DNA of 64,000 nucleotides from Catajapyx aquilonaris (taxonomy: Eukaryota). Both the position numbers and the translations under genes were made by a program. Numbering within the stretch: the stretch's first letter is position 1; the number at the start of each line of letters is the position of its first letter. Under the pieces are notes generated by a model. The model was not told the origin of the DNA. It did no database searches and saw nothing but the letters and a program-made list of their open reading frames with translations. This document shows, one piece after another, positions 1 through 64,000 of the stretch. The stretch is from positions 124,001 through 188,000 of the forward strand of contig JYFJ02000166.1 in the NCBI GenBank assembly GCA_000934665.2, written 5' to 3'.

Positions 1-3000
1 TCCCTGTTCCAATGCTACGAAATGGAGCGTTTATCTCTTCCAGTGTGTATCGCAGAAAGGTAATGCAGTGTGACAGGGCGAATGCGCACAAAATAAGGGC
101 AGGCTTGAGTCAGATATTGACAGGAGATAGGGCCTATAGGGAAGATATCTTGGTGTGGGCTCGTTAATCGTAATTTAGTTATGAAAATAGACCAAGATGC
201 GTTACATGTACATATGCAGGGCGTGGCTCAGCCATAAATTGAATGTATGATAATGTATAAAGAGTGTTTGGTTTTACCATTTTTCTGCCGAACCTTTTGT
301 ATGTGATGTCAGACATAAGCATATCATGCATATACAGTGCGGTGCTATCAGTTCTTCTCTTCCAAGGCGATACACAAATTTATCCTGGGTGTTAGACGTA
401 CCTGTGAAGTCGTACGCTTGCGGGCTGCTCTTGAGAGATAGGATAAATTAGTATTCAGGCAGCTTTGCACATTCTGCACTGTAAGCGGCAACTTGCTAGC
501 TACTGAATGCCGGCCTGTGAATAACCGCTGGAATTTGGGTTTGATTTTTGTTTGGGTCGGAAATATTTATGAAAGATACCAATAAATAAGAGAAGGGCTG
601 GAAATATGTGGGCACAATTTTTTAAAAAATTACGTGTCAACAAATTAGACTTGACAGGGGCATCGACAGGCTTGTCTCAACAAACCTGATGCGCGATCTA
701 GACTGATTTATTGAAAAGAGTACGTGCCAAAATAGTTGGAAAACCACTGATTCATAAGGTAAAGCCACAAAATGGGCGGTCACCTCCCGCACAGCATTGC
801 CTCATTATACTTTTTTTTTCTTTTTCCAATCACTATTTCCAAGGATAGGCCCACCAAGTTCGACCATATCCCCTGTGTATATCCATCGGATAGGACGTCG
901 GGAAAGAAGTGACACGTCCTCTCCCTTATACTCTGTCGATTTATGCCGGCTATTACAATGTCCGTAGAATCCGTCTGGCATAGGGGAGACCCAGCAGGGA
1001 AATTATCTCACCGGTGGGCAGGGTTTACAGGATCAGCGAATGCCAAGAGATGATTTGTTCCCGGACCATTACTGTAATTGAGTACGTTCCGTCAGTCACA
1101 GCCTTGATGGGGAAACACCATTAGCGGGATGTATTCGGCGAGGGACAAGAAAATGTCCACGTTTATCTGCCCCCAGTTGGAACCTATCCTTTTCCCGTGG
1201 CCTTTTAACAGATTGGTGCAAGCATCATTTTCTGCACGGAAATACCCGGTTGAGCTGTGTTGCTATCTCTTGGCACATTTTCCGAGTGGTAGTCAGGCAA
1301 GGGACGTCCCAGGTTTGTCGGGGAACAAGCAAGGGGAGGTGGGTAGGAGGGGGGGGGGGAAGAGAGAGAAATTATGCAAGATTCAGCGGTGAAGGAGACA
1401 AGTGTGGAAGTGGAAGGCGTCAGGCGGAAAGATGCGCAGAAGGAGCAGTTGCTTGCGTGGTGCTGCTGATGCCTGAGTCCATTGTGACAGGGCGGGAAAG
1501 CGGTGGGAACGGGACGAGGCCACAAACTCTTTCAGTATACGGCTCGTAGACGGAAGATTTCTTCAGGTTGGAGTGTGTTTCGGGCGAGGACGAATTGAAT
1601 TCGTGTAGAAACATGGACTTGAACATCCAGAAATGACATGACTTATTTTTGTCAAAAATTGACGTGGTTCTGAGTAAGCTATTAAAGTGGATTCACGTAT
1701 ATTCATGGGAAAGGCTAACCACAGTTGCGGAGTTCCATTGTAATAGAATAATAATTGAAGGGTGTATAACCAGAGCGGGGCATGTTCACATTGTGATGGG
1801 AATTCAGTTTTTCTTGTTTATGGGAAGAACGCGGCCCCTCTGTTCAATTCAGTTCAAGTAGGCCTAATTATAATTTTTTGTCATTGTCATGTGTAACGGC
1901 AATTTCCAATTATTCCACTCGCATGTGTTGTATAATTTACCACAAGAAATAAATAAACGAAATGTAACTGCTGGCTTTTGCACCTGCTGTGGTTATCAAG
2001 TGAATCCACGTTAAAGTTGAGACAGTCCGCCCTCTTTTGCCCCCATTGCTGTTGTACACATCTTAGCAGGTCTATTTTATTTTATCATCAGGTTTGTCCC
2101 CTGAACTGCGTTTACTAAATGAGGATTTACATAAGAGCTGGATAAGATAGCGACAATTTTAATGGATGCAGTTCCCTTACGCGTGTTATCCTCAGGGAAA
2201 TTAGTGGAAGCTTCGATTTATTCTGTCACGCTAGTGTCACGCCTTAAAGTAATGCATTTATTTTTACGGGCAACATGTGGTAGGAATTAACTAGAGAGCT
2301 TCACCACGTGCTGGATTTGGTCATATATGCACGTTGCAAGATACTTTGTTGTTCCTCTTTCTGCGCGATTTAGGTTGCTCCCGAAGCATAACGTTGTGAA
2401 CCATGTTGCTGCGTGGATCATCCGTGATTAGCAGGCAGTAATGAGCTTGTTACTATTTATCAGCTATCAGCTCCGGATAAAATCCCGGTCTTAAAGGGCT
2501 GGAACAACTTTTTTTTGCATGTTAGCCAGCAAACAACCACAAGCCCAGTTTTTTTTAGAGCACTACAACAAGCAGCCCTTTTAAAAATGGACGCATTATA
2601 GTATTTTACACACCACACGTTCTGGAACTGGCCCATTACTTGGTTGCTGGATAATATCGCCAGTATGAACAGGCAGCGTGTTAGCGCAACTGCCTGGAGA
2701 TGGAGAGTGCATTCGCCTTAGACATGTAACCGAGTTATCAGATATTTGTTGCGCGATTGGAAAGGATATGTGGGTGTCTTGTTTTGCAGTTCGGAAGTCA
2801 GCGCCGTAAAAAGCCAATGGATTCAGAGCGGTCTGGTGGCTTAAGTAAAGGGGGTGTCAACAATCCTCATAATGAGACAAAGTGGTAATTTCTTCGGGGC
2901 GGGGGACTTGTTGACGAGGGGACACTCTTGAGGAGAGAGAGAGGATGGGGCGGGAGGGAGCGGTTGGAAAAGCAAGAGATCTGAGGCGGATTTCAAAACT

Positions 3001-3021
3001 TTGGGTCTCCTCGTTTTCCAG

Positions 3022-3121
3022 GATCCACAACTTCAGGGAGCACTTGAGAGCCGAGGCGGCTGGAGAGGCCCAGAGTCTGCTGGAGAATCGGACGTGGGAA
3101 GCCTTATCTGCAGAGGATAGG
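3022..3121 (+). CDS. Exon, first half of WHIM1-like motif (IHNFREHLRAEAAGEAQSLLENRTWEALSAEDR)
   Basis: Acceptor ctcgttttccag|, donor |gtaagt. Enters in phase 2 (upstream exon not found), exits in phase 0. Confidence 0.8.
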
Positions 3122-6100
3122 GTAAGTGAAGCAAGGGGGGGAAGATGGGAGAGGAGGTGGGGAGGTAGAGATGGAACCCGAAGGCAACAAGTCCCTGGCC
3201 GAACTCGAGCACTATTTTTGCTTCGGGGCCGGCGAGCTCCTTGATCAATCAGGAACGTAGTAGAAGAAGCCACGGTAGTAAACATGGGGGCGGAGGTTGG
3301 ATGTGCAGAACTCAACGGGAACCTGGATAAGCACGGACTATTCCGGCTATTTTTACACAGAAATCAGAAGCTGCTCGGGGAGAGACGCGTTTCTTGGAAT
3401 TAGCGGACGTTGCCGTGAGGTTTTCTCAAGATGGTCGTTGTTGTTGGGCAGGGCAATTGTACTTGCGGAGTGGCAGAGGGAGTCAGGGATAAGTTGTACA
3501 TATTTCTGGAAGTATGACAGTAATCGGTGACGTGCGGAAAGTGATTACACACGGCTTGCTGGCTGGCAGCGAAGAGGCTGCTAAGTTGTAAAGTGAAATG
3601 TTGTGCGAGTTCTAGTAGGTGATTTAATTTCTGACAACTTCTTTTAATATTTATGACAAATCACACTGCTATAATACAATGCGGTGCACTGCCCAAGTTT
3701 CTAGTTGAAGGAGAGGCGTTCAGAAAATTTATGGCTTGTTTACCCGAGCAACCAGCAACAGTCTCGACCAGAGATATGCGGCCATGATTGTTGGTTGCTG
3801 CAGGGAATAATTTGCAGCCTCTTCATCTCTCTCCTTCGGGGCTTGAGCACTGCACCACCCTATATAAAGCGCTATTAGCAAGAACCGTGTTGGAATTAGC
3901 ACCTAAGCTATATCTGTTAACCTCAGGAGTCAGTTGGGAAGGATTCCACTCAATCACCCTGTGTCTGGGCCTATTTTGTGACCAGCTCTCAGTGGACGTC
4001 GTTGGCAGCGGATCCAGGCTCCTTCACTGGAAGGAGTGACGACGTCAGTGACAGTGAGTTGTCACGCAACAATAAAAGTGTCACTAGTCGTATGCTGTAT
4101 GAGAGTTTAAGCCTCCGCAGATGAGGAGAGAAGTAAAGCAGAAGTCGTCGCAGACCTCGCCTTCTTCTTTTTTTGTGCCAAAGCGCACAGCTTCTCTTTG
4201 CCTTTCCGCCGAGTTTATTTTAGTCGAAGCTTATTCTGGGAGCCCCTTCCGAAGTAGAACTAGCTAGAATATTGGAAAAGGAGTCGTGCCATTACCACGT
4301 GGGCAGATGCGACAGAGAAAGTGGTAGCAGTGTTCCCCTTTCTGTTCCTCGAGAGAAGAGGACACGAGTGACAGCCAAGGTGGGCCTTATCCACGTGCTT
4401 TTGTGGCCCACATGTGGCCGATCGTTAGCATGCGCTGGGTTTCTGCTGTCTTGTCCCTATGCTGGCCTAGCCTCACTCTAATCCAGGGGGGTCTATTTTG
4501 CCCCCGGTGACGCGGGCGGAAGTTAGCAAAATATTCGCGTTGTGTTGCATCTCCTGGGAGTTGTTGGCCAATGTAAAAATGCCAAAGCATTGCCAAATGT
4601 CTGACGGTTTGGTATCGCAGAAATATCCTGGAATAATTAGGCAGCGGGCTGCGCGAGTTTTTCCGCTGGTTTATTTGGCGGAGGGATATGTATCCACATT
4701 GGCACCGTATTTATGGAGTTGGCTTTGTGCATTGACTGTGCAGGTATAACATTGCCAAGAAACACGCAGTCAACAAGGTTCTTACTTTCGTTACTAGCAT
4801 GAAATATAACATTATTAAGTTGTTTGCAATAATTTTGCCTGTAATCTTTTTGAGATAAAACACGAGGAGAATTGTTAATTCCATTGTAATTCCGTTTAAT
4901 TCAAATGTGTTTGTGTTAGAAAACAGTGCCATTGAATCGCGTGGATTTGCGATTTAAATATTTCAGTTCAGTGAAGTGCGTGGCTCGCACGGCTAGCAAA
5001 CGTTGTACAGCAGGCTGAACAGTATAGCTATTTCACAGCAAGGAAACGGACCTCTGTATGTTTTGGCCGGGACACCGCTTCCAGTATAGGCCAATAATGC
5101 CATGTTACATTACAGTCGTCACACACAATTAACTTCTCTGGCAACGTGCATTTGACAAGAATTTGCACACACTGTGGCATTTGGAATAAAAAAAAGGGAG
5201 TCGAGCTGTCCCTCTGCATCGAAGACAGATGTTTATCCAGTGGAAGGAATTGAGCCAATTATAATTTGCGCAGCTTTTTTTGTGTGTGTGATGGCGGGGA
5301 GCAGTTTACATTTTTTAACAGCCCGCACCCTCCAATTCCCGAAAAAAAGGAGGGTCGCTCTAAAACCAGCGACGCATCATCAGAAAATGAAACCAGTGTA
5401 AACAGAATTCCGTGTTGTTGACTCCAACAGCAATTAATCGTGTACATTTACTCAAACGAGAGGCCTGGCGGGTTCAAAGCCGTGTTGTGCTTTGCATCCA
5501 AACATTTGGATGTCAAAATGACAACAAATCAACTTGTGTCACTCTCCGAAGAAGGCAAGCAAACTGTGGTTCCCGTGCAGTGCTTGTGGTCGCTGTATGT
5601 GTAAGCCACTAAACTCGTCATCCAGCTGTGATTGTCTCATGCAGGCAAGCACAAAATGCTGGATAAAAATTGCGCCGCTGGTGTCGATGAACCAGTGGCA
5701 GAATCACCACTGCCAGTTATTTTAGCCAACAGAATTAATTGTAATATATCATGCATAAATTTGAAGATTAAGCTACTTGACACTACTTGAAAAGGTATGA
5801 TCTAAAGATTTTTTCTTTCTTTCGGCAGGTAGTGGTGCTGAAGTGGTTGTCTGACCGAGTGTTAGATGAGAAAGGAGAGGATCTGAAGGAGCATCTGGAG
5901 CAGTGGTGGCGCCCCGATGACATGGTAGGGTCAACATAAAAGAATGGCATAATTCCAATGGATGAGGGCCATAATCCTCCAAACCACGAGACTGTTTTAC
6001 AAAGCACGTTCGCTCTTGTTTCGACAGTTTCTTTGACCCCCTGCCGTACTCCTGCAGGCACAGTAGCTGTTACTCTAATTCGGAATTAAGGCTAACTCAT

Positions 6101-9100
6101 GGTGAATTTGTAGGTTTCGGGACTATAGATATGCGCGGACGTACTTTTTTGAATGGCTCCCAATTCAGCGCCTATCTTTGTTGTTATTGCTTGTGGTGCT
6201 TCCGGCCCGGGATTATTTAGTGGAATGGCCATTACTCAAGGCTTGCTCGCTTTCGTCGCCTGTGTAGATGGTTGTAACTGCGATCCTTGCAAGCTACTTT
6301 TGGCTATAACAGTGCCCAGCAACTCCTCCCAACCTCGTGCATGGATGGAGAAGAAGGCAGTCTGTTGGATACAAGGTAGAGTAGAACCACGCTTCATGGT
6401 GTATGGAGTGCTGGAACACGGAATTCCCCTTATGAATTTGATGTGGAGAGAGCACATCACATAATAGATTTTAGCTTCGGTGGTGTTGGGCTTCCCAAAA
6501 TTGCAGCCTTAATTCGATGTTGTCCATTTGCACATTATAGTCCGTTACTTGCATTCCTGGTCTCTAAACGATGACAGTTACAGATTTTAGAATCGAGGAA
6601 GTAATTAATAAGGGGGGCTATTTGGCGTCTAGGAGAATGGAATATTTGGCACGGTTGAAGCATCGGTGGAGCATTTTGCTGGGTTCATCCAGTGCGGTGG
6701 TAGACCATTCAGAATGCTTCTGGGTCCATCCCAAAAGATAGCGTCGCAAATGCGATGTTGTCCGGCAGAACACCAAAGTAGACCTCGTTTAGTAGTGTTT
6801 TAGTGTTCCGGGAGTTTCAGAAAGCCCCCACACAACTGGCAGTATTGGCTTGTCATTTGGCTGGAATAAAGCGAGTGGGCAGCTGCGACTCTGACAGAAA
6901 TTGCGCTGTTCTAGGTGCCATAGTTTTCAGAGAATAAAATAGGAGACCAAATGAACCTCGTATATTTACTCCTTGAGGCTGTCCCTGGAGACTGCTGTCC
7001 TTTCGTTTTAAAAATCAATACGTAAGGTTTTTTTTTGGGGGGGGTGGAGCTAGAATGAGGTCAATAGGAACTTACTTGTGTGCATGAAATATCTGCGGAA
7101 AGTGGGAGTTATGACGACAAGAAGGAATTCAGTAGCAGGTAGACAAGAAACTGCTTAAGTGTTGTGAATATTCACGTCACATGTTGTGGCATTGGAAGGC
7201 GTAAAAACAGTGCCTCCTACATCATTTGTTGGTTTTTTAAAAAGTTGTTGCTTTGCATAAGGGGCAGGGTGCTTTCGAACCAGCCGTTAGGTTTCGAATG
7301 ATAAATTAATGTAGGATGGGTGCCAGTTCAGATCTTAATTGGAACTGAAAATATTTATGATTAATGCAAGGGTCGCTTTGTACGTTTTGGCTGCGGTTAT
7401 GTAGGAGAGAAAGGGGATTTGGGAAGGAAAATGAGGGGAGAAATGTGCGTGGTCCTGGCGATGTCGCATTTGGATGTGGGTTGCTCCATCGAACATGCCT
7501 TTTGTGGTCCGGCAACAAACCAACTAATGAAAGCTTCCGCCGTTTTCGCAGCCCTTTGGCCATTTCATCTGATCTGCCCAAAGGGCCTTTTCGAGGGGGG
7601 CATCCGGCGCTCAAGAGGATCCTTCTTCCAAGCAAATGGGCAGCGATCCAAAATATTTCGCAAGGGATTCTGCGGGTGCCAAATTAATACCCCCCCCCCC
7701 CCTTCCCCACCAGTCTTATTATGTCCATTGGGGTCTCAACGTTTGCATCAGATACGTTGTGTATGCTCATGACCCGGGTGTGATTAGCATGTTGGAACCA
7801 GTTCTGCCGAGTTGAGGGGGCCTGTCAGGAGTAGGTGTGATATGCCTCAACGGTATGACCGTAACTGCCGGAAACTGTTGCAGCTGGTAAAGGGCAGTGT
7901 ACGTGAAAGAGTACGGATGGTGATGAATCGAGGGCATCGTGGGCCGAAAAGGTTGCGCGGTTACCGAAGGTGTGTAATTACGCATCCCATCTGCCGCAGG
8001 TGCCGTTACATGTTAGTCTCCTTGGTACTAGATTTTTTCCTTCCTTCACTCATTTTTTTTATCTCTTCGTCACCCACCCACCCAACGCCCCCATTGCGAC
8101 GTCCGAAATCCTAACGGGTTGTTGTATCATCACAGATAGATGGAAGGGGGCGATACGTTGAAATATGGCGATAACGGTGCCCATGTTTTAATCGTGGCCG
8201 CGAGTTCATTCCTCAGGTCTGACCCCGGATTAAAAATAGGTTAAAACCACGCCAGGACGGGACCTTATCGGTGCAACGTAGCCGGTTGTCGTGACACAGA
8301 TTAGCGTCTCATCCTGCCATTTGTTAACCATCTTTTCGAGAGTGCGTACAGAAGCACGTGTAGGACACGGACAAACGGCATGTTTCCGCGAAACCCCGCG
8401 TGTGCAGGATGATCACCACGGGTTTTTCTGGGCGGTAACATACGATGGGTGTGTAATCTGACGACCTTGTCGAGCACGGGTACTGGAAAAAAAGGGTTGG
8501 GTGTGTGTGTGTATGTGTGTTGTGTTTTAAAAGAGAGTAGGGGGGTAGTCGGTGGGAGTTGGTGGGGAGGCAATGTTCCGGGCAGTTTTGGGACGATCAC
8601 GCTAACTGTTGCAAATCATGCACTAGCGCCCAGGGGCAAAGGCATGAGGCTTCTCGGGGAGTCGTGTCCCAGGCGTTGGCATGCAAGCGGGGTGGCGTTT
8701 GCCAACCCTCAGACCGATTGCGGTTACTACCACGAGTCCCCAGGATTTTTACGCGTTGGTAATTGTTATTAGCATAAAGCCACTGGCGGCAGGAAGCTAA
8801 CCGAATCGAACCTGCGTCATATACCTGGCGCCCAAATTTGAAATATGTGCGTGTGGGGAATATTCAGGCATAAAACCGCGGTTTTTAAGAGGCAGGTGCC
8901 ACCCCCCTCCATGTGGCTGTCTTGAATGGGAGCCGAGAAGGCGAGTGTCATGGACTAATTGAGAAAGAATGAGTTAATTGTAGCGTGGCGGGAAGGCCCC
9001 GGATAGGAAAAAAAGAGAAAGAAAGACGAGAGAGATTGATGGAAATCGGGCGGCAGGTGGGCCTTAAAGCAGCGACTGGCCCTGCTGAGTGCGCAGTTCA

Positions 9101-12100
9101 CCCGCCCAGAAAGATGGCCGCAAAAAGCCCAGGAGGAAATCAATGCCCCGATCGGTGGGAGCCCCGCGGCGAAAACACTACTATACTGACCTGTGTTATT
9201 TCATTTGTCTGCCCTGCAGCAGGGTGGTGGGTGTCTCGTATTCCTCAATCGGACCGCCCCCTGAATTCACTCCTTAAACGGATCCCCAATTTTGGGTGAC
9301 AAGCGAGCAGGCTCTTGTTCGATAGTGGCCTTCTCTTATTTTCACATGTCCTTTTTTTGAAGTAGTTACATGCCATTTCGTGGATTTAAAAAACATGAAA
9401 AAAAGCACAGCTCTTCCGCATGGCTGTTTTGTTCTTTTCCTCTGAAATTTTGTTTTGCCCCCTTCACGTGTAGGTAATACTCTTGCACACATTCACTGTA
9501 TACATATGAAATGCATCACTATTGTTTCTTTATAGTTTGAGTAGTGTGGAGATAAGCGACTGGAGTTGGATTGCTGAGTGTGTATGTCTACTACTCTAGC
9601 CCGCACCCCTCACCTTCTGCCATGTAGTCCACTCTACTTCCTGTATCCTCTTTTTTTTCCCCTCCCTGGAGCTAAACCAGCTTCGAGTATCGTGTGGGAG
9701 GGGGTCACAAGTTCATTTCACTAGTTTTGAGCAGTGAAAGTGATAGATTTTTTTCTTGTGGCTCGCTACCTATATTCCCAGTACCTGCTGAGTGGTCCCT
9801 CGATGTGCCAGTTTCATTGCTTCCTATTTGATCCTTCCTGACCATATACCGGCCTTTCCAACAAGGGCCATCCCAGCAGCTAGATTACATATTTGACGGC
9901 CCCTGTAGTTACACCCTGTATTTGAGTTGCAGGGGAAGTCTTGCAAACACTTGCCTTGTTCGGAACAAAAGGAGCGCATTGTCGCTTTTCTTTACATTTT
10001 TTGGGGGGGTCGTTGTTGCTGCTGTGTCCGAGCACTGGGTTGACTAATGCAATAGTTTTGAAAAGCCTTGCCTGCATCAGAATACCTAGGCATAGAGATG
10101 ACATGGCAGCTGCTGCGGAATGACTGCGAGGAAAACTCATTCTCCCTGAGAGATTCCCCTCCCCTGTTGGGTATCAGAATGAAAATCTTTTGTAGGGGGG
10201 TGGGATGTAAGGGGGAAGAAGCCAAATAATTGCCCCCAGGGATGTGCGGGAGAACAGGCACGACCAAATCCCCCTTCCCGCCCCTGCTGCTGCAGCACCT
10301 TCCCCCCGACTGTCTTTGGCTCTAGTTTGTTTCACTGTGCTAGAAACCAAGCAAGTCTTAAAGAAACACTTCCGTTGCACATGTCGACCTGCATCAGTAG
10401 CTTGGACTTCCGCTTCTCCCAACCTGGCAACCTGCTCCGATCGGCCAAGGGAAACGGATTTAATTACATGAAGTGCAAAAGCCCATTTAAAACACTGGTT
10501 GTTGTAATTTGTGGAAGTTATAAGCGCGTGAAAAATACTTGGTGGTGTGTTCCGTACAGTAGCCCAAAGTCTTTTGTTAAAAGTTCAAAGGCGGTAGATT
10601 CACTTTGTATCGCAGCATTAATTCCGCGATGAAATTGTGCAGACCGGAGCGTAAATTGCAGGGCCTTTTTTTTCTACAAAAATAAAAGGCAAATGCTTAG
10701 CATTTCAGGCAGTGTTTTAATACTAGGAGAATTAATTTTAATCTGCAGTGAAAATTCTAGAGCGGGTTTATCGCAGGTTCGTGCTATGCGGACGTATCGA
10801 CACACAGTACATGAACTTTGGAGGAATTTATTAGAGACTGGCGCGAAAATCGAGCTCGGAAGCGTGTACTTGGCGATGTGTGGGTGATGCTCATTGGCTG
10901 GACTGTCACAGCGCAGCGGGGGAAACACATGAGAAACAATTATTGTGTTACGTCTGCCTGATTGGACAATCTGTCCGCAGCCTGCCAATGAAAGTCGACC
11001 TTACAGCCTACTTTGCCGAATTGATGCTCCCAATGCTTTTTGCCGAGGGACACTTTTGGTTGTGTCCTACTAGATTCCCGCTTCAGAATACACTCTTAAA
11101 ACTGGGTTGAAGCTATCTGTTGCTGCGTGTCTTACTCTGAACCAAATGCCAATTCCTGTAGCTGGCTATATGAGCAACCTCAACCCAACAGCAGTAGTTT
11201 GGAACCAGTCGTAACGCCTCCATGATGAGAAATCCTTGGGCTTTTGATTTCCTTGTTGACCATAGCACCATACTCAATCCCGTATTAAATGTCGTTCCTT
11301 GGACACTCAGCACATGGCCTCCTTCCTTCCCCCCTCTTGCCATGTTTTGTAGAGCTCTGTTTTGGCCCTCCCTGTTTCTGGTTTGTGGTCCCAACACCCA
11401 AGATCAGTGCCTACTACACCAGTAGTCGTGTACTATTGTTCCTGTCGTATTCCGTTTCAGCGCGGGCTATGTGCGGGTCAAGACGCCTTCAATAATGTGT
11501 ACTGGTATTTGGATGGTGAGTCCAAGTGCACTTTTCCTGTCACAATGTTGCTGACAACCCTCAATTCCTCTCCTTCCCTCCCACGTTTTTCCAAACGCTG
11601 CTTTTTAAGTACATCTCTCTCTTTTTTTTATATATTTCTTTTTCACTTCTTCTAATTTTTGCTCTGATGTGGAGCCCGCGGGGGGAGAAGGCGAGCAATT
11701 ATTACTTTTCTCTCACCTGCGATGCGCATTTGCATGCTTCTCTCTATTTTTTTTTTCTTTGTGTAGACTCCTGGCCCACTTCCACTCTGCTCATTTTGGT
11801 GTTGTTTTTTGCCAATTTTCGGCCTTGAGTGTCATCAGTTGCTGCGTTCTGTTTGTTTCCTTCTTCTTTTCTTCTGAGATATCGAGCAGGAAGCTTTAAG
11901 TAAAAACTGCTATCGGTTTTAGGCCGGATATCCTAATTATAACACGTGGTGACGGCATAACACGCAGGGAAGGTTGGGAGAAGATATGTATGAGAGGATT
12001 TTTTTGTTGTTGTGGTTAACTACCCACTAATATCTTGTGTGCTGTGACTACTCCTTTCCTTGCTCTGGTGGGGATTCGCAGGCAGAAAAAAAGCACGTGG

Positions 12101-15100
12101 GATGATCGTTTTGCGAGATTACTGCGACTTTATCAGTCATGTCGATCAGAGATGAGTGTGTGCACTCCATCAGAAAATTGGGGAAGTACGTGCAAATGCG
12201 AAAAAGCGACTTGCGTAAAATTTAGTTTTCAACAGGGCAGTGGAATCCTAAATTACTGCTCTGTCTGAGGTTGTGGTGGCTGTTTAACGTGGTCGGTGTC
12301 GCTGCAAAATTTGAGTAATTGCGAGTATACGATGTACCGCATTGTGTGAACTGATGTTATTGACACGAACCTTCTTCAGCATGCTGCTGATGCAAAGAGA
12401 CGCTTGGATGCGGCACGAATTATCGCAATATTCTGCCACAGACTTATAGTCTACAGGCTACTGATAGAATTCGACATGGCAAGGTAGTGGAAGATCTCCT
12501 TCGAGTGACCTTTTGCTTGGTGTCAAGGAGTCCGAACTAATGAATGGGCTGAAACAAGTCATGTTAAATCACGTGTAAATGCCATCGCTCGAGGAATACA
12601 GTGCACACTCGGAGAGGAAACGTGGGGGGTTTCCATACGAAGTCATGTGAATGCCAGTCAGTGCTGGGCATGAAGTCAAAATCTCTATAATGGAAACCTC
12701 AAAAATGATACTGTACTATAATTTTGGTCAAACCATGTGTGGATATGTGTGGAGTTCTGAGGTTGACACATTGTTTACATTAATGAGGCGTTTATGTGGA
12801 AACCAAAGTTTTTCAGATGTACGCCATTGGCTTGGATTGGGGATTTTTCCAGACTTACATATGCACCTAAAATTAAACTGCATTTTGAACATTCATAATT
12901 GAGGGCGTATGGAAATCTGTCAGTGAGAATCCATAGATGCAAGGAAATCCCTGTGGACACATGTTTTCCTCGAGTGATTTTTTCCATGAATTGATCGCAC
13001 ATTGCAAATCCTGCAACATACAATAATTGCTATTGACCTTGTCAAATTATCAGTGAGATTTTGGGATATAAAAAAATTAGGAATAGTCAGAGAGAAACAT
13101 GCAATCCCAAAGGGGATCGCTTGACGATCATCACTGATAAAGTCTTGGCTTTAGAAGGAGGGGACGAGGGCTGAGGCGTGGGGGTGACGACGTATCTTCT
13201 TGGGTGTTTCAGATCTGCGTTTGTACCGAGAGAACAACGTGAAGAAGGCCAGCAGGAGAGACTGGGAGTGCGTCTGCGTGACCTACCAAGACTGGGTGTC
13301 GTTCCTCAAGCAGTTCCGAAAGACAACGAACGTGCAAGAGCGCGAGCTGTACCAATACCTGAACGAGGACCTGTTTCCCTTGATAGAGGGCCAACTGAAG
13401 GTGAGATTTGTGCGAATAAGGAATTGGCGCTGCAACGGTCGATCATTTCCTGTTGTCGTCCTTGGTGCCTTGCATTCTTGCATCCGAATTAATATTTATA
13501 TAAAAAAAGAAAATAGGAAGGAAAGAAAAAAACCGGTGGCATTAACTTTGCTGCAATACCTGTTCCGCGTGGTGTTCTGGCTACTGCAATGCCAAAATGC
13601 TGTGGCACATGTCGTTTTGGGGTGAGTGATGTGCAACGATAATTACTGTCCACAGGGGGTCGTCGTCCCCTGCCCACTGAGGTCCGGCCGGTAGTCGTGG
13701 TGACAGACGTTTGTTTGGAGAAGCCGGACCTCGAAGCAACCCTAATTGCCCCATTACAATCATATAGGTTCGCAATCTGGCCTGTTGAAGGAAATTTCCA
13801 AACAAAGATGGGGAGCGTTGCTGCCAATCCGCGGAAATTTGTAGCGAATAAAAAAGAAATTGATTTCCGAGAACCGAGCCACCGCGTGACACAGAAAAAC
13901 AACTTAATTGGTCCATGCCCCCAGAGTGACATAACCTGCTGAGGGACAAGATATGCTGTGATTTGATCAGTTGTCTGCCTTTAGGAGCTGCGGGGCCGTC
14001 CAGGAGACACCGGCGGCAACAACCACTTGGGCAACAATAGCGGCCTGCCGGATAACGAGGAGCTGGTTCGACGGGAGCAAGAGGAGCTGGCCACCATGAT
14101 CAAGGAGAGCAAGGAGGCGGCGGCCAAGCGGGACAAGAAGAGCAGCAGCGGAGGAGGAGGGGGCGGCGGGGGCGGCGTGACGATCAAGAGCGAGCCGACG
14201 GAGGGCGTCGCCCCGGAGGTGACGCCGAAGGAAGAGCCGGTCCTGAACGGTGAGACGGAGGGTCCTCCGAGTGTGGGCGGAAGCAGTGCCAACAGCAGTA
14301 GTGGTGGTAGTGTGGGTGGGAATGGTGGGTCCGGAGGGAGCACCAACAGCGGCGGCGGAGGGAACGCGGCGACTGTGTCCAACTGTGTGGTGAACAGTGT
14401 GAGTGGTGGCGGTACCGGTGGTGTGAGTGGGTCGGGCAGTAACAGCAATGGCAGTAACAGTGGCGGTGCGACGGGGCCCGGAAGCGCCCCTGCCACCAAT
14501 GCCAACAATGGTGAGGTGAAAGGGGGCAGTGTTGGCGCCGCGTGTGCCAAGAATGGGAGTGCAGGGAGTGGTGGGAGTGGATCGACGGGAGGGTTCGGAT
14601 CCGCCACGCCCTGTTCTGTCGCAGACAACTGTGCCATCGATAGCTTACAAGACGGTGAGTACTATACTTTGCATGCAACCTTATCCCTACAGCGTAGCAT
14701 TTGGGTGTTACAACCCTCAAGTGTGCAGTAACAGCAAAAGTCGGTGCCAACAGAATTCCCGGATGTTGTTACACATTAGGGATGATTAATTTGCACTTTT
14801 GGGTTGGTACTGTAGGGCCTGTCAACCATAGTGGGATTTTCAGCGGTGTGCTAAAACTTGCTTGACAGTGGTGTACAAACTCTTGCCACTGGAAATCAGG
14901 TTTAACCACCTGTTTTGCTCCAGGTGGAAATGGGACCCAGAGCGCGTTGAGAGACTTCATATACCTTCAGTGACAATTAAACGCGCCCATGCTCGCTAGT
15001 GAATAGTATAACCGGCAATAGCACCCACAGCATATTTATGCACTAAATTACAGTAAAAATATTTGATCTGTACTAAAAGTGAACAAATGTATCGAGGAAT

Positions 15101-18100
15101 CAGAAAGCACTTTTGAGGGGTCTGATATAAAAAATGGCCAAGTCAACTAGGAAAAACGGGCAGCTCAGGAAATGTGCAATTAATACCCAATGACATTAAA
15201 ATACATAATTGCTGCACGTATTAGTGCCCCCCCCCCCNCCCCCCCCCCCACATGGACTTGGCCTTTTTAAATCTCATCAGATCCGTCATATAGACGTATC
15301 AGCTAGTGTGATTGCTTGATTTGGTTTACTAACCGCCAGAGGTTTCTTGTCAAGTAGTCGGTCTCCAACTGACTTTTGTTGTCAAGTAGGATTACTAGGA
15401 AGGGGCCACGTTTGACATGACTGTAACCGTGACAAAACGGCGATGGCTGGTTTGATATGTTGGGATTATAATGCAAAGTGTGTGTCTGTCCAACGCGGCG
15501 GAAGTGTTCCCCTGTCGTGGGTTCTCGGAAACGAGAGAGAGAGAGAGAGAGAGAGAAGAAAAAAACATTGAAGACGAAGGCGAGGAGCCCTAAAGACAAA
15601 GGGAGCCCATCTGGAAGCTCTCAAGTTATTCCATTGGTTTTGGGGAGGCCCAGACATGCTAACCCAGTGAGCGGAGCGTCCGTCTGGCGGATATCGCGTG
15701 GGAAATGGCCGTGGAGCCGCGTAATTTCCTCGGGAACTATCTTCTCAAGTTGGCTGTTGGGAGCTAATTCCAAAACTTCGCGTCTCCGAGAGAGCGAGAG
15801 AGAAAGACCGCCGCCCGAGGTTAGAGTTTGGGATCTTCCAAGGAGATGAACGAGGATGGAAACAGTTTCAATTTCGACTCCCTTTATAGTTTCGGAAATG
15901 AAATCACCGTCGCCTGTGATATCTGCGGAGATTGGCCGGGCACGTTTATGCGAATTATTATCACTGCATGCTGCGGATTACTGGCAGGCGAGACCTTCCC
16001 TTATTCTTTTTCTTATAGGTTTCCCAAAAGGTGCAGTCGAGGGTAGAAAATGTGCCGGCACCGTAATTTTTACAGTGACGTGGTTAGATGCAATTATCGA
16101 CGCAATTTAGATATCGTGGAGATACGGCGGTTTGCAGCTAGAGCCGGGCACCAGAAGCACATGTAACGGTTTGCTGCACTACCTTGAAGGAGTGAAGGCA
16201 AAATTGCGAATGATTGACAGGCTATCTGGTGCGTGAAGGAAAAGAAATGGTGGCGCTCTGTCTTTGCCCCTGGAGTTTATACGACTGGGTAAACAGGACG
16301 GGTTCACGGGTTGCGTGTTTGGATGAACGGGTATGGAGAAGTGTAGGGTGATTCAGCGAACATCTAGTCAGGGGGGCGTACATAACTTTAAAAGGAAAGA
16401 GACAATGCAGGGTGTCACTGACCATGTGTCACTGCTTAAATTGAGTGACGTCCACATAATTTATAGCCATGATTTGCATAGACAACGTGGCTTCGAATGT
16501 TGGAAAGCTGCATTTTTAAAATGAAGAAAATTGATCTACAGAAAAATGTCTTCCGGAGAACTAGGGATTTGTCAGCAACTAGCAAATATTATTCGTATGT
16601 AAAGGTGCTGTTACTGTTGAATGTAGGCTATACGTTAGCCGTTGGGAGGGTATCACGGAAACACCCGGCCCACTGTAATAATATGTCAATTCAGGCGCTT
16701 GGTGGGATATTGTCCGCTGATGGCAGGTTCCACACTATTTGAATGCAAAGTGGGTGCAAAAAAGATAGCCTGAGGTAACAAACTGTGTCACATTACATGT
16801 AATACAGGCACGGCGGCACAATAACCGATCACTCGTCACCAACCGCCAGCGAATACAAAAACTTGGAGGCTCAATAAACGCCGTTTCATATTGATCATTG
16901 ACCGGTGACGCAATCGGCGCTGTGTTTTCTGTCGTGACGATACGTTATCACTCATGGAGTGTTTCTATATGCAGAGGGCGACCGGCACGTGGTGATTATC
17001 CGTCCGTCCACCGATAAACACCGGGCATGCAATCGTCATCCGCTGTTTTGGTTTTCACAGTATTTACCAACAACCGAGTGGAAGTGGGGAGGTTGCAGAC
17101 TAGTGATATGGAGGCCAGAAAGTGGAAACTATCGATCTGGTATTGGCACGCCGAGACTGCTGGCAGAGGCCACCGCCGCATTGTTTCCACTCTCGAGACC
17201 TGATACAGCCGTTAGGTTTTTTTTTCTTCTTTTCCGTGCTTTCGGTGATGGGATGCACGGCGCTGCTTGGTCGCATCTGATGAATTTTTTCCTCGGGTCA
17301 AGTAACTGACCACAGCCGTTCGAATATCGCGACCAACTTGTGTTCTTTAAAAAATAAACAGGGCGCGGAATTGTTTGCGGTGTAGGTGTTGACGTTGGTT
17401 CACAATAGAAGATGGAATTTTCTAAAAGAGTACTTAAATTGAAGGATAGCACAGCACTAACAGGTGCATTAGATCGCATTGTTATTGTGTAACTTTGGCG
17501 TGTCATCCACATCGCGCTTATCAACCGACTAGGCTTCCACGGGTGTCTGCCCATTGTTAACTATTTTTTTTTCTTTCTTCTTCCTCTCCTGCTCTCACAT
17601 CACGTGAGTGGCAGGATAATATCCATTCACAAGGAGACTTCGTTACGGAGTTTTAGTTCTCGTGGAAAAAGAACTCGGACTGCTTGCTGCTGCTCGCTGT
17701 GAAGGAGAATGGTGGTAGCCACTTCTGCAGGTGCATCAGTTTCCGCGTGAATTTGACACGCTTTTGTCGGATTTCTGCCAGGATTTGGTATGCGCCAATT
17801 TGAGTTTACTGGAGTCGCGATGTTTAGGGGAAAGGACCCCCGAGACAATCGTCCCACACGATGCCGTCGTTGTTCCTGGTTCTTGGACCTAGTTCTTGGA
17901 TAACTAACTGGGTTGGTCTTGCGGCACCGCCACCACCCCGTTGATGCCCCGTCCCCGTCAGACAAATCTCTCCTGGTTGAAATGGCAAAGTTCGGACGTG
18001 CCCCCCCCCCNCCCCCCCCCCCCTCAATCCTCCCCCCTCGAAGGTCGGTTTCCTTGGTGACGTTGTCAGTCCTTCTTCCCAAAATGAGGAATGGCCCTCA

Positions 18101-21100
18101 GGAGTGTCGCGTGAAAGGAGAAGCCTTCTTGGCGTGCCTCTGAGTGGAGGAACAAACGAGTTAATGGACGCCGCGACCTTGTGAACTCAGGAGGAGGAAG
18201 TCGGGGCCCCTGCCTTATGCACACTACAATATTTTTTTTATCGTCAAATTTTTCTAATGTGCCTGCCCCCCCTCCTATCCGTATGAAAAATCCGGTTTAG
18301 CTTGGGCCGCCTCCCACGCCCTGCCCGGAACGGAGTGCTATCAATGCTAGAGACTGCATCATTAGCATTGCTTGGGAGTCAATAGCCCAAACCAGTTTTC
18401 AGCACGGGGCACGGGGTGGCTGGAGGGGGAGTTTGGTTGGTTGGTTGGGGGGAGAAAGAAGGAGTTGGTGGAGGGGAGAGAAAAGAGAGGCCATTATTTT
18501 GTGCTGCGGGTTAGGATTCGGCGGCGGCGTCACTTGGGTAGCTAGCTGGCTGGGGCTCTTGCTTTTCGGTGGTTTGTCCTGCCAGCCAGCCAGCGGCCTC
18601 TGAAGAAAGGCGGAGGAAACGGCCCTTCCTGCAGCTGGAAGCACGTTTTGAGGCCACCAGGATTGAGTCGGTTCCAAGTGGCGGAGGTGGAAGGATGTGT
18701 CGTGGTCAACAAAGTGCTGCCACATGGGCCAGGAGGAGGAAGAGGTGGAGGTGTGTGTCCGTGTTGTGTGTTGACGACCGATGTTTTTGTGGTTGTGGAT
18801 CTGGATGATGGTGTGCTGTGGCCGCTGTGGAATGTGCGGGGAAAGAAGGGGTTGGCAATCAGGTAGAGCGGGAATCCAGGAGCGACGCAGAAATACCGTT
18901 GTGGATGGATCGTTGGGGGGGAGAGAAAAACGGACGCCGTTGTGAGCAACAGTTGGTGCCACGTATCGGAGGTGTCGGAAGAAAATCAGTGGAAGCGACC
19001 TGCAAATGCATTGAAATAATTTTTTTTAGGTCGTTCACTCTCCTGTCAGAGTCCAAATGATCCTGCGTGGAGTCCCCTCTTTTGTTTTGGAAACGCTCGG
19101 AAAATATGTAGTCCAAGGATAAGTCGGGGTAGATGAGAAGCTCACGGAGAATTTTCTCCAGGCGGCTTGTATAGCCGCGATAAACTCGTCAATTTTGATA
19201 CCAAGTCGGGGAAACGGGGACGTTTTTAAAAAGACCCCTCTTTTTATGCACGGGCGCGAGTGTGTGTGTTCAGTGCGGTAAAGGGAAGGTTAAAAGATCA
19301 GGACGGCAGGCACACAACCTTGCCTCAAATTTCGGCCTGTGCCACATTTGAAGTAGAAAGGGGGCATTATCAGGCCAGTGGGGAGGGAGAGGAAAAAGAC
19401 CCCCTCAAGAAGAAATGGGCAAGAATAATGATCCAAAATTGAGGCGCAAGAAGGAGGGAGGTTGGGTGGGAGGTGGGGAGTAAAAATCTTGAGAGCTGAG
19501 GAATGACTTTCCCCCGCTGCGTTGGCGCTGCAAGGCTCGACCTTTTGTTTCCCGGGCTGATTGGGAAGGCGCCTCCGGAGGAATAGGGTTGCAATAATCT
19601 GTTCCACGTAAGAGAGCACAGGCGGCGTGACTTGGGCCTGTTATCCGGGGTATCAGACAGGGCGGAGTTCTCTCCCACCCCCACCCGACCTGCCAACCCG
19701 CCCTCAACTTCGCCCACTCGTTGCGCATGGTAGCCGCGCAAAACTTGTAACGAGAGACGGTAAAGTTGGGCGGCCCTCTGGTTGAGGTAGTTCATGTCCG
19801 CAGGTTCAGGCCAGGTAAAGCTCCTCGGCCTTGGGGTGCACTACAGGTGGGCCACCCAACCTACAGGGGTGGCTTCCCAGCTTTTATTTTTCTGGGGGTG
19901 TTGGGAGGTCATTTCGCGTGAAAGGTCAATGCTTCGGGAAAATGTACCGTACGTTTCTTTAAACTGTCGCTTCTGGGGCGAAATGTGTTGAGAGGTGTGG
20001 AACATGTCGTGCGTGTGGCGACAGAAATGATTACATACACATGGAAAAGGCATGGGCGCTGGGAATATGGTAAAGCCCTGACAGAAAGGGAGCTCATCTT
20101 TTTGTCCCGCCTCTCAAAAGCGTTCAAATGACAGTTAATGAGCAGAAGCTGCGACCCGGTCCTCCCCCCACGTGTAGCTTCACACAAATGGACTGCGGAA
20201 TAAATAACCCCTCCATCCTCTCCCCCCCAAAAAAGCGACCAGGGTGGGAGCAGATATCCATTTGAACCGGTGAAACCGAACGTGTCCATCGGTAGCGTTC
20301 CCAATTTGATCGGAGCGCATTAGGCACAAAAGGAGTGCAATTGTCCGTGCAGGATCGGAGCGGGACACATAACGCTTGTTTCCGCCATTTGTTTGGGGCA
20401 TGCCAGCATTTTTGGAGATGAATGGCCCCGGTCCTGCCCATCTCTTGTTATTCCTGCTCGGCCGATAAGGGCTTATCCCCCGCCGAAAAAAAAAGTGGTT
20501 CAGGAAATGGCGATGACGGTGACCGGTTGATAATTGCTTGGGTGCCAGCAAGGACGCGGGTTGACAATCGCTTTGGCGGCAGGTGGCGGAGGTCAATCGC
20601 CGGAAGAGGTGAATGGCGGATCCGATCCAGCTCTCAAGAACGTTTACGCGCATTATTGGATTGCGAGAGTGGAAGAAGAAGAAAAAAAAAGATTGGGGGA
20701 GGAAGCCGTGAGCGATCCCTCTTCCACCTCCCCACCCCAAACGATTCAAATCGAGCATGGACTCCGTTTGCAGATCGCGTCAAATCTGATTCCAGTCATT
20801 CAGGATGGGGGGAGATCCCATTTCCACGTGCTTTTCTTGACGGGGAAAGAGCCATTGACCAGGATTCAAAGCTTGGAAAGCTGATCTGTTTGCGAGGATC
20901 TGGCGCGTTTGGAAGTAACGGACGTGGCAGGTTATTTGCTGCTTTGTCGAAAGGGCGTACCAGTTAGGGGTATCAAACTCTGGTGTCATTCAGAGTTGGT
21001 GGAAGACGTTTTCTAAAGTGCTGGGCGGTTGTATCAACTCATCAAGAGGAACTCTCCAGTTACGTCTACATAATCTGAGATTTTTCTCCCTATTTGCTGT

Positions 21101-24100
21101 CATTACTCGGAATGTAATAAACTTTTTTATTTCATGGCCGTTACGTCATGCAAGCATTGTCCCTACTCGAGTTGTTAGTAAGACCATGATGTCATTGTAA
21201 TACCGACAACAGTGAGATTAATGGGAAGTCTTGACACTCATTAACAGTGCGTATAGGTCATTTCTTCTATTCGTACTTTTTGTTGGAGCTTTGTCACTTC
21301 TTACATTGGGATATATCAAAATATCGACCTTTTTGCATGGAGAGGAATAGTGTTGTTTTTCACATTGCATGTAGAAAAATTTATGGATTTTGAGCAAGGT
21401 AACCAGGTGACCTATGCAACGTGTTTGACGCCGCAATGAGTTCCTGTTCCTTGCGATATATGCTAGTCGTAAACAATCAAATAATGACAGCATTCTGACC
21501 GGGCTGTGTCTGGAAGTAACATTTAAAGCGCAGATTACAACGCGCTGAAAACCAATAAATAAAGTGGATCGGCCTTGGCACGGTGCTGCTGACCTCATGC
21601 ATGGTTTACGGTCAGTCATAAGCAATTACTAATTAAATATCGCATTGGGATTTCGTTCTGCCCTCTGGTCAAGAGAAAGGGGACGAGTTCTCCCTGGCCC
21701 CTCTCCATCATACGTGCGACATTTAGCCTGCTGGAATTAATTCCTCCGTGAGTGTCAACACGTCTTTTGGTGGTGTCCGTGTCTCGCGGATTGGTGTGTG
21801 CTACTGGTTCATGCGGACGTAGAAGTCTCCCGGTTCTATAGACCTGCGCTGCAGCACGAGTCCTGTTGTTTTGTTTGTGAGGGTAAATTCTGACGTGGGA
21901 CCGTTAAGTGACCTCAGAGGATGACCAGCGAGGGCAGCGATAAAGGGCTGAAAAGGCGGCTGCAAGTGGAGGGGTGGGTGGGTGGAGAGGGGCTGTTTGC
22001 TTAACCAGCGTGTTAGCCCTTCTTTTGAAGGAGCCGATTCGTCCTACAATAGGGTGTGTATAAACCTGTGAAAGGACCCGACGATTATTCAATGAAACGG
22101 GGCTCGGAATGCGTAGCGTAACATGTTTGTATGCCCTCCGTCGAATTGTGCCCCCGACCTGACACCCTCCCAACCAAATGTGCTCGGGATATCGACTGAT
22201 TCGGTTCACAATTTGGGGTGGGCAAAGAATCGGGTCCAGCATTTTTAGTGGGGGGGTACAATGAGCTGGCGGGATGAATAGGCTGGCTGGTGACCGTTCC
22301 TTGCAGTGTATTGCACAGTATTGAGATCCGATATGTGGAGAATGTGCCGTGTGACAGGTGCATGAGTGACAGCTGGATGTCGGGAGTCGGACCGTGACGT
22401 GTTGACACAAGTTGAAGAGGCGGGTCGATACCATTGTTCATATAGGCTCCGGTACGTGTGGACTTGTGTTTTAGGCCCTGAAAATACCGTGCACACACAC
22501 AGACACCATACACACACACAAAAAAAGGTGGAACGTGCTTCTTTGGCCGATGGGTCTCCGGACTCTGGAATGCAGTGACCATTTTTCTTTTCCACTTTTT
22601 TTCCTCCCCCCCTGGCTCTCCCCCTCAGCTCCTTCGACCCTTCCGTGGCGCTCACAAAAACTGCCCTTGTCTGCCGTGGTTCTCGTAAAGAAGTCGGCGC
22701 CCATTAGCCACTGCGCTGCAATCATTTTTGGTGGTGCTGGTGGTGTATAAGGAGAAGGAAAAACCAAGGAGAGGGCCCATGGGCTTTGGGTCAAACCCTT
22801 GGCTGGAGGGCTCCTCGTGTAGTTCTGGGAAGTCCACCCAGCGCACCACCACCACACTAGACCCAACCACCACTTGCTTTAGCTGGCTGGGGTTGTTTTG
22901 CTGGGAGGAGGAGGAGTTGGTGGCCTCAGGATCTTCTTAAAACTTGCCAGCTCTTGGGGGCTGAAAGCAAGGCAGAGGATTCCTGGCTGTGTGTTTGCTA
23001 GTGCAGGAGTTTTGATTAAGTGCTGAACGTGGATCGAGTGGGTTAGTGGGCAAGAAGTGTGTACATGAAAGGTGCGTGCAGATGCTGTTGCAATTTGTTC
23101 CCCAAGTGTCTTGCTTTTGAACAGCATGATTTTACTGGTACATGTTGTGAGCACAGTTCTCGTGGGGTAATCATGTCAGAATTACAAGACAGTGGTGCTC
23201 ACAGACAGTTATGTATGTACAGTCAAATCGACTTAATTGCAATATGGTTGACCGCTGCAATTACTTGCAAAAGATTGCCAAACTCAGCTCATTACTGCAC
23301 CTCTGGGTTTGTCTGTGTAATCAACTTGGCCTGATAACTGCATAAGTTTGCTGACAAATGGGTGATGCAATTAAGTGGATTTTACTGAGTAGTTCACCAG
23401 AGCTGTGTGTATGATCATTTATCATTACAAGATGGATAGAAAAATTGACCCACAAGCAAGTGGGTTGTGCATTTACTTTGACAAAAATTTTAGTGGTCAT
23501 CACAGCATGGTGAAATGTTGCACTCTAGTCAGATAAAACTACCCTGTAATTGGGTTGTCTCTCTCATTACTGTGCATTTACACATGAATTTCCTTTCATT
23601 GCAGTCAAGCCTTCAGTTGCTGAAAACAGCTTACCAGAGAGTTTACAGTGTACAAATCCGACAAAATCAGAAGACCAAGCCAATAGCAGTGCAAACAATG
23701 AATTTGGTGGTAAGTGGATTAGAAGTCAGCCAGGCGGATACTTGTTTGGAATGAGGCGAGAGCGGTGATTGCAATGTTGTGTTTGTTCCAGTGCCAGATC
23801 CATGCCAAGCCATGTCATCCATGGCAATGGGATCCATGTCGAGTTCCTCGGGCCATCCTCCTGACGGGGTGCAGCCGCTTCCAAGCAACGTCATCAACAA
23901 GCAGCCAGGCACCATGGAGGCACAGTACATGCAGCAGCAGAGTCAAATCTTTGTGTTCAGCACCAAGCGTGCAAACATGGCGGCAGAGTCCGTGCTGCAG
24001 GGTCAATTCCCATCCATCATAGCCTACCACTGCGCCGAGCCTGGGACCAAGAAGTATCTTGAAGTGAGTGTGTGGTGGCGTGGCTCTCAGTGCTTGTGTC

Positions 24101-25234
24101 GCTAACAGGTTTCTTCTCTTCGCCCAGAAACATCCCTTTAAAGTGCAACAGTTCACCAGGCAAAACCCGGCGCAATGGCTCAATACCCTGGCCCAAGTGA
24201 AGCAGAAAGGCGGGTTGGGATCTCTCAAGGGGATGAATCCTCTTGGAGGTCCTGGAAACCTTCCGCCTGGACCCAACAACATTCTTCCTGACTTCCCTGG
24301 TGGACCAGGCATGGGAGGGCCACCTGGAGGCATGGGCTGTTGGAATCAGGTACGATTTGTGTTAAGAGAAAATAGCTCCCCATTGCATGCAAGTTGAAAA
24401 GAATCTCTGGTACTGCATTGAATGCTGACTGTTGTACATTTTCACTTATCTGGAAGAGAAGTGCAAATGTAATGACACAGCCTAGCTCATGATGTGGTTA
24501 GGCATTATTTGTCATTCTTTTATGCTAGGTACAATATTGCCTGAATTAACCCTTAACTACGTAGGTGGGTGAAACACCTTTAACTATGTAGGTGGGGCCT
24601 GAGAGGCTCCAACGGTATATTTAAATTTCTGCTTATCAACTAAATTGTTATATTGGACTTTTCACATACAGAAAGTGCAGTTCAGATCATTAGGCTTCCG
24701 ATAACGTAAAAATCACACGCTGAGTCAGCATATTCCGACAGCATATTCCGACAGGGAAAAATTCTTAATTAAAAGGTTACATCATGCTTGAGCCGCTCAG
24801 TCTTCACCTGCATAGGTAGAGCCAGTATAGAGTCCAGGAGGGACCTGTTCCTCGTTACGAAATTTTTTTAAACCCAACAATAGGGACTAAAAAAAATTTC
24901 TTTCCTTTTCATGCTTAGGAAGGTTTGTCTGACAAAGTCACGGAAGGACAAGGGAAAATAAAATTCGATGAAAAAGTTACATGCGTTTAAATAGTGCTTG
25001 GAGCCTCTCAGGCTCCACCTACGTAGTTAAGGGTTAAGGCATAGGGCGGTTAGCCCCCAGCCTTCCATCTCTGATGTCTCGAGTTCAATTGCTGTATCAG
25101 ACAGAGGAGTTTCTCCTATGGAAATAGCTTCATTGGGTTTCCTGTTTGTTCACATGGATTTTGTCAGTGTTCTCCCCTTTCCTTCAGCAATCAAAATACA
25201 TTGGTGTAATAATAATAATAATAATAATAATAAC

Positions 25235-25278
<44 letters not shown>

Positions 25279-28200
25279 TAATAATAATAATAATATGCCT
25301 AAATTCAGAGAAGTCAGAACTTGCATGAACAACAACTTCAACAGGCAGAGGTTGATGATTTAAAACCCCATAACTGCAAGTTTATTGCTTTTGAGATAAG
25401 GAGAATGGGGAGAGACATGACCCACATTTTGGTTAAGTCCTCATGTTCCCCTGAACAGCAGAAGCAGGAAAGTGGACATGATTATTTTAGAAATTTAAAC
25501 TCTTGAATCTAGATGATGTAACTTATTACTTTCATTACATCTCCTGAAGGTGTTGTGCAATTGGAATGTACACTGTTTTCAGGGAGGAAAATTGGAAACA
25601 ATTGCTGTTTTCAGTCACGAGTAGTTAATTGTTAGTCATTTTGGCAGTGTGAGGTTCACGTATTTGGTCAAATAATGTAAATTATTGTGAAGAAATTTGA
25701 GGCCTTTTAACCAACTTGTACCGTACATCTTATTTGCGCTTGTTTGTGAATCTTGTCCCCTGATCACAAACTCTGCACTAGCCGTATGTTGCGGATGTAG
25801 TCAGGAACTTGTGTGCAGTATTCCCCCATTAAATGTGACAGTTTTTGCTGATGTTAATATTATCCTCATTTTCAGAGCAACGGTCCGATGCCTCCAATGG
25901 GTGGAATGGGTCCCATGATGCACTCGTGTCCCAACTCCATGATGGGAGGGTGCCAGCCCAACAATCATCTCCCACCTCAGGGCACCAATGGGGGTATGCT
26001 GCCTGGTGCTGGTCCTCCCAACGGAAAGGGTGGGATGGCTCCCATGGATGGTCCCATGATGCAGCCTGGGGGTGGACCAGGAGGTGGACCAGGAGGTGGG
26101 GGTGGGGGTGGTGGCCATCTCATGTCCAACAACATGGGAGGCCCTCCATCCAGCGGAAGTCCCCTCATGCATCCTGGCGGAATGGGGCATCCCGGAGGAG
26201 GTGGTGGAGGCGGCGGGGGAGGGAATGGAAGTGGTGGGAATGGAGGTGGTGGGGGAGGGGGCCCCAGGAATTCACACCCTGGGGTTGGAGGCCCAATGAT
26301 GCCAGGGCAACCTGGGACACAAGGACCCATGATGAACCCCATGAACACACCAAACCACCTCATGTCAATGCACCAGCCAACCACACTAACAGGTTAGATA
26401 TTTATTCTGGTTACTATTGATAGACAGTCATACGATGCATCGACAGTCAGGTGTAGGAATAAAAATAACTGATCTTGACATCATGATGATCATTGAAGTG
26501 AAGAAGAACCTGCACATACGATAACTTCTAGATCAAACATTGTATCCCAATTTTGAACCTGATACTTACTTGCAGGCGTGAAAGTTCCCGATGAAAACCT
26601 GACCCCCCAGCAACGGCAGCATCGAGAAGAGCAACTTGCAACCCTCAGGAAGATGCAGCAGATGCTTTTTCCCGAGAACCAAGTCCCACCCAACATTGTG
26701 GACAGCATGATGGGCATGGTTCCCGGTCCCGGTCCCGGTCCTGGAGGACCCCAGCAACAGCAGGGCGGTGCACCTCCGCAAGGGGCCGGGGGACCTCCTC
26801 ATTCTGGAGGGCCTCCACCTGGGATGATGGGAATGGGTGGGGGTCACCCACAAGGAATGATACCCACCTCCCAGGGGATGATGATTCCGCAAGGTATGAT
26901 CGGCAGCCCTGGTGGATGCTCACCTGGAAGCATGATGCAGATGATGCAGCAGAAAGGTGGACCAGGGACTCCAACTGGAATGATGCCCCAGATGATGCCT
27001 GGGGGTCCTGGACAATGCCCCGGGCAGAACCAGCAGCAGCACCATCCGCCAATGTCAGTGGCAGCACAGATGGAGTGGCAGAAACTTCAGGAGCAGTTCT
27101 ACGAGGAGAGGAAGAAGAAGGGCGGTGGGGCATGCAGCATGATGGGAATGCATAGCCCAGGGCCATCACCTCAGATGTGTATGGCGATGGGAGGGATGCC
27201 TATGCAAGGAGGACCTATGCAAGGGGGGCCCATGCAGGGAGGACCAATGCAGGGAGGACCCATGCAGGGAGGACCTATGCAAGGTGGGCCTATGCAGGGA
27301 GGGCCTATGCATGGAGGACCCGTGCATGGAGGCCCCATGCATGGAGGCCCCATGCAGGGAGGCCCCATGCAGGGAGGGCCCATGCAGGGAGGGCCCATGC
27401 AGGGTAGCCCTCTGCAGGGTGGACCCATGCCGGGGATGCCACCAAGGGGTATGACACCAGGACCCCACCAGAGGATGCAGGGGCCACCACCACCTTACCA
27501 CCAAACGCAACGGTCAGCCAGTGTTCCCATGACCAGCCCCACACCTCACTCACCTGGGGCCCTTACTCCAGGACTCTCCCTCCCCTCCCCAAGGCAGGGT
27601 CCAGGGGCAGCCCAGGGACTTAATTCACCTGCAGATCCTTCCCGGATGTTCCTACCTGGTGCCCAAGGCAATGCGAGGATTCCAGGCCCCAGCCCATCGA
27701 GCCTTCACAGCACCCCAATGGACTCACCCAATCCCAGTAGACTTAATCAGAGTAATCCAGGAACCCCAGTGCCATTGGGAAGTGGAACCCACCCGTCTCC
27801 CGGCTTAGGGAGGAAGGACAATGGTGGTCCTCCTCCTGGTGGCCCGCCAGTTTCGGACTACCAATCACCTGTGACACCAGTGACTCAATCGGCTGGCACA
27901 CCAACCTCAAGTCAGCAAGGGGATGGCATGTTTGGTAGGACGTTGCAGACCTTTGCGCAGAAGCAACAGCAGCAGACTCAGCAACAACCTGGACCTTCTC
28001 CACAACAGCAGCAGAACAAGGAACCCAATCTGATGCCAGTCCCATCTCCGCAGCAAATACAATACCTCAATGCATTTGAGGGACAGGAACTGACCATCCA
28101 AAAGCAGCCCAACACCAGTTTAAGAGACACTGACATCATGTCACCTTCCCTACCTCCAACCAGCATGGATAGTGGGATGCAGTCCAACGGGCCTGATTCT

Positions 28201-30765
28201 CAGGGGCCGCGGATGTCTGGGCCTAACACACCCCTCACACCGTCATCTTCCAATGACACGATGCCACCGAGATACGCAGCTGCTGGTGGTGGGGGTCCGC
28301 ATACCCCGCACACGCCTGGCAGTGACAGTGTGAACAGGTTTCCAGTTCCAAGCCCACAGTCAACACCAGTGGGTGTGGGCAACTCAGGAGTGGGCAACTC
28401 TGCCCCTCACACACCCGGGGGTGGTGACACCAAAAGTGGAGGTGGTGGAGGCAATACACCGCAGCAGAGGTTTCCCGGTCCGAGTCCGCAAGGAAGTGGT
28501 AGTGGGGGGCCACGGACGCCTGGGACTAGCCCACAGCAACAAATGCCTGATGGTATGGGTCCTCCTGGGAGGTTCAATCCTGGGAGTAACAATCCTAATG
28601 CAAACCAACCTGGTTCATTTGCACCCTGTGCCGGTGGTAAGTTCTCGGACATGTCGCCACCCACCAAAGTGGAAGGTCCCTCAGGCGGCCCTCCATTTGC
28701 GTGTGGGCAGCCGCAGCCACCAGAAAACCTTCCCCTTAACCCAAATGTGACTGGTGCAGTGTCAAAGATCCCTTTCGACCCAATCACCTCCATGGCGCAG
28801 ATGAGCCAGCAGTTGACCAGTGGTGGGGCTCCATCGCCAGGTGGCCCACCAGGTGGTCCACCTCCACCAACATCTCTTGGTGGTCCTCCACCAGGCATGA
28901 TGAACAGCATGGCAACCATGAACATGGGGGGAGTTGGTGGCATGGGTGTGGGTGGGGTCGGGGGTGTAGGCGGACCCCACATGGTCAGTTTCAATACATC
29001 GCTCCAGTCAATGCAAGGTCTGCAGCAGATGGGTGGGGATATGGGGGCAATGCAGTGCCCGCCTGTTCCAACCTCCTGTGGAGCCCAGGTTGGTGGCGCT
29101 GTAATGATGAATGCAGCAGGTGGAAACATGGGACCTGGACCCCAGACCGTTAACAACACATACGTGAATGCAACCATGACCATACAACAAATGAACATAC
29201 AAAACATGCCTCCTCACTCGTACGGTGGGGGGAATGGACCTCCCATGGGTGGGCAGGGGCCTCCTGGTGGCGGTCAGGGACTTATGCCATGTTCAGTGTC
29301 CCAGCCGCCAAGTGGCAGTGTTAGCTCGCCTCTAGTGTCTGGTGCAGTGTCGTCGCCCAAAATGGGAGGCCCAGGCCCGATGATGATGGGTGGCCCATCG
29401 AGAGGTGGCTCGTCACCATACCCAAACCCAGCTATGGTAGCTGCAGCTGCGGCAGCCGCTGCTGCAGCAGGACAGAGGATGATGGGCCCTGGAGGGCAGG
29501 CGGGTGGAGGTGGTGGGCCTCCTCCTGGCAGGTCGGCCCCAGGACCTAGTCCAGGGCCACCTGTGGTGGGTAGCCCTTACAACGGCACCAGTGTCCAAGT
29601 GAAAGCCAGTGCACCGAACACTATCCAATACCTACCAGCTGTGAGGCCACAGGGAGGTGCAGGTGGTAATGGAGGAGGCGGTGGCATGCCGGGGGGCCCA
29701 GTGGGACATGGTCCCGGTGGTCCTCCTCGGGGGCCACCCAGCCTGGAATTTTTGCAGAGGTTTGCCACCCCTCTCTCAGGGATGGATGGGAAGATGCCTC
29801 CGCACAACCTGCAGTACTTCCAGAGTGGCAACGGTGGGCCTCCTCAGCCTCACCAAGGTCCACATCCACACCCGTCTCACCCTCACCAGCACCAGCACCA
29901 GCACCCTCATCCGCACCAGCACCCGCAGCAGCAGCCTAACATGATGGGAGGGCCTGGTCACATGGGAGGACCCATGGGTCACATGGGGGGTCCCGGTGGA
30001 GGGATGGTGTCATCTATGGCGGGAATGAATGGGCCCATGGGAGGTGGGCCCCCTAGTGGAGGTTGCATGATGGGGCCCAATGGACCAGTGGGAATGAATG
30101 GGCCTCCCAGTGGTGGAATGGGTGGGCCTATGGGACCTATGGGACCCATGCCAGGACAGATGATGGTTGCCAGGACGTCAGCAGGGATGGGCCCCCATCC
30201 GCACCAAGGCCCACCTCACCCTCCGCCACACATGATGATGCGGCCAGGGAACCACCCAGGTGGGCCTCCTGGGCAGCAGATGGGTGGGATAATGTACAAT
30301 GTGGGCCCCCACCCGGGTCATCCTCACTCGCACCCTCACCCGGACATGTTTCAGTCTCAGCCAGGTGGGCCCCCAAATGGACCTCAGGGCGGCATGGGGC
30401 CCCACAACCACCACAACCATCAGATGATGGGTTCGGGACCCGGGGGTGGGTTTAGTGGGGGTGGTGTTCCTGGGAAAGGAGTGATGTCAATGGGCCCCCA
30501 CCCTGGCCAAGGGCAGGGGGGGCCCGGGACCCCTGACACCTCGCAACCTTTACCTCCCTCGATGGGCCAGTCGGGTGGGTTCAAGTCATCCCCGTTCTTA
30601 GGCCCCACCACGGCAGACCCCAACTACGCGCAGCAGTTCCACAACTTCCAGCAACAGTTGTATGCAACAAACACTAGGAGTCAGATGGGTGGCGGCGGGG
30701 GTGGGCCTGGACAAGGGCAGGGGGGAGGTGCTGCCCCTGGGCAGAACTTTTTCGGACCCAAGTGA
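3022..30765 (+). CDS. BCL9: BCL9/legless, long (5'-partial) model with N-terminal WHIM1-3 module; exons 3022-3121, 5829-5924, 11461-11515, 13213-13400, 13985-14654, 23792-24063, 24128-24349, 25876-26392, 26576-30765 (>2100 aa)
   Basis: All introns GT-AG with matching phases (0,0,1,0,1,0,0,1). One open frame through to TGA at 30763-30765. Contains BCL9 HD1, HD2 and HD3. Confidence 0.8.
5829..5924 (+). CDS. Exon, second half of WHIM1-like motif (VVVLKWLSDRVLDEKGEDLKEHLEQWWRPDDM)
   Basis: Acceptor ttttctttctttcggcag|, donor |gtaggg; 96 nt, phase 0-0. Absent from the ORF track. Confidence 0.8.
11461..11515 (+). CDS. Exon, WHIM2 motif (RGLCAGQDAFNNVYWYLD)
   Basis: Acceptor tccgtttcag|, donor G|gtgagt. 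Matches the R-x(4)-G-x-D-x(4)-YWY pattern of WHIM2/WSD. Confidence 0.85.
13213..13400 (+). CDS. Exon, end of WHIM2 plus WHIM3 (DLRLYRENNVKKASRRDWECVCVTYQDWVSFLKQFRKTTNVQERELYQYLNEDLFPLIEGQLK)
   Basis: Acceptor gtttcag|, donor AAG|gtgaga. GC3-rich codon usage. RLYRE...W-x-x-VC-x-T-x-x-DW...E-x-ELY resembles the RSF1/CECR2 N-terminal region. Confidence 0.85.
13985..14654 (+). CDS. BCL9: BCL9 exon, Gly/Ser/Asn-rich N-terminal region; internal Kozak ATG at 14096 (MIKESKE...)
   Basis: Acceptor ctgcctttag|, donor G|gtgagt. Coincides with ORF 14027-14731. gccaccATG at 14090-14098. Confidence 0.85.
15532..15556. repeat. (GA)n microsatellite
   Basis: Direct reading. Confidence 0.9.
23792..24063 (+). 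CDS. BCL9: BCL9 exon encoding HD1 (Pygopus-binding): QIFVFSTKRANMAAESVLQGQFPSIIAYHC
   Basis: Acceptor ttgttccag| (alternative in-frame cag 6 nt downstream), donor GAA|gtgagt. Motif matches legless/BCL9 HD1. Confidence 0.95.
24128..24349 (+). CDS. BCL9: BCL9 exon (KHPFKVQQFTRQNPAQWLN...GCWNQ)
   Basis: Follows a 64-nt intron; cgcccag| ... CAG|gtacga; phase 0-0. Confidence 0.9.
24546..25037. mobile_element. piggyBac-type non-autonomous element (MITE) in BCL9 intron, TTAA TSD
   Basis: TTAA|CCCTTAACTACGTAGGTGG ... CCACCTACGTAGTTAAGGG|TTAA. Subterminal repeat taactatgtaggtggggcctgagaggctccaa is mirrored at the right end. Confidence 0.85.
25207..25294. repeat. (AAT)n microsatellite with two AAC interruptions
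   Basis: Direct reading. Confidence 0.98.
25876..26392 (+). CDS. BCL9: BCL9 exon, Gly/Pro/Met-rich
   Basis: Acceptor attttcag|, donor G|gttaga; in frame with ORF 25888-26397. Confidence 0.9.
26576..30765 (+). CDS. BCL9: BCL9 last coding exon: HD2 (VPDENLTPQQRQHREEQLATLRKMQQMLFPE, beta-catenin binding), HD3 (AQMEWQKLQEQFYEERKKK) and C-terminal conserved blocks
   Basis: 1395-aa ORF; acceptor ttacttgcag|. HD2/HD3 recognised; further blocks KEPNLMPVPSPQQIQYL, FDPITSMAQMSQQL, NTYVNATMTIQQMNIQ, DPNYAQQFHNFQQQLYAT. Confidence 0.97.
27199..27423 (+). repeat. Coding 15-bp tandem repeat, 15 units encoding P(M/V/L)(Q/H)G(G/S)
   Basis: Units like cccatgcagggagga with third-position variation. Confidence 0.95.
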
Positions 30766-32833
30766 GGTTGTTAAATGAAGAAAAAAAGAAAGAAACTCAA
30801 TAAAGCAGGCGTGATAGGTGAGTGGGACCCTTCAAATTGTTTGGTTATTATTATTTGTTTTGAGTTTGAGTGCAGCTCCGTGTCACGTCTGTTGTGGACA
30901 GACACTAATATAGAGTGTTTTATTTTTGTGTGCGGGTTTTTTTGCGTACTGTTTTTTTTTTTTTTTGTGCATGACAAAGCAGGGCGTGGACTTGCAAATG
31001 CGATGAAAACGAATAGAAATGTAGGACGAAAATGGAGATTAATATGCCTTGGGGGCTGCTGAAGCTCAATTTATTAACTCAATAATTACTAAAACACATT
31101 AATAAACTGCACAAGAACCTGGGGAAAGACAAGTGAATATCGTGCAATAAAATTTTGACATTTGTAAAGTGTGGAAGACGTGACGATTTTTGATCCCATG
31201 GCAATAATTCAACGCGAAAACCAGAGCTGCACAATCATAACAAATAGTGTTGGAAGAAAAAAAAACAAAAACAAATTGCAGGTATTGTCACATAGGTTTT
31301 ATACAATGTGATGTGCTCAAAAAGTTCTGTTTTAAATGGTTATTATTTTTCAGTGTCCAGTGCCATGCAAGTTATTTTTTACTTCTGTGAATCACTTTCA
31401 AGGCAGTCCCTATTTTGTATAATTTTTATGGTGTAGTAGAGGTGCTTTCTTTTAGGAAGTTTGTAATTTTTTTGTGACAAGATCATGTGCAGCTGACAGA
31501 TTGTCTTTTTTAAAAATGTAGGTCCCCTCACCCAACCTCCCCCCCCCCTCCTCCCTGTAAAACGACACATGTAAAAAAGTTATAATTTTTTTCTCTATGA
31601 GATGACAGGAAATGGAGAAAGATGGCATGCTATCAGGTGTTCGTTTGTCTGCGTAACAAAATGCAAGAACGAAAAAAAAAAAAAAACAATGTGAAAAACA
31701 GTACGCAGGTCTACCTCACAGAAGGTGATAAGTGGTGCTTCTCTTAACCGATATTAAACGCATGCTTGAACGAAAAGGAACAGGACGTGATGTGTTTTAT
31801 GTGAAACGTGGAGCAAAGGAGCATGAAAAGCCGGACTACCCTCCACCTAGTGGAAATTAAATGAAGAAAAAGGGACAAATAAAGTGCGGGAACTGTAGAT
31901 AAACTGTTGGTTGATGCAACTCGGACACCCGCCCGCATTTTCCAAGTGCAAGTTTTGTGCAGTTAAAACTGAAGAAAAATAAGTGTACGACACGAACACG
32001 GACCTGGACGAAATGTGGCCATCATGAATTCACCTGTACATAGCCGCCCATTATTTTGTGCTCTTCATTTTCCTATTGTAGTAGACCTTTTTTTTAAAAA
32101 AACAACCTTATTATTATCACAGATAGTTGCTACCTCTGTTATCTGTGGACATGACTGCCTCTGTGAGGAAGGGCACTCTTTTTTTTTTCTTTTTTGTATA
32201 CAATTTTTTAATTATTGCTATTATTATAATAATATTATTTGTGTGGTCTGACCAGACATGTTCCCTTCATCACAGAGTTGTATCGCTGGCTTTTAGACTA
32301 AAAGAAGAAGAAATGGGTATTTAAAAAAAGAGAAACTGGGCCAGAATGGATTCTATTGTAGTAAAAGATGCGACCAGTTTGGTTGCACAGGCCCACATTT
32401 TGGCGAAAATGATAAAAAAATGATGCTGAACAGAGTACAATTGTCACTACAGTGTTATTGGAAAACATTTCTATCTTTTTATGCAAATAAACCAGCTCTA
32501 ACTGATATACATTCTCGTCGTATGAATCCAATATTTTTATCACCTCCTCTTTCGCTACATTAAAAATGGGGGGTATGGTAGATGCTGCTGCTCCTTACCG
32601 ATATAACATCCTGTCCTAGATTTCATATATAAACTAGTGACGTTCAGAATTCCAGCAATGTATAAAAAGATGTGACTTTTTTCCCCCGTACGTTTAGCAA
32701 CAACAAGGCTTGCTCTAAAAGGAAAGGACTATTTTTATTTTGTTCGGGTGGGTGAATGATTCATGGAACCGAAAAACCGCCCCCAACTTTTTTACAAGTC
32801 AGATTCACCTGAATCCTGATGCGCTTGTTTTAT

Positions 32834-32840
32834 TTCAGTC
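32834..32840 (+). promoter_or_regulatory. Candidate arthropod Initiator (TCAGTC) for the DUSP gene
   Basis: tttcagtcg lies downstream of an AATAAA at ~32486 (possible BCL9 polyA signal) and is followed by a donor-like AG|gtaaag at ~32877. Could equally be a splice acceptor. Confidence 0.3.
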
Positions 32841-33661
32841 GTGCCCTGGAAATAGCAGACATGAGCGCAATAGAAAGGTAAAGGTTGCACTATTAGTAAG
32901 AACGTAACAATAGGTGGAAGCTCAATTGTTAAATATAGCCCCAAGGACCGTCTTATGTTTATATGCCCGCCAGTAACACAAATGTTGACATTTCACTTTA
33001 AGAGAGAAGTGCTTGTGCTGCAAATGTTAACCCCAAGTTACGTAAGGCCAGCCAAATCATAGCGACTTTTCCGTAGGTCGCAAAGTTCTGGTTCAAGGAG
33101 TATTTTTTGAAGCTTTGGAAAGAAGCCCACTTGCTCATCTGTGACAGAAATAGAGCTGAGTTTGCTCTTAAATTTTTTGCTCTTGACACTGCGGTATTCA
33201 GGGCATTTGCAACTTCTCCGCAGGATGGTTGAGTATGTGGCGGGAGAGGGGAGCGGAGGAGGTGGTGGAGGGAGGGGAGGGAAGAGCAGCGCCAATGGGT
33301 GATGAGGTAACAGTAGTTGTGGAAGCCTCTTCCAAAATAAAGGAGGTAAGTTCCTTCTCTGTCCCTGAGAAAGTCACGTAAGGCATTTAGTTGGGTACGC
33401 AACGGTTTCTATTCTGGGCTCTTAATTAGTTTATTGCACCTTATTGAAGGGAAAGGACACTTAATTTTTGGGTGTTACATTGCATTACTTGCAGTGGTAA
33501 GCTTCGTGGTGAATTTTTTAATATACAATTGAATGCAATAAGTTTTGCGTCTTTTTTTGTGTATCTCTGATGGTTTTTGGACTCTCAGGTGTTTGTGGAT
33601 AACGTGTGCAACCCTTGATAGAGACATTGCTACATTTTGCATTGCAGATACAATTAGCACC

Positions 33662-35224
33662 ATGTCAACCGCATCATTCATTCGTCGATTCCCACCACGA
33701 GCATGCACCATTGATGAACTGCAGGAGCTAATCATCGAGCCTTCTGGTGGTGCTTACGTTCTTCCCTCCTCACCGAGTAATGAAGTCTATCCGGGGATCT
33801 TGATTGGCGATGCGTAAGTACTGTGCACATAATGGGTTTAGAAATGGGTACTTCACAATTTTGGTTTGCATTAGAAGGCATTGACATTTACCCATGCCAG
33901 CCCCTGTAATTCAGTGTCATTCTAACCACAATTTCATATTGCCATGAAACTCATTTTTACATTACTCCAAAACTGGTGGATTTAGTCCAACTGCCCTGTG
34001 CACCCTGACCCTGAAGGAGATGGGGGTGACCCACGTCCTAAATGCAGCTTATGGCCCACTTCGATGCAAGTACGGGTACAATGGCTTTGTGAGCACCAGC
34101 CAAACATACTATGAAGCAACTAGCATTACCTTCAAAGGAATCACTGCCATTGACTCCAATTCTTTCAACCTCGGGCGTTACTTTGAGGATGCAGCCGAGT
34201 TCATAGATGAAGCTCTGAGAGACCGTGGTAAATTACACATTTATTTTAACATAATTATGTGTAGATGTGGAAAATACAAACCTGCATAAATTGATGTAAA
34301 ATTTTCACGCTATGTACTTACACTGCAGCATGGACATAATTATTATGATAGCGTGTGCTTTTGCCTCACTAGTAAGAGGGAAGTGTGTGGACAACCCACT
34401 GGTCCACACACACTCGCAGACTGACCAGCTAAACAGGCTGCCCATTTCTAAACCCTGGCCAGCTTTATTTAGTGCTATTTGGGACTGGACTGACATTTAC
34501 GACCTTTCAGCTCATCTGCTTTAAACTGCGAGGGTTTGATCCAGTTGGGTGTGACTCACATACTGAATGCGGCCCATGGCACAGACTGGGAGAGATATGT
34601 GGACACTGGGAAAGAATATTACGAGTCCAGAGGGGCAAATGTGGAGTACATGGGGATTGAAGCAATGGATGTCACTGCTTATCAGTTACATGTCTATTTT
34701 GAGACAGCATCAGACTTCATTGAACAGGCTTTGGAACAGCATGGTACATTGCTTGCACTCTCCATCATACAGTACCAAATGTGGAGAAACCTTTTCCAAC
34801 TTGCAATTACTGTGTAACTTGCATAAAATACCTTATCACTTGATTACACCTGTGTTCTTGCCCAGACTGAAAATGTTTACAATGTTCAGTAACTGCCCCT
34901 TTTTGCATGATTGTTAATGCTCATATGCTTCGCAGAGTGTTCAATAGTTCTGTAGGCCTTGCGTTTCAATTGCCTTGCTCTTGTCACTCACGTAGATAAT
35001 ATTCTTTAGGAAAGGTGCTGGTTCACTGCAGAGAAGGGATAAGTCGCTCAGCCACGTTGGTCCTTGCCTTTCTGATGTTGAGACGAGGCATGACGGCACA
35101 AGAAGCAGTGAAGGCGGTGAGGGCCAAGAGGGAGATCATCCCAAACGAAGGCTTTCTGCTGCAGCTGTGCGAACTGAACGAAACGCTGTTGCAGCAGAGG
35201 AGGAACCAGAGCAAAACTTTGTAA
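33662..35224 (+). CDS. Atypical dual-specificity phosphatase (DUSP3/VHR-DUSP13/26-like); exons 33662-33813, [33986-34227 OR 34511-34743], 35010-35224; 202 or 199 aa
   Basis: [15 protein letters not shown](V/I)LNAA; catalytic [12 protein letters not shown] (HCx5R); [13 protein letters not shown]. Canonical splice sites. True start may lie in an upstream exon. Confidence 0.92.
33986..34227 (+). CDS. DUSP alternative exon 2A
   Basis: tttag|...G|gtaaat; 242 nt, phase 2 in / 1 out; [23 protein letters not shown]...[27 protein letters not shown]. Confidence 0.88.
34511..34743 (+). CDS. DUSP alternative exon 2B
   Basis: ctttcag|...G|gtacat; 233 nt, phase 2 in / 1 out; [23 protein letters not shown]...[27 protein letters not shown]. 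Confidence 0.88.
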
Positions 35225-36891
35225 CGCTTGTCCACATATTTAAAGGATTTGGTTGGGATGGGGATCAGGTGGGGTGTGGGTACAAAAATAATATGTGACC
35301 TACATGGAATTTGACTTGCGTTTTCTGCTTTCAAGTCCAGCATTCTTAATCTGGTGAATTGAAAGATGCCGTAAATTGGTGAAGGTGTCTCGTGCACATG
35401 AAACATCGTGCTAAGTTTGAGAAAACACTGCTGTAACAATTAGTTTTCATTTTTGAACTCCTCGATCTCACAATCAATATTTGTTTGTGGTGTCTAATTT
35501 ATATGTGCATTTAATGTTGAAATGCGCTAAAGGTAATGATCACAATCCATAGCTATGTATGAAGGGACAGGTTGTGAGTTTTTGAGAAACGGAAGATCTC
35601 TGCTAATAAAGTAAGGTCAGTAGAGTTTTGATGTTCCAGCCTAAACGGAATCAAGATGTATACTGATGTGATAGAAGCTGGGAAGGAAATAAATGCACAT
35701 TGCAAGAGGGATTTGCAGTGAAAATTATGACTCAGTTTTGTCCACATCTGTTCTTGTCTGTGTGACTCACAGGGTATTACAAACACCTGTGGGAGTAATG
35801 GGGATAATATGCAGGTTGTATTGCAGCACTTGCCTTTTTTTCTTGAATGGAGTAAGGAAGAAAACATAACTGCATCACTTAGGCACTTGGCTGGTGCTAT
35901 TGGCAGCTCCAAATTGGCATAAACACGCATGTGCTGCCCACGGAAAAAGTTCCAGTGGAGTGGGTTAGCAGAAACGTCATTTCTCTAGAATGCGAAACTT
36001 GTTGCTACAGTTCCTATGACGTGGGCAAAAGGTACGAAATATGGGATGTGCATATGTGTGTGTGGAAGTGTATCTGTTGGCCGCAACCTGTCTCCTGCCC
36101 TGTGAAACTGTTTCGGATATCTCCAGTTATGTTCAAGATACAAATTCACAATACGTGACTAGTGTTGACATGGCCGATGGCTAAATGAACAGAAAGAACA
36201 TGGGTAAAATAGTGGTGTGGTGAGTTTTACTTCATTCTCCTATTATGAATATATTCCTTTTGAAGCAAGAAGCCTTCTCCAAAAAGGTTGACAGAAGGCA
36301 ACGTCTACAGCAGGTTGCTTGTGCTTCAGATTCTCATCACACTACTCCCAACTTGGCCAGACTGCCAGAGAGTAGTGGTGGAAATTAACCCTGGAACTGT
36401 GATGTGGGGGTCGTTTTTAAGGACCCGAAAGGAATTAAAATGCATTCGAATGAGTGACCTTGAAGCGATAATGACCTGACACTCGGTGTATGCCTTTAAA
36501 AAAAATTACATTTCATGGATCACGTCCGGTTTCATAATTTTCACACCTACCAAAACGGACTGTACATGAGTCGTTGTTTTTGGACCCATGCTCTCATCAT
36601 TGTAATTATCTATGTCGGTGGTTTTCAAACTGGGGCACGCAAACACAATTTTGGAGGCATGCGAATGATATTGCACAAAGGCGTCCAGTCTCTACATTTG
36701 TGGGAACCATAACATTCTGATTCAACAAGAATTAACCAACTTCTGAGAAATACACAAAAAATGATCCTATAACACACCTACTCATTCCCAGCTTTCTTTT
36801 TGCTTCAAGGGCTTCAAGACCAATACCTTTCATGTGCAAAACAAAATTGAATGCGTCTGCGTGGCCTGACCAGTCACCTGTATAATTGATA

Positions 36892-37497
36892 TTAACCCTT
36901 AACTGGCATCCTCACTTAGCCATGCTTAACTGGTATCGTGGGGTCCTTTTTGGACCCCACGTCGTTTTTTCGATTACAAACTTACGTTAACAAAAAAAAT
37001 CAAAATATAAATGCTTCCTAAATTCGGCCGGGACTATAAGTGGCAGATAGAAAAAAAATTTGACCTCCTCTGACCCTTGGTTGACTGATGAGGCGGTGTT
37101 TACTGTTTACCCGTATCTCACATAAGTGACCCAGCAGCTGTAATGGTAGTCTCCTTACAATACTATACATAGATAAATTTTTTTACACCTCTGCGATTTT
37201 TTATGCTTGCTACATCATGAATTTGCCGTGTCTATTTTTTAGGGTCGGAAAAAACTGGTCGCTAACTGGTAACGTGGGGTCCTTTTTGGACCCCAAGATG
37301 ACTAGTGAGCGTTTAAATGACGTTAACTCCCATTCGAAATTTTTTCGTCGCTCATAATTTTTTTTTCAGGTGCGAAAGAGTATATTTCAGGAATATAGGT
37401 GTGGGAATTTTCATTTTGACAAAAACCTGCTTCAAGATGGTGACATAAGTATACCCTGGGGTCCAAAAAGGACCCCACGATACCAATTAAGGGTTAA
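36892..37497. mobile_element. Second piggyBac-type MITE, TTAA TSD
   Basis: TTAA|CCCTTAACTGG ... CCAATTAAGGG|TTAA. Subterminal motif taactggtatcgtggggtcctttttggacccc occurs twice direct (~36927, ~37264) and once inverted (~37458). Confidence 0.85.
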
Positions 37498-38051
37498 GGA
37501 GGTTGGCCCAGCATTGCCTTTCAACCTCCAAGGATAGGGAAGGAAGGAAGCGGCTGGGGCCTATAATACGGAAGCGACCCCGGAATTATCCTAGAAAGAG
37601 CGTGGAAAACCACAGAAAACCCCGTAGAGCATCTGGAATGATCGTGGCATCACAATTATGCATATTACATATTCATAGAGAGTGCAGGTAATATTAACCA
37701 TGCCTCTTATTATCTGTTAAGCTTGGTTAAGCTACACTTGATTTTTCGCGTTTGTTGCTTATGAGACTTGTAAAATGTGTCATTTGCGACATTTTTTATT
37801 TTCTTTTGCAGATATTAACAGTCTGAGCGATATAACTCTTACTAACGTAAGTTGACATCCACCAATCTTACATCAGTTTAATAAAGCCCCACTTTTCCTT
37901 GCATTATATCACAAGGCAGTTTTCATAGTAACTAATCTAATCCATAGGCGTGGGTGGTGTTGTAGTGCTTATCTTCACAGTATTTCCACCGCGGATGTCT
38001 GGAGTCGACCCTAGGTTATGTATTTATTTATTTAGGCCTATTTATTTGTTT

Positions 38052-38078
38052 AACTACTACTACTACTACTACTACTAC
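38052..38078. repeat. (ACT)n microsatellite
   Basis: Direct reading. Confidence 0.9.
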
Positions 38079-39453
38079 GTTGAATGTCATTTCATGGCAC
38101 AATGCTGTAATGTAACACATAATGGACAGAAGATCTCCTGGCCGTGCAAACCTAAATTGATGAGAGCCAAAGCAGCAAGCACGATGTCATCAGAATCATT
38201 TTTCAGTGTGGCCATCCCATATATTGTGTATCCCATGGCAATCAAGACACCGATTGCCGTACACCAGAAGGAGACTAAATGCTGCCACCGCCCGAATCTA
38301 CAAATATGATCAAAGTTTGAACAAGTACACCTGGAGAAATTCGCGTCTGATTGGCACAATGTATATACTACTGGTATAATATTATTGAGTGAAACAAAAT
38401 GTCACTGGCTTACTTTTCCGAAAATCCCGGGCCTCATATTATCACGCGAGGACCTATTACGTTGCCCTCCGCTTGTATTTGGTCGGCCTCCATTGCTATT
38501 CCGCGAACTAGGTCGACAATGCTAAAAGTTTGACTGTCACTCGCAAACTTTCAAAGTTATAGTGATAAGGACAAGGAACAGATGGGTCTTTATCACTTTC
38601 TGATGGTCGCGGCCACTTTGGATCACGAGTACGAAACTCCGCACTCCAACCTAGAGGGGGGCAAGGAGCGGGAATTGTCGCACACGAGTAGTTACATGAA
38701 ACCCTGCCTCAGGTGGCGGGGTACTACCGGATAATTTATTATCCCGCAATAAATTCTTTCTTGTTGAGATTCCGGGTCAATTATACACGAGTAATTACGG
38801 TATGCAGAGGGAGGAAATTCATAATCAAAAATAAGGCTTCAATTTTATAGCATGTGATTGCATCTAAATATTAAAATACGTTACTCAAGTATTCGTTCGA
38901 GTTAAACATTGGCATGTATTACAGACTACAGTACTAGCTAATTACCCGCATATGCAGTAGATGTTTGTCATGTGTTGCATTGATCTAGTGGCTAATATGG
39001 AGCTAATAATGAAAAAAAAAAATTGAATCTAGAAAATGTGCGTCATACCTGATTTTCAGACAACCCAGTTCACACTGCATCCAGATACTATCAATCTCGT
39101 TGAACGATTCGCAATGTAACCAGTAACCTTCCATTAAATGTGCATAATAAATGTTTCAAACAGTCAGCATTATCATGTTTAAACTGTTCATGTTCATATT
39201 ATCAGATAATTTCTTTGACAATTTCAGTGATTCATTTTGTACTCGTCAACTCTTCCTGTACATATACTAGTAGTCTAGTAGTCTAACAACAAATCTCGTT
39301 TTTTTTTGTTCTTGTTATTGTTCTTGTTAGAACCATGCTCTAAGGTCAATACTTTGTTATTGCCTTCATAAAAAGTATCTAACCAAAATCGGACTCGTAA
39401 AAAAACCATGTAAGCCTGGATGGCTGGCTGGATCTACTTGATTATTTAAAAAA

Positions 39454-39553
<100 letters not shown>

Positions 39554-42051
39554 GTCAGATGATGAGTGTAGCCTAGAACTAGTAGAGATTTTAGTACTAC
39601 TCGTGCCTGTATCAGGCGCCTAAGGAGGATGCTTGGTGATTTTTGTGTGATGACTGATGACAATGATGATGACGATGATTGTGATGATTAGAGCGAAATG
39701 GAGAGCTCTTTAAGAGAAAAAGAGAGTGAGAGAAGCGAGAATGTGGGATGGGGTTATTGTGTCTCCTGTGATGTCTTGTACTGTACATCATGAAACTAAA
39801 CCCTGACTATAGCTCAGTAACGCAGGTTCAGTTGGAGAAAAGATATGTCAGACTGTGAGAAAAGGGTGGAAGAAGTGGCGGGGGAAACTGGAAAAGCCGG
39901 GAAAATAATTATTATGGTTTCGGATAACATACTGTATAATGAATATGCCTTTTTTACTTAATATAACTGAAACACACAAAATAATTACCACATTATTTTA
40001 CTTCACACACTAATAAGGCTAAAAAATGTAACCTAAATGAAACATTTTATGGTGAGTGTTGAATTGTGTAATTGCCGTAGAAAATATACAAGGATAATAT
40101 ATTATGAGAATTTATTTGAGAAATGACACTACATTGAGATTAATTTTATTTTGTGGCGCCCTTTCTTTACAACAAGTACATGTGAGAGAGAGCGTGAGTA
40201 TCGAGGTAGCGCAGTGGTCTAATGGTTAAGACGCTCTCCTCGTAACCTGAAGGTCGAAGGATTGAAAGACGTCGTTTCTTTTTATCGCTATGGACCTTTC
40301 TGGCTGTTACTTCATCTCTCATTAAACATTTATTTCTCTTTGAAGTGCATCTGGTAAATAGGCTAGACCCTTCCAACAGACACAGTTTCGTTGCACCAGA
40401 GCAGCCCACGGACCATGGCTGTAGAAGACTCAGGTTAGGTCACTCTCCACCCACCCCCTGCCGAGGGATTACGCACCGGGTGCTCACTTGAGACCGCCAC
40501 GAGACATTTCCCAGAGCAATCATGCGGCGGCCCTACCGGACTAAGGCTGAACTTTATACGTACGAAGGGGAGGGCTACATGCTGGCCCAACATGGGGGAG
40601 ATAGAGGAGGGAGGGGAGAAATTTTTTTGGAAATTTTTAAGACACCTGCTTAATGGGAGGGGGCGGTCACTTTTTTCGAAGAAAAAAGTCAAAGAAATAA
40701 AAAGTCAATTAAATGATCAAGTGGCTTCGCTTGTGTTGTCCATCCCGGCAGCCCCCACCCTACACACCCCATAGTCCCTACATTTGTCTTATACCAGGGA
40801 GTTCCATTCTCAAACCTATCACCCCTCCAAATATTTAACTCTACAATTTAAACTATAGGTCCAATAAAATCACCAGCACATGCAAATGAATCGGCACAAT
40901 TTTTAGGTCATTTTCAATGTATTGTTGCAGGCTGACCTTTGACCTGAAAGGCCCTAGTATTAGGTTTTTGGTCTGGGGCCAGGCCCTACCTCGGTCTCCA
41001 TCTGTCGGATCTCTCGTAATGAGACTGTACAGAGCACAGTACATAGATATACAGTATTATCTCTCCATGTGAACAAGTATGCCCCTAGCCTGCTAGCCAA
41101 ATGTAGCGGTCCGCCTGTCGGCTGTCCTGGTGGGAAACGGGGCGGGGGTGGAAAGGGGGGAATATGTAAGGTCAAAGAGACAGGAAGGTGACCAAGGCTA
41201 CACGAATATTTGCCAATGTAAAACCGCGTCGAACGATCTGCGCATCTCCACCCACAGCAGAAGCGGGTGGGGATTTATTATTTCATTAATCCATAGAGCA
41301 ATGCCATATAACAGTGACGCCGAATGTCCGTCCTGATGACCCCAAGGAGGTGACGATGACCACTCGCCTACGTCACATTCATACTGATGTACCAGCCAAC
41401 TGGGACTGCTACATTTGGCTAGGGGCATACTTGTTCACAGCGAGATACAGTATATATATACTGTATATCTATGTACTGTTCTCTTACAGTCTCATTACGA
41501 GAGATCCGGCAGATGGAGACCGAGGTAGGGCCTGGCCCCAGACCAAAAACCTAATATTATGGCCTTTCAGGTCAAAGGTCAGCCTGCAGCAATACATTGA
41601 AAATGACCTAAAAATTGTGCTGATTAATTTGCATGTGCTGGTGATTTTATTGGACCTATAGTTTAAATTCTAGACTTAAATATTTGCGGGGGTGATAGGT
41701 TTGAGAATGGAACTCCCTGGTATAAGACAAATGTAGGGACTATGGGGTGCGTAGGGTGGGGGCTGGGGGGATGGACAACACAAGCGAAGCCACTTGATCA
41801 TTTTTATGACTTTATATTTTTTGACTTTTTTCTTCGAAAAAAGTGACCGCCCCCTGCCATTAAGCAGGTGTCTTAAAAATTTCCAAAAGATTTTTCTCCC
41901 CTCCCCCCCTTTCCTCCCCCTCTCCACCCCTCCCCCCCCTCTTCGCTGCTCCTCTATCACCTCTGAAGAAATGTTGGGGAAACTGCGAAGGAACAGTCGC
42001 CATCTTGGCCAGAGATGTCGGCTGCAAAAAAATTTTTCTGACTCTCAACCG

Positions 42052-42120
42052 TGGAGATCCGGGATTTGAACCCACATCTCCCGATTGAGAGTCTGATGCG
42101 TTACCACAGAGCCACGCTCT
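42052..42120 (-). pseudogene. tRNA-derived sequence (SINE-head-like / pseudo-tRNA)
   Basis: Minus strand: A-box-like TGGCTCTGTGG, anticodon-like loop gactctcaatc, B-box GGGTTCAAATCCC; acceptor stem does not pair properly. Confidence 0.6.
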
Positions 42121-42256
42121 GGTGCAACGAGAGTGTGAGTGTTGGAAGGGTCTAGCCTATTTACCGGATGCACTTCAAAGAGAAATAAATGTGAAATGAG
42201 AGATGAAGTAACAGCCAGAAAGGTCCATAGCGATAAAAAGAAACGACGTTTTTCTT

Positions 42257-42321
42257 TCAGGATTCGATCCTTCAACCTTCAGGTTACGAAGAGAGTGGCT
42301 TATCCACTTGACCACTCACGC
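42257..42321 (-). pseudogene. tRNA-derived sequence (mirrored at ~40208-40267 on +)
   Basis: Minus strand: TGGTCAAGTGG A-box-like, AGGATCGAATCCT T-arm/B-box-like. Confidence 0.55.
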
Positions 42322-42499
42322 TCTCTCTCGGATGTACTTATCGTAAAGAAAGGGCGCCATCACTTCAAAACAGTAAAGTGTGCAAAACCAATGAAAAGAA
42401 AATATTGACGATTTTTTCAGGGGACAGTACGTTTGATTTTTATTTATAGTTGTGTTCACCTCCTAGTTTCGGACACACACCTCATACTTTTTGCTTTTA

Positions 42500-42640
42500 T
42501 TAAGACGCCTTCCTTAATGTGAGGGGGCGGTCACCTTTTTCGCAGAAAAAAAGGCAGAAAAATGTTTAAGTGGCTCCGCTTGTTGTCCATCCCGGCAGCC
42601 CCCACCCTACCCCACCCCTCCCATTAAGCAGGTGTCTTAA
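42500..42640. mobile_element. ~140 bp MITE-like element related to the interior of the foldback
   Basis: taagacgccttccttaatgtgagggg ... cccctcccattaagcaggtgtctta termini; body matches 40638-40765. Confidence 0.65.
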
Positions 42641-43006
42641 AAACTTCTGTAATGACCTCTTTAAAACAGTAATTACCTTTTTAAATAAGTTCATTATTAT
42701 TGATATATTTCGATAATGAGAGAAAACATTATCCTGATCGGGCCAATCTTACCTCAGATGACATTTCCAGGTTATCGGTCACAAATGCAGACGTCCACAA
42801 GCATGAGTTCAGAATGCTGAAAGTTTGACTAAACAAAAGTGAAGCGAAGTGGGGAAATTAGTCAGGTGTTATGACTCAAACAACAGGGGTGGGGGGTGGG
42901 ACAGGTTGTTTTTAGGTTCTTTCTCATGTGTTTTATTAGTTCATATGTTGGGTTAGCTTGCATCTCCCTTCATCGCTGACTACCCCTCATAGGGAAATGT
43001 CGTGAT

Positions 43007-43030
43007 GTTGTTGTTGTTGTTGTTGTTGTT
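43007..43030. repeat. (GTT)n microsatellite
   Basis: Direct reading. Confidence 0.9.
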
Positions 43031-45617
43031 ATGACTCAATACGTTGAATGTGAAACACCAAAAGAGACTTTACTGTATAGTTACAAATATTTATTCATTT
43101 CTTTTCAGTTTGTGAAAATTTGTCTACCGCCTCTACCTTCACTGAAAGGTTCACAGTCTCATTCAAATACTGTGTTGGTTGGATATCCTCATTAATCTGC
43201 ACAATAATAAACAGACATTTCACTGCATCCTTATACACACAACAGAAATAAGAGGCATATGCATACAGTGAAAGTTTTTCTCTCTTTTTTTTATCCAGGA
43301 ATTCTCAACCTGCTGTCGTTTGAAGTGGGAAATATTCAAAATGGCACATCAAGTCATGTCACCTGGTAGGGTTTTTTTTCTTCCAATTTTGCAAAATGCT
43401 AATATTCATCGCTTAATAATTGTGATGATTTTGCCTGTACTGCATTAATCATGTAGTAGAGAAATAACACACGTGGGAATATGATATTTTTTCCTTGAGT
43501 TATGGCCGCCACTTCAGGTTGAAAACACCTCGCATTTAGCTATACATATTGTGCACACGCACACAACAGAACCTAGAACAAAACCATAGTTCAGCATGAC
43601 ACGATTTTTTCTCTCTCCAAAAAGTGTCTTTGATCCAAGAGGTAGTACCAGTTGGATTATTCTAAGGCACAAGCTGAACATATTCCACACCCTTACCAAA
43701 AAAATTCATACATTATATCAACAGTAAATGACTAACCTTGCTTCGCTGAAGATTCCAGTCACTCAAAACAGTATACTTTTTACTATGGCAAAAAAGTGAA
43801 GAAAAGCAACAAAAAAATGTGATGATAGGGACATGTTCATTCCGACAATTTGTTTTCCAAATAATAATTGAGCAAAAGCTTCTGGACCCACATTTTGGCA
43901 GCCTCTGATATGTACGCAATTTTTCTGAATGACTCCTTTTTTTAAAAGGGAGGAATATTTCACTATGACTATGCCACTGGAAACTCCAAGTCGCTTCTGT
44001 GATATTAGACTCTTTTTTTTTTCTTCTTGCATACATCTGATATGACATTTCGTCCAACAAGAAAACTCTTCATACATTAAAAAAAACGAATAATAAACAT
44101 GCCAATAAACAGTAACAAATCTTTGAGTAACAGCAAATTGTTTCCTCTTTCTACCGCGATAGCACATTTTTTCGTCGGCAACAATATGTGTGGAATGATA
44201 GACAATCAGACACAACTCTGACCACCAGTAATGATCCTTCACTCACTGGTGGTGACATTGGAATGTTTGTAAAATAAAAGTCATTTATGAAATAATGGAA
44301 TGTAAGGTTTCTTCATAGTTTTTGCAACCCAGCCTGGAATCGCGACTCTTTCTCACATCCATTTTCTTTTCGGCCTCGATTAAGTCCCCCCAAGCCGATT
44401 TGCGTAACAACACCAGTATAAATATAGAAGGCGTAGCATTTATATTTTTTTCCTATATATTTTTTTTGGAGCGACAAACTTGATATAGATTGTAGAATGT
44501 GCAGCTGGACAAGCCAGCGGGTTTGGAAGGATTTGTGCAGAAGGACGCATGATTCACGCGATAATTTGTAATATTACAGTGTAGGACAATTTAAATAATT
44601 AAAGTAAAATCTGCTAAAAATGAAGTGATTACCCCCAACTGTTTTACAGGTAATGACTAATGACTAATTGGTTGAGGAAACATGATTATTCCACAACATT
44701 CTCATTGTGATTATTTTTTTTTGGAACACAGGCAGTTACAGCTTATTTAGTTAATACGTATAAATAATCTGGAAAATTTCAATGAGCAAACTAAATTAGG
44801 AAGACAGTATATATTAAAATTTTGTGTGACAATAGTGACTGAATCACATACACGACGTGACTCTACGCTGAATAACAAAATAGTCAGAGGTTGTAGAAAT
44901 CATCTGACAAATGTGATGGAATGGTAGTGACACTAGCATGTTACAAATTATATCAATTAATGCCGCACCTTTTCATCCTGTAAGAGAACCTAATTGTGTT
45001 TAGATAGACATCTAATTTGAAGGTTGGTTCCTGACAAAACTAGGAACGTTGGCTTTTCCTCTTTTTTTTGTTGTCGTCTACTCGCAAACACCACACACGT
45101 TGGAGAAAAATAATTTAGAGAGCTCACTGAACACACATGTACCAACCGCAGAAAAAACACAAAGAAAACAAAATAATTTTAGTGGCATAATATAGTCTTC
45201 ATAGCACTCTGCCCCATTTTTTAAAGACGTCCGTTCACTTCTACTGCTGCACACTTTTGCACTTATTCTTTTTGAGTTGGCAGGAATCCGCACCACCAAC
45301 TAGCACCATTCACACAATAGCTTGTGATTGTAGTTGATATGCTGCACCTGTCAGGGTCTCTGTCCCCTCATTTCTTTAAAAATTGGTCTGCACTCGAGGA
45401 CCTGTCCACTTGTGCAATTAAACTGTCACTTATGCAACTGCCATTCGGAAGAGATATCGTAGTCACTATTTGTCTGTTTGTTTTTGTTTTTTTAATGAAA
45501 AGTTTATCAGTGGTCTGGTTGGGACCAAGGCGTTTTGCTCAGGTGGATATGATTGTTCCTTTGCAGGAAGTCCTATAAATTCACCCATGGCACTCTTTTG
45601 AACCTTTTGGTCTTGAG

Positions 45618-45905
45618 CTGGAAACAAAATTGATGTTAAAACATTGACATTTTGAAAGTCAAAAAGCTAGATCATTAGGTCTAATGATGTGTTAATTGCT
45701 TAAGGCAAATGTCATCGCATCAGGGCTCGCTATACGTATTGCGGAGTCTATTACAACAGTGTCCTCGTTAGGCTGCGTCAGCTCGATTTAACTTTCACTT
45801 GTTAGAGAAATTGGATATTTTGCTCGGGGACACTTTATTTTGCTGCGTCGATATTCCACAGTGGAAGAGAAAGAGAGAGAGAATGAGCGAGAAGCTGAAA
45901 CTCAC
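45618..45905 (-). other. Probable 3'UTR intron of pgant9
   Basis: TGA G|gtgagt donor 1 nt after the stop; acceptor attttgtttccag| at 45618-45619. Confidence 0.65.
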
Positions 45906-45906
45906 C

Positions 45907-48900
45907 TCAGGAGTTTGACAATTTGGACGGATCGTAGTTTTCAAACCTCCAGTGCTGGCGCTGATTGGATTCACTGCATTCTTCCATTACTACCTTCTGC
46001 TTGTCTTCGCTAATTGCTAGGCACTTCTTGCTGCTTCCGTGTCTCACGCTGTGAGACTATGGAATGCATCCAGAGAAAGAGGGAGAGAAAAAAAGTGCAA
46101 TTATTTGTAAATTGGCACACGCAGGGAAAAATCTGAGGACATACCTCATCATGGTATTCCCAATACTGATTTCCTTTGGAACCATGGCACGGATAGAGGA
46201 TGACTTCTGGACCACCGGAATAGTCCAAGCAGGCTTCGTCGCGACGTATCTCTCCCGTTTTGCTCAACATCCAGAACTGAATGAAAAACACAAGGGAGTA
46301 TTAACACGTGGCGTTTATTACGAACATGCGAAGTTTCTAATCATTATGAAAAATCTACAGATGGTTCAGTGCTCATGATTGGCCTAACTGCTCCATCAAA
46401 AACTATTTTACTTTTAATTCAGGAATTTTGATCGCATTTTGTGTTCTCACAGATTAAATGCACAAGGGGATAAATATAGAAATATTTTATGTAATTACAA
46501 TGATATACAGTGCAGGCCATCTTATTAAAAACAATGTCTATGTTAAATGTAGTCACGGAGATCGAATTTAATTTTTTTGGAGGTCGATGTTCAATGTTTG
46601 CACTGCAGACTTTCATCTGGAGTGTAAATTACTTACTTGGAGTGCTTCATTTTTAATTACTGCGTATAGCCATGCTTATAAGCAGAGCCAATTGTAGTGC
46701 AAACTTTGCACTCCAAGGCTCAGTTTGGAATGCAGGTAACAATATTTTGAAACTCAAATTGCACCTTTGCATCCAAATATTCCGACCTCTAGCTGCAGAC
46801 ATTTTATGGAGGTTACTAGTCAATGCAATATCTGCTCAGGTACAAAGAACTACGATTAAGTGAAACTATATGATTCATCTATCAGAAGAAATATTTTCAA
46901 TCATTGCGTCGCGAATATTACTCTTAACTGATGACTCCTCGTTATTCAATTACTATAGGGCAATGTTCAGGACTGAGACAATATATTGCATTGCTCCCTT
47001 TCGCAATAAAATCGCAGAATGGAAAAGTTGCATCGAAAACGCGCAGCTTACCTCGTGATTTCATCACCCAATCCCTCCCATACTTTATAGCATAAGGACA
47101 ACGTGCGAAGTAAAAAATACTTTACCACATTCGCCAAACGGATTTCCATTGTTGAACCTGACTCACTAAATACTAGTCAACAAAAAAGACACCTGCAACT
47201 ATCCGCTCGTCCTTCAGTGGCGGGTCACATGTGCCCAAATTATTTTGTAAAGAGTAGACTCACCTGATGGCCCCCTTGGCCGTGGCAGGGCCAGAGACCC
47301 ACCGATTTGTGCATGTCATCCGGATTACATGCGGAGTCAATGCACTGGCCTTCGTGGCCGTGGATCTAAACAAAAATAACAAACGCTCTCAAGACACATG
47401 TAAAGAACCGGTTCCACCCTCTGGGATTCAGGCCAAAGAATCTTTTCGCGGCACGCATTTTATTCTTTCTCTTCGGGGTCTGATTGGCTGAGAATGTCAG
47501 AAGGTGAAACATCGTACACTCCACACCAACCTGGTTTCCTCCCTGCTTGTGGCAAGGATAAAGCCCGATTGGTTTGTGCATGTCAGCTCGACGAGCAGGT
47601 GAATCCAAACAAATGCTGCCACCTAGACCCAGGTTACGGACCTACACATAATTTGGGAGGAAGTAAGGCATTGTCAGCTGGACTCAAGCACCAAACACCA
47701 ACAGAGAAAGGCTGGAACAAGTGCTGGATAAAAATATGTACAATGAATATGATGAGGACTGCTGACTTTCCAGATTTCTATGATACAAAATTTGGCAAAT
47801 CAGCATTATGTTGAAATCTGACAAATGATGTAAGCATATGTGACGTTATTGATTGGTTAACTGATGAATATGGTACAGGCAGGTGTGACAATAATAGCGG
47901 ACATCATTTGGCAGGTCCCAATGTCCTCGCAGTACAATCCATAACCATACAAAAATGATTTTATGTGAAAATGTCGTGTCGTAACCACAACCGGACGAAT
48001 GTATGTACAATATGCAGTGGACAAAATGAGCGAACAGGAAGCCTGGCGATAGGAAAGTTGCAAGACCAAATCCTTTCCGTAACTTCTGGTAGTCATTCCC
48101 CAACATATTTTTCGCGCTAGAAACGTCGCGTGTTCATTTATAAAAATGTGAGCCAATCTTAATATGCATTCAATTCGATCGTTATTTGGGGAAAAGACTA
48201 TTAGTGACCGCTACAATTTCTATATAAAAAAAACCCACCCTCTACTACCTGGGCATACAAAGAATGAAAATGGACAGAAACAGTGAGAAGAAATAGACAT
48301 TATAGACACAAGACTTCCACATGACAGGACCAAGAGTCACCAAACTGATGCACGAATAAGAACTTAAGATCTAAATAATAATCGGCCATTTGCAAAACAA
48401 TAAATTTGTAGTTGATTTCGGCAAGAATTAATGCCATTATTAAATTCTGGAACAAAATTGTGACACGACCGATCTCTACATTACTTTCAATGAATTTCTA
48501 CACTTGAAATAGCCCACAGTCCTTTTCAGTTGTCTAATCTTTAAAATTTTAAAGCAGTTTTTTCGTTAATCTCAGAAAATATTTAATCAAATTGACTGAA
48601 AATTAATATAATAATTGGGTCAGTTACTAGAAATAGCGAAAACATTGGGCACTAGTTCGAGTGAAGTTCGAGTTTAAAATTTCATCAAATTTTAAAATGC
48701 AGAATTTTACAAAAAAAAAAAAATCGTTTTAATTTTAATGTCGATTATAATTAAGCCCATGACACTTACCTCTCCCGACGCGACAGCTTCTCCCGGGATA
48801 AATAATTCAGGATAAACATTATCCAAATACCACTTGAAGGACTTGCAGCCAAGCTTCTTCCTTAAGTCTTTTCTCGACGAAACGTCTCCGTAGTCTTCCT

Positions 48901-51900
48901 GCAAACGCAACACGAGCAACGTGATGTACACTGTACGTGTGTTTGGCTAATGTCACGTCGAAGTACTTACCAGATTGTACCCAATCCTCTGGTAATAATA
49001 CTTTGCATAGTCATCCAGCCAGACCTCGGCAAGCCGGACCGAATTCCTCTTCAGCACGTTGACTCCGGACCGCCACTTGTAGGGAGACCTTCTCCTGAAG
49101 ATGTGTCCCACGTGGGAACAAGGGATTATCTCCAAAGTACCTCCGCACATCCACGTCTGAAACAAACGGACGCTACGTGTAAAGCCAAGTCCAAGATAGA
49201 CGCGGATTTGATCTCAAAAACTGAGAGAGTCACCTTGAAGGAAATCTCCAGGTTCTCCCCTCCCCAGATGTCAAACCCATTGTCGTATGAGCCAAGCGTC
49301 TCGAAGAATTCCCTGTCGATGCTGAACAGTCCTCCAGCCATGGTCGGACTGTAGACAGGTTCGGCAGTGTGCTCATGGCGTTTCTTCTCACGGTCCGGTA
49401 CAGCGTGCCAGTTGAACTGGAATAAAAACAGTTGGAGGACATTACGTGCCTGGGAGTCATATCAGTTTCCATCCTACAACACAAACGAGCCTGGCCAAAA
49501 GGCAAAAGGCAACCGTTTGAATCAGCGGTCGTTGAGAGTGTGCACTTGTGTGCTGTTGAATAGAGAGAGCTCTCTTTAGCAATGAGGTGGAGCCGTGTAG
49601 AGGCGGAAAGTGGAACTCCCTGGGAAATAGTCAACATCCATTGCAGAGCTCGAGGACAGATCAAAAAAGCTGCTGCTGCACAAAAGTGGTTACACGGAAA
49701 AAGGATACGGACTTTACCAATTGCTGCACAAACTATATACTCTCGTCTATTTTTCAAAAAAAACAAAACAAAGAGAGTGTATTGTAGCATTTGAATACTC
49801 ACCTGCAGATTCCAATCGAATCCGCCGACGTTGACTCCTCCCGAGTCTCGCCAGTGAAATTCAAACGAATTGTCGTTGATGACATCAATGACAGGACACA
49901 CCACAGTTGTACGGTTTCGAGCTATCCGATCCAGCAGGGGTTCCAACCAGCCTGCAAAAAAAGCCAGAATAGTGCTACGATCATTTCCAAAATTCATTCG
50001 CGGTACATAAAAAAACGTCCCTCTAATTAATTAATTACTATAATTGGATTGGACCACCACACTCGTAAAAAAAGCACGATTCATGTCGCTAGCACTGTAT
50101 ATAGTCCAGCAGAAAATTAATGGCACTGCCTCACGCAGGACTCTGCTGGTCACCACTTCTTGCATTATGGAATCCTGCCCTGCCCTTATGCTGTACACCG
50201 ATTTTTTGGGGGGCAGAGTATGTGGAATATACACGCAGACTGGATGCAAAATTGAATTGGGAAAGTCCGATGGTGAGTACCGAGCCGGGGGTGTTTTTTT
50301 AGACACCAAAATAAATTAGCGGTGGCAAGAGGCTTTTGCCGGAGACTGATAAGGCGGAGACATTTGTTTGCAGGGCTAGAACTGCTCGTGTGTCCCGCTC
50401 TCGGTTTGTACGACGGAGTAAAATGAGATTGGGATTTATGTCTAGGTACTTCAGGGACCTGCGATTAAATCTTTCTCCCCGTTCAAATACGGCGTGTGAG
50501 GCCACACCTCAACGTCCTAATCCGAGCTAGAAAACACGGTTTTTACAATTTGTCATGTTGGTAAAAAAAAAACTCTCAATCCACCCGCACCCTGTATAGG
50601 TACAGTAAAAATTTGCGTGAAAATTTCATGCAAAAACTTTGCTCTTTTTGAGTGAAGTTACTTTATTCGTAACTCAAATCGAGTGGAAAATTACTCGAAA
50701 GAAGAGTGAGAATGAGTGGAAGACTACTCGTTCAAGCCAGTGAAACCCATTTCACTCAAATTGAGTGTTTTTTTTCGCTCGAATTGAGCCGAAAATCCAC
50801 TCAACTTGAGGGAAATGATCGCTTACTTTGAGTGACAATATTTCACTCAGGTGATCGAGTGATTCCCATTCAAAAATAGTCAAATCAAGTAGGAGAAAAT
50901 AGTGAAAATCACTCAAATCGAGTGGAAAAACACTCAACAACTTTTAGAGTGATATAATAAATGTCGGCTGGTTGCAGGCGAATAAAACCGGTTGCCAATA
51001 ACTGCCCTGGCACTGGTTTCGCCAAAATTGCAAATTCGGTATTTATGAACAAACCCCGGGTGCTAACACTACAGAATCGCTGCCCCCCCTCTGGCAATTA
51101 ATAACCACCCCCCACACAAAACACAATCACTAAATATGACCAGTAAAAGAGCTGACATAATGGCGCAAATTGGGGATTATCTAAACCTTTTATTAACTTC
51201 ACACTCTGTCGGTTTCCACGCCATGCATTTCAGCATGTGTGCCTTGCATTTCGACACCTCTTTTTTTCCCCTGCTGCTTTTATTATTATTATTTTAAAAA
51301 AAGCCGATGTTACAAGCACACTTACCCGGAGAGCACTCGCAATGAGAGTCCAGGTATGTCAGGACATCTCCGGTTGCTTTTGCAGCCCCGACCAACCTGG
51401 CCCGGATAAGCCCTTCTCTCTTATCAGTCCGGGCTATCTTCACTTTTGGATACTGCTTCACGTAATCCTCCAGCTCCGTCTTCAGGTGGGCTGCAATCAC
51501 ACAAATTATGACATGTACACACAAATGTTTATTTACACAGCAGGGACAGGGGGGGTTTGTTTGCACCGCAGTGGACTTGGACGTGATTTGCATTGTGCAG
51601 CATCAACCGCAGGGAGGGTTGCATCGGTGTTCGGGTCGATATGTCCATAATACAGCAATTACCAGATTCAGTCTAGCTGCAGTGATGATGGCCTCAAACA
51701 TGCTGTTCGACATATTAAAACGGGGCGAGACTAAAACTTTTGGCTTATTGGCTCATCTTGTCTGCAAACAATGCAAAAAAAATGTCTTATTTGGAGACGA
51801 CCTAGTGCGAAAATTTCACTTGTAACTTGGACAGTAAACTACTAAAAAAAGGAGGACCTCAGTGTGATTTGAAGACACGATAACTTGTGCTGACCTGTGA

Positions 51901-53280
51901 GTCTCACGAGTCACGTTTAAGCGGTCTGTTTTTTTTCTAAGAAACGAATAAAACCCCCTTTGCTTTTCTGTGGACCTAAAAGACCTGATTGACGTTTTCT
52001 GGCGCAGTAAACGCCCCCAAATCACGGCTATTCGGTGCCACTTTCACACTTCATGGGTTGTAAACAGAAATACCCGGGGCCTAAGTAGCTTCGCTTTTGT
52101 GTCCCCGATATAAGTACAAAAACGATAAGTATGCATCAAAATTCGTGGAACCTTAAAAGGGTCATCACCAGGGCTTTACACTGAGTAATTGGAGGACGGT
52201 TACATGTAAAGTGGCTCGGGTGTAATTTACTTCAAGTCGACCAGCGGTTGTGCAAAAATAGGCTTGAACATGGAGAATTTTAATAATGAAAGAAGTTGCA
52301 AACCGCTAACTTTCTTGTGGAATCTAATTCTGCAAAATGGTATAACTTCCAAGGATTTCAGGAGCGCTGAACTCGCCCAAAATAGCTCAAGATTATGCGA
52401 AACATACTGTAGCAAATAGCTGCATACAGTACCTTACATCACATATACAAATTTACGGCTGTACTGTTCATACTATATAAACAGCAGGCTGCAATTGCAT
52501 AGTTTGCATATTGCACATGCACAATGTGCACATTACATGTTGTTATGAATTTCACATATTCCAATCCCGCACCTGATTGTACGCTGCACCGAAACAACGG
52601 CCAAAATAAACCCCTATCCGAATTGAACGAGGAAAAAAACAAGATTATATCAACTCGGTTGGAAAGCGACAAAGCGAATATCCGGATTTAATTGACAAAA
52701 ACAGGTACCCACCAGCAGCAGTGGGTGCCTCATAACCTGGGGTCCATTTAACCCAACTAATTCAGCGGATCGGCGCCATCGCAACTAACGCAACGAGGCG
52801 TTTTGATCCAGTTTACTTTTTTTTTTAACGACCATGCATCATCATCATAGCAACGTTGACCTAACAATGCTGTAGGCAGGACATATGATTACACCAAAGT
52901 CCTGCTGAAGTGGCTGAGCTTATTAAACATTATGGTGTCCTTCGACAAGCTCATTTCCTGGACCCATCTGGTCCAAATTGGATCGCTCGGAGTACAAGAA
53001 AAGCATTGCTAGGCAACCCTTCGGACTGTTATACATACAGTCTCGCTCCATCAGGTCAATACCTTGCACTGCACACTGTAGTAGGTACTCAAAATCCTTA
53101 TTAAACTTACGCATGTCTGAGAAGTCGTCGACCAATATAATTTCTTTGAGCGCTTGTTCAGGGGATCGTTCCAGCACGGAATGGACGGTCCTCAGTAACG
53201 TTGACCAGGCTTCGTTGTGAAAGCAGATGATGACCGAGGTGGTGGGCAGCTTCTCGTGGTAACGACCTGGCTTTTTGCAC
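45907..53280 (-). CDS. pgant9: Polypeptide N-acetylgalactosaminyltransferase, pgant9-like (5'-partial); exons 53280-53111, 51490-51326, 49951-49803, 49416-49234, 49156-48971, 48898-48770, [47641-47531 OR 47365-47264], 46276-46145, 46056-45907
   Basis: GT27 motifs [27 protein letters not shown] (DxH), [27 protein letters not shown], plus a ricin-B lectin. [17 protein letters not shown] and [12 protein letters not shown] are characteristic of Drosophila PGANT9. Phases consistent. TM/stem exons not seen in the window. Confidence 0.93.
47264..47365 (-). CDS. pgant9: pgant9 lectin alpha-repeat exon B ([34 protein letters not shown])
   Basis: tttgtttag|...CAG|gtgagt; 102 nt, phase 0-0. Absent from the ORF track. 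Confidence 0.88.
47531..47641 (-). CDS. pgant9: pgant9 lectin alpha-repeat exon A ([37 protein letters not shown])
   Basis: tgtgtag|...CAG|gttggt; 111 nt, phase 0-0. Confidence 0.9.
50601..50951. repeat. Array of CACTC/GAGTG motifs (e.g. cactcaaatcgagtg); probable degenerate non-autonomous DNA transposon in a pgant9 intron
   Basis: Many short inverted copies; right end reads CACTCTAAAA on the minus strand; left terminus unclear. Confidence 0.5.
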
Positions 53281-56200
53281 CTGGAAAACAAAACCCAAAA
53301 AAATAGTGTTATTATAAAACGGCCAGGAGCGTAATTTTCCACACTGGCACAATGAGATAGTGTTCTGTAAAAATTGGACCACATAATTCATGGATGAGTA
53401 GCACACGAGAGCAAACACTGGGGGGCCACCCCCTTGTTGTGAATGGCTCCGGTCATATTGAAAACATAGCAGCTTGTTATGCTGAGTTGTACCATACACG
53501 GGAGGGCGCATGTGATTATAAGTGCAGATTCATTAGCGGATTGTTTATCGTCCAAAATGGGCCTCTTTTGGGCCCGGAAATAACTCTACAGGTTTCAAGG
53601 AGCTAAGTGCGGTACAACGCCAAGTACTGTACTCCATGCACTTCACCACCTGCTGACTCATACAATATTCTGTCTAAATGCGTGTGATTTTTTTTGGTCA
53701 CTTATATGAATATGCATTTTGCATTATTTTCGTTCATTGTGTTCAACCGGAAGCTACAAACATTTTGGAGTGTAACAAGTGGTCAGAATCGGCCTGTACA
53801 GTAAGGTGGTTTTGCGTCTTTCCAAGTCGACCCCATCTCTTAGAGAGCAGATGACGGAATCTGACAGCTAATTTCCAAGCTGTTCCTCGTCCTTCCTCTG
53901 GCTGCACTTGCTCCGGGTATTCTTCTCTCTTGGTCCCAGTGGCCCCGGCCTCATCTTGCTGCCTCTGACCTCGCTCCCCATCTCTCTCCAACATCGCCCC
54001 TCTTTGCTTAAAACTAGAAGGTCGAGTGCAGCTTCCGAAACATGGATCTCGGAGGAACATGGCCATCACAGCTGCTCCGATAAGCAGGGCCTTCCCCACC
54101 ATTATCCTCCTCAGCACTTGCTATACAGCCCCCTTCTCCTCTCTCATCCTCCTTGCCAGCCTCTGCCCCGTTTTCACTTCGGCGCTAGTTAAGATAAGAA
54201 GACCTCTCGCACAACCCCCAAAACCTCCCCACCTTTATAGTCGGGAACTAATTTGCGGAGATTGCTCCTCTCCGAATGTCCAAATTCAGGCTTTCCCCAT
54301 TTCCCCTCCTCATATCTCTTTTTTTTTCTTCAATTCGCAATTCCTTTCTCAGGCAGATTTTCCGAGCAGATTTTTTGCCTGCTAATAAAATTCAGATGAA
54401 CCACCCTGTAGCCGTTTCTTCCACGCGCAAAAAAAAACCCGCCTCCAACACAATTGTCTGAAGACGTCATATAATCCTAATCCCTCTCTAGGTTCTCTAT
54501 CTCCAGCAGCAGCACTAAACCTCCAGCGCATCATAATCTTCATTCCCATCCCGAGCAAAGCAGCAGCCGTTCCCTCTCTTTTCTGAGAGGTGATAATGAA
54601 CTCCATTACAAGAACTTGATATGGTGGGCACGTCCTTCATTTCATCTCCGCGCATCAATGCTCCAGCTCAGCTCATTCTTGCGGATGATGAACTGGCATG
54701 GCTCTCTGTGCCGCAGCTGCCCACACAGGGTGGTTCAAGAAATATTCGCATTGTTGGGGATCACCCTGTAGTGGCCGAGCATAAAATGGCTGCAGACACA
54801 TGAATCCGGATTTCGTCCATCAGTTGGTTCCAATCAAGGAGAGCCCATGCTCCCAGGAGAATCATGGTCGGATGGGCTCGATCTAACGGCTGCTGATGCT
54901 GCCTCGACGAAACGTGTGCCTGTCTGTCTGTCAGGCCATCTTCATGGCTCGCTGGAGTGCACAAATGTAGTTTGCATCAAATTGGTCAGTGAATAATGGC
55001 TAATTATTTCACGTCTCGCCGGATCTCTCCGGGTGTCACGTCAATGGGAGATATTTTGTCCCGGGTTCCCAGTCAGCCCGGATTTTGTGTGTGTGTGTGC
55101 AAGTAATAGCTGTTTAGTTTTTTTCCCCCCCTTGCATCGTCCTCGCTTGATGGTTGACAAGCTGGAGCGAGAGGTAATTCAGGCTGGGATGCTGTATTGG
55201 AGCAGAAAAGTACGGCTATTCTGCACTGCAAGCTGATAAACCGCATTTCGCTGAAAGGAACAGCGATATACACTGAGCGTCTGCACTTACATTCTGGACG
55301 GAAACACTCAAAATATATTGGGTAGAAATTTAACTCCAAGTATATGATTGATCCAGCAATTGCTCGAGAACCTTTTTCATACGCTGCTTGCACTTTACCT
55401 CGGGTGTTTTGTTAGCAGGTATGATTCCCCCGAGTCAACACACTAAAAATCTCATTAGTCCGTAATCTGCCTGGAAAAGTGGTCTGCTGTACTTTTTCTG
55501 CCTTAATTTCCCTTCCCTGGCCTACAAAAAAAAGAAGCACGCTTGTTTCCTACGCATAAAAAAAAAGTGCTCAAGAATCCGCTGAGCGTAAGATTCCTCC
55601 ACCTGCACTGATTTCTCTCAAGTGGCCTTTTTCCGACTCTGCTTTTGGGGAGAGAGAAGGTTTGCCAGTTACCAAAAATCCTTAGCCAAGCATCTGGAAG
55701 GAAAGGAACCAAGCTTCCCTGAAATTCAGTTCAACTTTTTTTCTTCTTCTTCCTTACCACCCCAACCCCTATTCCACACTGATGGGCTGAGCTGGTTGCC
55801 AATTTCGGCGGAATAGAAGTTTGCTCTACACTGTCCGCATAATAGAATATTTACACCCACTTTCGCACTGCACAAAAATGCAGACTACTGGAGTGTGTGT
55901 TGGGTTGCAGCTCTCTCAGGATGAAACAGATTTCGCGTGAACTTGAGGCTACTTGCTGCAAAGGCATGCCGATGTGGGTTAATCAGTGGTGTCGGAGGAA
56001 TTTCCTCCAAAGAGAAGGAGGGTGGTAAGTACAAGGGAGAGACGGAAAAGGGGGCTTTTGCCCTCCCCATCCCACTCCTCCTCCTCCTAAAGGCAAAGGA
56101 TTTGGAGAGGAGCCAGGGAATTGCAGCAGTTGTGCTGGGCTGCGAAAAGCGAGAAACTGCTTTAGTTGCCGCCTCTTCCTTCCACACTCTTCCTTCCATT

Positions 56201-59200
56201 TCCCCAGCCAATTGCAAATTGATGAGCCAAACGGCTGCTGGCATATTTCTCATTAATTTTGGATCTGCTCTGAAAAAGGAAAGCGATGTTTCGCAGCCGG
56301 GCGTCGCGCTGATTTGACAGATGATTGCCCGATTTTCAAAAAAATATACGGAGGAAGATTTTTCCATCAGATCTCAACAAGTCTGCCAAATGTGTCCACA
56401 TGCGACAGAGTTCATGAACATGTTTGGGTGTCCATTACAGCACCCTTTTTGGCCCCCCCCCCCCTGGGCTGAGTAAGAAGTGCTTCTCCAGCAGAGTTGT
56501 GGCGCTAGTAACGATCTCCATTACCGAGGCGACGTCGTACAATAGCCCTAATTACACGCGACAGAGCAGTAAAGGTTATCTGCGTTGGAGGGAAGAAATA
56601 TCATCTCCTAACTGCGATATAAAGGCCTCCAATCCCGACCTTTTATGAGAGGAGGTAATTGTATCGGGCAAGAGGACGCCCTGCCCGGAAGATAACCGCC
56701 TCCGAATGTCATGTCTGGGGTCCTCTTACACCTTTCCACTCATTATCTACAGAGCCACAATCTTCTGTTTTACGTTGGGCAGGATCACACTTGCACCTAA
56801 TATTTCAAACCAAAGCCAGATTTTCTTTTGCAGCATGCTGTGGTGTGCTAATAAGCTGGAGCGTGACTTGGCAGTCCTGAGCAGAACATACTGCGAATAG
56901 AAGAAGAGTCAGATGAGGCTTCTCGGCGCGTTCGATTAGACTGGCTCTTCTCCCACGCGCGCCGTTGGATTGCCTAATGGAATAATCCCCCCAAATCCAC
57001 TCGGAAATGGCCGCTGTCTTTTCTTCTTCGCCAGCTTTTCCTACTGCTGCAGGCCCAAATCTTTCCCAACCCAATTACCCCGCCGCCTTCCTTTTTCCTT
57101 CCTCTTCCTTCCAACTTATCCGGCAGTACACGCCTGCTGCAGGCTCTAGCCGCACGCCTTTTCCTTGCACCCCACTACCCCTTGATTCAAAACCCTTTCC
57201 ACCCCAAAAACAGCAAAGCAGCCCTGGGAGGAATCCTGATTTCATCTTCTCCGCCGCATGGACTACGGTCCTTCTGGGACGAATCTCGGAGAAACGCGCT
57301 CTTTTAGATACCCTGCTAACACTCGCTGTTTTTTTTTTGTTCGCAACCTGTCTTGCCTGCAAAGTATCCGTCGCTTTCGCAACACGGTGTACCTAGTATA
57401 AAATCACGACAGATGTACATAGTTTTTGAGGAGAAAACAGGGGTAATCAGAGCTCAAAAGGGGGACGAAATTTGCACCCTTGATTTCCATGACAAAGGAA
57501 GCACCTAGGGCCCTAATGTCGCTTATATTCTACCAGACCTCCAAGCTAAACAAAAGGCTTGCAAGGAAAAGCAAGTAGAAAAGAAATCACACGCCCACTT
57601 GGCTTAGTCTTCTTTCTCCCGACAAATTAGGCCTCGATTCTTTCAGACGAACCTATTATGCGGCAGGGCCTCCCCACCGAACTTTCTGTGAATGAGAGCC
57701 TCATTTCCAGAGCCACTAAGCCGTAAATTCACTTCCAGAGAATAAACCACCACCAGCTACCCACCACCAGAGAGCGCGTAAAATCATATCTTCATACCAC
57801 GCATGAGCAATTTACCTCGTTAAATTATATTAGCTTCAGGGAGGGAGCCGGGACATTCGAATAACAAATCGTTTTATCCTTGCTGTACATCACACAACAT
57901 CTCTGCCGAATAAGGAAGAAAACAGCTTACAAAAAGCAAATGCGTGTGCCGACCGTGGGAATAATTAGCTTTGACGCGTATGATAGAGAGCCCAAAAAAA
58001 AGAGAGGCCTTTTGACATTCAACGCACTCGATCGATCAAAGGCAGCAATTTAATGAACTTGTCGTCATTTTCAGCCTGCATTTTTTTTTTAAATCTATAG
58101 TTTCCGAACGGTTGACTGGTTACAGAGCAGACAACGCCATTTCATCAGACTCTCTTCTTTTCCGCCTCTTCGAACACACCAAGGCAAACTTTTCCACCTT
58201 GAGGGTACGCTTGTTAAAAAAAAAAAGTCCGGACACATCATAAGCACTGTAGTTCCTTTGAAGCTCAATTTTATCTCGGCAATTCCCGTCTCTGAGAATC
58301 ATGCAATTACATTATCTCGATTGGAATATTTACTCGTCTCCAGCAGAACATTTTCTGTCTTATTAATCCCAGTAAACTACAGTGTGTGCCATCAGTACTT
58401 TCCTTTTAGCATCACAAAACACAGCACCTAATGAATTTTCCTTCCCCCAAAAAATAACTAATGCGGGGCAAACTTGGCAGCATTTGCGCTTCTTCTTATT
58501 CTCCTGAAGGAAATGGTCAGCATGGAGCATGGTAAGCAGCTATGGGTTTGGCCCTAATCGATAGGCTTTTCAACACGGGGCACGTAAGGCAGGGGCACGA
58601 ATGTGGGTTACAGTGATGGAGGGTGTAAAGAATGCCGGCTGGGTGCGGAGCACTTATTGAGTACATAGAGGGATAGGCTTGTGAGAGACAAAAGGGGGCT
58701 TGGGAAGTCTGGAAGGCCGAGTAATTAAGGGAGAAGCTCCTTCCTCTAAAAAAAATGACTGGCCTCTCTCTCAAAAAAAAAAAAAGTGTTGGAAAGGGGC
58801 GTTGTCCTAGGCAGCTGCCACAAGAGCGTGAAACCACAGAGTAAAGGCCCATTAGGGGACCACCCGGATTCTGTATCTGGACCAGTAACTACCGCAGGGG
58901 GCTTCAGGGATGCCTCCAGCAGCAGCCGGATAGAAAGAGGAGCCAGAGCAGAGAGAGGAGCAGAGATTTCCCAAATGGAGCCCATTTGATTTCCATTCAC
59001 GCACTAACGTCAGATGTTCTTCCTCGCATTAAACCAGGGCTTTACATCGTTACAAGGCTGGAAAAAAGGGGGGGCATGTACTGGCAAGGGTCTTTTGAGG
59101 TTAATCACTGACAAGTCCGGTGGGTTCACTAAGTGTTGCCTCTGGAGGTCTCAGGGTGGTGTTCAGTTACTAACGACGACTTTTCTCGTACGGTATTAAC

Positions 59201-62200
59201 GCTAAGAAAACTGATGTCACACAGAAAATTTGGTTGCATATGAATTATTAGAGTCGCACATCAGCAGTGATTAAACCTCCCGTGAGTCGTGCTCTACCAT
59301 AAGGCTAGTTTTAAAAAAATCCCCAAACTGACGGCAGCATGTTGGAAGCGAGTAGCAGCAAAAATAAATATCTCACCTCATCTGAAAAACCGAATGGAGT
59401 AACTGGCAATTACTGTCACAAGCTTTTTTGATGGCGGCTCTGTGATCAGTTAGAACGCCATGGGTATAGGCCAGCGTTGATGGTCGAATAAAGTTGTGCG
59501 AATGGCGGCGTGCTTTATTCCAGGCCATGTCTTTCATACTAATGAGAGCAGTCAAAGTTCAAATACCGGGGGGGCCCGAGGGGTAATTTTCACTCCACAC
59601 TGGAGACCCCCGCGCCTTATTTGGTCTTGACATCAAAGTGTCCCTTTATGTTCTGCTAAAAGCCCTGCTAACTCTAATCCGCTGGTGCGTATTTATGCGG
59701 TCACGTGCTTGGGGTACCCAAGTTTCAAAATAATTGCGTACCTGGGATCCGACAGACGAAAAACAGCTTACGCAGCATAATCCCACACATGAATCCCTCG
59801 GAAGCGATTTCAAAGGCCTGCTGCATCACGCAAAAGCGTCGCAAATAATTAACAAAATTCCGTCTTCCATTTTATTTCAAAAAAAAATCAGCAATCTCTC
59901 TGTCTCTTCACTCTAACAAGTAAACAGCACTAATATTTTATTTTCGGTCTTTACTGTACTTGTTGGTGCAACAATTCGTCAATTTCAGTTGATTTTGTCA
60001 GTTGAGAGCAAAACAATGGGCAGTACTTCAAGTGTTCATAAGATAAAATTTAACAGAAAAACCTTTTAAAAATCTACCTGTAATCAGCTTGGCCCACGCA
60101 ACAGCCTTTATCTTTTCCCAATCGGCCCACCTTGTGCTTTATCATCAGGACAAGGCAACACGAGATTCGCCTTCTTAGCGGAGCAAAATTGATTGCAGCT
60201 TATTAAGCATCTAATTACATCATTACACGAGTAATGCAGGGTGATGAATGAGGTCAATAACTAGCAGTGTTTACCAGCTCGACTGGCGTGGTTATTAATA
60301 TGGAAGGGTCATAAGTGAACCGTTTTTTAAAATTATTAATCAGCACGAGAATTACCCGCACGTATCGTCAATTGCCCGATTTACCACCAACTTTAAAAAA
60401 CACACACACACATACGCATCGCTGTCAACAATCTATCGGGCCATCGTTTTAGCCACTCGTGGCTCAAATGTTGCGTCGGTTAGAAGATTAATCCGCTGAT
60501 TAAACCTTGCATTTGCTTTACCACCGCACATGGAGCACTGAACCAGTGTATGCCCAGAGGCAAAACGCTTGCCTAATCTAATATGAATGGCATGTGTGCA
60601 TCCCATATCCCGCGGCTACCAATCAATCATGCTGCACCCCATCCTGAAAACTACAAGCCGATAGTAATTTTTGGCGGTGGTGCTGTGTGGGGGGGAGGAT
60701 TATTTGTCATTAGATGCTGCGTTCGATCACCTTCACACAACCCGTGTCTGTAAACACGGATTAAGCCCAAACCCGTATCGCGAAACCTGCACTCAACACA
60801 TCCACAGCAAAAAAAAAAACAAAAACATATCGCATTTTCTAAATGAACTGGGGGAAACCAGCAGGATGGTCGTAAATATTCCCGAGAGAACATGGGCCTC
60901 GAATAAAGCAGCAATTATGACGAAATAAAACCCGTTACTAATACCGAGCACTGCGCTCCGGTTCGTAAAACCGGGTAAATATAAAGCAGTGCATAAGTTT
61001 TGTCGCATCGGTACATCTTTAATTCCGGATTTACACTGGTGGCGGAAGGCGCGATTAAAACAGATTTTTGCCTCGGAAAAAGAATGTCTGCACTCTGATC
61101 AATATCTCCTTCCAATGAAGCAATAATTTGCCTCGAGAAAGAAAAAGAAACTTAATTAATGCTCCCCAATTTTTCCTTAATTCCTTCTCTCCCAACGAGC
61201 TCCATAAGTCTAAGTCAATATGAAAAATGGGTCTGAATCGTCCACTTGCAAGGAATTATACTCCAAACATAATTGGTGGCACTACCTTCTTTCTTTTTTT
61301 TTCGTATATTCGATGCACTCAGACAGTATCGACAAAAATGGGAAAAGAAGAGGAAGAAAAAGTCATCCGTTCAATTTATGAAGTTGCAAGGTAACATTTC
61401 AGGAAAAAGAGAGGCTTTCCAATGAACGATCCCTCCCATTCCACTCGTTTCGTATGCATGAGGCCCAACTGACAAGCCTGCTTGCTACCCAAGCGTTGCA
61501 GCAGCACCGAGAGGAAGAGGCAAAAGACCAACTCCCTAGAAAGAGAGAGATATATACCTTGTGATCCACTTAGACCCCTTTTTCCAGGACTGCACGCTCG
61601 AATGGTCCATGCAAATGAATCCCGCGACGTCTTTCCAAATCCCGATCCTTCATATAAAACTTGTATGAACGCTCCAGCCATCATTGCGGTTGGCTTTCCT
61701 TCCTCTTTTTTTCTTTTTTCATTTTGGAGGTGCTGGATAGAATACCTCGGCAAGTATTGAGTTCCATTCAGATCACTACCCGGATCATTCTTGGGATGTC
61801 TGCATTGCTAGTGCTTTGCATAAAGCTGCACGATTCGGCATTGTTTCACTCTTGATAATATGTAGAATTGGCTAGGAGACTTTGTCCAAACGTGTTGACT
61901 CATCACCTACGTGCCATTAGTACCCACTTTCTCCGTGGAGTGGCAGCAGTGTGCAGGGAGGGAAGATGCGCGCCATCTAGTTGTGGCATATCATTTGACT
62001 GCTAGTGTCCTGCTCATTTTCGCGGTCTTTAATCTGCTGATGGGAGTGAACAGTACGACTCCAGCCTTTCAAGCAGTTTTTCCGCCTCCAGAAATGATTT
62101 TGACCCCGACCATTGTGCGCACACAACCTGCTGCGAGATATGTCAAACGGGTCCGGCTCCTTTTATCCCGGTCGCGGATAGAAGAAGGTTAAGAAAAAAG

Positions 62201-64000
62201 CAACCTCACCCGCAGAGTGGAAGAAAATATCCGGAAACGATTTCATTCCGGAGGAAGAGAAGCGTCTCTCTGGAGGAGGGGGGGAAACAAGCTTGTTTCC
62301 AAGCTTGGCCTCTCTTTTCCTTCCTGTCCCGGACCTTCAACCATCTTTTTTTCTTCCTTTTTTTCTTTTGGGCAGACCTTCCCCATTTGGAACCGTACGG
62401 TGAGAAGAGAGGAAAAACCAAATTTGATTTAGGAGGTCTACAAACCTAGTGGTGGGTGGGTGGGTGCCAAGGTTTGTTTCCTCTCGCCTTCTGCCTCTCC
62501 CCTCACAGTTCTCTCTCTCTCCTTCCTCGGGATTCCAGCGCGAAAAAAGGGTAGGACCTCGTGCTCGGAATGGTGGAAAATCCTTTTGGGATGCAGAAGA
62601 GAGGACGGGCCGAGGAAACGGCGTGCGGACGACGATTCAACAAAAGCGCTGGGGTTACGGACCATGGGGTGCAGCCTTCAACTGTACGACTGGGGGGGGG
62701 GGGGGGGTGCAATCATCACCAAGCAGCTCCTGGTGAACACTGTACCCAGCAGCTTTATCCTTGCTGTTCGACCGACCCGCCACACAAAAGAGGTTTGCAG
62801 GTTTGCTCTGAACTGTCAGGATAAACATTTCTGTCAACGTACAGTACACACGTGCGGATCAGCCTGAGACCTGCCAACTGATAAGTACTTCGTTTTAAAA
62901 AGGGCGGAAGTAAGGGCTCAGCGTCAAAACTCCTAAGAAATTCACGAGCCGGCTTTCCCCCCCCCTTGAAGATGTCAAAAAAAGTTTGTGGCGAGCCCTG
63001 CTTGTCATTAAGTCTTTTGAAAACCTAGGGCCGCCCAGGGGTTGGCCTGCGAGTGAACGTCACACTTGGCTTGTTCAGGGCCGGCCGGCAGTCACGGATG
63101 TCCAATTTCCGCTCTCGTTCAGCTGCAAGGCGAATTTACATCAAAGCACGCGCCTTTTAGCAGCAGAGACCCACCAAAAGACTGGTCCTATAGCAGCAGC
63201 AACCTGGATCGAAGGCTGCTGCTGCATCAGAGGAGGAGGAGGAGAACAAGAGAAGTCTCCCCTCATCACATCTTATCGTTTGCATGCTTCTTCGGACACG
63301 AGCTGCCCCATCCCTCAACATCCCCTTCTCCAGAAGAAGGACCGTAGGAAATGACCCTTTGGATGTATTCGATACCGCCAGAAATGGCGAACATCTTGTC
63401 ACTGACGGTACCTTGTATATAAAAGGGAGGGGGAAGGAACAAAAGAAAGTTTTGAACGAAAGTGTTTCATGCCGAATCGATCCATATCGGAAAAACGTGG
63501 CCTGGTGTACTGGAGGAAAGCTCCGGTAAGACAAGACGTGCCCTTTTGAGCAAGGCAAGGGACTTGATTGGCGGCGGTCAGTTTCAAAATACATCCCGCT
63601 CCGAAAGTTTCAAAACCACCTGCCATACATATATCCATCCGAGAGCTGCTCTTTCACGGTGGCTACCAGGGCGTTTCCCTGCAGAGTGAGTTATATCTAA
63701 TTTCAGCTAGACGGTGTGCATAAAGTGGGAGGCGGCCGTATAGGTATGGAGGAGCTCTTTTTACGAGCTTTCAGGTGCGGGGGAGTTAGGGAAAAGCCTT
63801 CTATATCTATTCACTGGATGTGGAGGAGAGGTTGGGAGGAAAGGGCGGGAGGGACATGCTGCCCGCCTTGGCACCAGTCCAGAGCTCATTAGTTGCCCGG
63901 AATGGTGAGCTGGGTGTGACTACCCCCCCACCCCCAACTCGTCACACCCCAATCCCCTTTTCCTCTAACCCCTTCAGCACAAAAGGTAACTCCGGGGAAG

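Follow-up and report, generated by a model that had tools for sequence, protein, structure and literature searches.

The locus described here raises the question of whether a BCL9/legless gene can carry at its N-terminus a module of the kind found in partners of ISWI ATPases, and whether such an arrangement is peculiar to one animal. The analysed stretch, referred to below as the window, comprises 64,000 nucleotides from Catajapyx aquilonaris (assembly GCA_000934665.2, contig JYFJ02000166.1, positions 124,001–188,000, forward strand), and all coordinates are positions in this window. The preliminary description had read the region as a chimera made by this locus, in which a CECR2/RSF1-type WHIM module is spliced in frame onto BCL9/legless. 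According to the present analysis, it is quite likely that the window contains most of one long-form BCL9/legless orthologue, in which an N-terminal DDT-WHIM module is followed by a linker, HD1, HD2 and a long disordered tail.

Gene structure

The gene model consists of nine exons (A–I), all on the forward strand. The four small exons with matching phases that had been proposed for the module were all found in place, each with AG/GT borders. Exon A (3022–3121) opens with a base that completes a codon begun in an exon lying farther upstream, outside the window; its product takes in the last part of the helical N-domain and the first part of the WHIM1 helix (..NRTWEALSAEDR). Exon B (5829–5924), in phase 0 on either side, provides the WHIM1 helix (VVVLKWLSDRVL..) and the next helix, while exon C (11461–11515, phase 1 end) encodes the start of the WSD/WHIM2 region with the GxD signature (AGQDAFNNVYWYLD). 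Exon D (13213–13400, GT at 13401–13402, phase 0 end) provides two beta strands, DLRLYRE and DWECVCV, and a long C-terminal helix that constitutes the WHIM3 region (ERELYQYLNEDLFPLIEGQLK). Taken together, exons A–D represent the last 146 residues of a module of about 230 residues.

A module profile made from six orthologous N-terminal regions of BCL9 gene models was searched against all six-frame ORFs of the window. The search picked exons B (E-value, 2.1e-8), C (3.8e-7) and D (3e-31) in order and colinearly. The match of exon A, weak by itself (E-value, 0.77), is colinear as well and covers profile positions 76–116, and the A/B junction is spanned by the match in the spliced peptide, which is a single uninterrupted one over positions 90–229 (214.4 bits). 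The small-exon match is far beyond chance. Exon B shares 66% identity with the Ischnura and Hetaerina BCL9 models, exon C is identical to the odonate BCL9 models at 18 of 18 residues, and exon D shares 81% identity with the mayfly and damselfly BCL9 models. Profile positions 1–75, corresponding to the DDT part, were absent from the six-frame ORFs of the window. Since the DDT part lies outside the window, its exons are placed upstream and the full module is reconstructed from the orthologues.

Exon E (13985–14654, AG at 13983–13984, GT at 14655–14656, phase 1 end) encodes the linker, in which the continuation of the last helix is followed by a conserved ..LVRREQEEL..MIKESKE.. motif and a Gly/Ser-rich stretch. 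It aligns to residues 233–374 of the Ischnura model, directly C-terminal to the module (E-value, 1.1e-6), and motifs related to that of exon E occur C-terminal to the module in chelicerate proteins. The splice of exon D to exon E in C. aquilonaris is one that we infer from orthologues only. Exon F (23792–24063, AG/GT borders), joined to exon E through the split codon G|TG (Val), encodes HD1, the Pygopus-binding homology domain (QIFVFSTKRANMAAESVLQGQFPSIIAYHC), with 94% identity over 67 residues to Ischnura BCL9 and 72–84% to stick-insect and Artemia homologues; in Pfam, exon F has no family match. Exon G (24128–24349, AG/GT borders, phase 0) encodes a conserved stretch C-terminal to HD1 (KHPFKVQQFTRQNPAQWLNTLAQVKQKG; 67% identity to Ischnura over 39 residues), and exon H (25876–26392, AG/GT borders, phase 1 end) a Gly/Pro/Met-rich low-complexity region with weak matches to the low-complexity parts of orthologues. 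The H/I split codon, G|GC (Gly), is the same in orthologues. The large exon I (26576–30765) contains the beta-catenin-binding domain HD2 (GVKVPDENLTPQQRQHREEQLATLRKMQQMLFPE), identified at residues 12–40 of this exon by Pfam BCL9 (PF11502; E-value, 3.4e-18; 65.6 bits, cut-off 25), as well as the rest of BCL9 with its conserved C-terminus and the stop codon. It aligns to Ischnura residues 651–1904 (E-value, 0), reaching window position 30729 in the conserved C-terminal region. Spliced together, these nine AG/GT exons yield 2102 codons without an internal stop, so that the stop-free reading through D and E to 30765 claimed earlier holds. A search of the window's six-frame ORFs with local profiles revealed neither bromodomain nor PHD exons (best E-values, 3.8 and 0.085, respectively), in agreement with their reported absence downstream.

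Relationships and predicted fold of the module

Named CECR2 proteins match the module profile at E-values of 1.3e-21 and 1.6e-21, and alignment of BCL9-type with CECR2-type modules by hhalign gave a probability of 99.65% (E-value, 3.9e-25) over 215 columns. In 12 of the 41 profile matches scanned, a bromodomain was found at the CECR2 position. Judged by these comparisons, the module is most closely related to the N-terminus of CECR2, which serves the CERF ISWI remodeller as accessory subunit. FastTree analysis of 123 module sequences placed the BCL9-type modules in one clade (24 tips, support 0.94) and bromodomain proteins in a separate one (57 tips, support 0.89). In this tree, the root of which is arbitrary, the BCL9-type modules were not found inside the CECR2 clade.

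Pfam scans of single sequences were mostly under threshold. The DDT family (PF02791) matches four of the six aligned orthologue N-terminal regions below threshold (best E-value, 1e-4) and scores 19 bits in spider P0007 (cut-off 22); P0020 is the only scanned BCL9-type protein above the DDT cut-off (22.7 versus 22 bits). WHIM1 (PF15612) matches five of the six orthologue modules, also below threshold (best E-value, 6.9e-4). Exons A and B alone have no Pfam match, and the region they encode can be aligned to the segment of CECR2-type proteins that bears WHIM1. The WSD family matched none of the BCL9-type proteins scanned. The sole invariant columns in an alignment of 24 sequences are G152 and D154, which belong to the GxD signature (G-Q-D in exon C), and Y160.

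The AlphaFold2 model of the module has a pLDDT of 89.2 and a pTM of 0.81. Among 48,161 solved chains, its top match is Ioc3 in ISW1a (2y9z_B; rmsd, 3.8 Å; 212 of 233 residues), with a Z of 12.4 that falls in a range possibly generic for helical models; this is the only solved-chain match that covers the whole module. To our knowledge, Ioc3 is the only solved member of the DDT-WHIM module class. A profile search of solved-structure sequences gave no matches, and Foldseek with the module model gave none at E ≤ 0.001, Ioc3 being missed. By sequence comparison and modelling, exons A–D are thus assigned to a CECR2-type DDT-WHIM module, as had been suspected, with a predicted make-up of a helical DDT/WHIM1 domain, a small beta sheet with the WSD/WHIM2 GxD, and a long closing helix.

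Phyletic distribution

Exon D alone gave five matches among 12 candidates, which are mayfly, damselfly and horseshoe crab BCL9 models, four of them with PF11502. The N-terminal region of the damselfly model matches 12 proteins (nine with precomputed PF11502) from spiders, a sea spider, horseshoe crabs, odonates, a bryozoan and a tapeworm. When 1.84 billion representatives were searched with the profile, 19 matches were obtained at E ≤ 1e-30. The 16 named ones come from chelicerates, a centipede, a chiton, an annelid, a nemertean, two amphioxus species, a bryozoan and flatworms, and none of them is from a vertebrate; we know of no vertebrate BCL9 or BCL9L that has the module. The module, HD1 and HD2 are present together in single proteins of the chiton (P0015), annelid (P0016), nemertean (P0017) and amphioxus (P0019), and likewise in those of chelicerates and odonates. 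In three cDNA-like sources, all or the last part of the module shares one open frame with HD1, HD2 or both: P0255 (1761 aa in a 6082-nt contig, sharing a 90% cluster with a tick protein), the P0054 cluster (1632–1686 aa in contigs of 6.9–8.2 kb, clustering with scorpion BCL9) and P0020 (988 aa in 3257 nt). By comparison with these models and contigs, the module exons are part of a BCL9/legless gene.

The profile found no module in 103 of the 120 arthropod BCL9 homologues listed, including those of all named neopteran insects and of Drosophila; the preliminary description had already taken characterised BCL9/Lgs proteins to lack it. The suspicion that database gene models contain the architecture proved justified, as models in many animal groups do; no published description of BCL9 with the module was found. 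Given this spread from chelicerates and odonates to amphioxus, the idea of a chimera specific to this locus is rejected. The layout is a widespread and old form, probably ancestral to bilaterians. It probably dates back to before protostomes and chordates diverged, and neopteran insects, Drosophila among them, later lost it, the fly form being derived.

Possible function

In the proposed mechanism, the module would dock on the HAND-SANT-SLIDE end of an ISWI ATPase, on linker DNA, or on both, like CECR2, ACF1 and Ioc3, and the beta-catenin–Pygopus adaptor would either recruit a nucleosome-spacing motor to Wnt-responsive enhancers or be retained there by one. By analogy with these proteins, we regard the case for such docking as evenly balanced. 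A broader proposal is that BCL9 of the bilaterian ancestor already served as an ISWI accessory subunit, forming a dedicated ISWI complex through its CECR2-like DDT-WHIM module and tethering it to Pygopus and beta-catenin; this is put forward tentatively, as one that may well prove wrong. If true, Wnt-dependent enhancer switching would be mechanically coupled to nucleosome spacing, and chelicerates, palaeopteran insects, molluscs, annelids and amphioxus would possess an ISWI complex that has yet to be described. Flies and vertebrates, where BCL9 was characterised, would then be the clades that lost the ISWI link. Because BCL9 is functional without the module in flies, the module is dispensable for the core adaptor role.

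It is also conceivable, if rather unlikely, that the module truly belongs to BCL9 but does not bind ISWI and has another role, whether as a linker-DNA or nucleosome binder in its own right or as a docking site for some other enhanceosome or chromatin partner, in which case the likeness to ISWI partners would reflect common descent only. The N-domain of the module does resemble calponin-homology-like domains (Ndc80, augmin and others; Z, 7–10.6 over 104–120 residues), and the BCL9-type clade stands apart from that of CECR2, so function may have diverged. In the available text of PMC11789628, the role of GxD in ISWI binding is without experimental support: the signature is unneeded for ISWI binding by the Paramecium ICOP proteins, and Ioc3 is without the GxD Asp. 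Conservation of GxD is therefore no proof of ISWI binding. Against a role without ISWI, the entire module, and not one sub-domain, matches both Ioc3 and CECR2. RSF1 and plant DDT proteins are among the ISWI partners with the module. The other ISWI partners that can be named as carriers are CECR2, Ioc3, ACF1 and BAZ1B (for ACF1 and BAZ1B, according to the part of PMC11789628 available).

Finally, the window could hold two adjoining genes, fused by predictors in many genomes. The first would be a small, independent DDT-WHIM gene with exon D as its last exon, and the second a BCL9 gene beginning at exon E or later. Beyond the donor of exon D, the frame runs on for 75 codons before meeting a stop at 13623–13625, so that an intron-retaining short form is possible; there is an in-frame Met within exon E, and several models in the databases are incomplete (Ephemera P0001, Ladona P0192 and Nymphon models of 666–717 aa). 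This arrangement is nevertheless highly improbable, since the module-linker-HD1-HD2 order is kept in models from differing pipelines and seven phyla and in uninterrupted ORFs of the cDNA-like contigs (P0020, P0255 and the P0054 cluster), the D/E junction is in phase with conserved sequence just past it, the predicted last module helix (residues 205–232) crosses the junction position (227/228), and the seven short matches at E ≤ 1e-30 are truncated or nameless (P0005, P0021, P0027 and P0028 look truncated or partial; P0014, P0018 and P0024 are also short).

Comparison with known systems

The long-form BCL9 reading combines features of several known proteins. With CECR2, of which dikar is the Drosophila homologue, it shares the module of about 230 residues, homologous over its full length (E-value, ~1e-21), in which DDT-like helices, the WHIM1 helix, the GxD strand region and the closing helix follow one another as they do in CECR2. 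Unlike CECR2, the window and the BCL9-type proteins scanned lack a bromodomain and have BCL9 HD1 and HD2 instead; the local bromodomain profile matched none of 147 HD1/HD2-bearing proteins, and the BCL9-type modules form their own clade. According to the accessible part of PMC11661176, CECR2 makes up CERF with SNF2L and SNF2H.

The N-terminal helical domain of KIAA2026/BRD10 (PF23450) is matched near threshold by a bryozoan BCL9-type protein (P0012; 26.3 bits, threshold 27.8) and by many CECR2-type proteins (up to 41.1 bits in P0061). PF23450 therefore covers the same DDT-like region; the matches take in only model positions 1–60 or 97–142.

Among the solved chains, the predicted module comes closest in structure to yeast Ioc3 (ISW1a, PDB 2Y9Z chain B). 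Sequence identity is only 13%, with no sequence-level match, and the aligned parts are scattered over Ioc3 residues 176–728 with large insertions. In the solved structure, Ioc3 is in complex with the HAND-SANT-SLIDE part of Isw1 (2Y9Z entry title; PMC11789628), and the WSD motif is reported, in the text available, to contact linker DNA and SLIDE (PMC11789628).

None of the listed Drosophila BCL9 homologues matches the module profile; in the rest of its layout, the C. aquilonaris protein resembles Drosophila Legless and vertebrate BCL9/BCL9L, with which it shares HD2 (PF11502), HD1 and C-terminal conserved stretches. Legless, BCL9 and BCL9L link Pygopus to beta-catenin, as stated in the available portion of PMC5352222.

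Gene Structure

The preliminary description had noted four small exons spread over 10 kb and had read them in frame through to position 30765, and both points agree with the DNA. Exons A (3022–3121), B (5829–5924), C (11461–11515) and D (13213–13400) have canonical AG/GT borders and matching phases: the first base of exon A finishes a codon begun upstream, both ends of exon B are in phase 0, exon C, which holds the sequence G-Q-D, ends after codon base 1, and exon D ends in phase 0. In the predicted gene they are followed by exon E (13985–14654; acceptor AG at 13983–13984; end in phase 1), exon F (23792–24063), which holds the Pygopus-binding domain HD1, exons G (24128–24349) and H (25876–26392), and the big exon I (26576–30765), which holds the beta-catenin-binding domain HD2 and runs through to the stop codon. 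Scripted splicing of these nine exons by coordinates gave 2102 codons with zero internal stops and AG/GT at all borders, including the stop-free reading from exon D via the acceptor at 13983–13984 to 30765.

The Pfam BCL9 family (PF11502) was found in exon I (E-value, 3.4e-18), and HD1 of the window is 94% identical to that of a damselfly BCL9 model over 67 residues. Over the big exon, the window protein is closest to odonate and Artemia homologues (about 40%). Exons A, B, D, E and the HD1 exon matched no Pfam family when scanned singly, their shortness leaving this result without weight.

Several further features of the region were recorded. The big exon contains a tandem repeat at 27202–27434 (15-nt unit × 15.5, GGPMQ pentapeptide, 85% matches), and the G–H intron a (TAA)n microsatellite of ~30 copies at 25207–25295, which gives a poly-Asn ORF in one frame. 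The window has two N bases, and the X residues in minus-strand ORFs near 17627–18186 indicate a small gap or ambiguous bases at about 17900–18000, in the long E–F intron. A neighbor of the BCL9 gene, on the opposite strand, is a glycosyltransferase family 2 gene with minus-strand exons at 49230–50030 and 52923–53387 (PF00535; E-values, 4.8e-9 and 7.4e-4); its motif resembles, we presume, that of a polypeptide GalNAc-transferase.

An N-Terminal Module in the Window Exons

A profile built from six orthologous N-terminal regions (alignment A1) was run on all six-frame ORFs of the window. It matched exon D (E-value, 3e-31; profile positions 161–227), exon B (2.1e-8; 112–147) and exon C (3.8e-7; 147–164), while exon A was weak by itself (0.77; 76–116). 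The four exons are colinear with the profile, in order, and the spliced peptide yields one unbroken match (positions 90–229; 214.4 bits) that crosses the A/B, B/C and C/D junctions. None of the six-frame ORFs matched profile positions 1–75, which places the first exons upstream of the window. A DDT-like ORF piece at 2722–2770 (~2725–2760), CNRVIRYLLRDW, which is similar to the ARLLRYL helix in the DDT part, was rejected: it has an AG in front, no donor in the phase of exon A, and a profile E-value of 7.3. The piece is probably due to chance, a remnant or a micro-exon read wrongly being the less likely explanations.

Module and BCL9 Domains in One Protein

The exon D query returned five proteins among 12 candidates, four of which are BCL9 models with PF11502 (mayfly, damselfly and two from horseshoe crab), the fifth being a centipede fragment. 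With residues 1–230 of the damselfly model as the query, 12 proteins were obtained from four spiders, a sea spider, a horseshoe crab (two models), two damselflies, a mayfly, a bryozoan and a tapeworm, and nine of them carry a precomputed PF11502. The profile search of 1.84 billion representative proteins gave 894 matches at E ≤ 0.001, 351 at E ≤ 1e-10 and 19 at E ≤ 1e-30; the 16 named among these 19 come from horseshoe crabs, a sea spider, a centipede, a chiton, an annelid, a nemertean, two amphioxus species, a bryozoan and seven flukes/tapeworms. In chiton, annelid, nemertean and amphioxus, the order module–HD1–HD2 is found within a single protein, one such protein with all three parts being the Branchiostoma belcheri 'B-cell CLL/lymphoma 9-like protein'. 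Short public run-assembly contigs of three kinds also hold the module or its end together with HD1, HD2 or both in one unbroken frame: those of protein records P0020 (988 aa, 3257-nt contig) and P0255 (1761 aa, 6082 nt), the latter sharing a 90% cluster with a tick protein, and those of the P0054 cluster of records (1632–1686 aa, contigs of 6.9–8.2 kb), which clusters with scorpion BCL9. Because long introns occur both in the window and in the genome contigs listed, a cDNA origin is the simplest reading of these short contigs.

If the locus comprised two neighboring genes, a stand-alone module gene and a BCL9 gene, the occurrence of module, HD1 and HD2 in one protein across these taxa and the unbroken frame of the short contigs would be hard to account for. 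Furthermore, exon E aligns to the damselfly residues directly behind the module (E-value, 1.1e-6), and the position of the D/E junction falls within the final helix predicted for the module (residues 205–232). A pair of separate genes is therefore very improbable, and comparison of the sequences supports the assignment of the module exons to the BCL9/legless gene. A related motif, ..L.RE.EEL..ML/IKE.., stands behind the module in chelicerate proteins.

Two observations concern possible variant products. The frame remains open for 75 codons beyond the exon D donor (13401–13625), so a retained intron would yield a short protein ending just behind the module, and a BCL9-less isoform arising through intron retention after exon D is possible. 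In the Ladona fulva model P0192, the exon-C equivalent (..RGLCAGQDAFNNVYWYLDD) joins the pre-HD1 region directly, and counterparts of exons D and E are missing; either the gene model is incomplete or alternative splicing disrupts the module here.

The architecture of a module on BCL9 is thus supported, and the earlier suspicion that database gene models already contain it proved justified, as such models were found, often under misleading names. Many module-bearing BCL9 proteins are annotated as 'collagen alpha-1(I) chain', 'trithorax group protein osa-like' or "uncharacterized", and a fragment from a bryozoan even bears the name CECR2 or 'WHIM2 domain-containing'. No description linking BCL9 to a DDT domain, WHIM, a CECR2 module or ISWI was found in the literature searched, subscription journals and supplements being outside its scope. 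Papers that name BCL9 along with WHIM, CECR2 or ISWI concern other matters to judge by their titles, those with CECR2 being gene lists or reviews; none on a BCL9 homology domain in Nematostella turned up, and two evolution papers mention BCL9 in their reference lists only. The relevant passage of the Legless/BCL9 scaffolding paper (PMC5352222) names HD1 and HD2 only, and the word ISWI is absent from that paper. Descriptions of BCL9/Legless present an adaptor with little structure, in which short homology domains make the only known folded contacts. A conserved, folded N-terminal domain of 230 residues and of ISWI-partner type alters the view of the ancestral role of BCL9, and the two model clades, flies and vertebrates, would carry a reduced form of the protein.

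Distribution of the Module

The search with the HD1–HD2 region gave 155 BCL9 homologues at E ≤ 0.001, and the 120 listed were tested with the module profile. It matched 17 of these 120 (odonates, mayfly, spiders, horseshoe crabs including a third paralogue, tick, and two run-assembly contigs) and left 103 without a match. No named neopteran insect among the 120 matched, the module-less neopterans being stick insects, Orthoptera, Hemiptera, Coleoptera, Hymenoptera, Lepidoptera and Diptera, including all listed Drosophila species. HD1 starts at about residue 140–210 in three stick-insect and grasshopper models, compared with about 440–480 in module-bearing proteins. The 103 also include Artemia, an ostracod, a millipede, a mite, a partial spider model and 16 entries without a species name; the non-insect absences are weak evidence, because a gene model that lacks its 5' exons can look like a loss. 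To our knowledge, the module is absent from vertebrate BCL9 and BCL9L, and vertebrates account for none of the 16 named matches among the 19 at E ≤ 1e-30.

Tachypleus tridentatus has three BCL9 paralogues (P0003, P0004 and P0246), which fit the whole-genome duplications of the horseshoe crab lineage; the module is kept in all three, which argues for selection on it.

The preliminary description had regarded the locus as a chimera. With the same architecture present in arthropods, chiton, annelid, nemertean and amphioxus, that reading gives way to another, which these comparisons support: module-bearing BCL9 would be the ancestral long form.

Identity of the Module

Among six aligned N-terminal regions, Pfam DDT matched four (best E-value, 1e-4) and WHIM1 five (6.9e-4), in both cases below threshold, and KIAA2026_hel matched two (1.3e-7). 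Single-sequence scans were weak, and among the BCL9-type proteins scanned only P0020 passed the DDT cut-off of 22 bits (22.7 bits). At the profile level the evidence is clear. When the BCL9-type alignment was compared with five CECR2-type N-termini, hhalign gave a probability of 99.65% (E-value, 3.9e-25; 215 of 240 columns). In the profile search, the tier below the BCL9-type matches (E-values, 1e-29 to 1e-17) has the N-terminal region in common and another domain behind it: 12 of the 41 scanned proteins have a bromodomain at about residue 400–550 or later, and seven a PHD finger. This tier includes 'chromatin remodeling regulator CECR2' (1.3e-21), 'cat eye syndrome critical region protein 2' (1.6e-21), beetle bromodomain proteins and fungal proteins with PHD.

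AlphaFold2 on the 24-sequence alignment predicted a helical domain, four strands and a long closing helix (pLDDT, 89.2; pTM, 0.81). A profile search of solved-structure sequences gave a chance-level match only (E-value, 0.62), and Foldseek of the model against the PDB returned nothing at E ≤ 0.001, so a wide search was needed. Exhaustive VIA-align comparison with 48,161 solved chains placed Ioc3 of yeast ISW1a (2y9z_B) at the top (Z, 12.4; rmsd, 3.8 Å; 212 of 233 residues). No other structural match spans the whole module, the next ones covering the helical N-domain alone (104–120 residues; Z ≤ 10.6). The only invariant columns of the 24-sequence alignment are G152, D154 and Y160, the first two being the GxD signature of the WSD/WHIM2 motif as stated in a passage of PMC11789628, citing Aravind and Iyer 2012; in the window, the signature reads G-Q-D, in exon C. 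The best ESM Atlas clusters, one of them RSF1-like, have WHIM1, DDT or WSD on 12–28% of their members and serve as a lead only, with scores (0.84–0.87) below the 0.9 line. The profile, hhalign, fold and GxD evidence therefore bears out the earlier reading as a WHIM module of CECR2/RSF1 type, and among named proteins CECR2 is its nearest relative.

Orthology of the window gene to CECR2 was rejected, as the BCL9-type modules fall in a separate clade and the window contains no bromodomain, in line with the preliminary description. A local bromodomain or PHD profile matched none of 147 HD1/HD2-bearing proteins. For the module tree, 42 of 200 matches were removed for partial coverage and 35 for being >90% identical to another, leaving 123. 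In this tree, whose root is arbitrary, a single clade of 24 tips unites the BCL9-type modules (SH-like support, 0.94), and a bromodomain clade of 57 tips (0.89) is separate from it. Three environmental/run-assembly records (P0037, P0176 and P0177; 345–482 aa) start with MPRRKKQ.. as BCL9-type proteins do, and neither HD1 nor HD2 was detected in them; they may represent a stand-alone or non-bilaterian form. With the root arbitrary, P0177 is the earliest branch inside the BCL9-type clade, and P0037 has the best Pfam WSD score seen (23 bits; cut-off, 25.4).

Possible Link to ISWI and Comparison with Known Subunits

A folded CECR2-type DDT-WHIM module stands at the N-terminus of the Pygopus/beta-catenin adaptor. 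According to a passage of PMC11661176, CECR2 partners the ISWI ATPases SNF2L and SNF2H in the CERF complex, and the solved structure of Ioc3 includes the HAND-SANT-SLIDE part of Isw1 (title of entry 2y9z). Contacts of the WSD motif with linker DNA and SLIDE are reported in part of PMC11789628. By analogy, the BCL9 module might dock the ISWI motor, linker DNA, or both, at Wnt enhancers, for which we judge the chances roughly even. Against docking of ISWI, the same source states, in the section concerned, that the GxD signature is dispensable for ISWI binding in the ICOP proteins of Paramecium and that its Asp is missing in Ioc3 (PMC11789628); moreover, the BCL9-type modules form an old clade distinct from CECR2, and flies manage without the module. 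A link to ISWI is nevertheless a good hypothesis, in which the module would provide a concrete, testable physical tie of the Wnt enhanceosome to ISWI remodeling.

Of the known systems, yeast ISW1a is approached through Ioc3, which the module model resembles over 212 of its 233 residues, and CECR2 through the N-terminus, alike over 215 of 240 hhalign columns. CECR2 differs in that the bromodomain proteins hold a clade of their own, with the BCL9-type modules outside it.

Follow-up and report, generated by a model that had tools for sequence, protein, structure and literature searches.

A tandem pair of homologous, probably mutually exclusive exons in a DUSP3/VHR-type phosphatase gene of Catajapyx aquilonaris

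Few kinds of alternative splicing reliably alter protein function, and the exchange of mutually exclusive homologous exons is one of them. The specificity of VHR-type phosphatases is poorly understood, and an exon swap inside the catalytic domain of such a phosphatase would provide a natural paired experiment on VHR-type substrate choice. Insect Dscam exon 6 is said to use docking-site/selector RNA pairing, in work reportedly published by Graveley in 2005. In one survey, conserved mutually exclusive exons are frame-incompatible and reliant on nonsense-mediated mRNA decay (NMD) in 20 of 28 genes (PMC5740500, main text). At a related atypical dual-specificity phosphatase locus in humans, DUSP13 (DUSP13A/DUSP13B), a single gene gives rise to two phosphatases that are homologous to each other (PMC9741552, main text). 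For human DUSP3/VHR itself, D92 is described as the general acid, and the loop A63-N72 as moving when a ligand binds in the active site (PMC11822521, in excerpt).

Here we describe a DUSP3/VHR-type gene of C. aquilonaris in which the second coding exon is present in two versions. The gene lies in a stretch of 64,000 nucleotides, the whole of which is called the window below. We consider it likely that an old tandem duplication of this exon gave rise to the two copies and that these are spliced mutually exclusively.

Gene structure and the two exon copies

As predicted from its reading frames, splice sites and signature motif, the gene is a four-exon atypical dual-specificity phosphatase of the DUSP3/VHR type with a product of about 200 residues, and all of its features lie on the forward (+) strand. 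The coding part of exon 1 runs from the ATG at 33662 to 33813 (152 nt, ending in phase 2); its donor reads TGC/GTAAGTAC, where the slash marks the boundary. Its product comprises the N-terminal ~50 residues, including a conserved NEVYPG..IGD stretch, and this N terminus aligns with those of the orthologue-like proteins P0036, P0029 and P0052. Two versions of the middle exon follow, each running from phase 2 to phase 1: the canonical version, exon 2A (33986..34227; 242 nt), whose nearest relatives are the 2A-type exons of dragonflies, mayflies and ostracods, and the derived version, exon 2B (34511..34743; 233 nt), whose active-site loop is shorter than that of 2A and which carries an insertion of 2 residues. 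The coding part of exon 3 (35010..35224; 215 nt including the TAA stop) supplies the only P-loop (HCxxGxxR) and the C-terminal helices. It is followed by a 3' UTR (35225..35711, as far as the transcript contig described below extends) with an AATAAA at 35688-35693. The boundaries of all four exons (1, 2A, 2B and 3) conform to AG/exon/GT.

Joined through 2A, the exons give 609 nt (202 codons plus stop), and joined through 2B they give 600 nt (199 codons plus stop), so that the predicted isoforms A and B, of 202 and 199 residues, fit a single catalytic domain of about 180-200. Inclusion of both copies brings a stop five codons into 2B, and skipping of both puts exon 3 out of frame; only mRNAs with one copy therefore stay in frame into the P-loop exon. 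Double-copy mRNAs would end at that stop and then be subject to NMD, while mRNAs with neither copy would yield a frameshifted product lacking the fold.

The peptides encoded by 2A and 2B are alignable end to end, with a BLOSUM62 global score of 131 (z = 15.4; 500 shuffles gave a mean of -29.4, a standard deviation of 10.4 and a maximum of 9). When each exon was searched against the window by tblastn, the other copy was recovered at E = 1.3e-12 and 1.6e-13; tblastn found no third copy of the middle exon in these 64 kb, and by this search exons 1 and 3 are each present there only once. At the DNA level the two copies are only 54% identical (123 of 227 aligned columns), which indicates that they are old. 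A preliminary description of this locus had held the two exons to be homologous, intact, identical in phase and well diverged, and had argued that inclusion of both or neither shifts the frame before the single HCx5R exon. The coordinates, the alignment statistics and the frame arithmetic given here bear this out.

Transcript-like sequence from this species is available for the locus in one public run only, X1, of unrecorded kind and stored as contigs (0.28 of sampled words). A 944-nt contig in this run matches 33986-34226 and 35009-35711, in both segments without a mismatch. In it, exon 3 follows directly on 2A; the 782 nt skipped between them, 2B included, have GT..AG ends, and the contig stops 18 nt past an AATAAA. 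The junction 34227^35010, proposed earlier as a check, is hence present with 2B skipped, and an mRNA containing 2A exists in this species. The contigs of X1 gave no cover of exon 1, of exon 2B or of the junctions 33813^34511 and 34743^35010; because rare variants get dropped from contigs, the missing 2B says nothing about 2B use. Separately, we observed that the 944-nt contig begins flush at the first base of 2A and contains no exon 1 letters, for which a break in the assembly graph is the only explanation offered.

Candidate control of exon choice

Two mechanisms of exclusivity were considered and rejected: steric hindrance, because the intron between 2A and 2B is 283 nt long, and U2/U12 incompatibility, because the donors, compared with the U12 consensus, read GTAAGT, GTAAAT and GTACAT.

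Intron 1 contains a candidate docking arm (33834..33848, forward strand), 21 nt after the exon 1 donor, which is a perfect 15-nt complement of a candidate selector arm (34441..34455, forward strand) located 56 nt before the 2B acceptor. When the three introns were dinucleotide-shuffled 1000 times, no shuffle produced a perfect complement of at least 15 nt from one intron to another (maximum, 14). The 15-mer is found at only the two arm sites in the window, even with up to 2 mismatches allowed, and is not a dispersed repeat. The arms are paired in both the minimum free energy (MFE) and the centroid structure of 33814-34510, and the extended arm duplex has an energy of -29.8 kcal/mol. From this complementarity we infer a helix looping out 2A, as a candidate control element in this genome. 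Such a long-range helix would bring the exon 1 donor beside 2B and so bias the choice of exon, whereas 2A would be used when the helix is absent. We put forward this bias as a tentative proposal, to which we give somewhat less than an even chance. The candidate 15-bp looping helix offers a simple, testable handle on exon choice in a two-exon cluster.

Nearly even, in our estimate, are the chances of another account, under which the pair is exclusive but the 15-nt complement is fortuitous: splice-site competition and protein factors would make the choice, and frame incompatibility and mRNA decay would clear the errors. Pairs that depend on frame incompatibility and NMD are common, as the survey figure quoted at the outset (PMC5740500, main text) illustrates. 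Folded as a whole, the 697-nt stretch shows no exceptional stability (z = -1.42, not significant; 2 of 20 shuffles fold as well). Nor did the duplex energy of introns 1 and 2 taken whole discriminate, as 15 of 300 shuffles did equally well, and this statistic was replaced by the longest perfect complement. Before 2A, the sole selector candidate for the docking arm is weak (33844-33859 with 33880-33895; 16 nt at 75%, local energy -12 to -17 kcal/mol). Chance would nevertheless have to account for a match that none of the shuffles reproduced, that is no dispersed repeat in the window, that has the duplex energy given above, that appears in MFE and centroid alike, and whose arms lie where a looping helix would act.

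A second looping pair, around 2B (34230-34245 with 34805-34820), was rejected as too weak (16 nt, 81%, -11.2 kcal/mol). No Rfam family matched in the window.

The swapped region of the catalytic domain

Exon 3 alone matches the Pfam family DSPc (PF00782) at 69.5 bits (cut-off, 33.5), and its P-loop carries the HCxxGxxR(S/T) signature with the catalytic Cys and Arg. Exon 2B alone scores 21.8 bits for DSPc, below the cut-off, and exon 1 alone and 2A alone match no Pfam family, each of these three pieces being too short to judge alone. Pfam scans of the single-exon pieces and of natural stand-ins found no rhodanese/CH2 or other extra domain. The stand-ins, P0036 (A-type) and P0049 (B-type), are the proteins that were folded as well as scanned, so statements about the fold hold for relatives of the isoforms. 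Their predicted folds have pLDDT values of 94.2 and 93.8, respectively, and the B-type model superposes on VHR (8tk2_A) with a TM score of 0.89 and an rmsd of 1.8 Å at 47% identity.

Both exon versions align with human VHR (2A, E = 2.3e-12; 2B, E = 1.2e-12). The aligned counterpart of both is residues ~50-114, and the swapped stretch corresponds to ~43-116. The middle exon encodes about 78-80 residues, which begin just past the part encoded by exon 1 and reach the helix that precedes the strand of the P-loop; according to the secondary structure of the stand-in models, about 78 of the ~150 core residues, or roughly half of the catalytic domain, are thereby exchanged. As the preliminary description had presumed, the general-acid Asp is kept in both versions (AID in 2A, AMD in 2B), each time aligned with D92, the Asp of the KAND motif in the acid loop of VHR, and it lies some 30 residues ahead of the Cys. 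The variable insert that it had noted is also found to differ, in that the loop after the conserved LNAA motif varies between 2A and 2B in both length and sequence.

The largest differences in length and sequence between 2A and 2B fall at the counterpart of VHR A63-N72 and beside the acid-loop Asp. Because the swap covers both of these elements under one shared P-loop, the isoforms would have the same nucleophile and different catalytic-cleft walls, and they probably differ in substrate preference or kinetics. The earlier suggestion of a splice-encoded specificity switch, not recognized from the literature, thus retains a basis in the position of these differences at active-site loop counterparts, to be read as a prediction from alignment. 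Its claim to novelty does not extend to the splicing device, which is already well known.

Rather unlikely, though a real possibility, is that both isoforms are made and differ in stability, regulation (e.g., redox control or dimerization) or off-site partner binding, and not in substrate specificity. The swap takes in about half of the catalytic domain, which is more than two loops, and in the alignment cysteines are frequent in 2A-type loops and absent from 2B. In addition, the title of entry 8to0 names mouse DUSP3 as a built-in part of the doublet microtubules of sperm, so noncatalytic roles exist in the family. Against this, the biggest differences lie at the counterpart of a loop that lines the active site in VHR and moves when ligand binds, and next to the acid-loop Asp.

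Exon lineages in other arthropods and relation to known systems

The preliminary description had proposed an orthologue survey, and both copies were indeed found in two other arthropods. A prediction from the ostracod Darwinula stevensoni (P0025) contains, in order, exon 1-like (9-44), 2A-like (46-124), 2B-like (129-205) and exon 3-like (207-270) segments, and a prediction from the springtail Allacma fusca (P0047) contains both copies in the same order. Another A. fusca prediction (P0045) consists of exon 1, 2A and exon 3. All three are automatic gene predictions and not transcripts. In P0025 and P0047, the two copies have been merged into one protein, a misannotation, and recognizing the pair would therefore correct arthropod gene models.

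Two further sequences, P0049 (184 aa, from a 1029-nt contig) and P0266 (188 aa, from a 1136-nt contig), have an uninterrupted frame of exon 1, a 2B-type exon and exon 3, and they are near Allacma in all three exon parts. Their short contigs and unbroken frames mark them as putative spliced mRNAs of the B form. Single-exon homologue searches returned 1 protein among 98 candidates for 2A and 2 proteins among 22 candidates for 2B, both of them fish dusp3; the protein of C. aquilonaris itself was absent from the results of these searches.

In a tree of 68 rows, the 2B-type exons form a clade of 10 with support of 100/98, and a quick tree of 130 rows gave this clade an SH-aLRT value of 95. A 2-residue insertion is present in all 10 rows of the 2B clade and in the second Darwinula copy; it is present in none of the 11 pancrustacean 2A rows. 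When separate A and B profiles were compared, 14 of 306 segments scored higher on B; 11 of these had been used to build the B profile, 2 were new (P0184, +14.7 bits; P0228, +12.9 bits) and 1 stood at +0.4. The second Darwinula copy fell outside the 2B clade in the free tree; forcing it into the clade cost 11.9 log-likelihood units, which the AU test did not reject (p = 0.126). These comparisons show the 2B type, as defined by its sequence, to be a separate and conserved exon lineage in other arthropod-type sequences. The exon pair is common to this gene and springtails, and an ostracod probably has it too.

A scan of metagenomes for related loci yielded two among 270 pattern matches. One, L002, has a 2B-type exon upstream of exon 3-like pieces, and exon 1 and 2A were not found in it. 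The other, L001, carries a 2B-like exon that lacks 3 residues and stands alone, with none of the other exons (1, 2A and 3) found within 16 kb of it. Neither locus contains the introns in which the helix arms would lie.

The preliminary description had named, as the outcome that would tell against it, the use of one exon only and neutral evolution of the other. That 2B is such an unused relic here, merely still intact-looking, with only the 2A isoform made, we regard as improbable: the 2A-exon 3 junction is the only one seen, no contig of the sole run holding the locus contains 2B, and the slightly damaged exon of L001 suggests that exons of this kind may in some lineages degenerate or become orphaned, but contigs lose rare variants, and 2B is open over 77 codons in the correct phase and has AG and GT ends, a better polypyrimidine tract than 2A (0.65 versus 0.50 pyrimidines), a terminal branch no longer than that of 2A (0.40 versus 0.52) and all 13 of the alignment columns in which eight 2B-type sequences, itself among them, do not vary.

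Under the duplication and mutually exclusive splicing that we favor, 2B would also be used in this species, probably in some tissue or stage that lies outside the one run available. The earlier claim that one gene makes two phosphatases accordingly stands in part: the reading frames, the junction of 2A with exon 3, the conserved 2B clade and the springtail-like B frame speak for it, and use of 2B went unseen in the contigs of run X1. A fuller scenario holds that the pair has been kept since before the split of springtails, ostracods and winged insects, with the cleft retuned by splicing and the switch here set by a 15-bp helix that loops out 2A. As a whole, we find this scenario doubtful. If true, it would amount to a splice-encoded specificity switch that operates within the catalytic domain of a phosphatase and whose RNA control element can be read.

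For both exon versions, the best relative with a solved structure is human DUSP3/VHR (PDB 1VHR, 3F81 and 8TK2). The gene described here resembles VHR in its P-loop type (HCxxGxxRS) and its acid-loop Asp and differs from it in having two versions of the stretch that matches VHR residues ~43-116. The literature searched, as listings and the opening parts of abstracts, contained no description of a duplicated middle exon in VHR or DUSP3-like genes, and a DUSP22 paper considered as a possible prior description (PMC13680495, in excerpt) proved unrelated. The main texts of two human-centred surveys of tandem-duplicated mutually exclusive exons list no DUSP3-like event, although their supplementary tables could list related ones: "DUSP" appears a single time in PMC9741552, where it refers to the whole-protein DUSP13 event, and is absent from the main text of PMC5740500. 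The exons 2A and 2B share the character of the events treated in those main texts, in that they are adjacent, homologous, old, similar in length and identical in phase, the frame is lost when both are included, and the difference between the isoforms is confined to the homologous region.

The arrangement of the candidate helix is also like that reportedly found in Dscam exon 6, in that one arm is in the intron that follows the upstream constant exon and its complement precedes the variable exon, and pairing would, as there, bring the variant to the constant exon. Unlike Dscam exon 6, this cluster has two variants only, a convincing candidate selector for 2B only, and a looping-out of the competitor that is predicted here from one sequence.

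Both exons are related more weakly to the solved DUSP13 structures (2GWO, 2PQ5 and 5XJV) than to VHR. In DUSP13 the substitution spans the whole protein, so that there are two P-loops there, whereas here the middle exon alone is swapped and a single P-loop exon is shared. Judged against these sources, tandem mutually exclusive exons with incompatible frames are a well-known device, and this phosphatase gene seems new to it.

Two frame-incompatible middle exons in a DUSP3-like phosphatase gene

The phosphatase gene is compact and lies on the + strand. Its exon 1 (coding from the ATG at 33662 to 33813, 152 nt) ends in phase 2, exons 2A (33986-34227, 242 nt) and 2B (34511-34743, 233 nt) both run from phase 2 to phase 1, and the coding part of exon 3 (35010-35224, 215 nt) ends in TAA. 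The introns measure 172 nt (exon 1/2A), 283 nt (2A/2B), and 266 nt (2B/exon 3), each with GT..AG ends. Because of these phases, exon 1 and exon 3 form an open frame with either middle exon (609 nt with 2A, 600 nt with 2B). The two are incompatible with each other in frame: joint inclusion brings a stop five codons into 2B, and omission of both leaves exon 3 in the wrong reading frame, so that the frame is lost before exon 3, as the preliminary description had claimed.

The 80-residue 2A peptide and the 77-residue 2B peptide can be aligned over their full length, and the global BLOSUM62 score is 131, compared with a mean of -29.4 (standard deviation, 10.4; maximum, 9) for 500 shuffles. A tblastn search of the 64-kb window with the four exon peptides located the middle exon exactly twice (cross-matches, E = 1.3e-12 and 1.6e-13) and exons 1 and 3 once each. 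At the DNA level the copies are identical in 123/227 aligned columns (54%), and the duplication is therefore old. The earlier reading of 2A and 2B as homologous, intact, equal in phase, and well diverged was thus borne out, with coordinates and sizes exact.

Exon 3, which bears the [11 protein letters not shown]-loop, alone scores 69.5 bits against Pfam DSPc (cut-off, 33.5). Of 349 candidates retrieved with this exon, 272 proteins had E ≤ 1e-3, and the best 120 were listed; among the matches listed, the named relatives closest in identity (69-80%) come from arthropods (ticks, a horseshoe crab, an ostracod, mayflies, damselflies, and springtails) and are annotated as "dual specificity protein phosphatase 3-like". 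For both middle exons the best solved relative is human DUSP3/VHR (E = 2.3e-12 for 2A and 1.2e-12 for 2B), on which they span residues about 50-114. Each retains an Asp aligned to the acid-loop Asp of VHR, as proposed earlier for the presumed general acid; in VHR this position is D92, which acts as the general acid-base (PMC11822521). The best PDB sequence match of both exons is 8to0 chain Fx, mouse DUSP3 in a sperm flagellar doublet-microtubule structure, a reminder that the DUSP3 family also has noncatalytic, structural roles.

Several neighboring features were recorded. Just upstream, a single 1400-codon open frame (26563-30765, + strand), very rich in Pro/Gln/Gly/Met repeats, matches Pfam BCL9 at its start (65.6 bits; cut-off, 25); a gene for a BCL9/legless-like Wnt co-activator probably ends its series of large exons here. 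Downstream lie a short (ACT)n array at 38053-38078, a longer, perfect (AAT)n array of 32.7 copies at 39456-39553, and a 266-codon open frame (49230-50030, - strand) that may be a glycosyltransferase exon and gives a weak, subthreshold Glycos_transf_2 match (19.9 bits; cut-off, 23.3).

Transcript evidence and exon choice

X1, a public run of unrecorded kind kept as contigs, is the sole run with part of the locus; when its contigs were placed on 32500-37000, they gave no cover over exon 1 or 2B, although contigs cannot show absence. One X1 contig of 944 nt covers 33986-34226 and 35009-35711 with zero mismatches and omits the intervening 782 nt, which have GT..AG ends. It stops 18 nt downstream of an AATAAA at 35688-35693 and is therefore a spliced, polyadenylation-site-terminated 2A-form transcript in which 2B is skipped. 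The 34227^35010 junction, named in the preliminary description as a check, is thus observed. The contig begins exactly where 2A does (33986) and carries zero letters of exon 1; this 5' end could mark a break in the assembly graph, a branch at which more than one sequence joins upstream of 2A, or an alternative 5' exon.

Frame incompatibility of this kind, in which joint inclusion leads to NMD, is the common arrangement among conserved mutually exclusive exons (20/28 genes in PMC5740500). As a further candidate, an inverted-repeat scan of 33600-35300 yielded 20 pairs, the best of them a perfect 15-nt complement on the + strand between a candidate docking arm at 33834-33848, 21 nt past the exon 1 donor, and a candidate selector arm at 34441-34455, 56 nt ahead of the 2B acceptor. 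An inter-intron complement of this length arose in 0/1000 dinucleotide-preserving shuffles of the three introns (mean of maxima, 8.9; largest, 14), and the 15-mer has no further copy in the window at ≤2 mismatches. In both the minimum free energy and centroid folds of 33814-34510, the helix closes a loop of ~590 nt that holds the whole of exon 2A. The extended arm duplex reaches -29.8 kcal/mol, compared with only -12 to -17 kcal/mol for local alternatives of the docking arm. The stability of the whole 33814-34510 fold is unremarkable (z = -1.42; 2/20 shuffles equally stable), whole-intron duplex energy is no outlier (15/300 shuffles equally good), and ahead of 2A there is only a poor candidate selector (16 nt at 75%). 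The candidate looping helix is a clean, testable element, and we regard its role as a real regulator of exon choice as possible, at slightly less than an even chance. Two other mechanisms of exclusivity were ruled out: steric hindrance by the 283-nt length of the 2A/2B intron, and U2/U12 incompatibility by the donor sequences, set against the U12 consensus.

The exon pair in other arthropods

Both copies stand in tandem, in the Catajapyx order, in public gene predictions from two arthropods. A single predicted protein of Darwinula stevensoni (P0025) contains exon 1-like (9-44), 2A-like (46-124), 2B-like (129-205), and exon 3-like (207-270) segments; one from Allacma fusca (P0047) runs from a 2A-like segment (96-178) through a 33-residue read-through into a 2B-like segment (211-288) and then exon 3, while a second Allacma model (P0045) joins exon 1, 2A, and exon 3. 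The pair is probably misannotated in public arthropod gene sets.

Two short contigs come from a close relative of Allacma: P0049 (184 amino acids; 1029-nt contig) and P0266 (188 amino acids; 1136-nt contig; source name "dual specificity phosphatase 3"), each an unbroken frame of exon 1, a 2B-type exon, and exon 3. Because exon 1 and 2B are separated by 2A and intron sequence in the Allacma genome, both contigs are best interpreted as B-form mRNA after splicing. When 1.84 billion representatives were searched with the 2B peptide, 593 matched at E ≤ 1e-3, and the best 150 were listed; further contigs among the matches listed carry exon-only 2B-type frames (P0124, P0128, P0135, P0136, P0158, and P0235), as do the later additions P0184 and P0228, and Orchesella cincta P0082 joins 2B to exon 3.

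In a tree of 68 exon 2 segments, 2B-type sequences form a clade of 10 rows (support, 100/98; SH-aLRT, 95 in a quick tree of 130 rows), and the window 2A is joined first by dragonflies and mayflies (96/75) and next by ostracods (83/84). Together with the exon 3 relatives, this placement makes a pancrustacean arthropod the most likely source of the window. The end branch of the window 2B is 0.40, against 0.52 for 2A; 2B is thus not drifting faster. A 2-residue insertion ahead of the strand leading to the acid loop is present in 10/10 2B-clade rows and in the second Darwinula copy, and in 0/11 pancrustacean 2A rows. That Darwinula copy falls outside the clade in the free tree, so its orthology rests on position and the shared insertion; forcing it inside costs 11.9 log-likelihood units, which the AU test does not reject (P = 0.126). 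A B profile outscored an A profile for 14/306 segments. Eleven of these had gone into the B profile itself; the others were P0184 (+14.7 bits), P0228 (+12.9), and a single segment at +0.4. Mean identity is 43.8% between the window 2B and other 2B rows (n = 9) and 50.7% between the window 2A and pancrustacean 2A rows (n = 10), compared with 37-38% between types. Together, the tandem predictions, B-form frames, clade, insertion, profiles, and identities show an old duplication whose two copies have been retained under constraint in several lineages, at least one of which appears to make the B form. We consider it likely that 2A and 2B are a functional mutually exclusive pair.

Other arrangements also appeared. 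A metagenome contig of 15954 nt (L001) contains a solitary 2B-type exon (5736-5954) in which 3 residues are deleted and the C-terminal end is odd. Sequence resembling exon 1, 2A, or exon 3 is absent from the 16 kb; the exon is either a decaying copy or part of a gene with very long introns. P0123, a 252-amino-acid DUSP with three successive homologous LNAA-to-acid-loop segments before a single P-loop segment, looks as if a cluster of three exon copies had been read through, in a different DUSP lineage. P0012 from Turdus and the sturgeon predictions P0021 and P0038 also have two middle segments ahead of one P-loop segment.

Predicted consequence of the swap and comparison with known systems

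Folds were predicted at high confidence for natural stand-ins from 30-row alignments: P0049 for the B type (pLDDT, 93.8; pTM, 0.91) and P0036, the closest relative of the window A form, for the A type (pLDDT, 94.2; pTM, 0.90). The P0049 model superposes on VHR (8tk2_A) with TM 0.89/0.90, a root mean square deviation of 1.8 Å, and 47% identity. In both models the swapped exon (~78 residues) supplies about half of the core. It spans two short helices, one strand, a long loop, and a short helix, and then the acid loop with the strand that leads into it and the long helix preceding the P-loop strand. The copies differ most in three places. In Catajapyx the 2A version of the loop that follows LNAA exceeds the 2B version by 5 residues, in keeping with the variable insert pointed out earlier. 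The VHR counterpart of this loop, A63-N72, lies at the edge of the active site and moves by as much as 1.4 Å upon active-site fragment binding (PMC11822521). 2B also has the 2-residue insertion, and the residues directly after the catalytic Asp are S-F-x-L in 2A types versus A-Y-Q-L-H-like in 2B types. Given these differences, it is plausible that the isoform swap would change substrate preference or kinetics, and the exon pair offers a natural paired experiment on VHR-type specificity.

The preliminary description called this splice-encoded specificity switch unfamiliar. For a DUSP3-like gene that stands, in that we found no description of a mutually exclusive pair in the literature searched. 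It does not hold for the mechanism, which will not surprise a specialist: mutually exclusive exons that arose by tandem duplication are well documented (PMC9741552, PMC5740500), as is docking site/selector RNA pairing (Graveley 2005, as cited in PMC5740500). The DUSP3-like exon pair is real and old, and the nearest mention found, human DUSP13, differs from it in that the substitution there is described as covering the whole protein.
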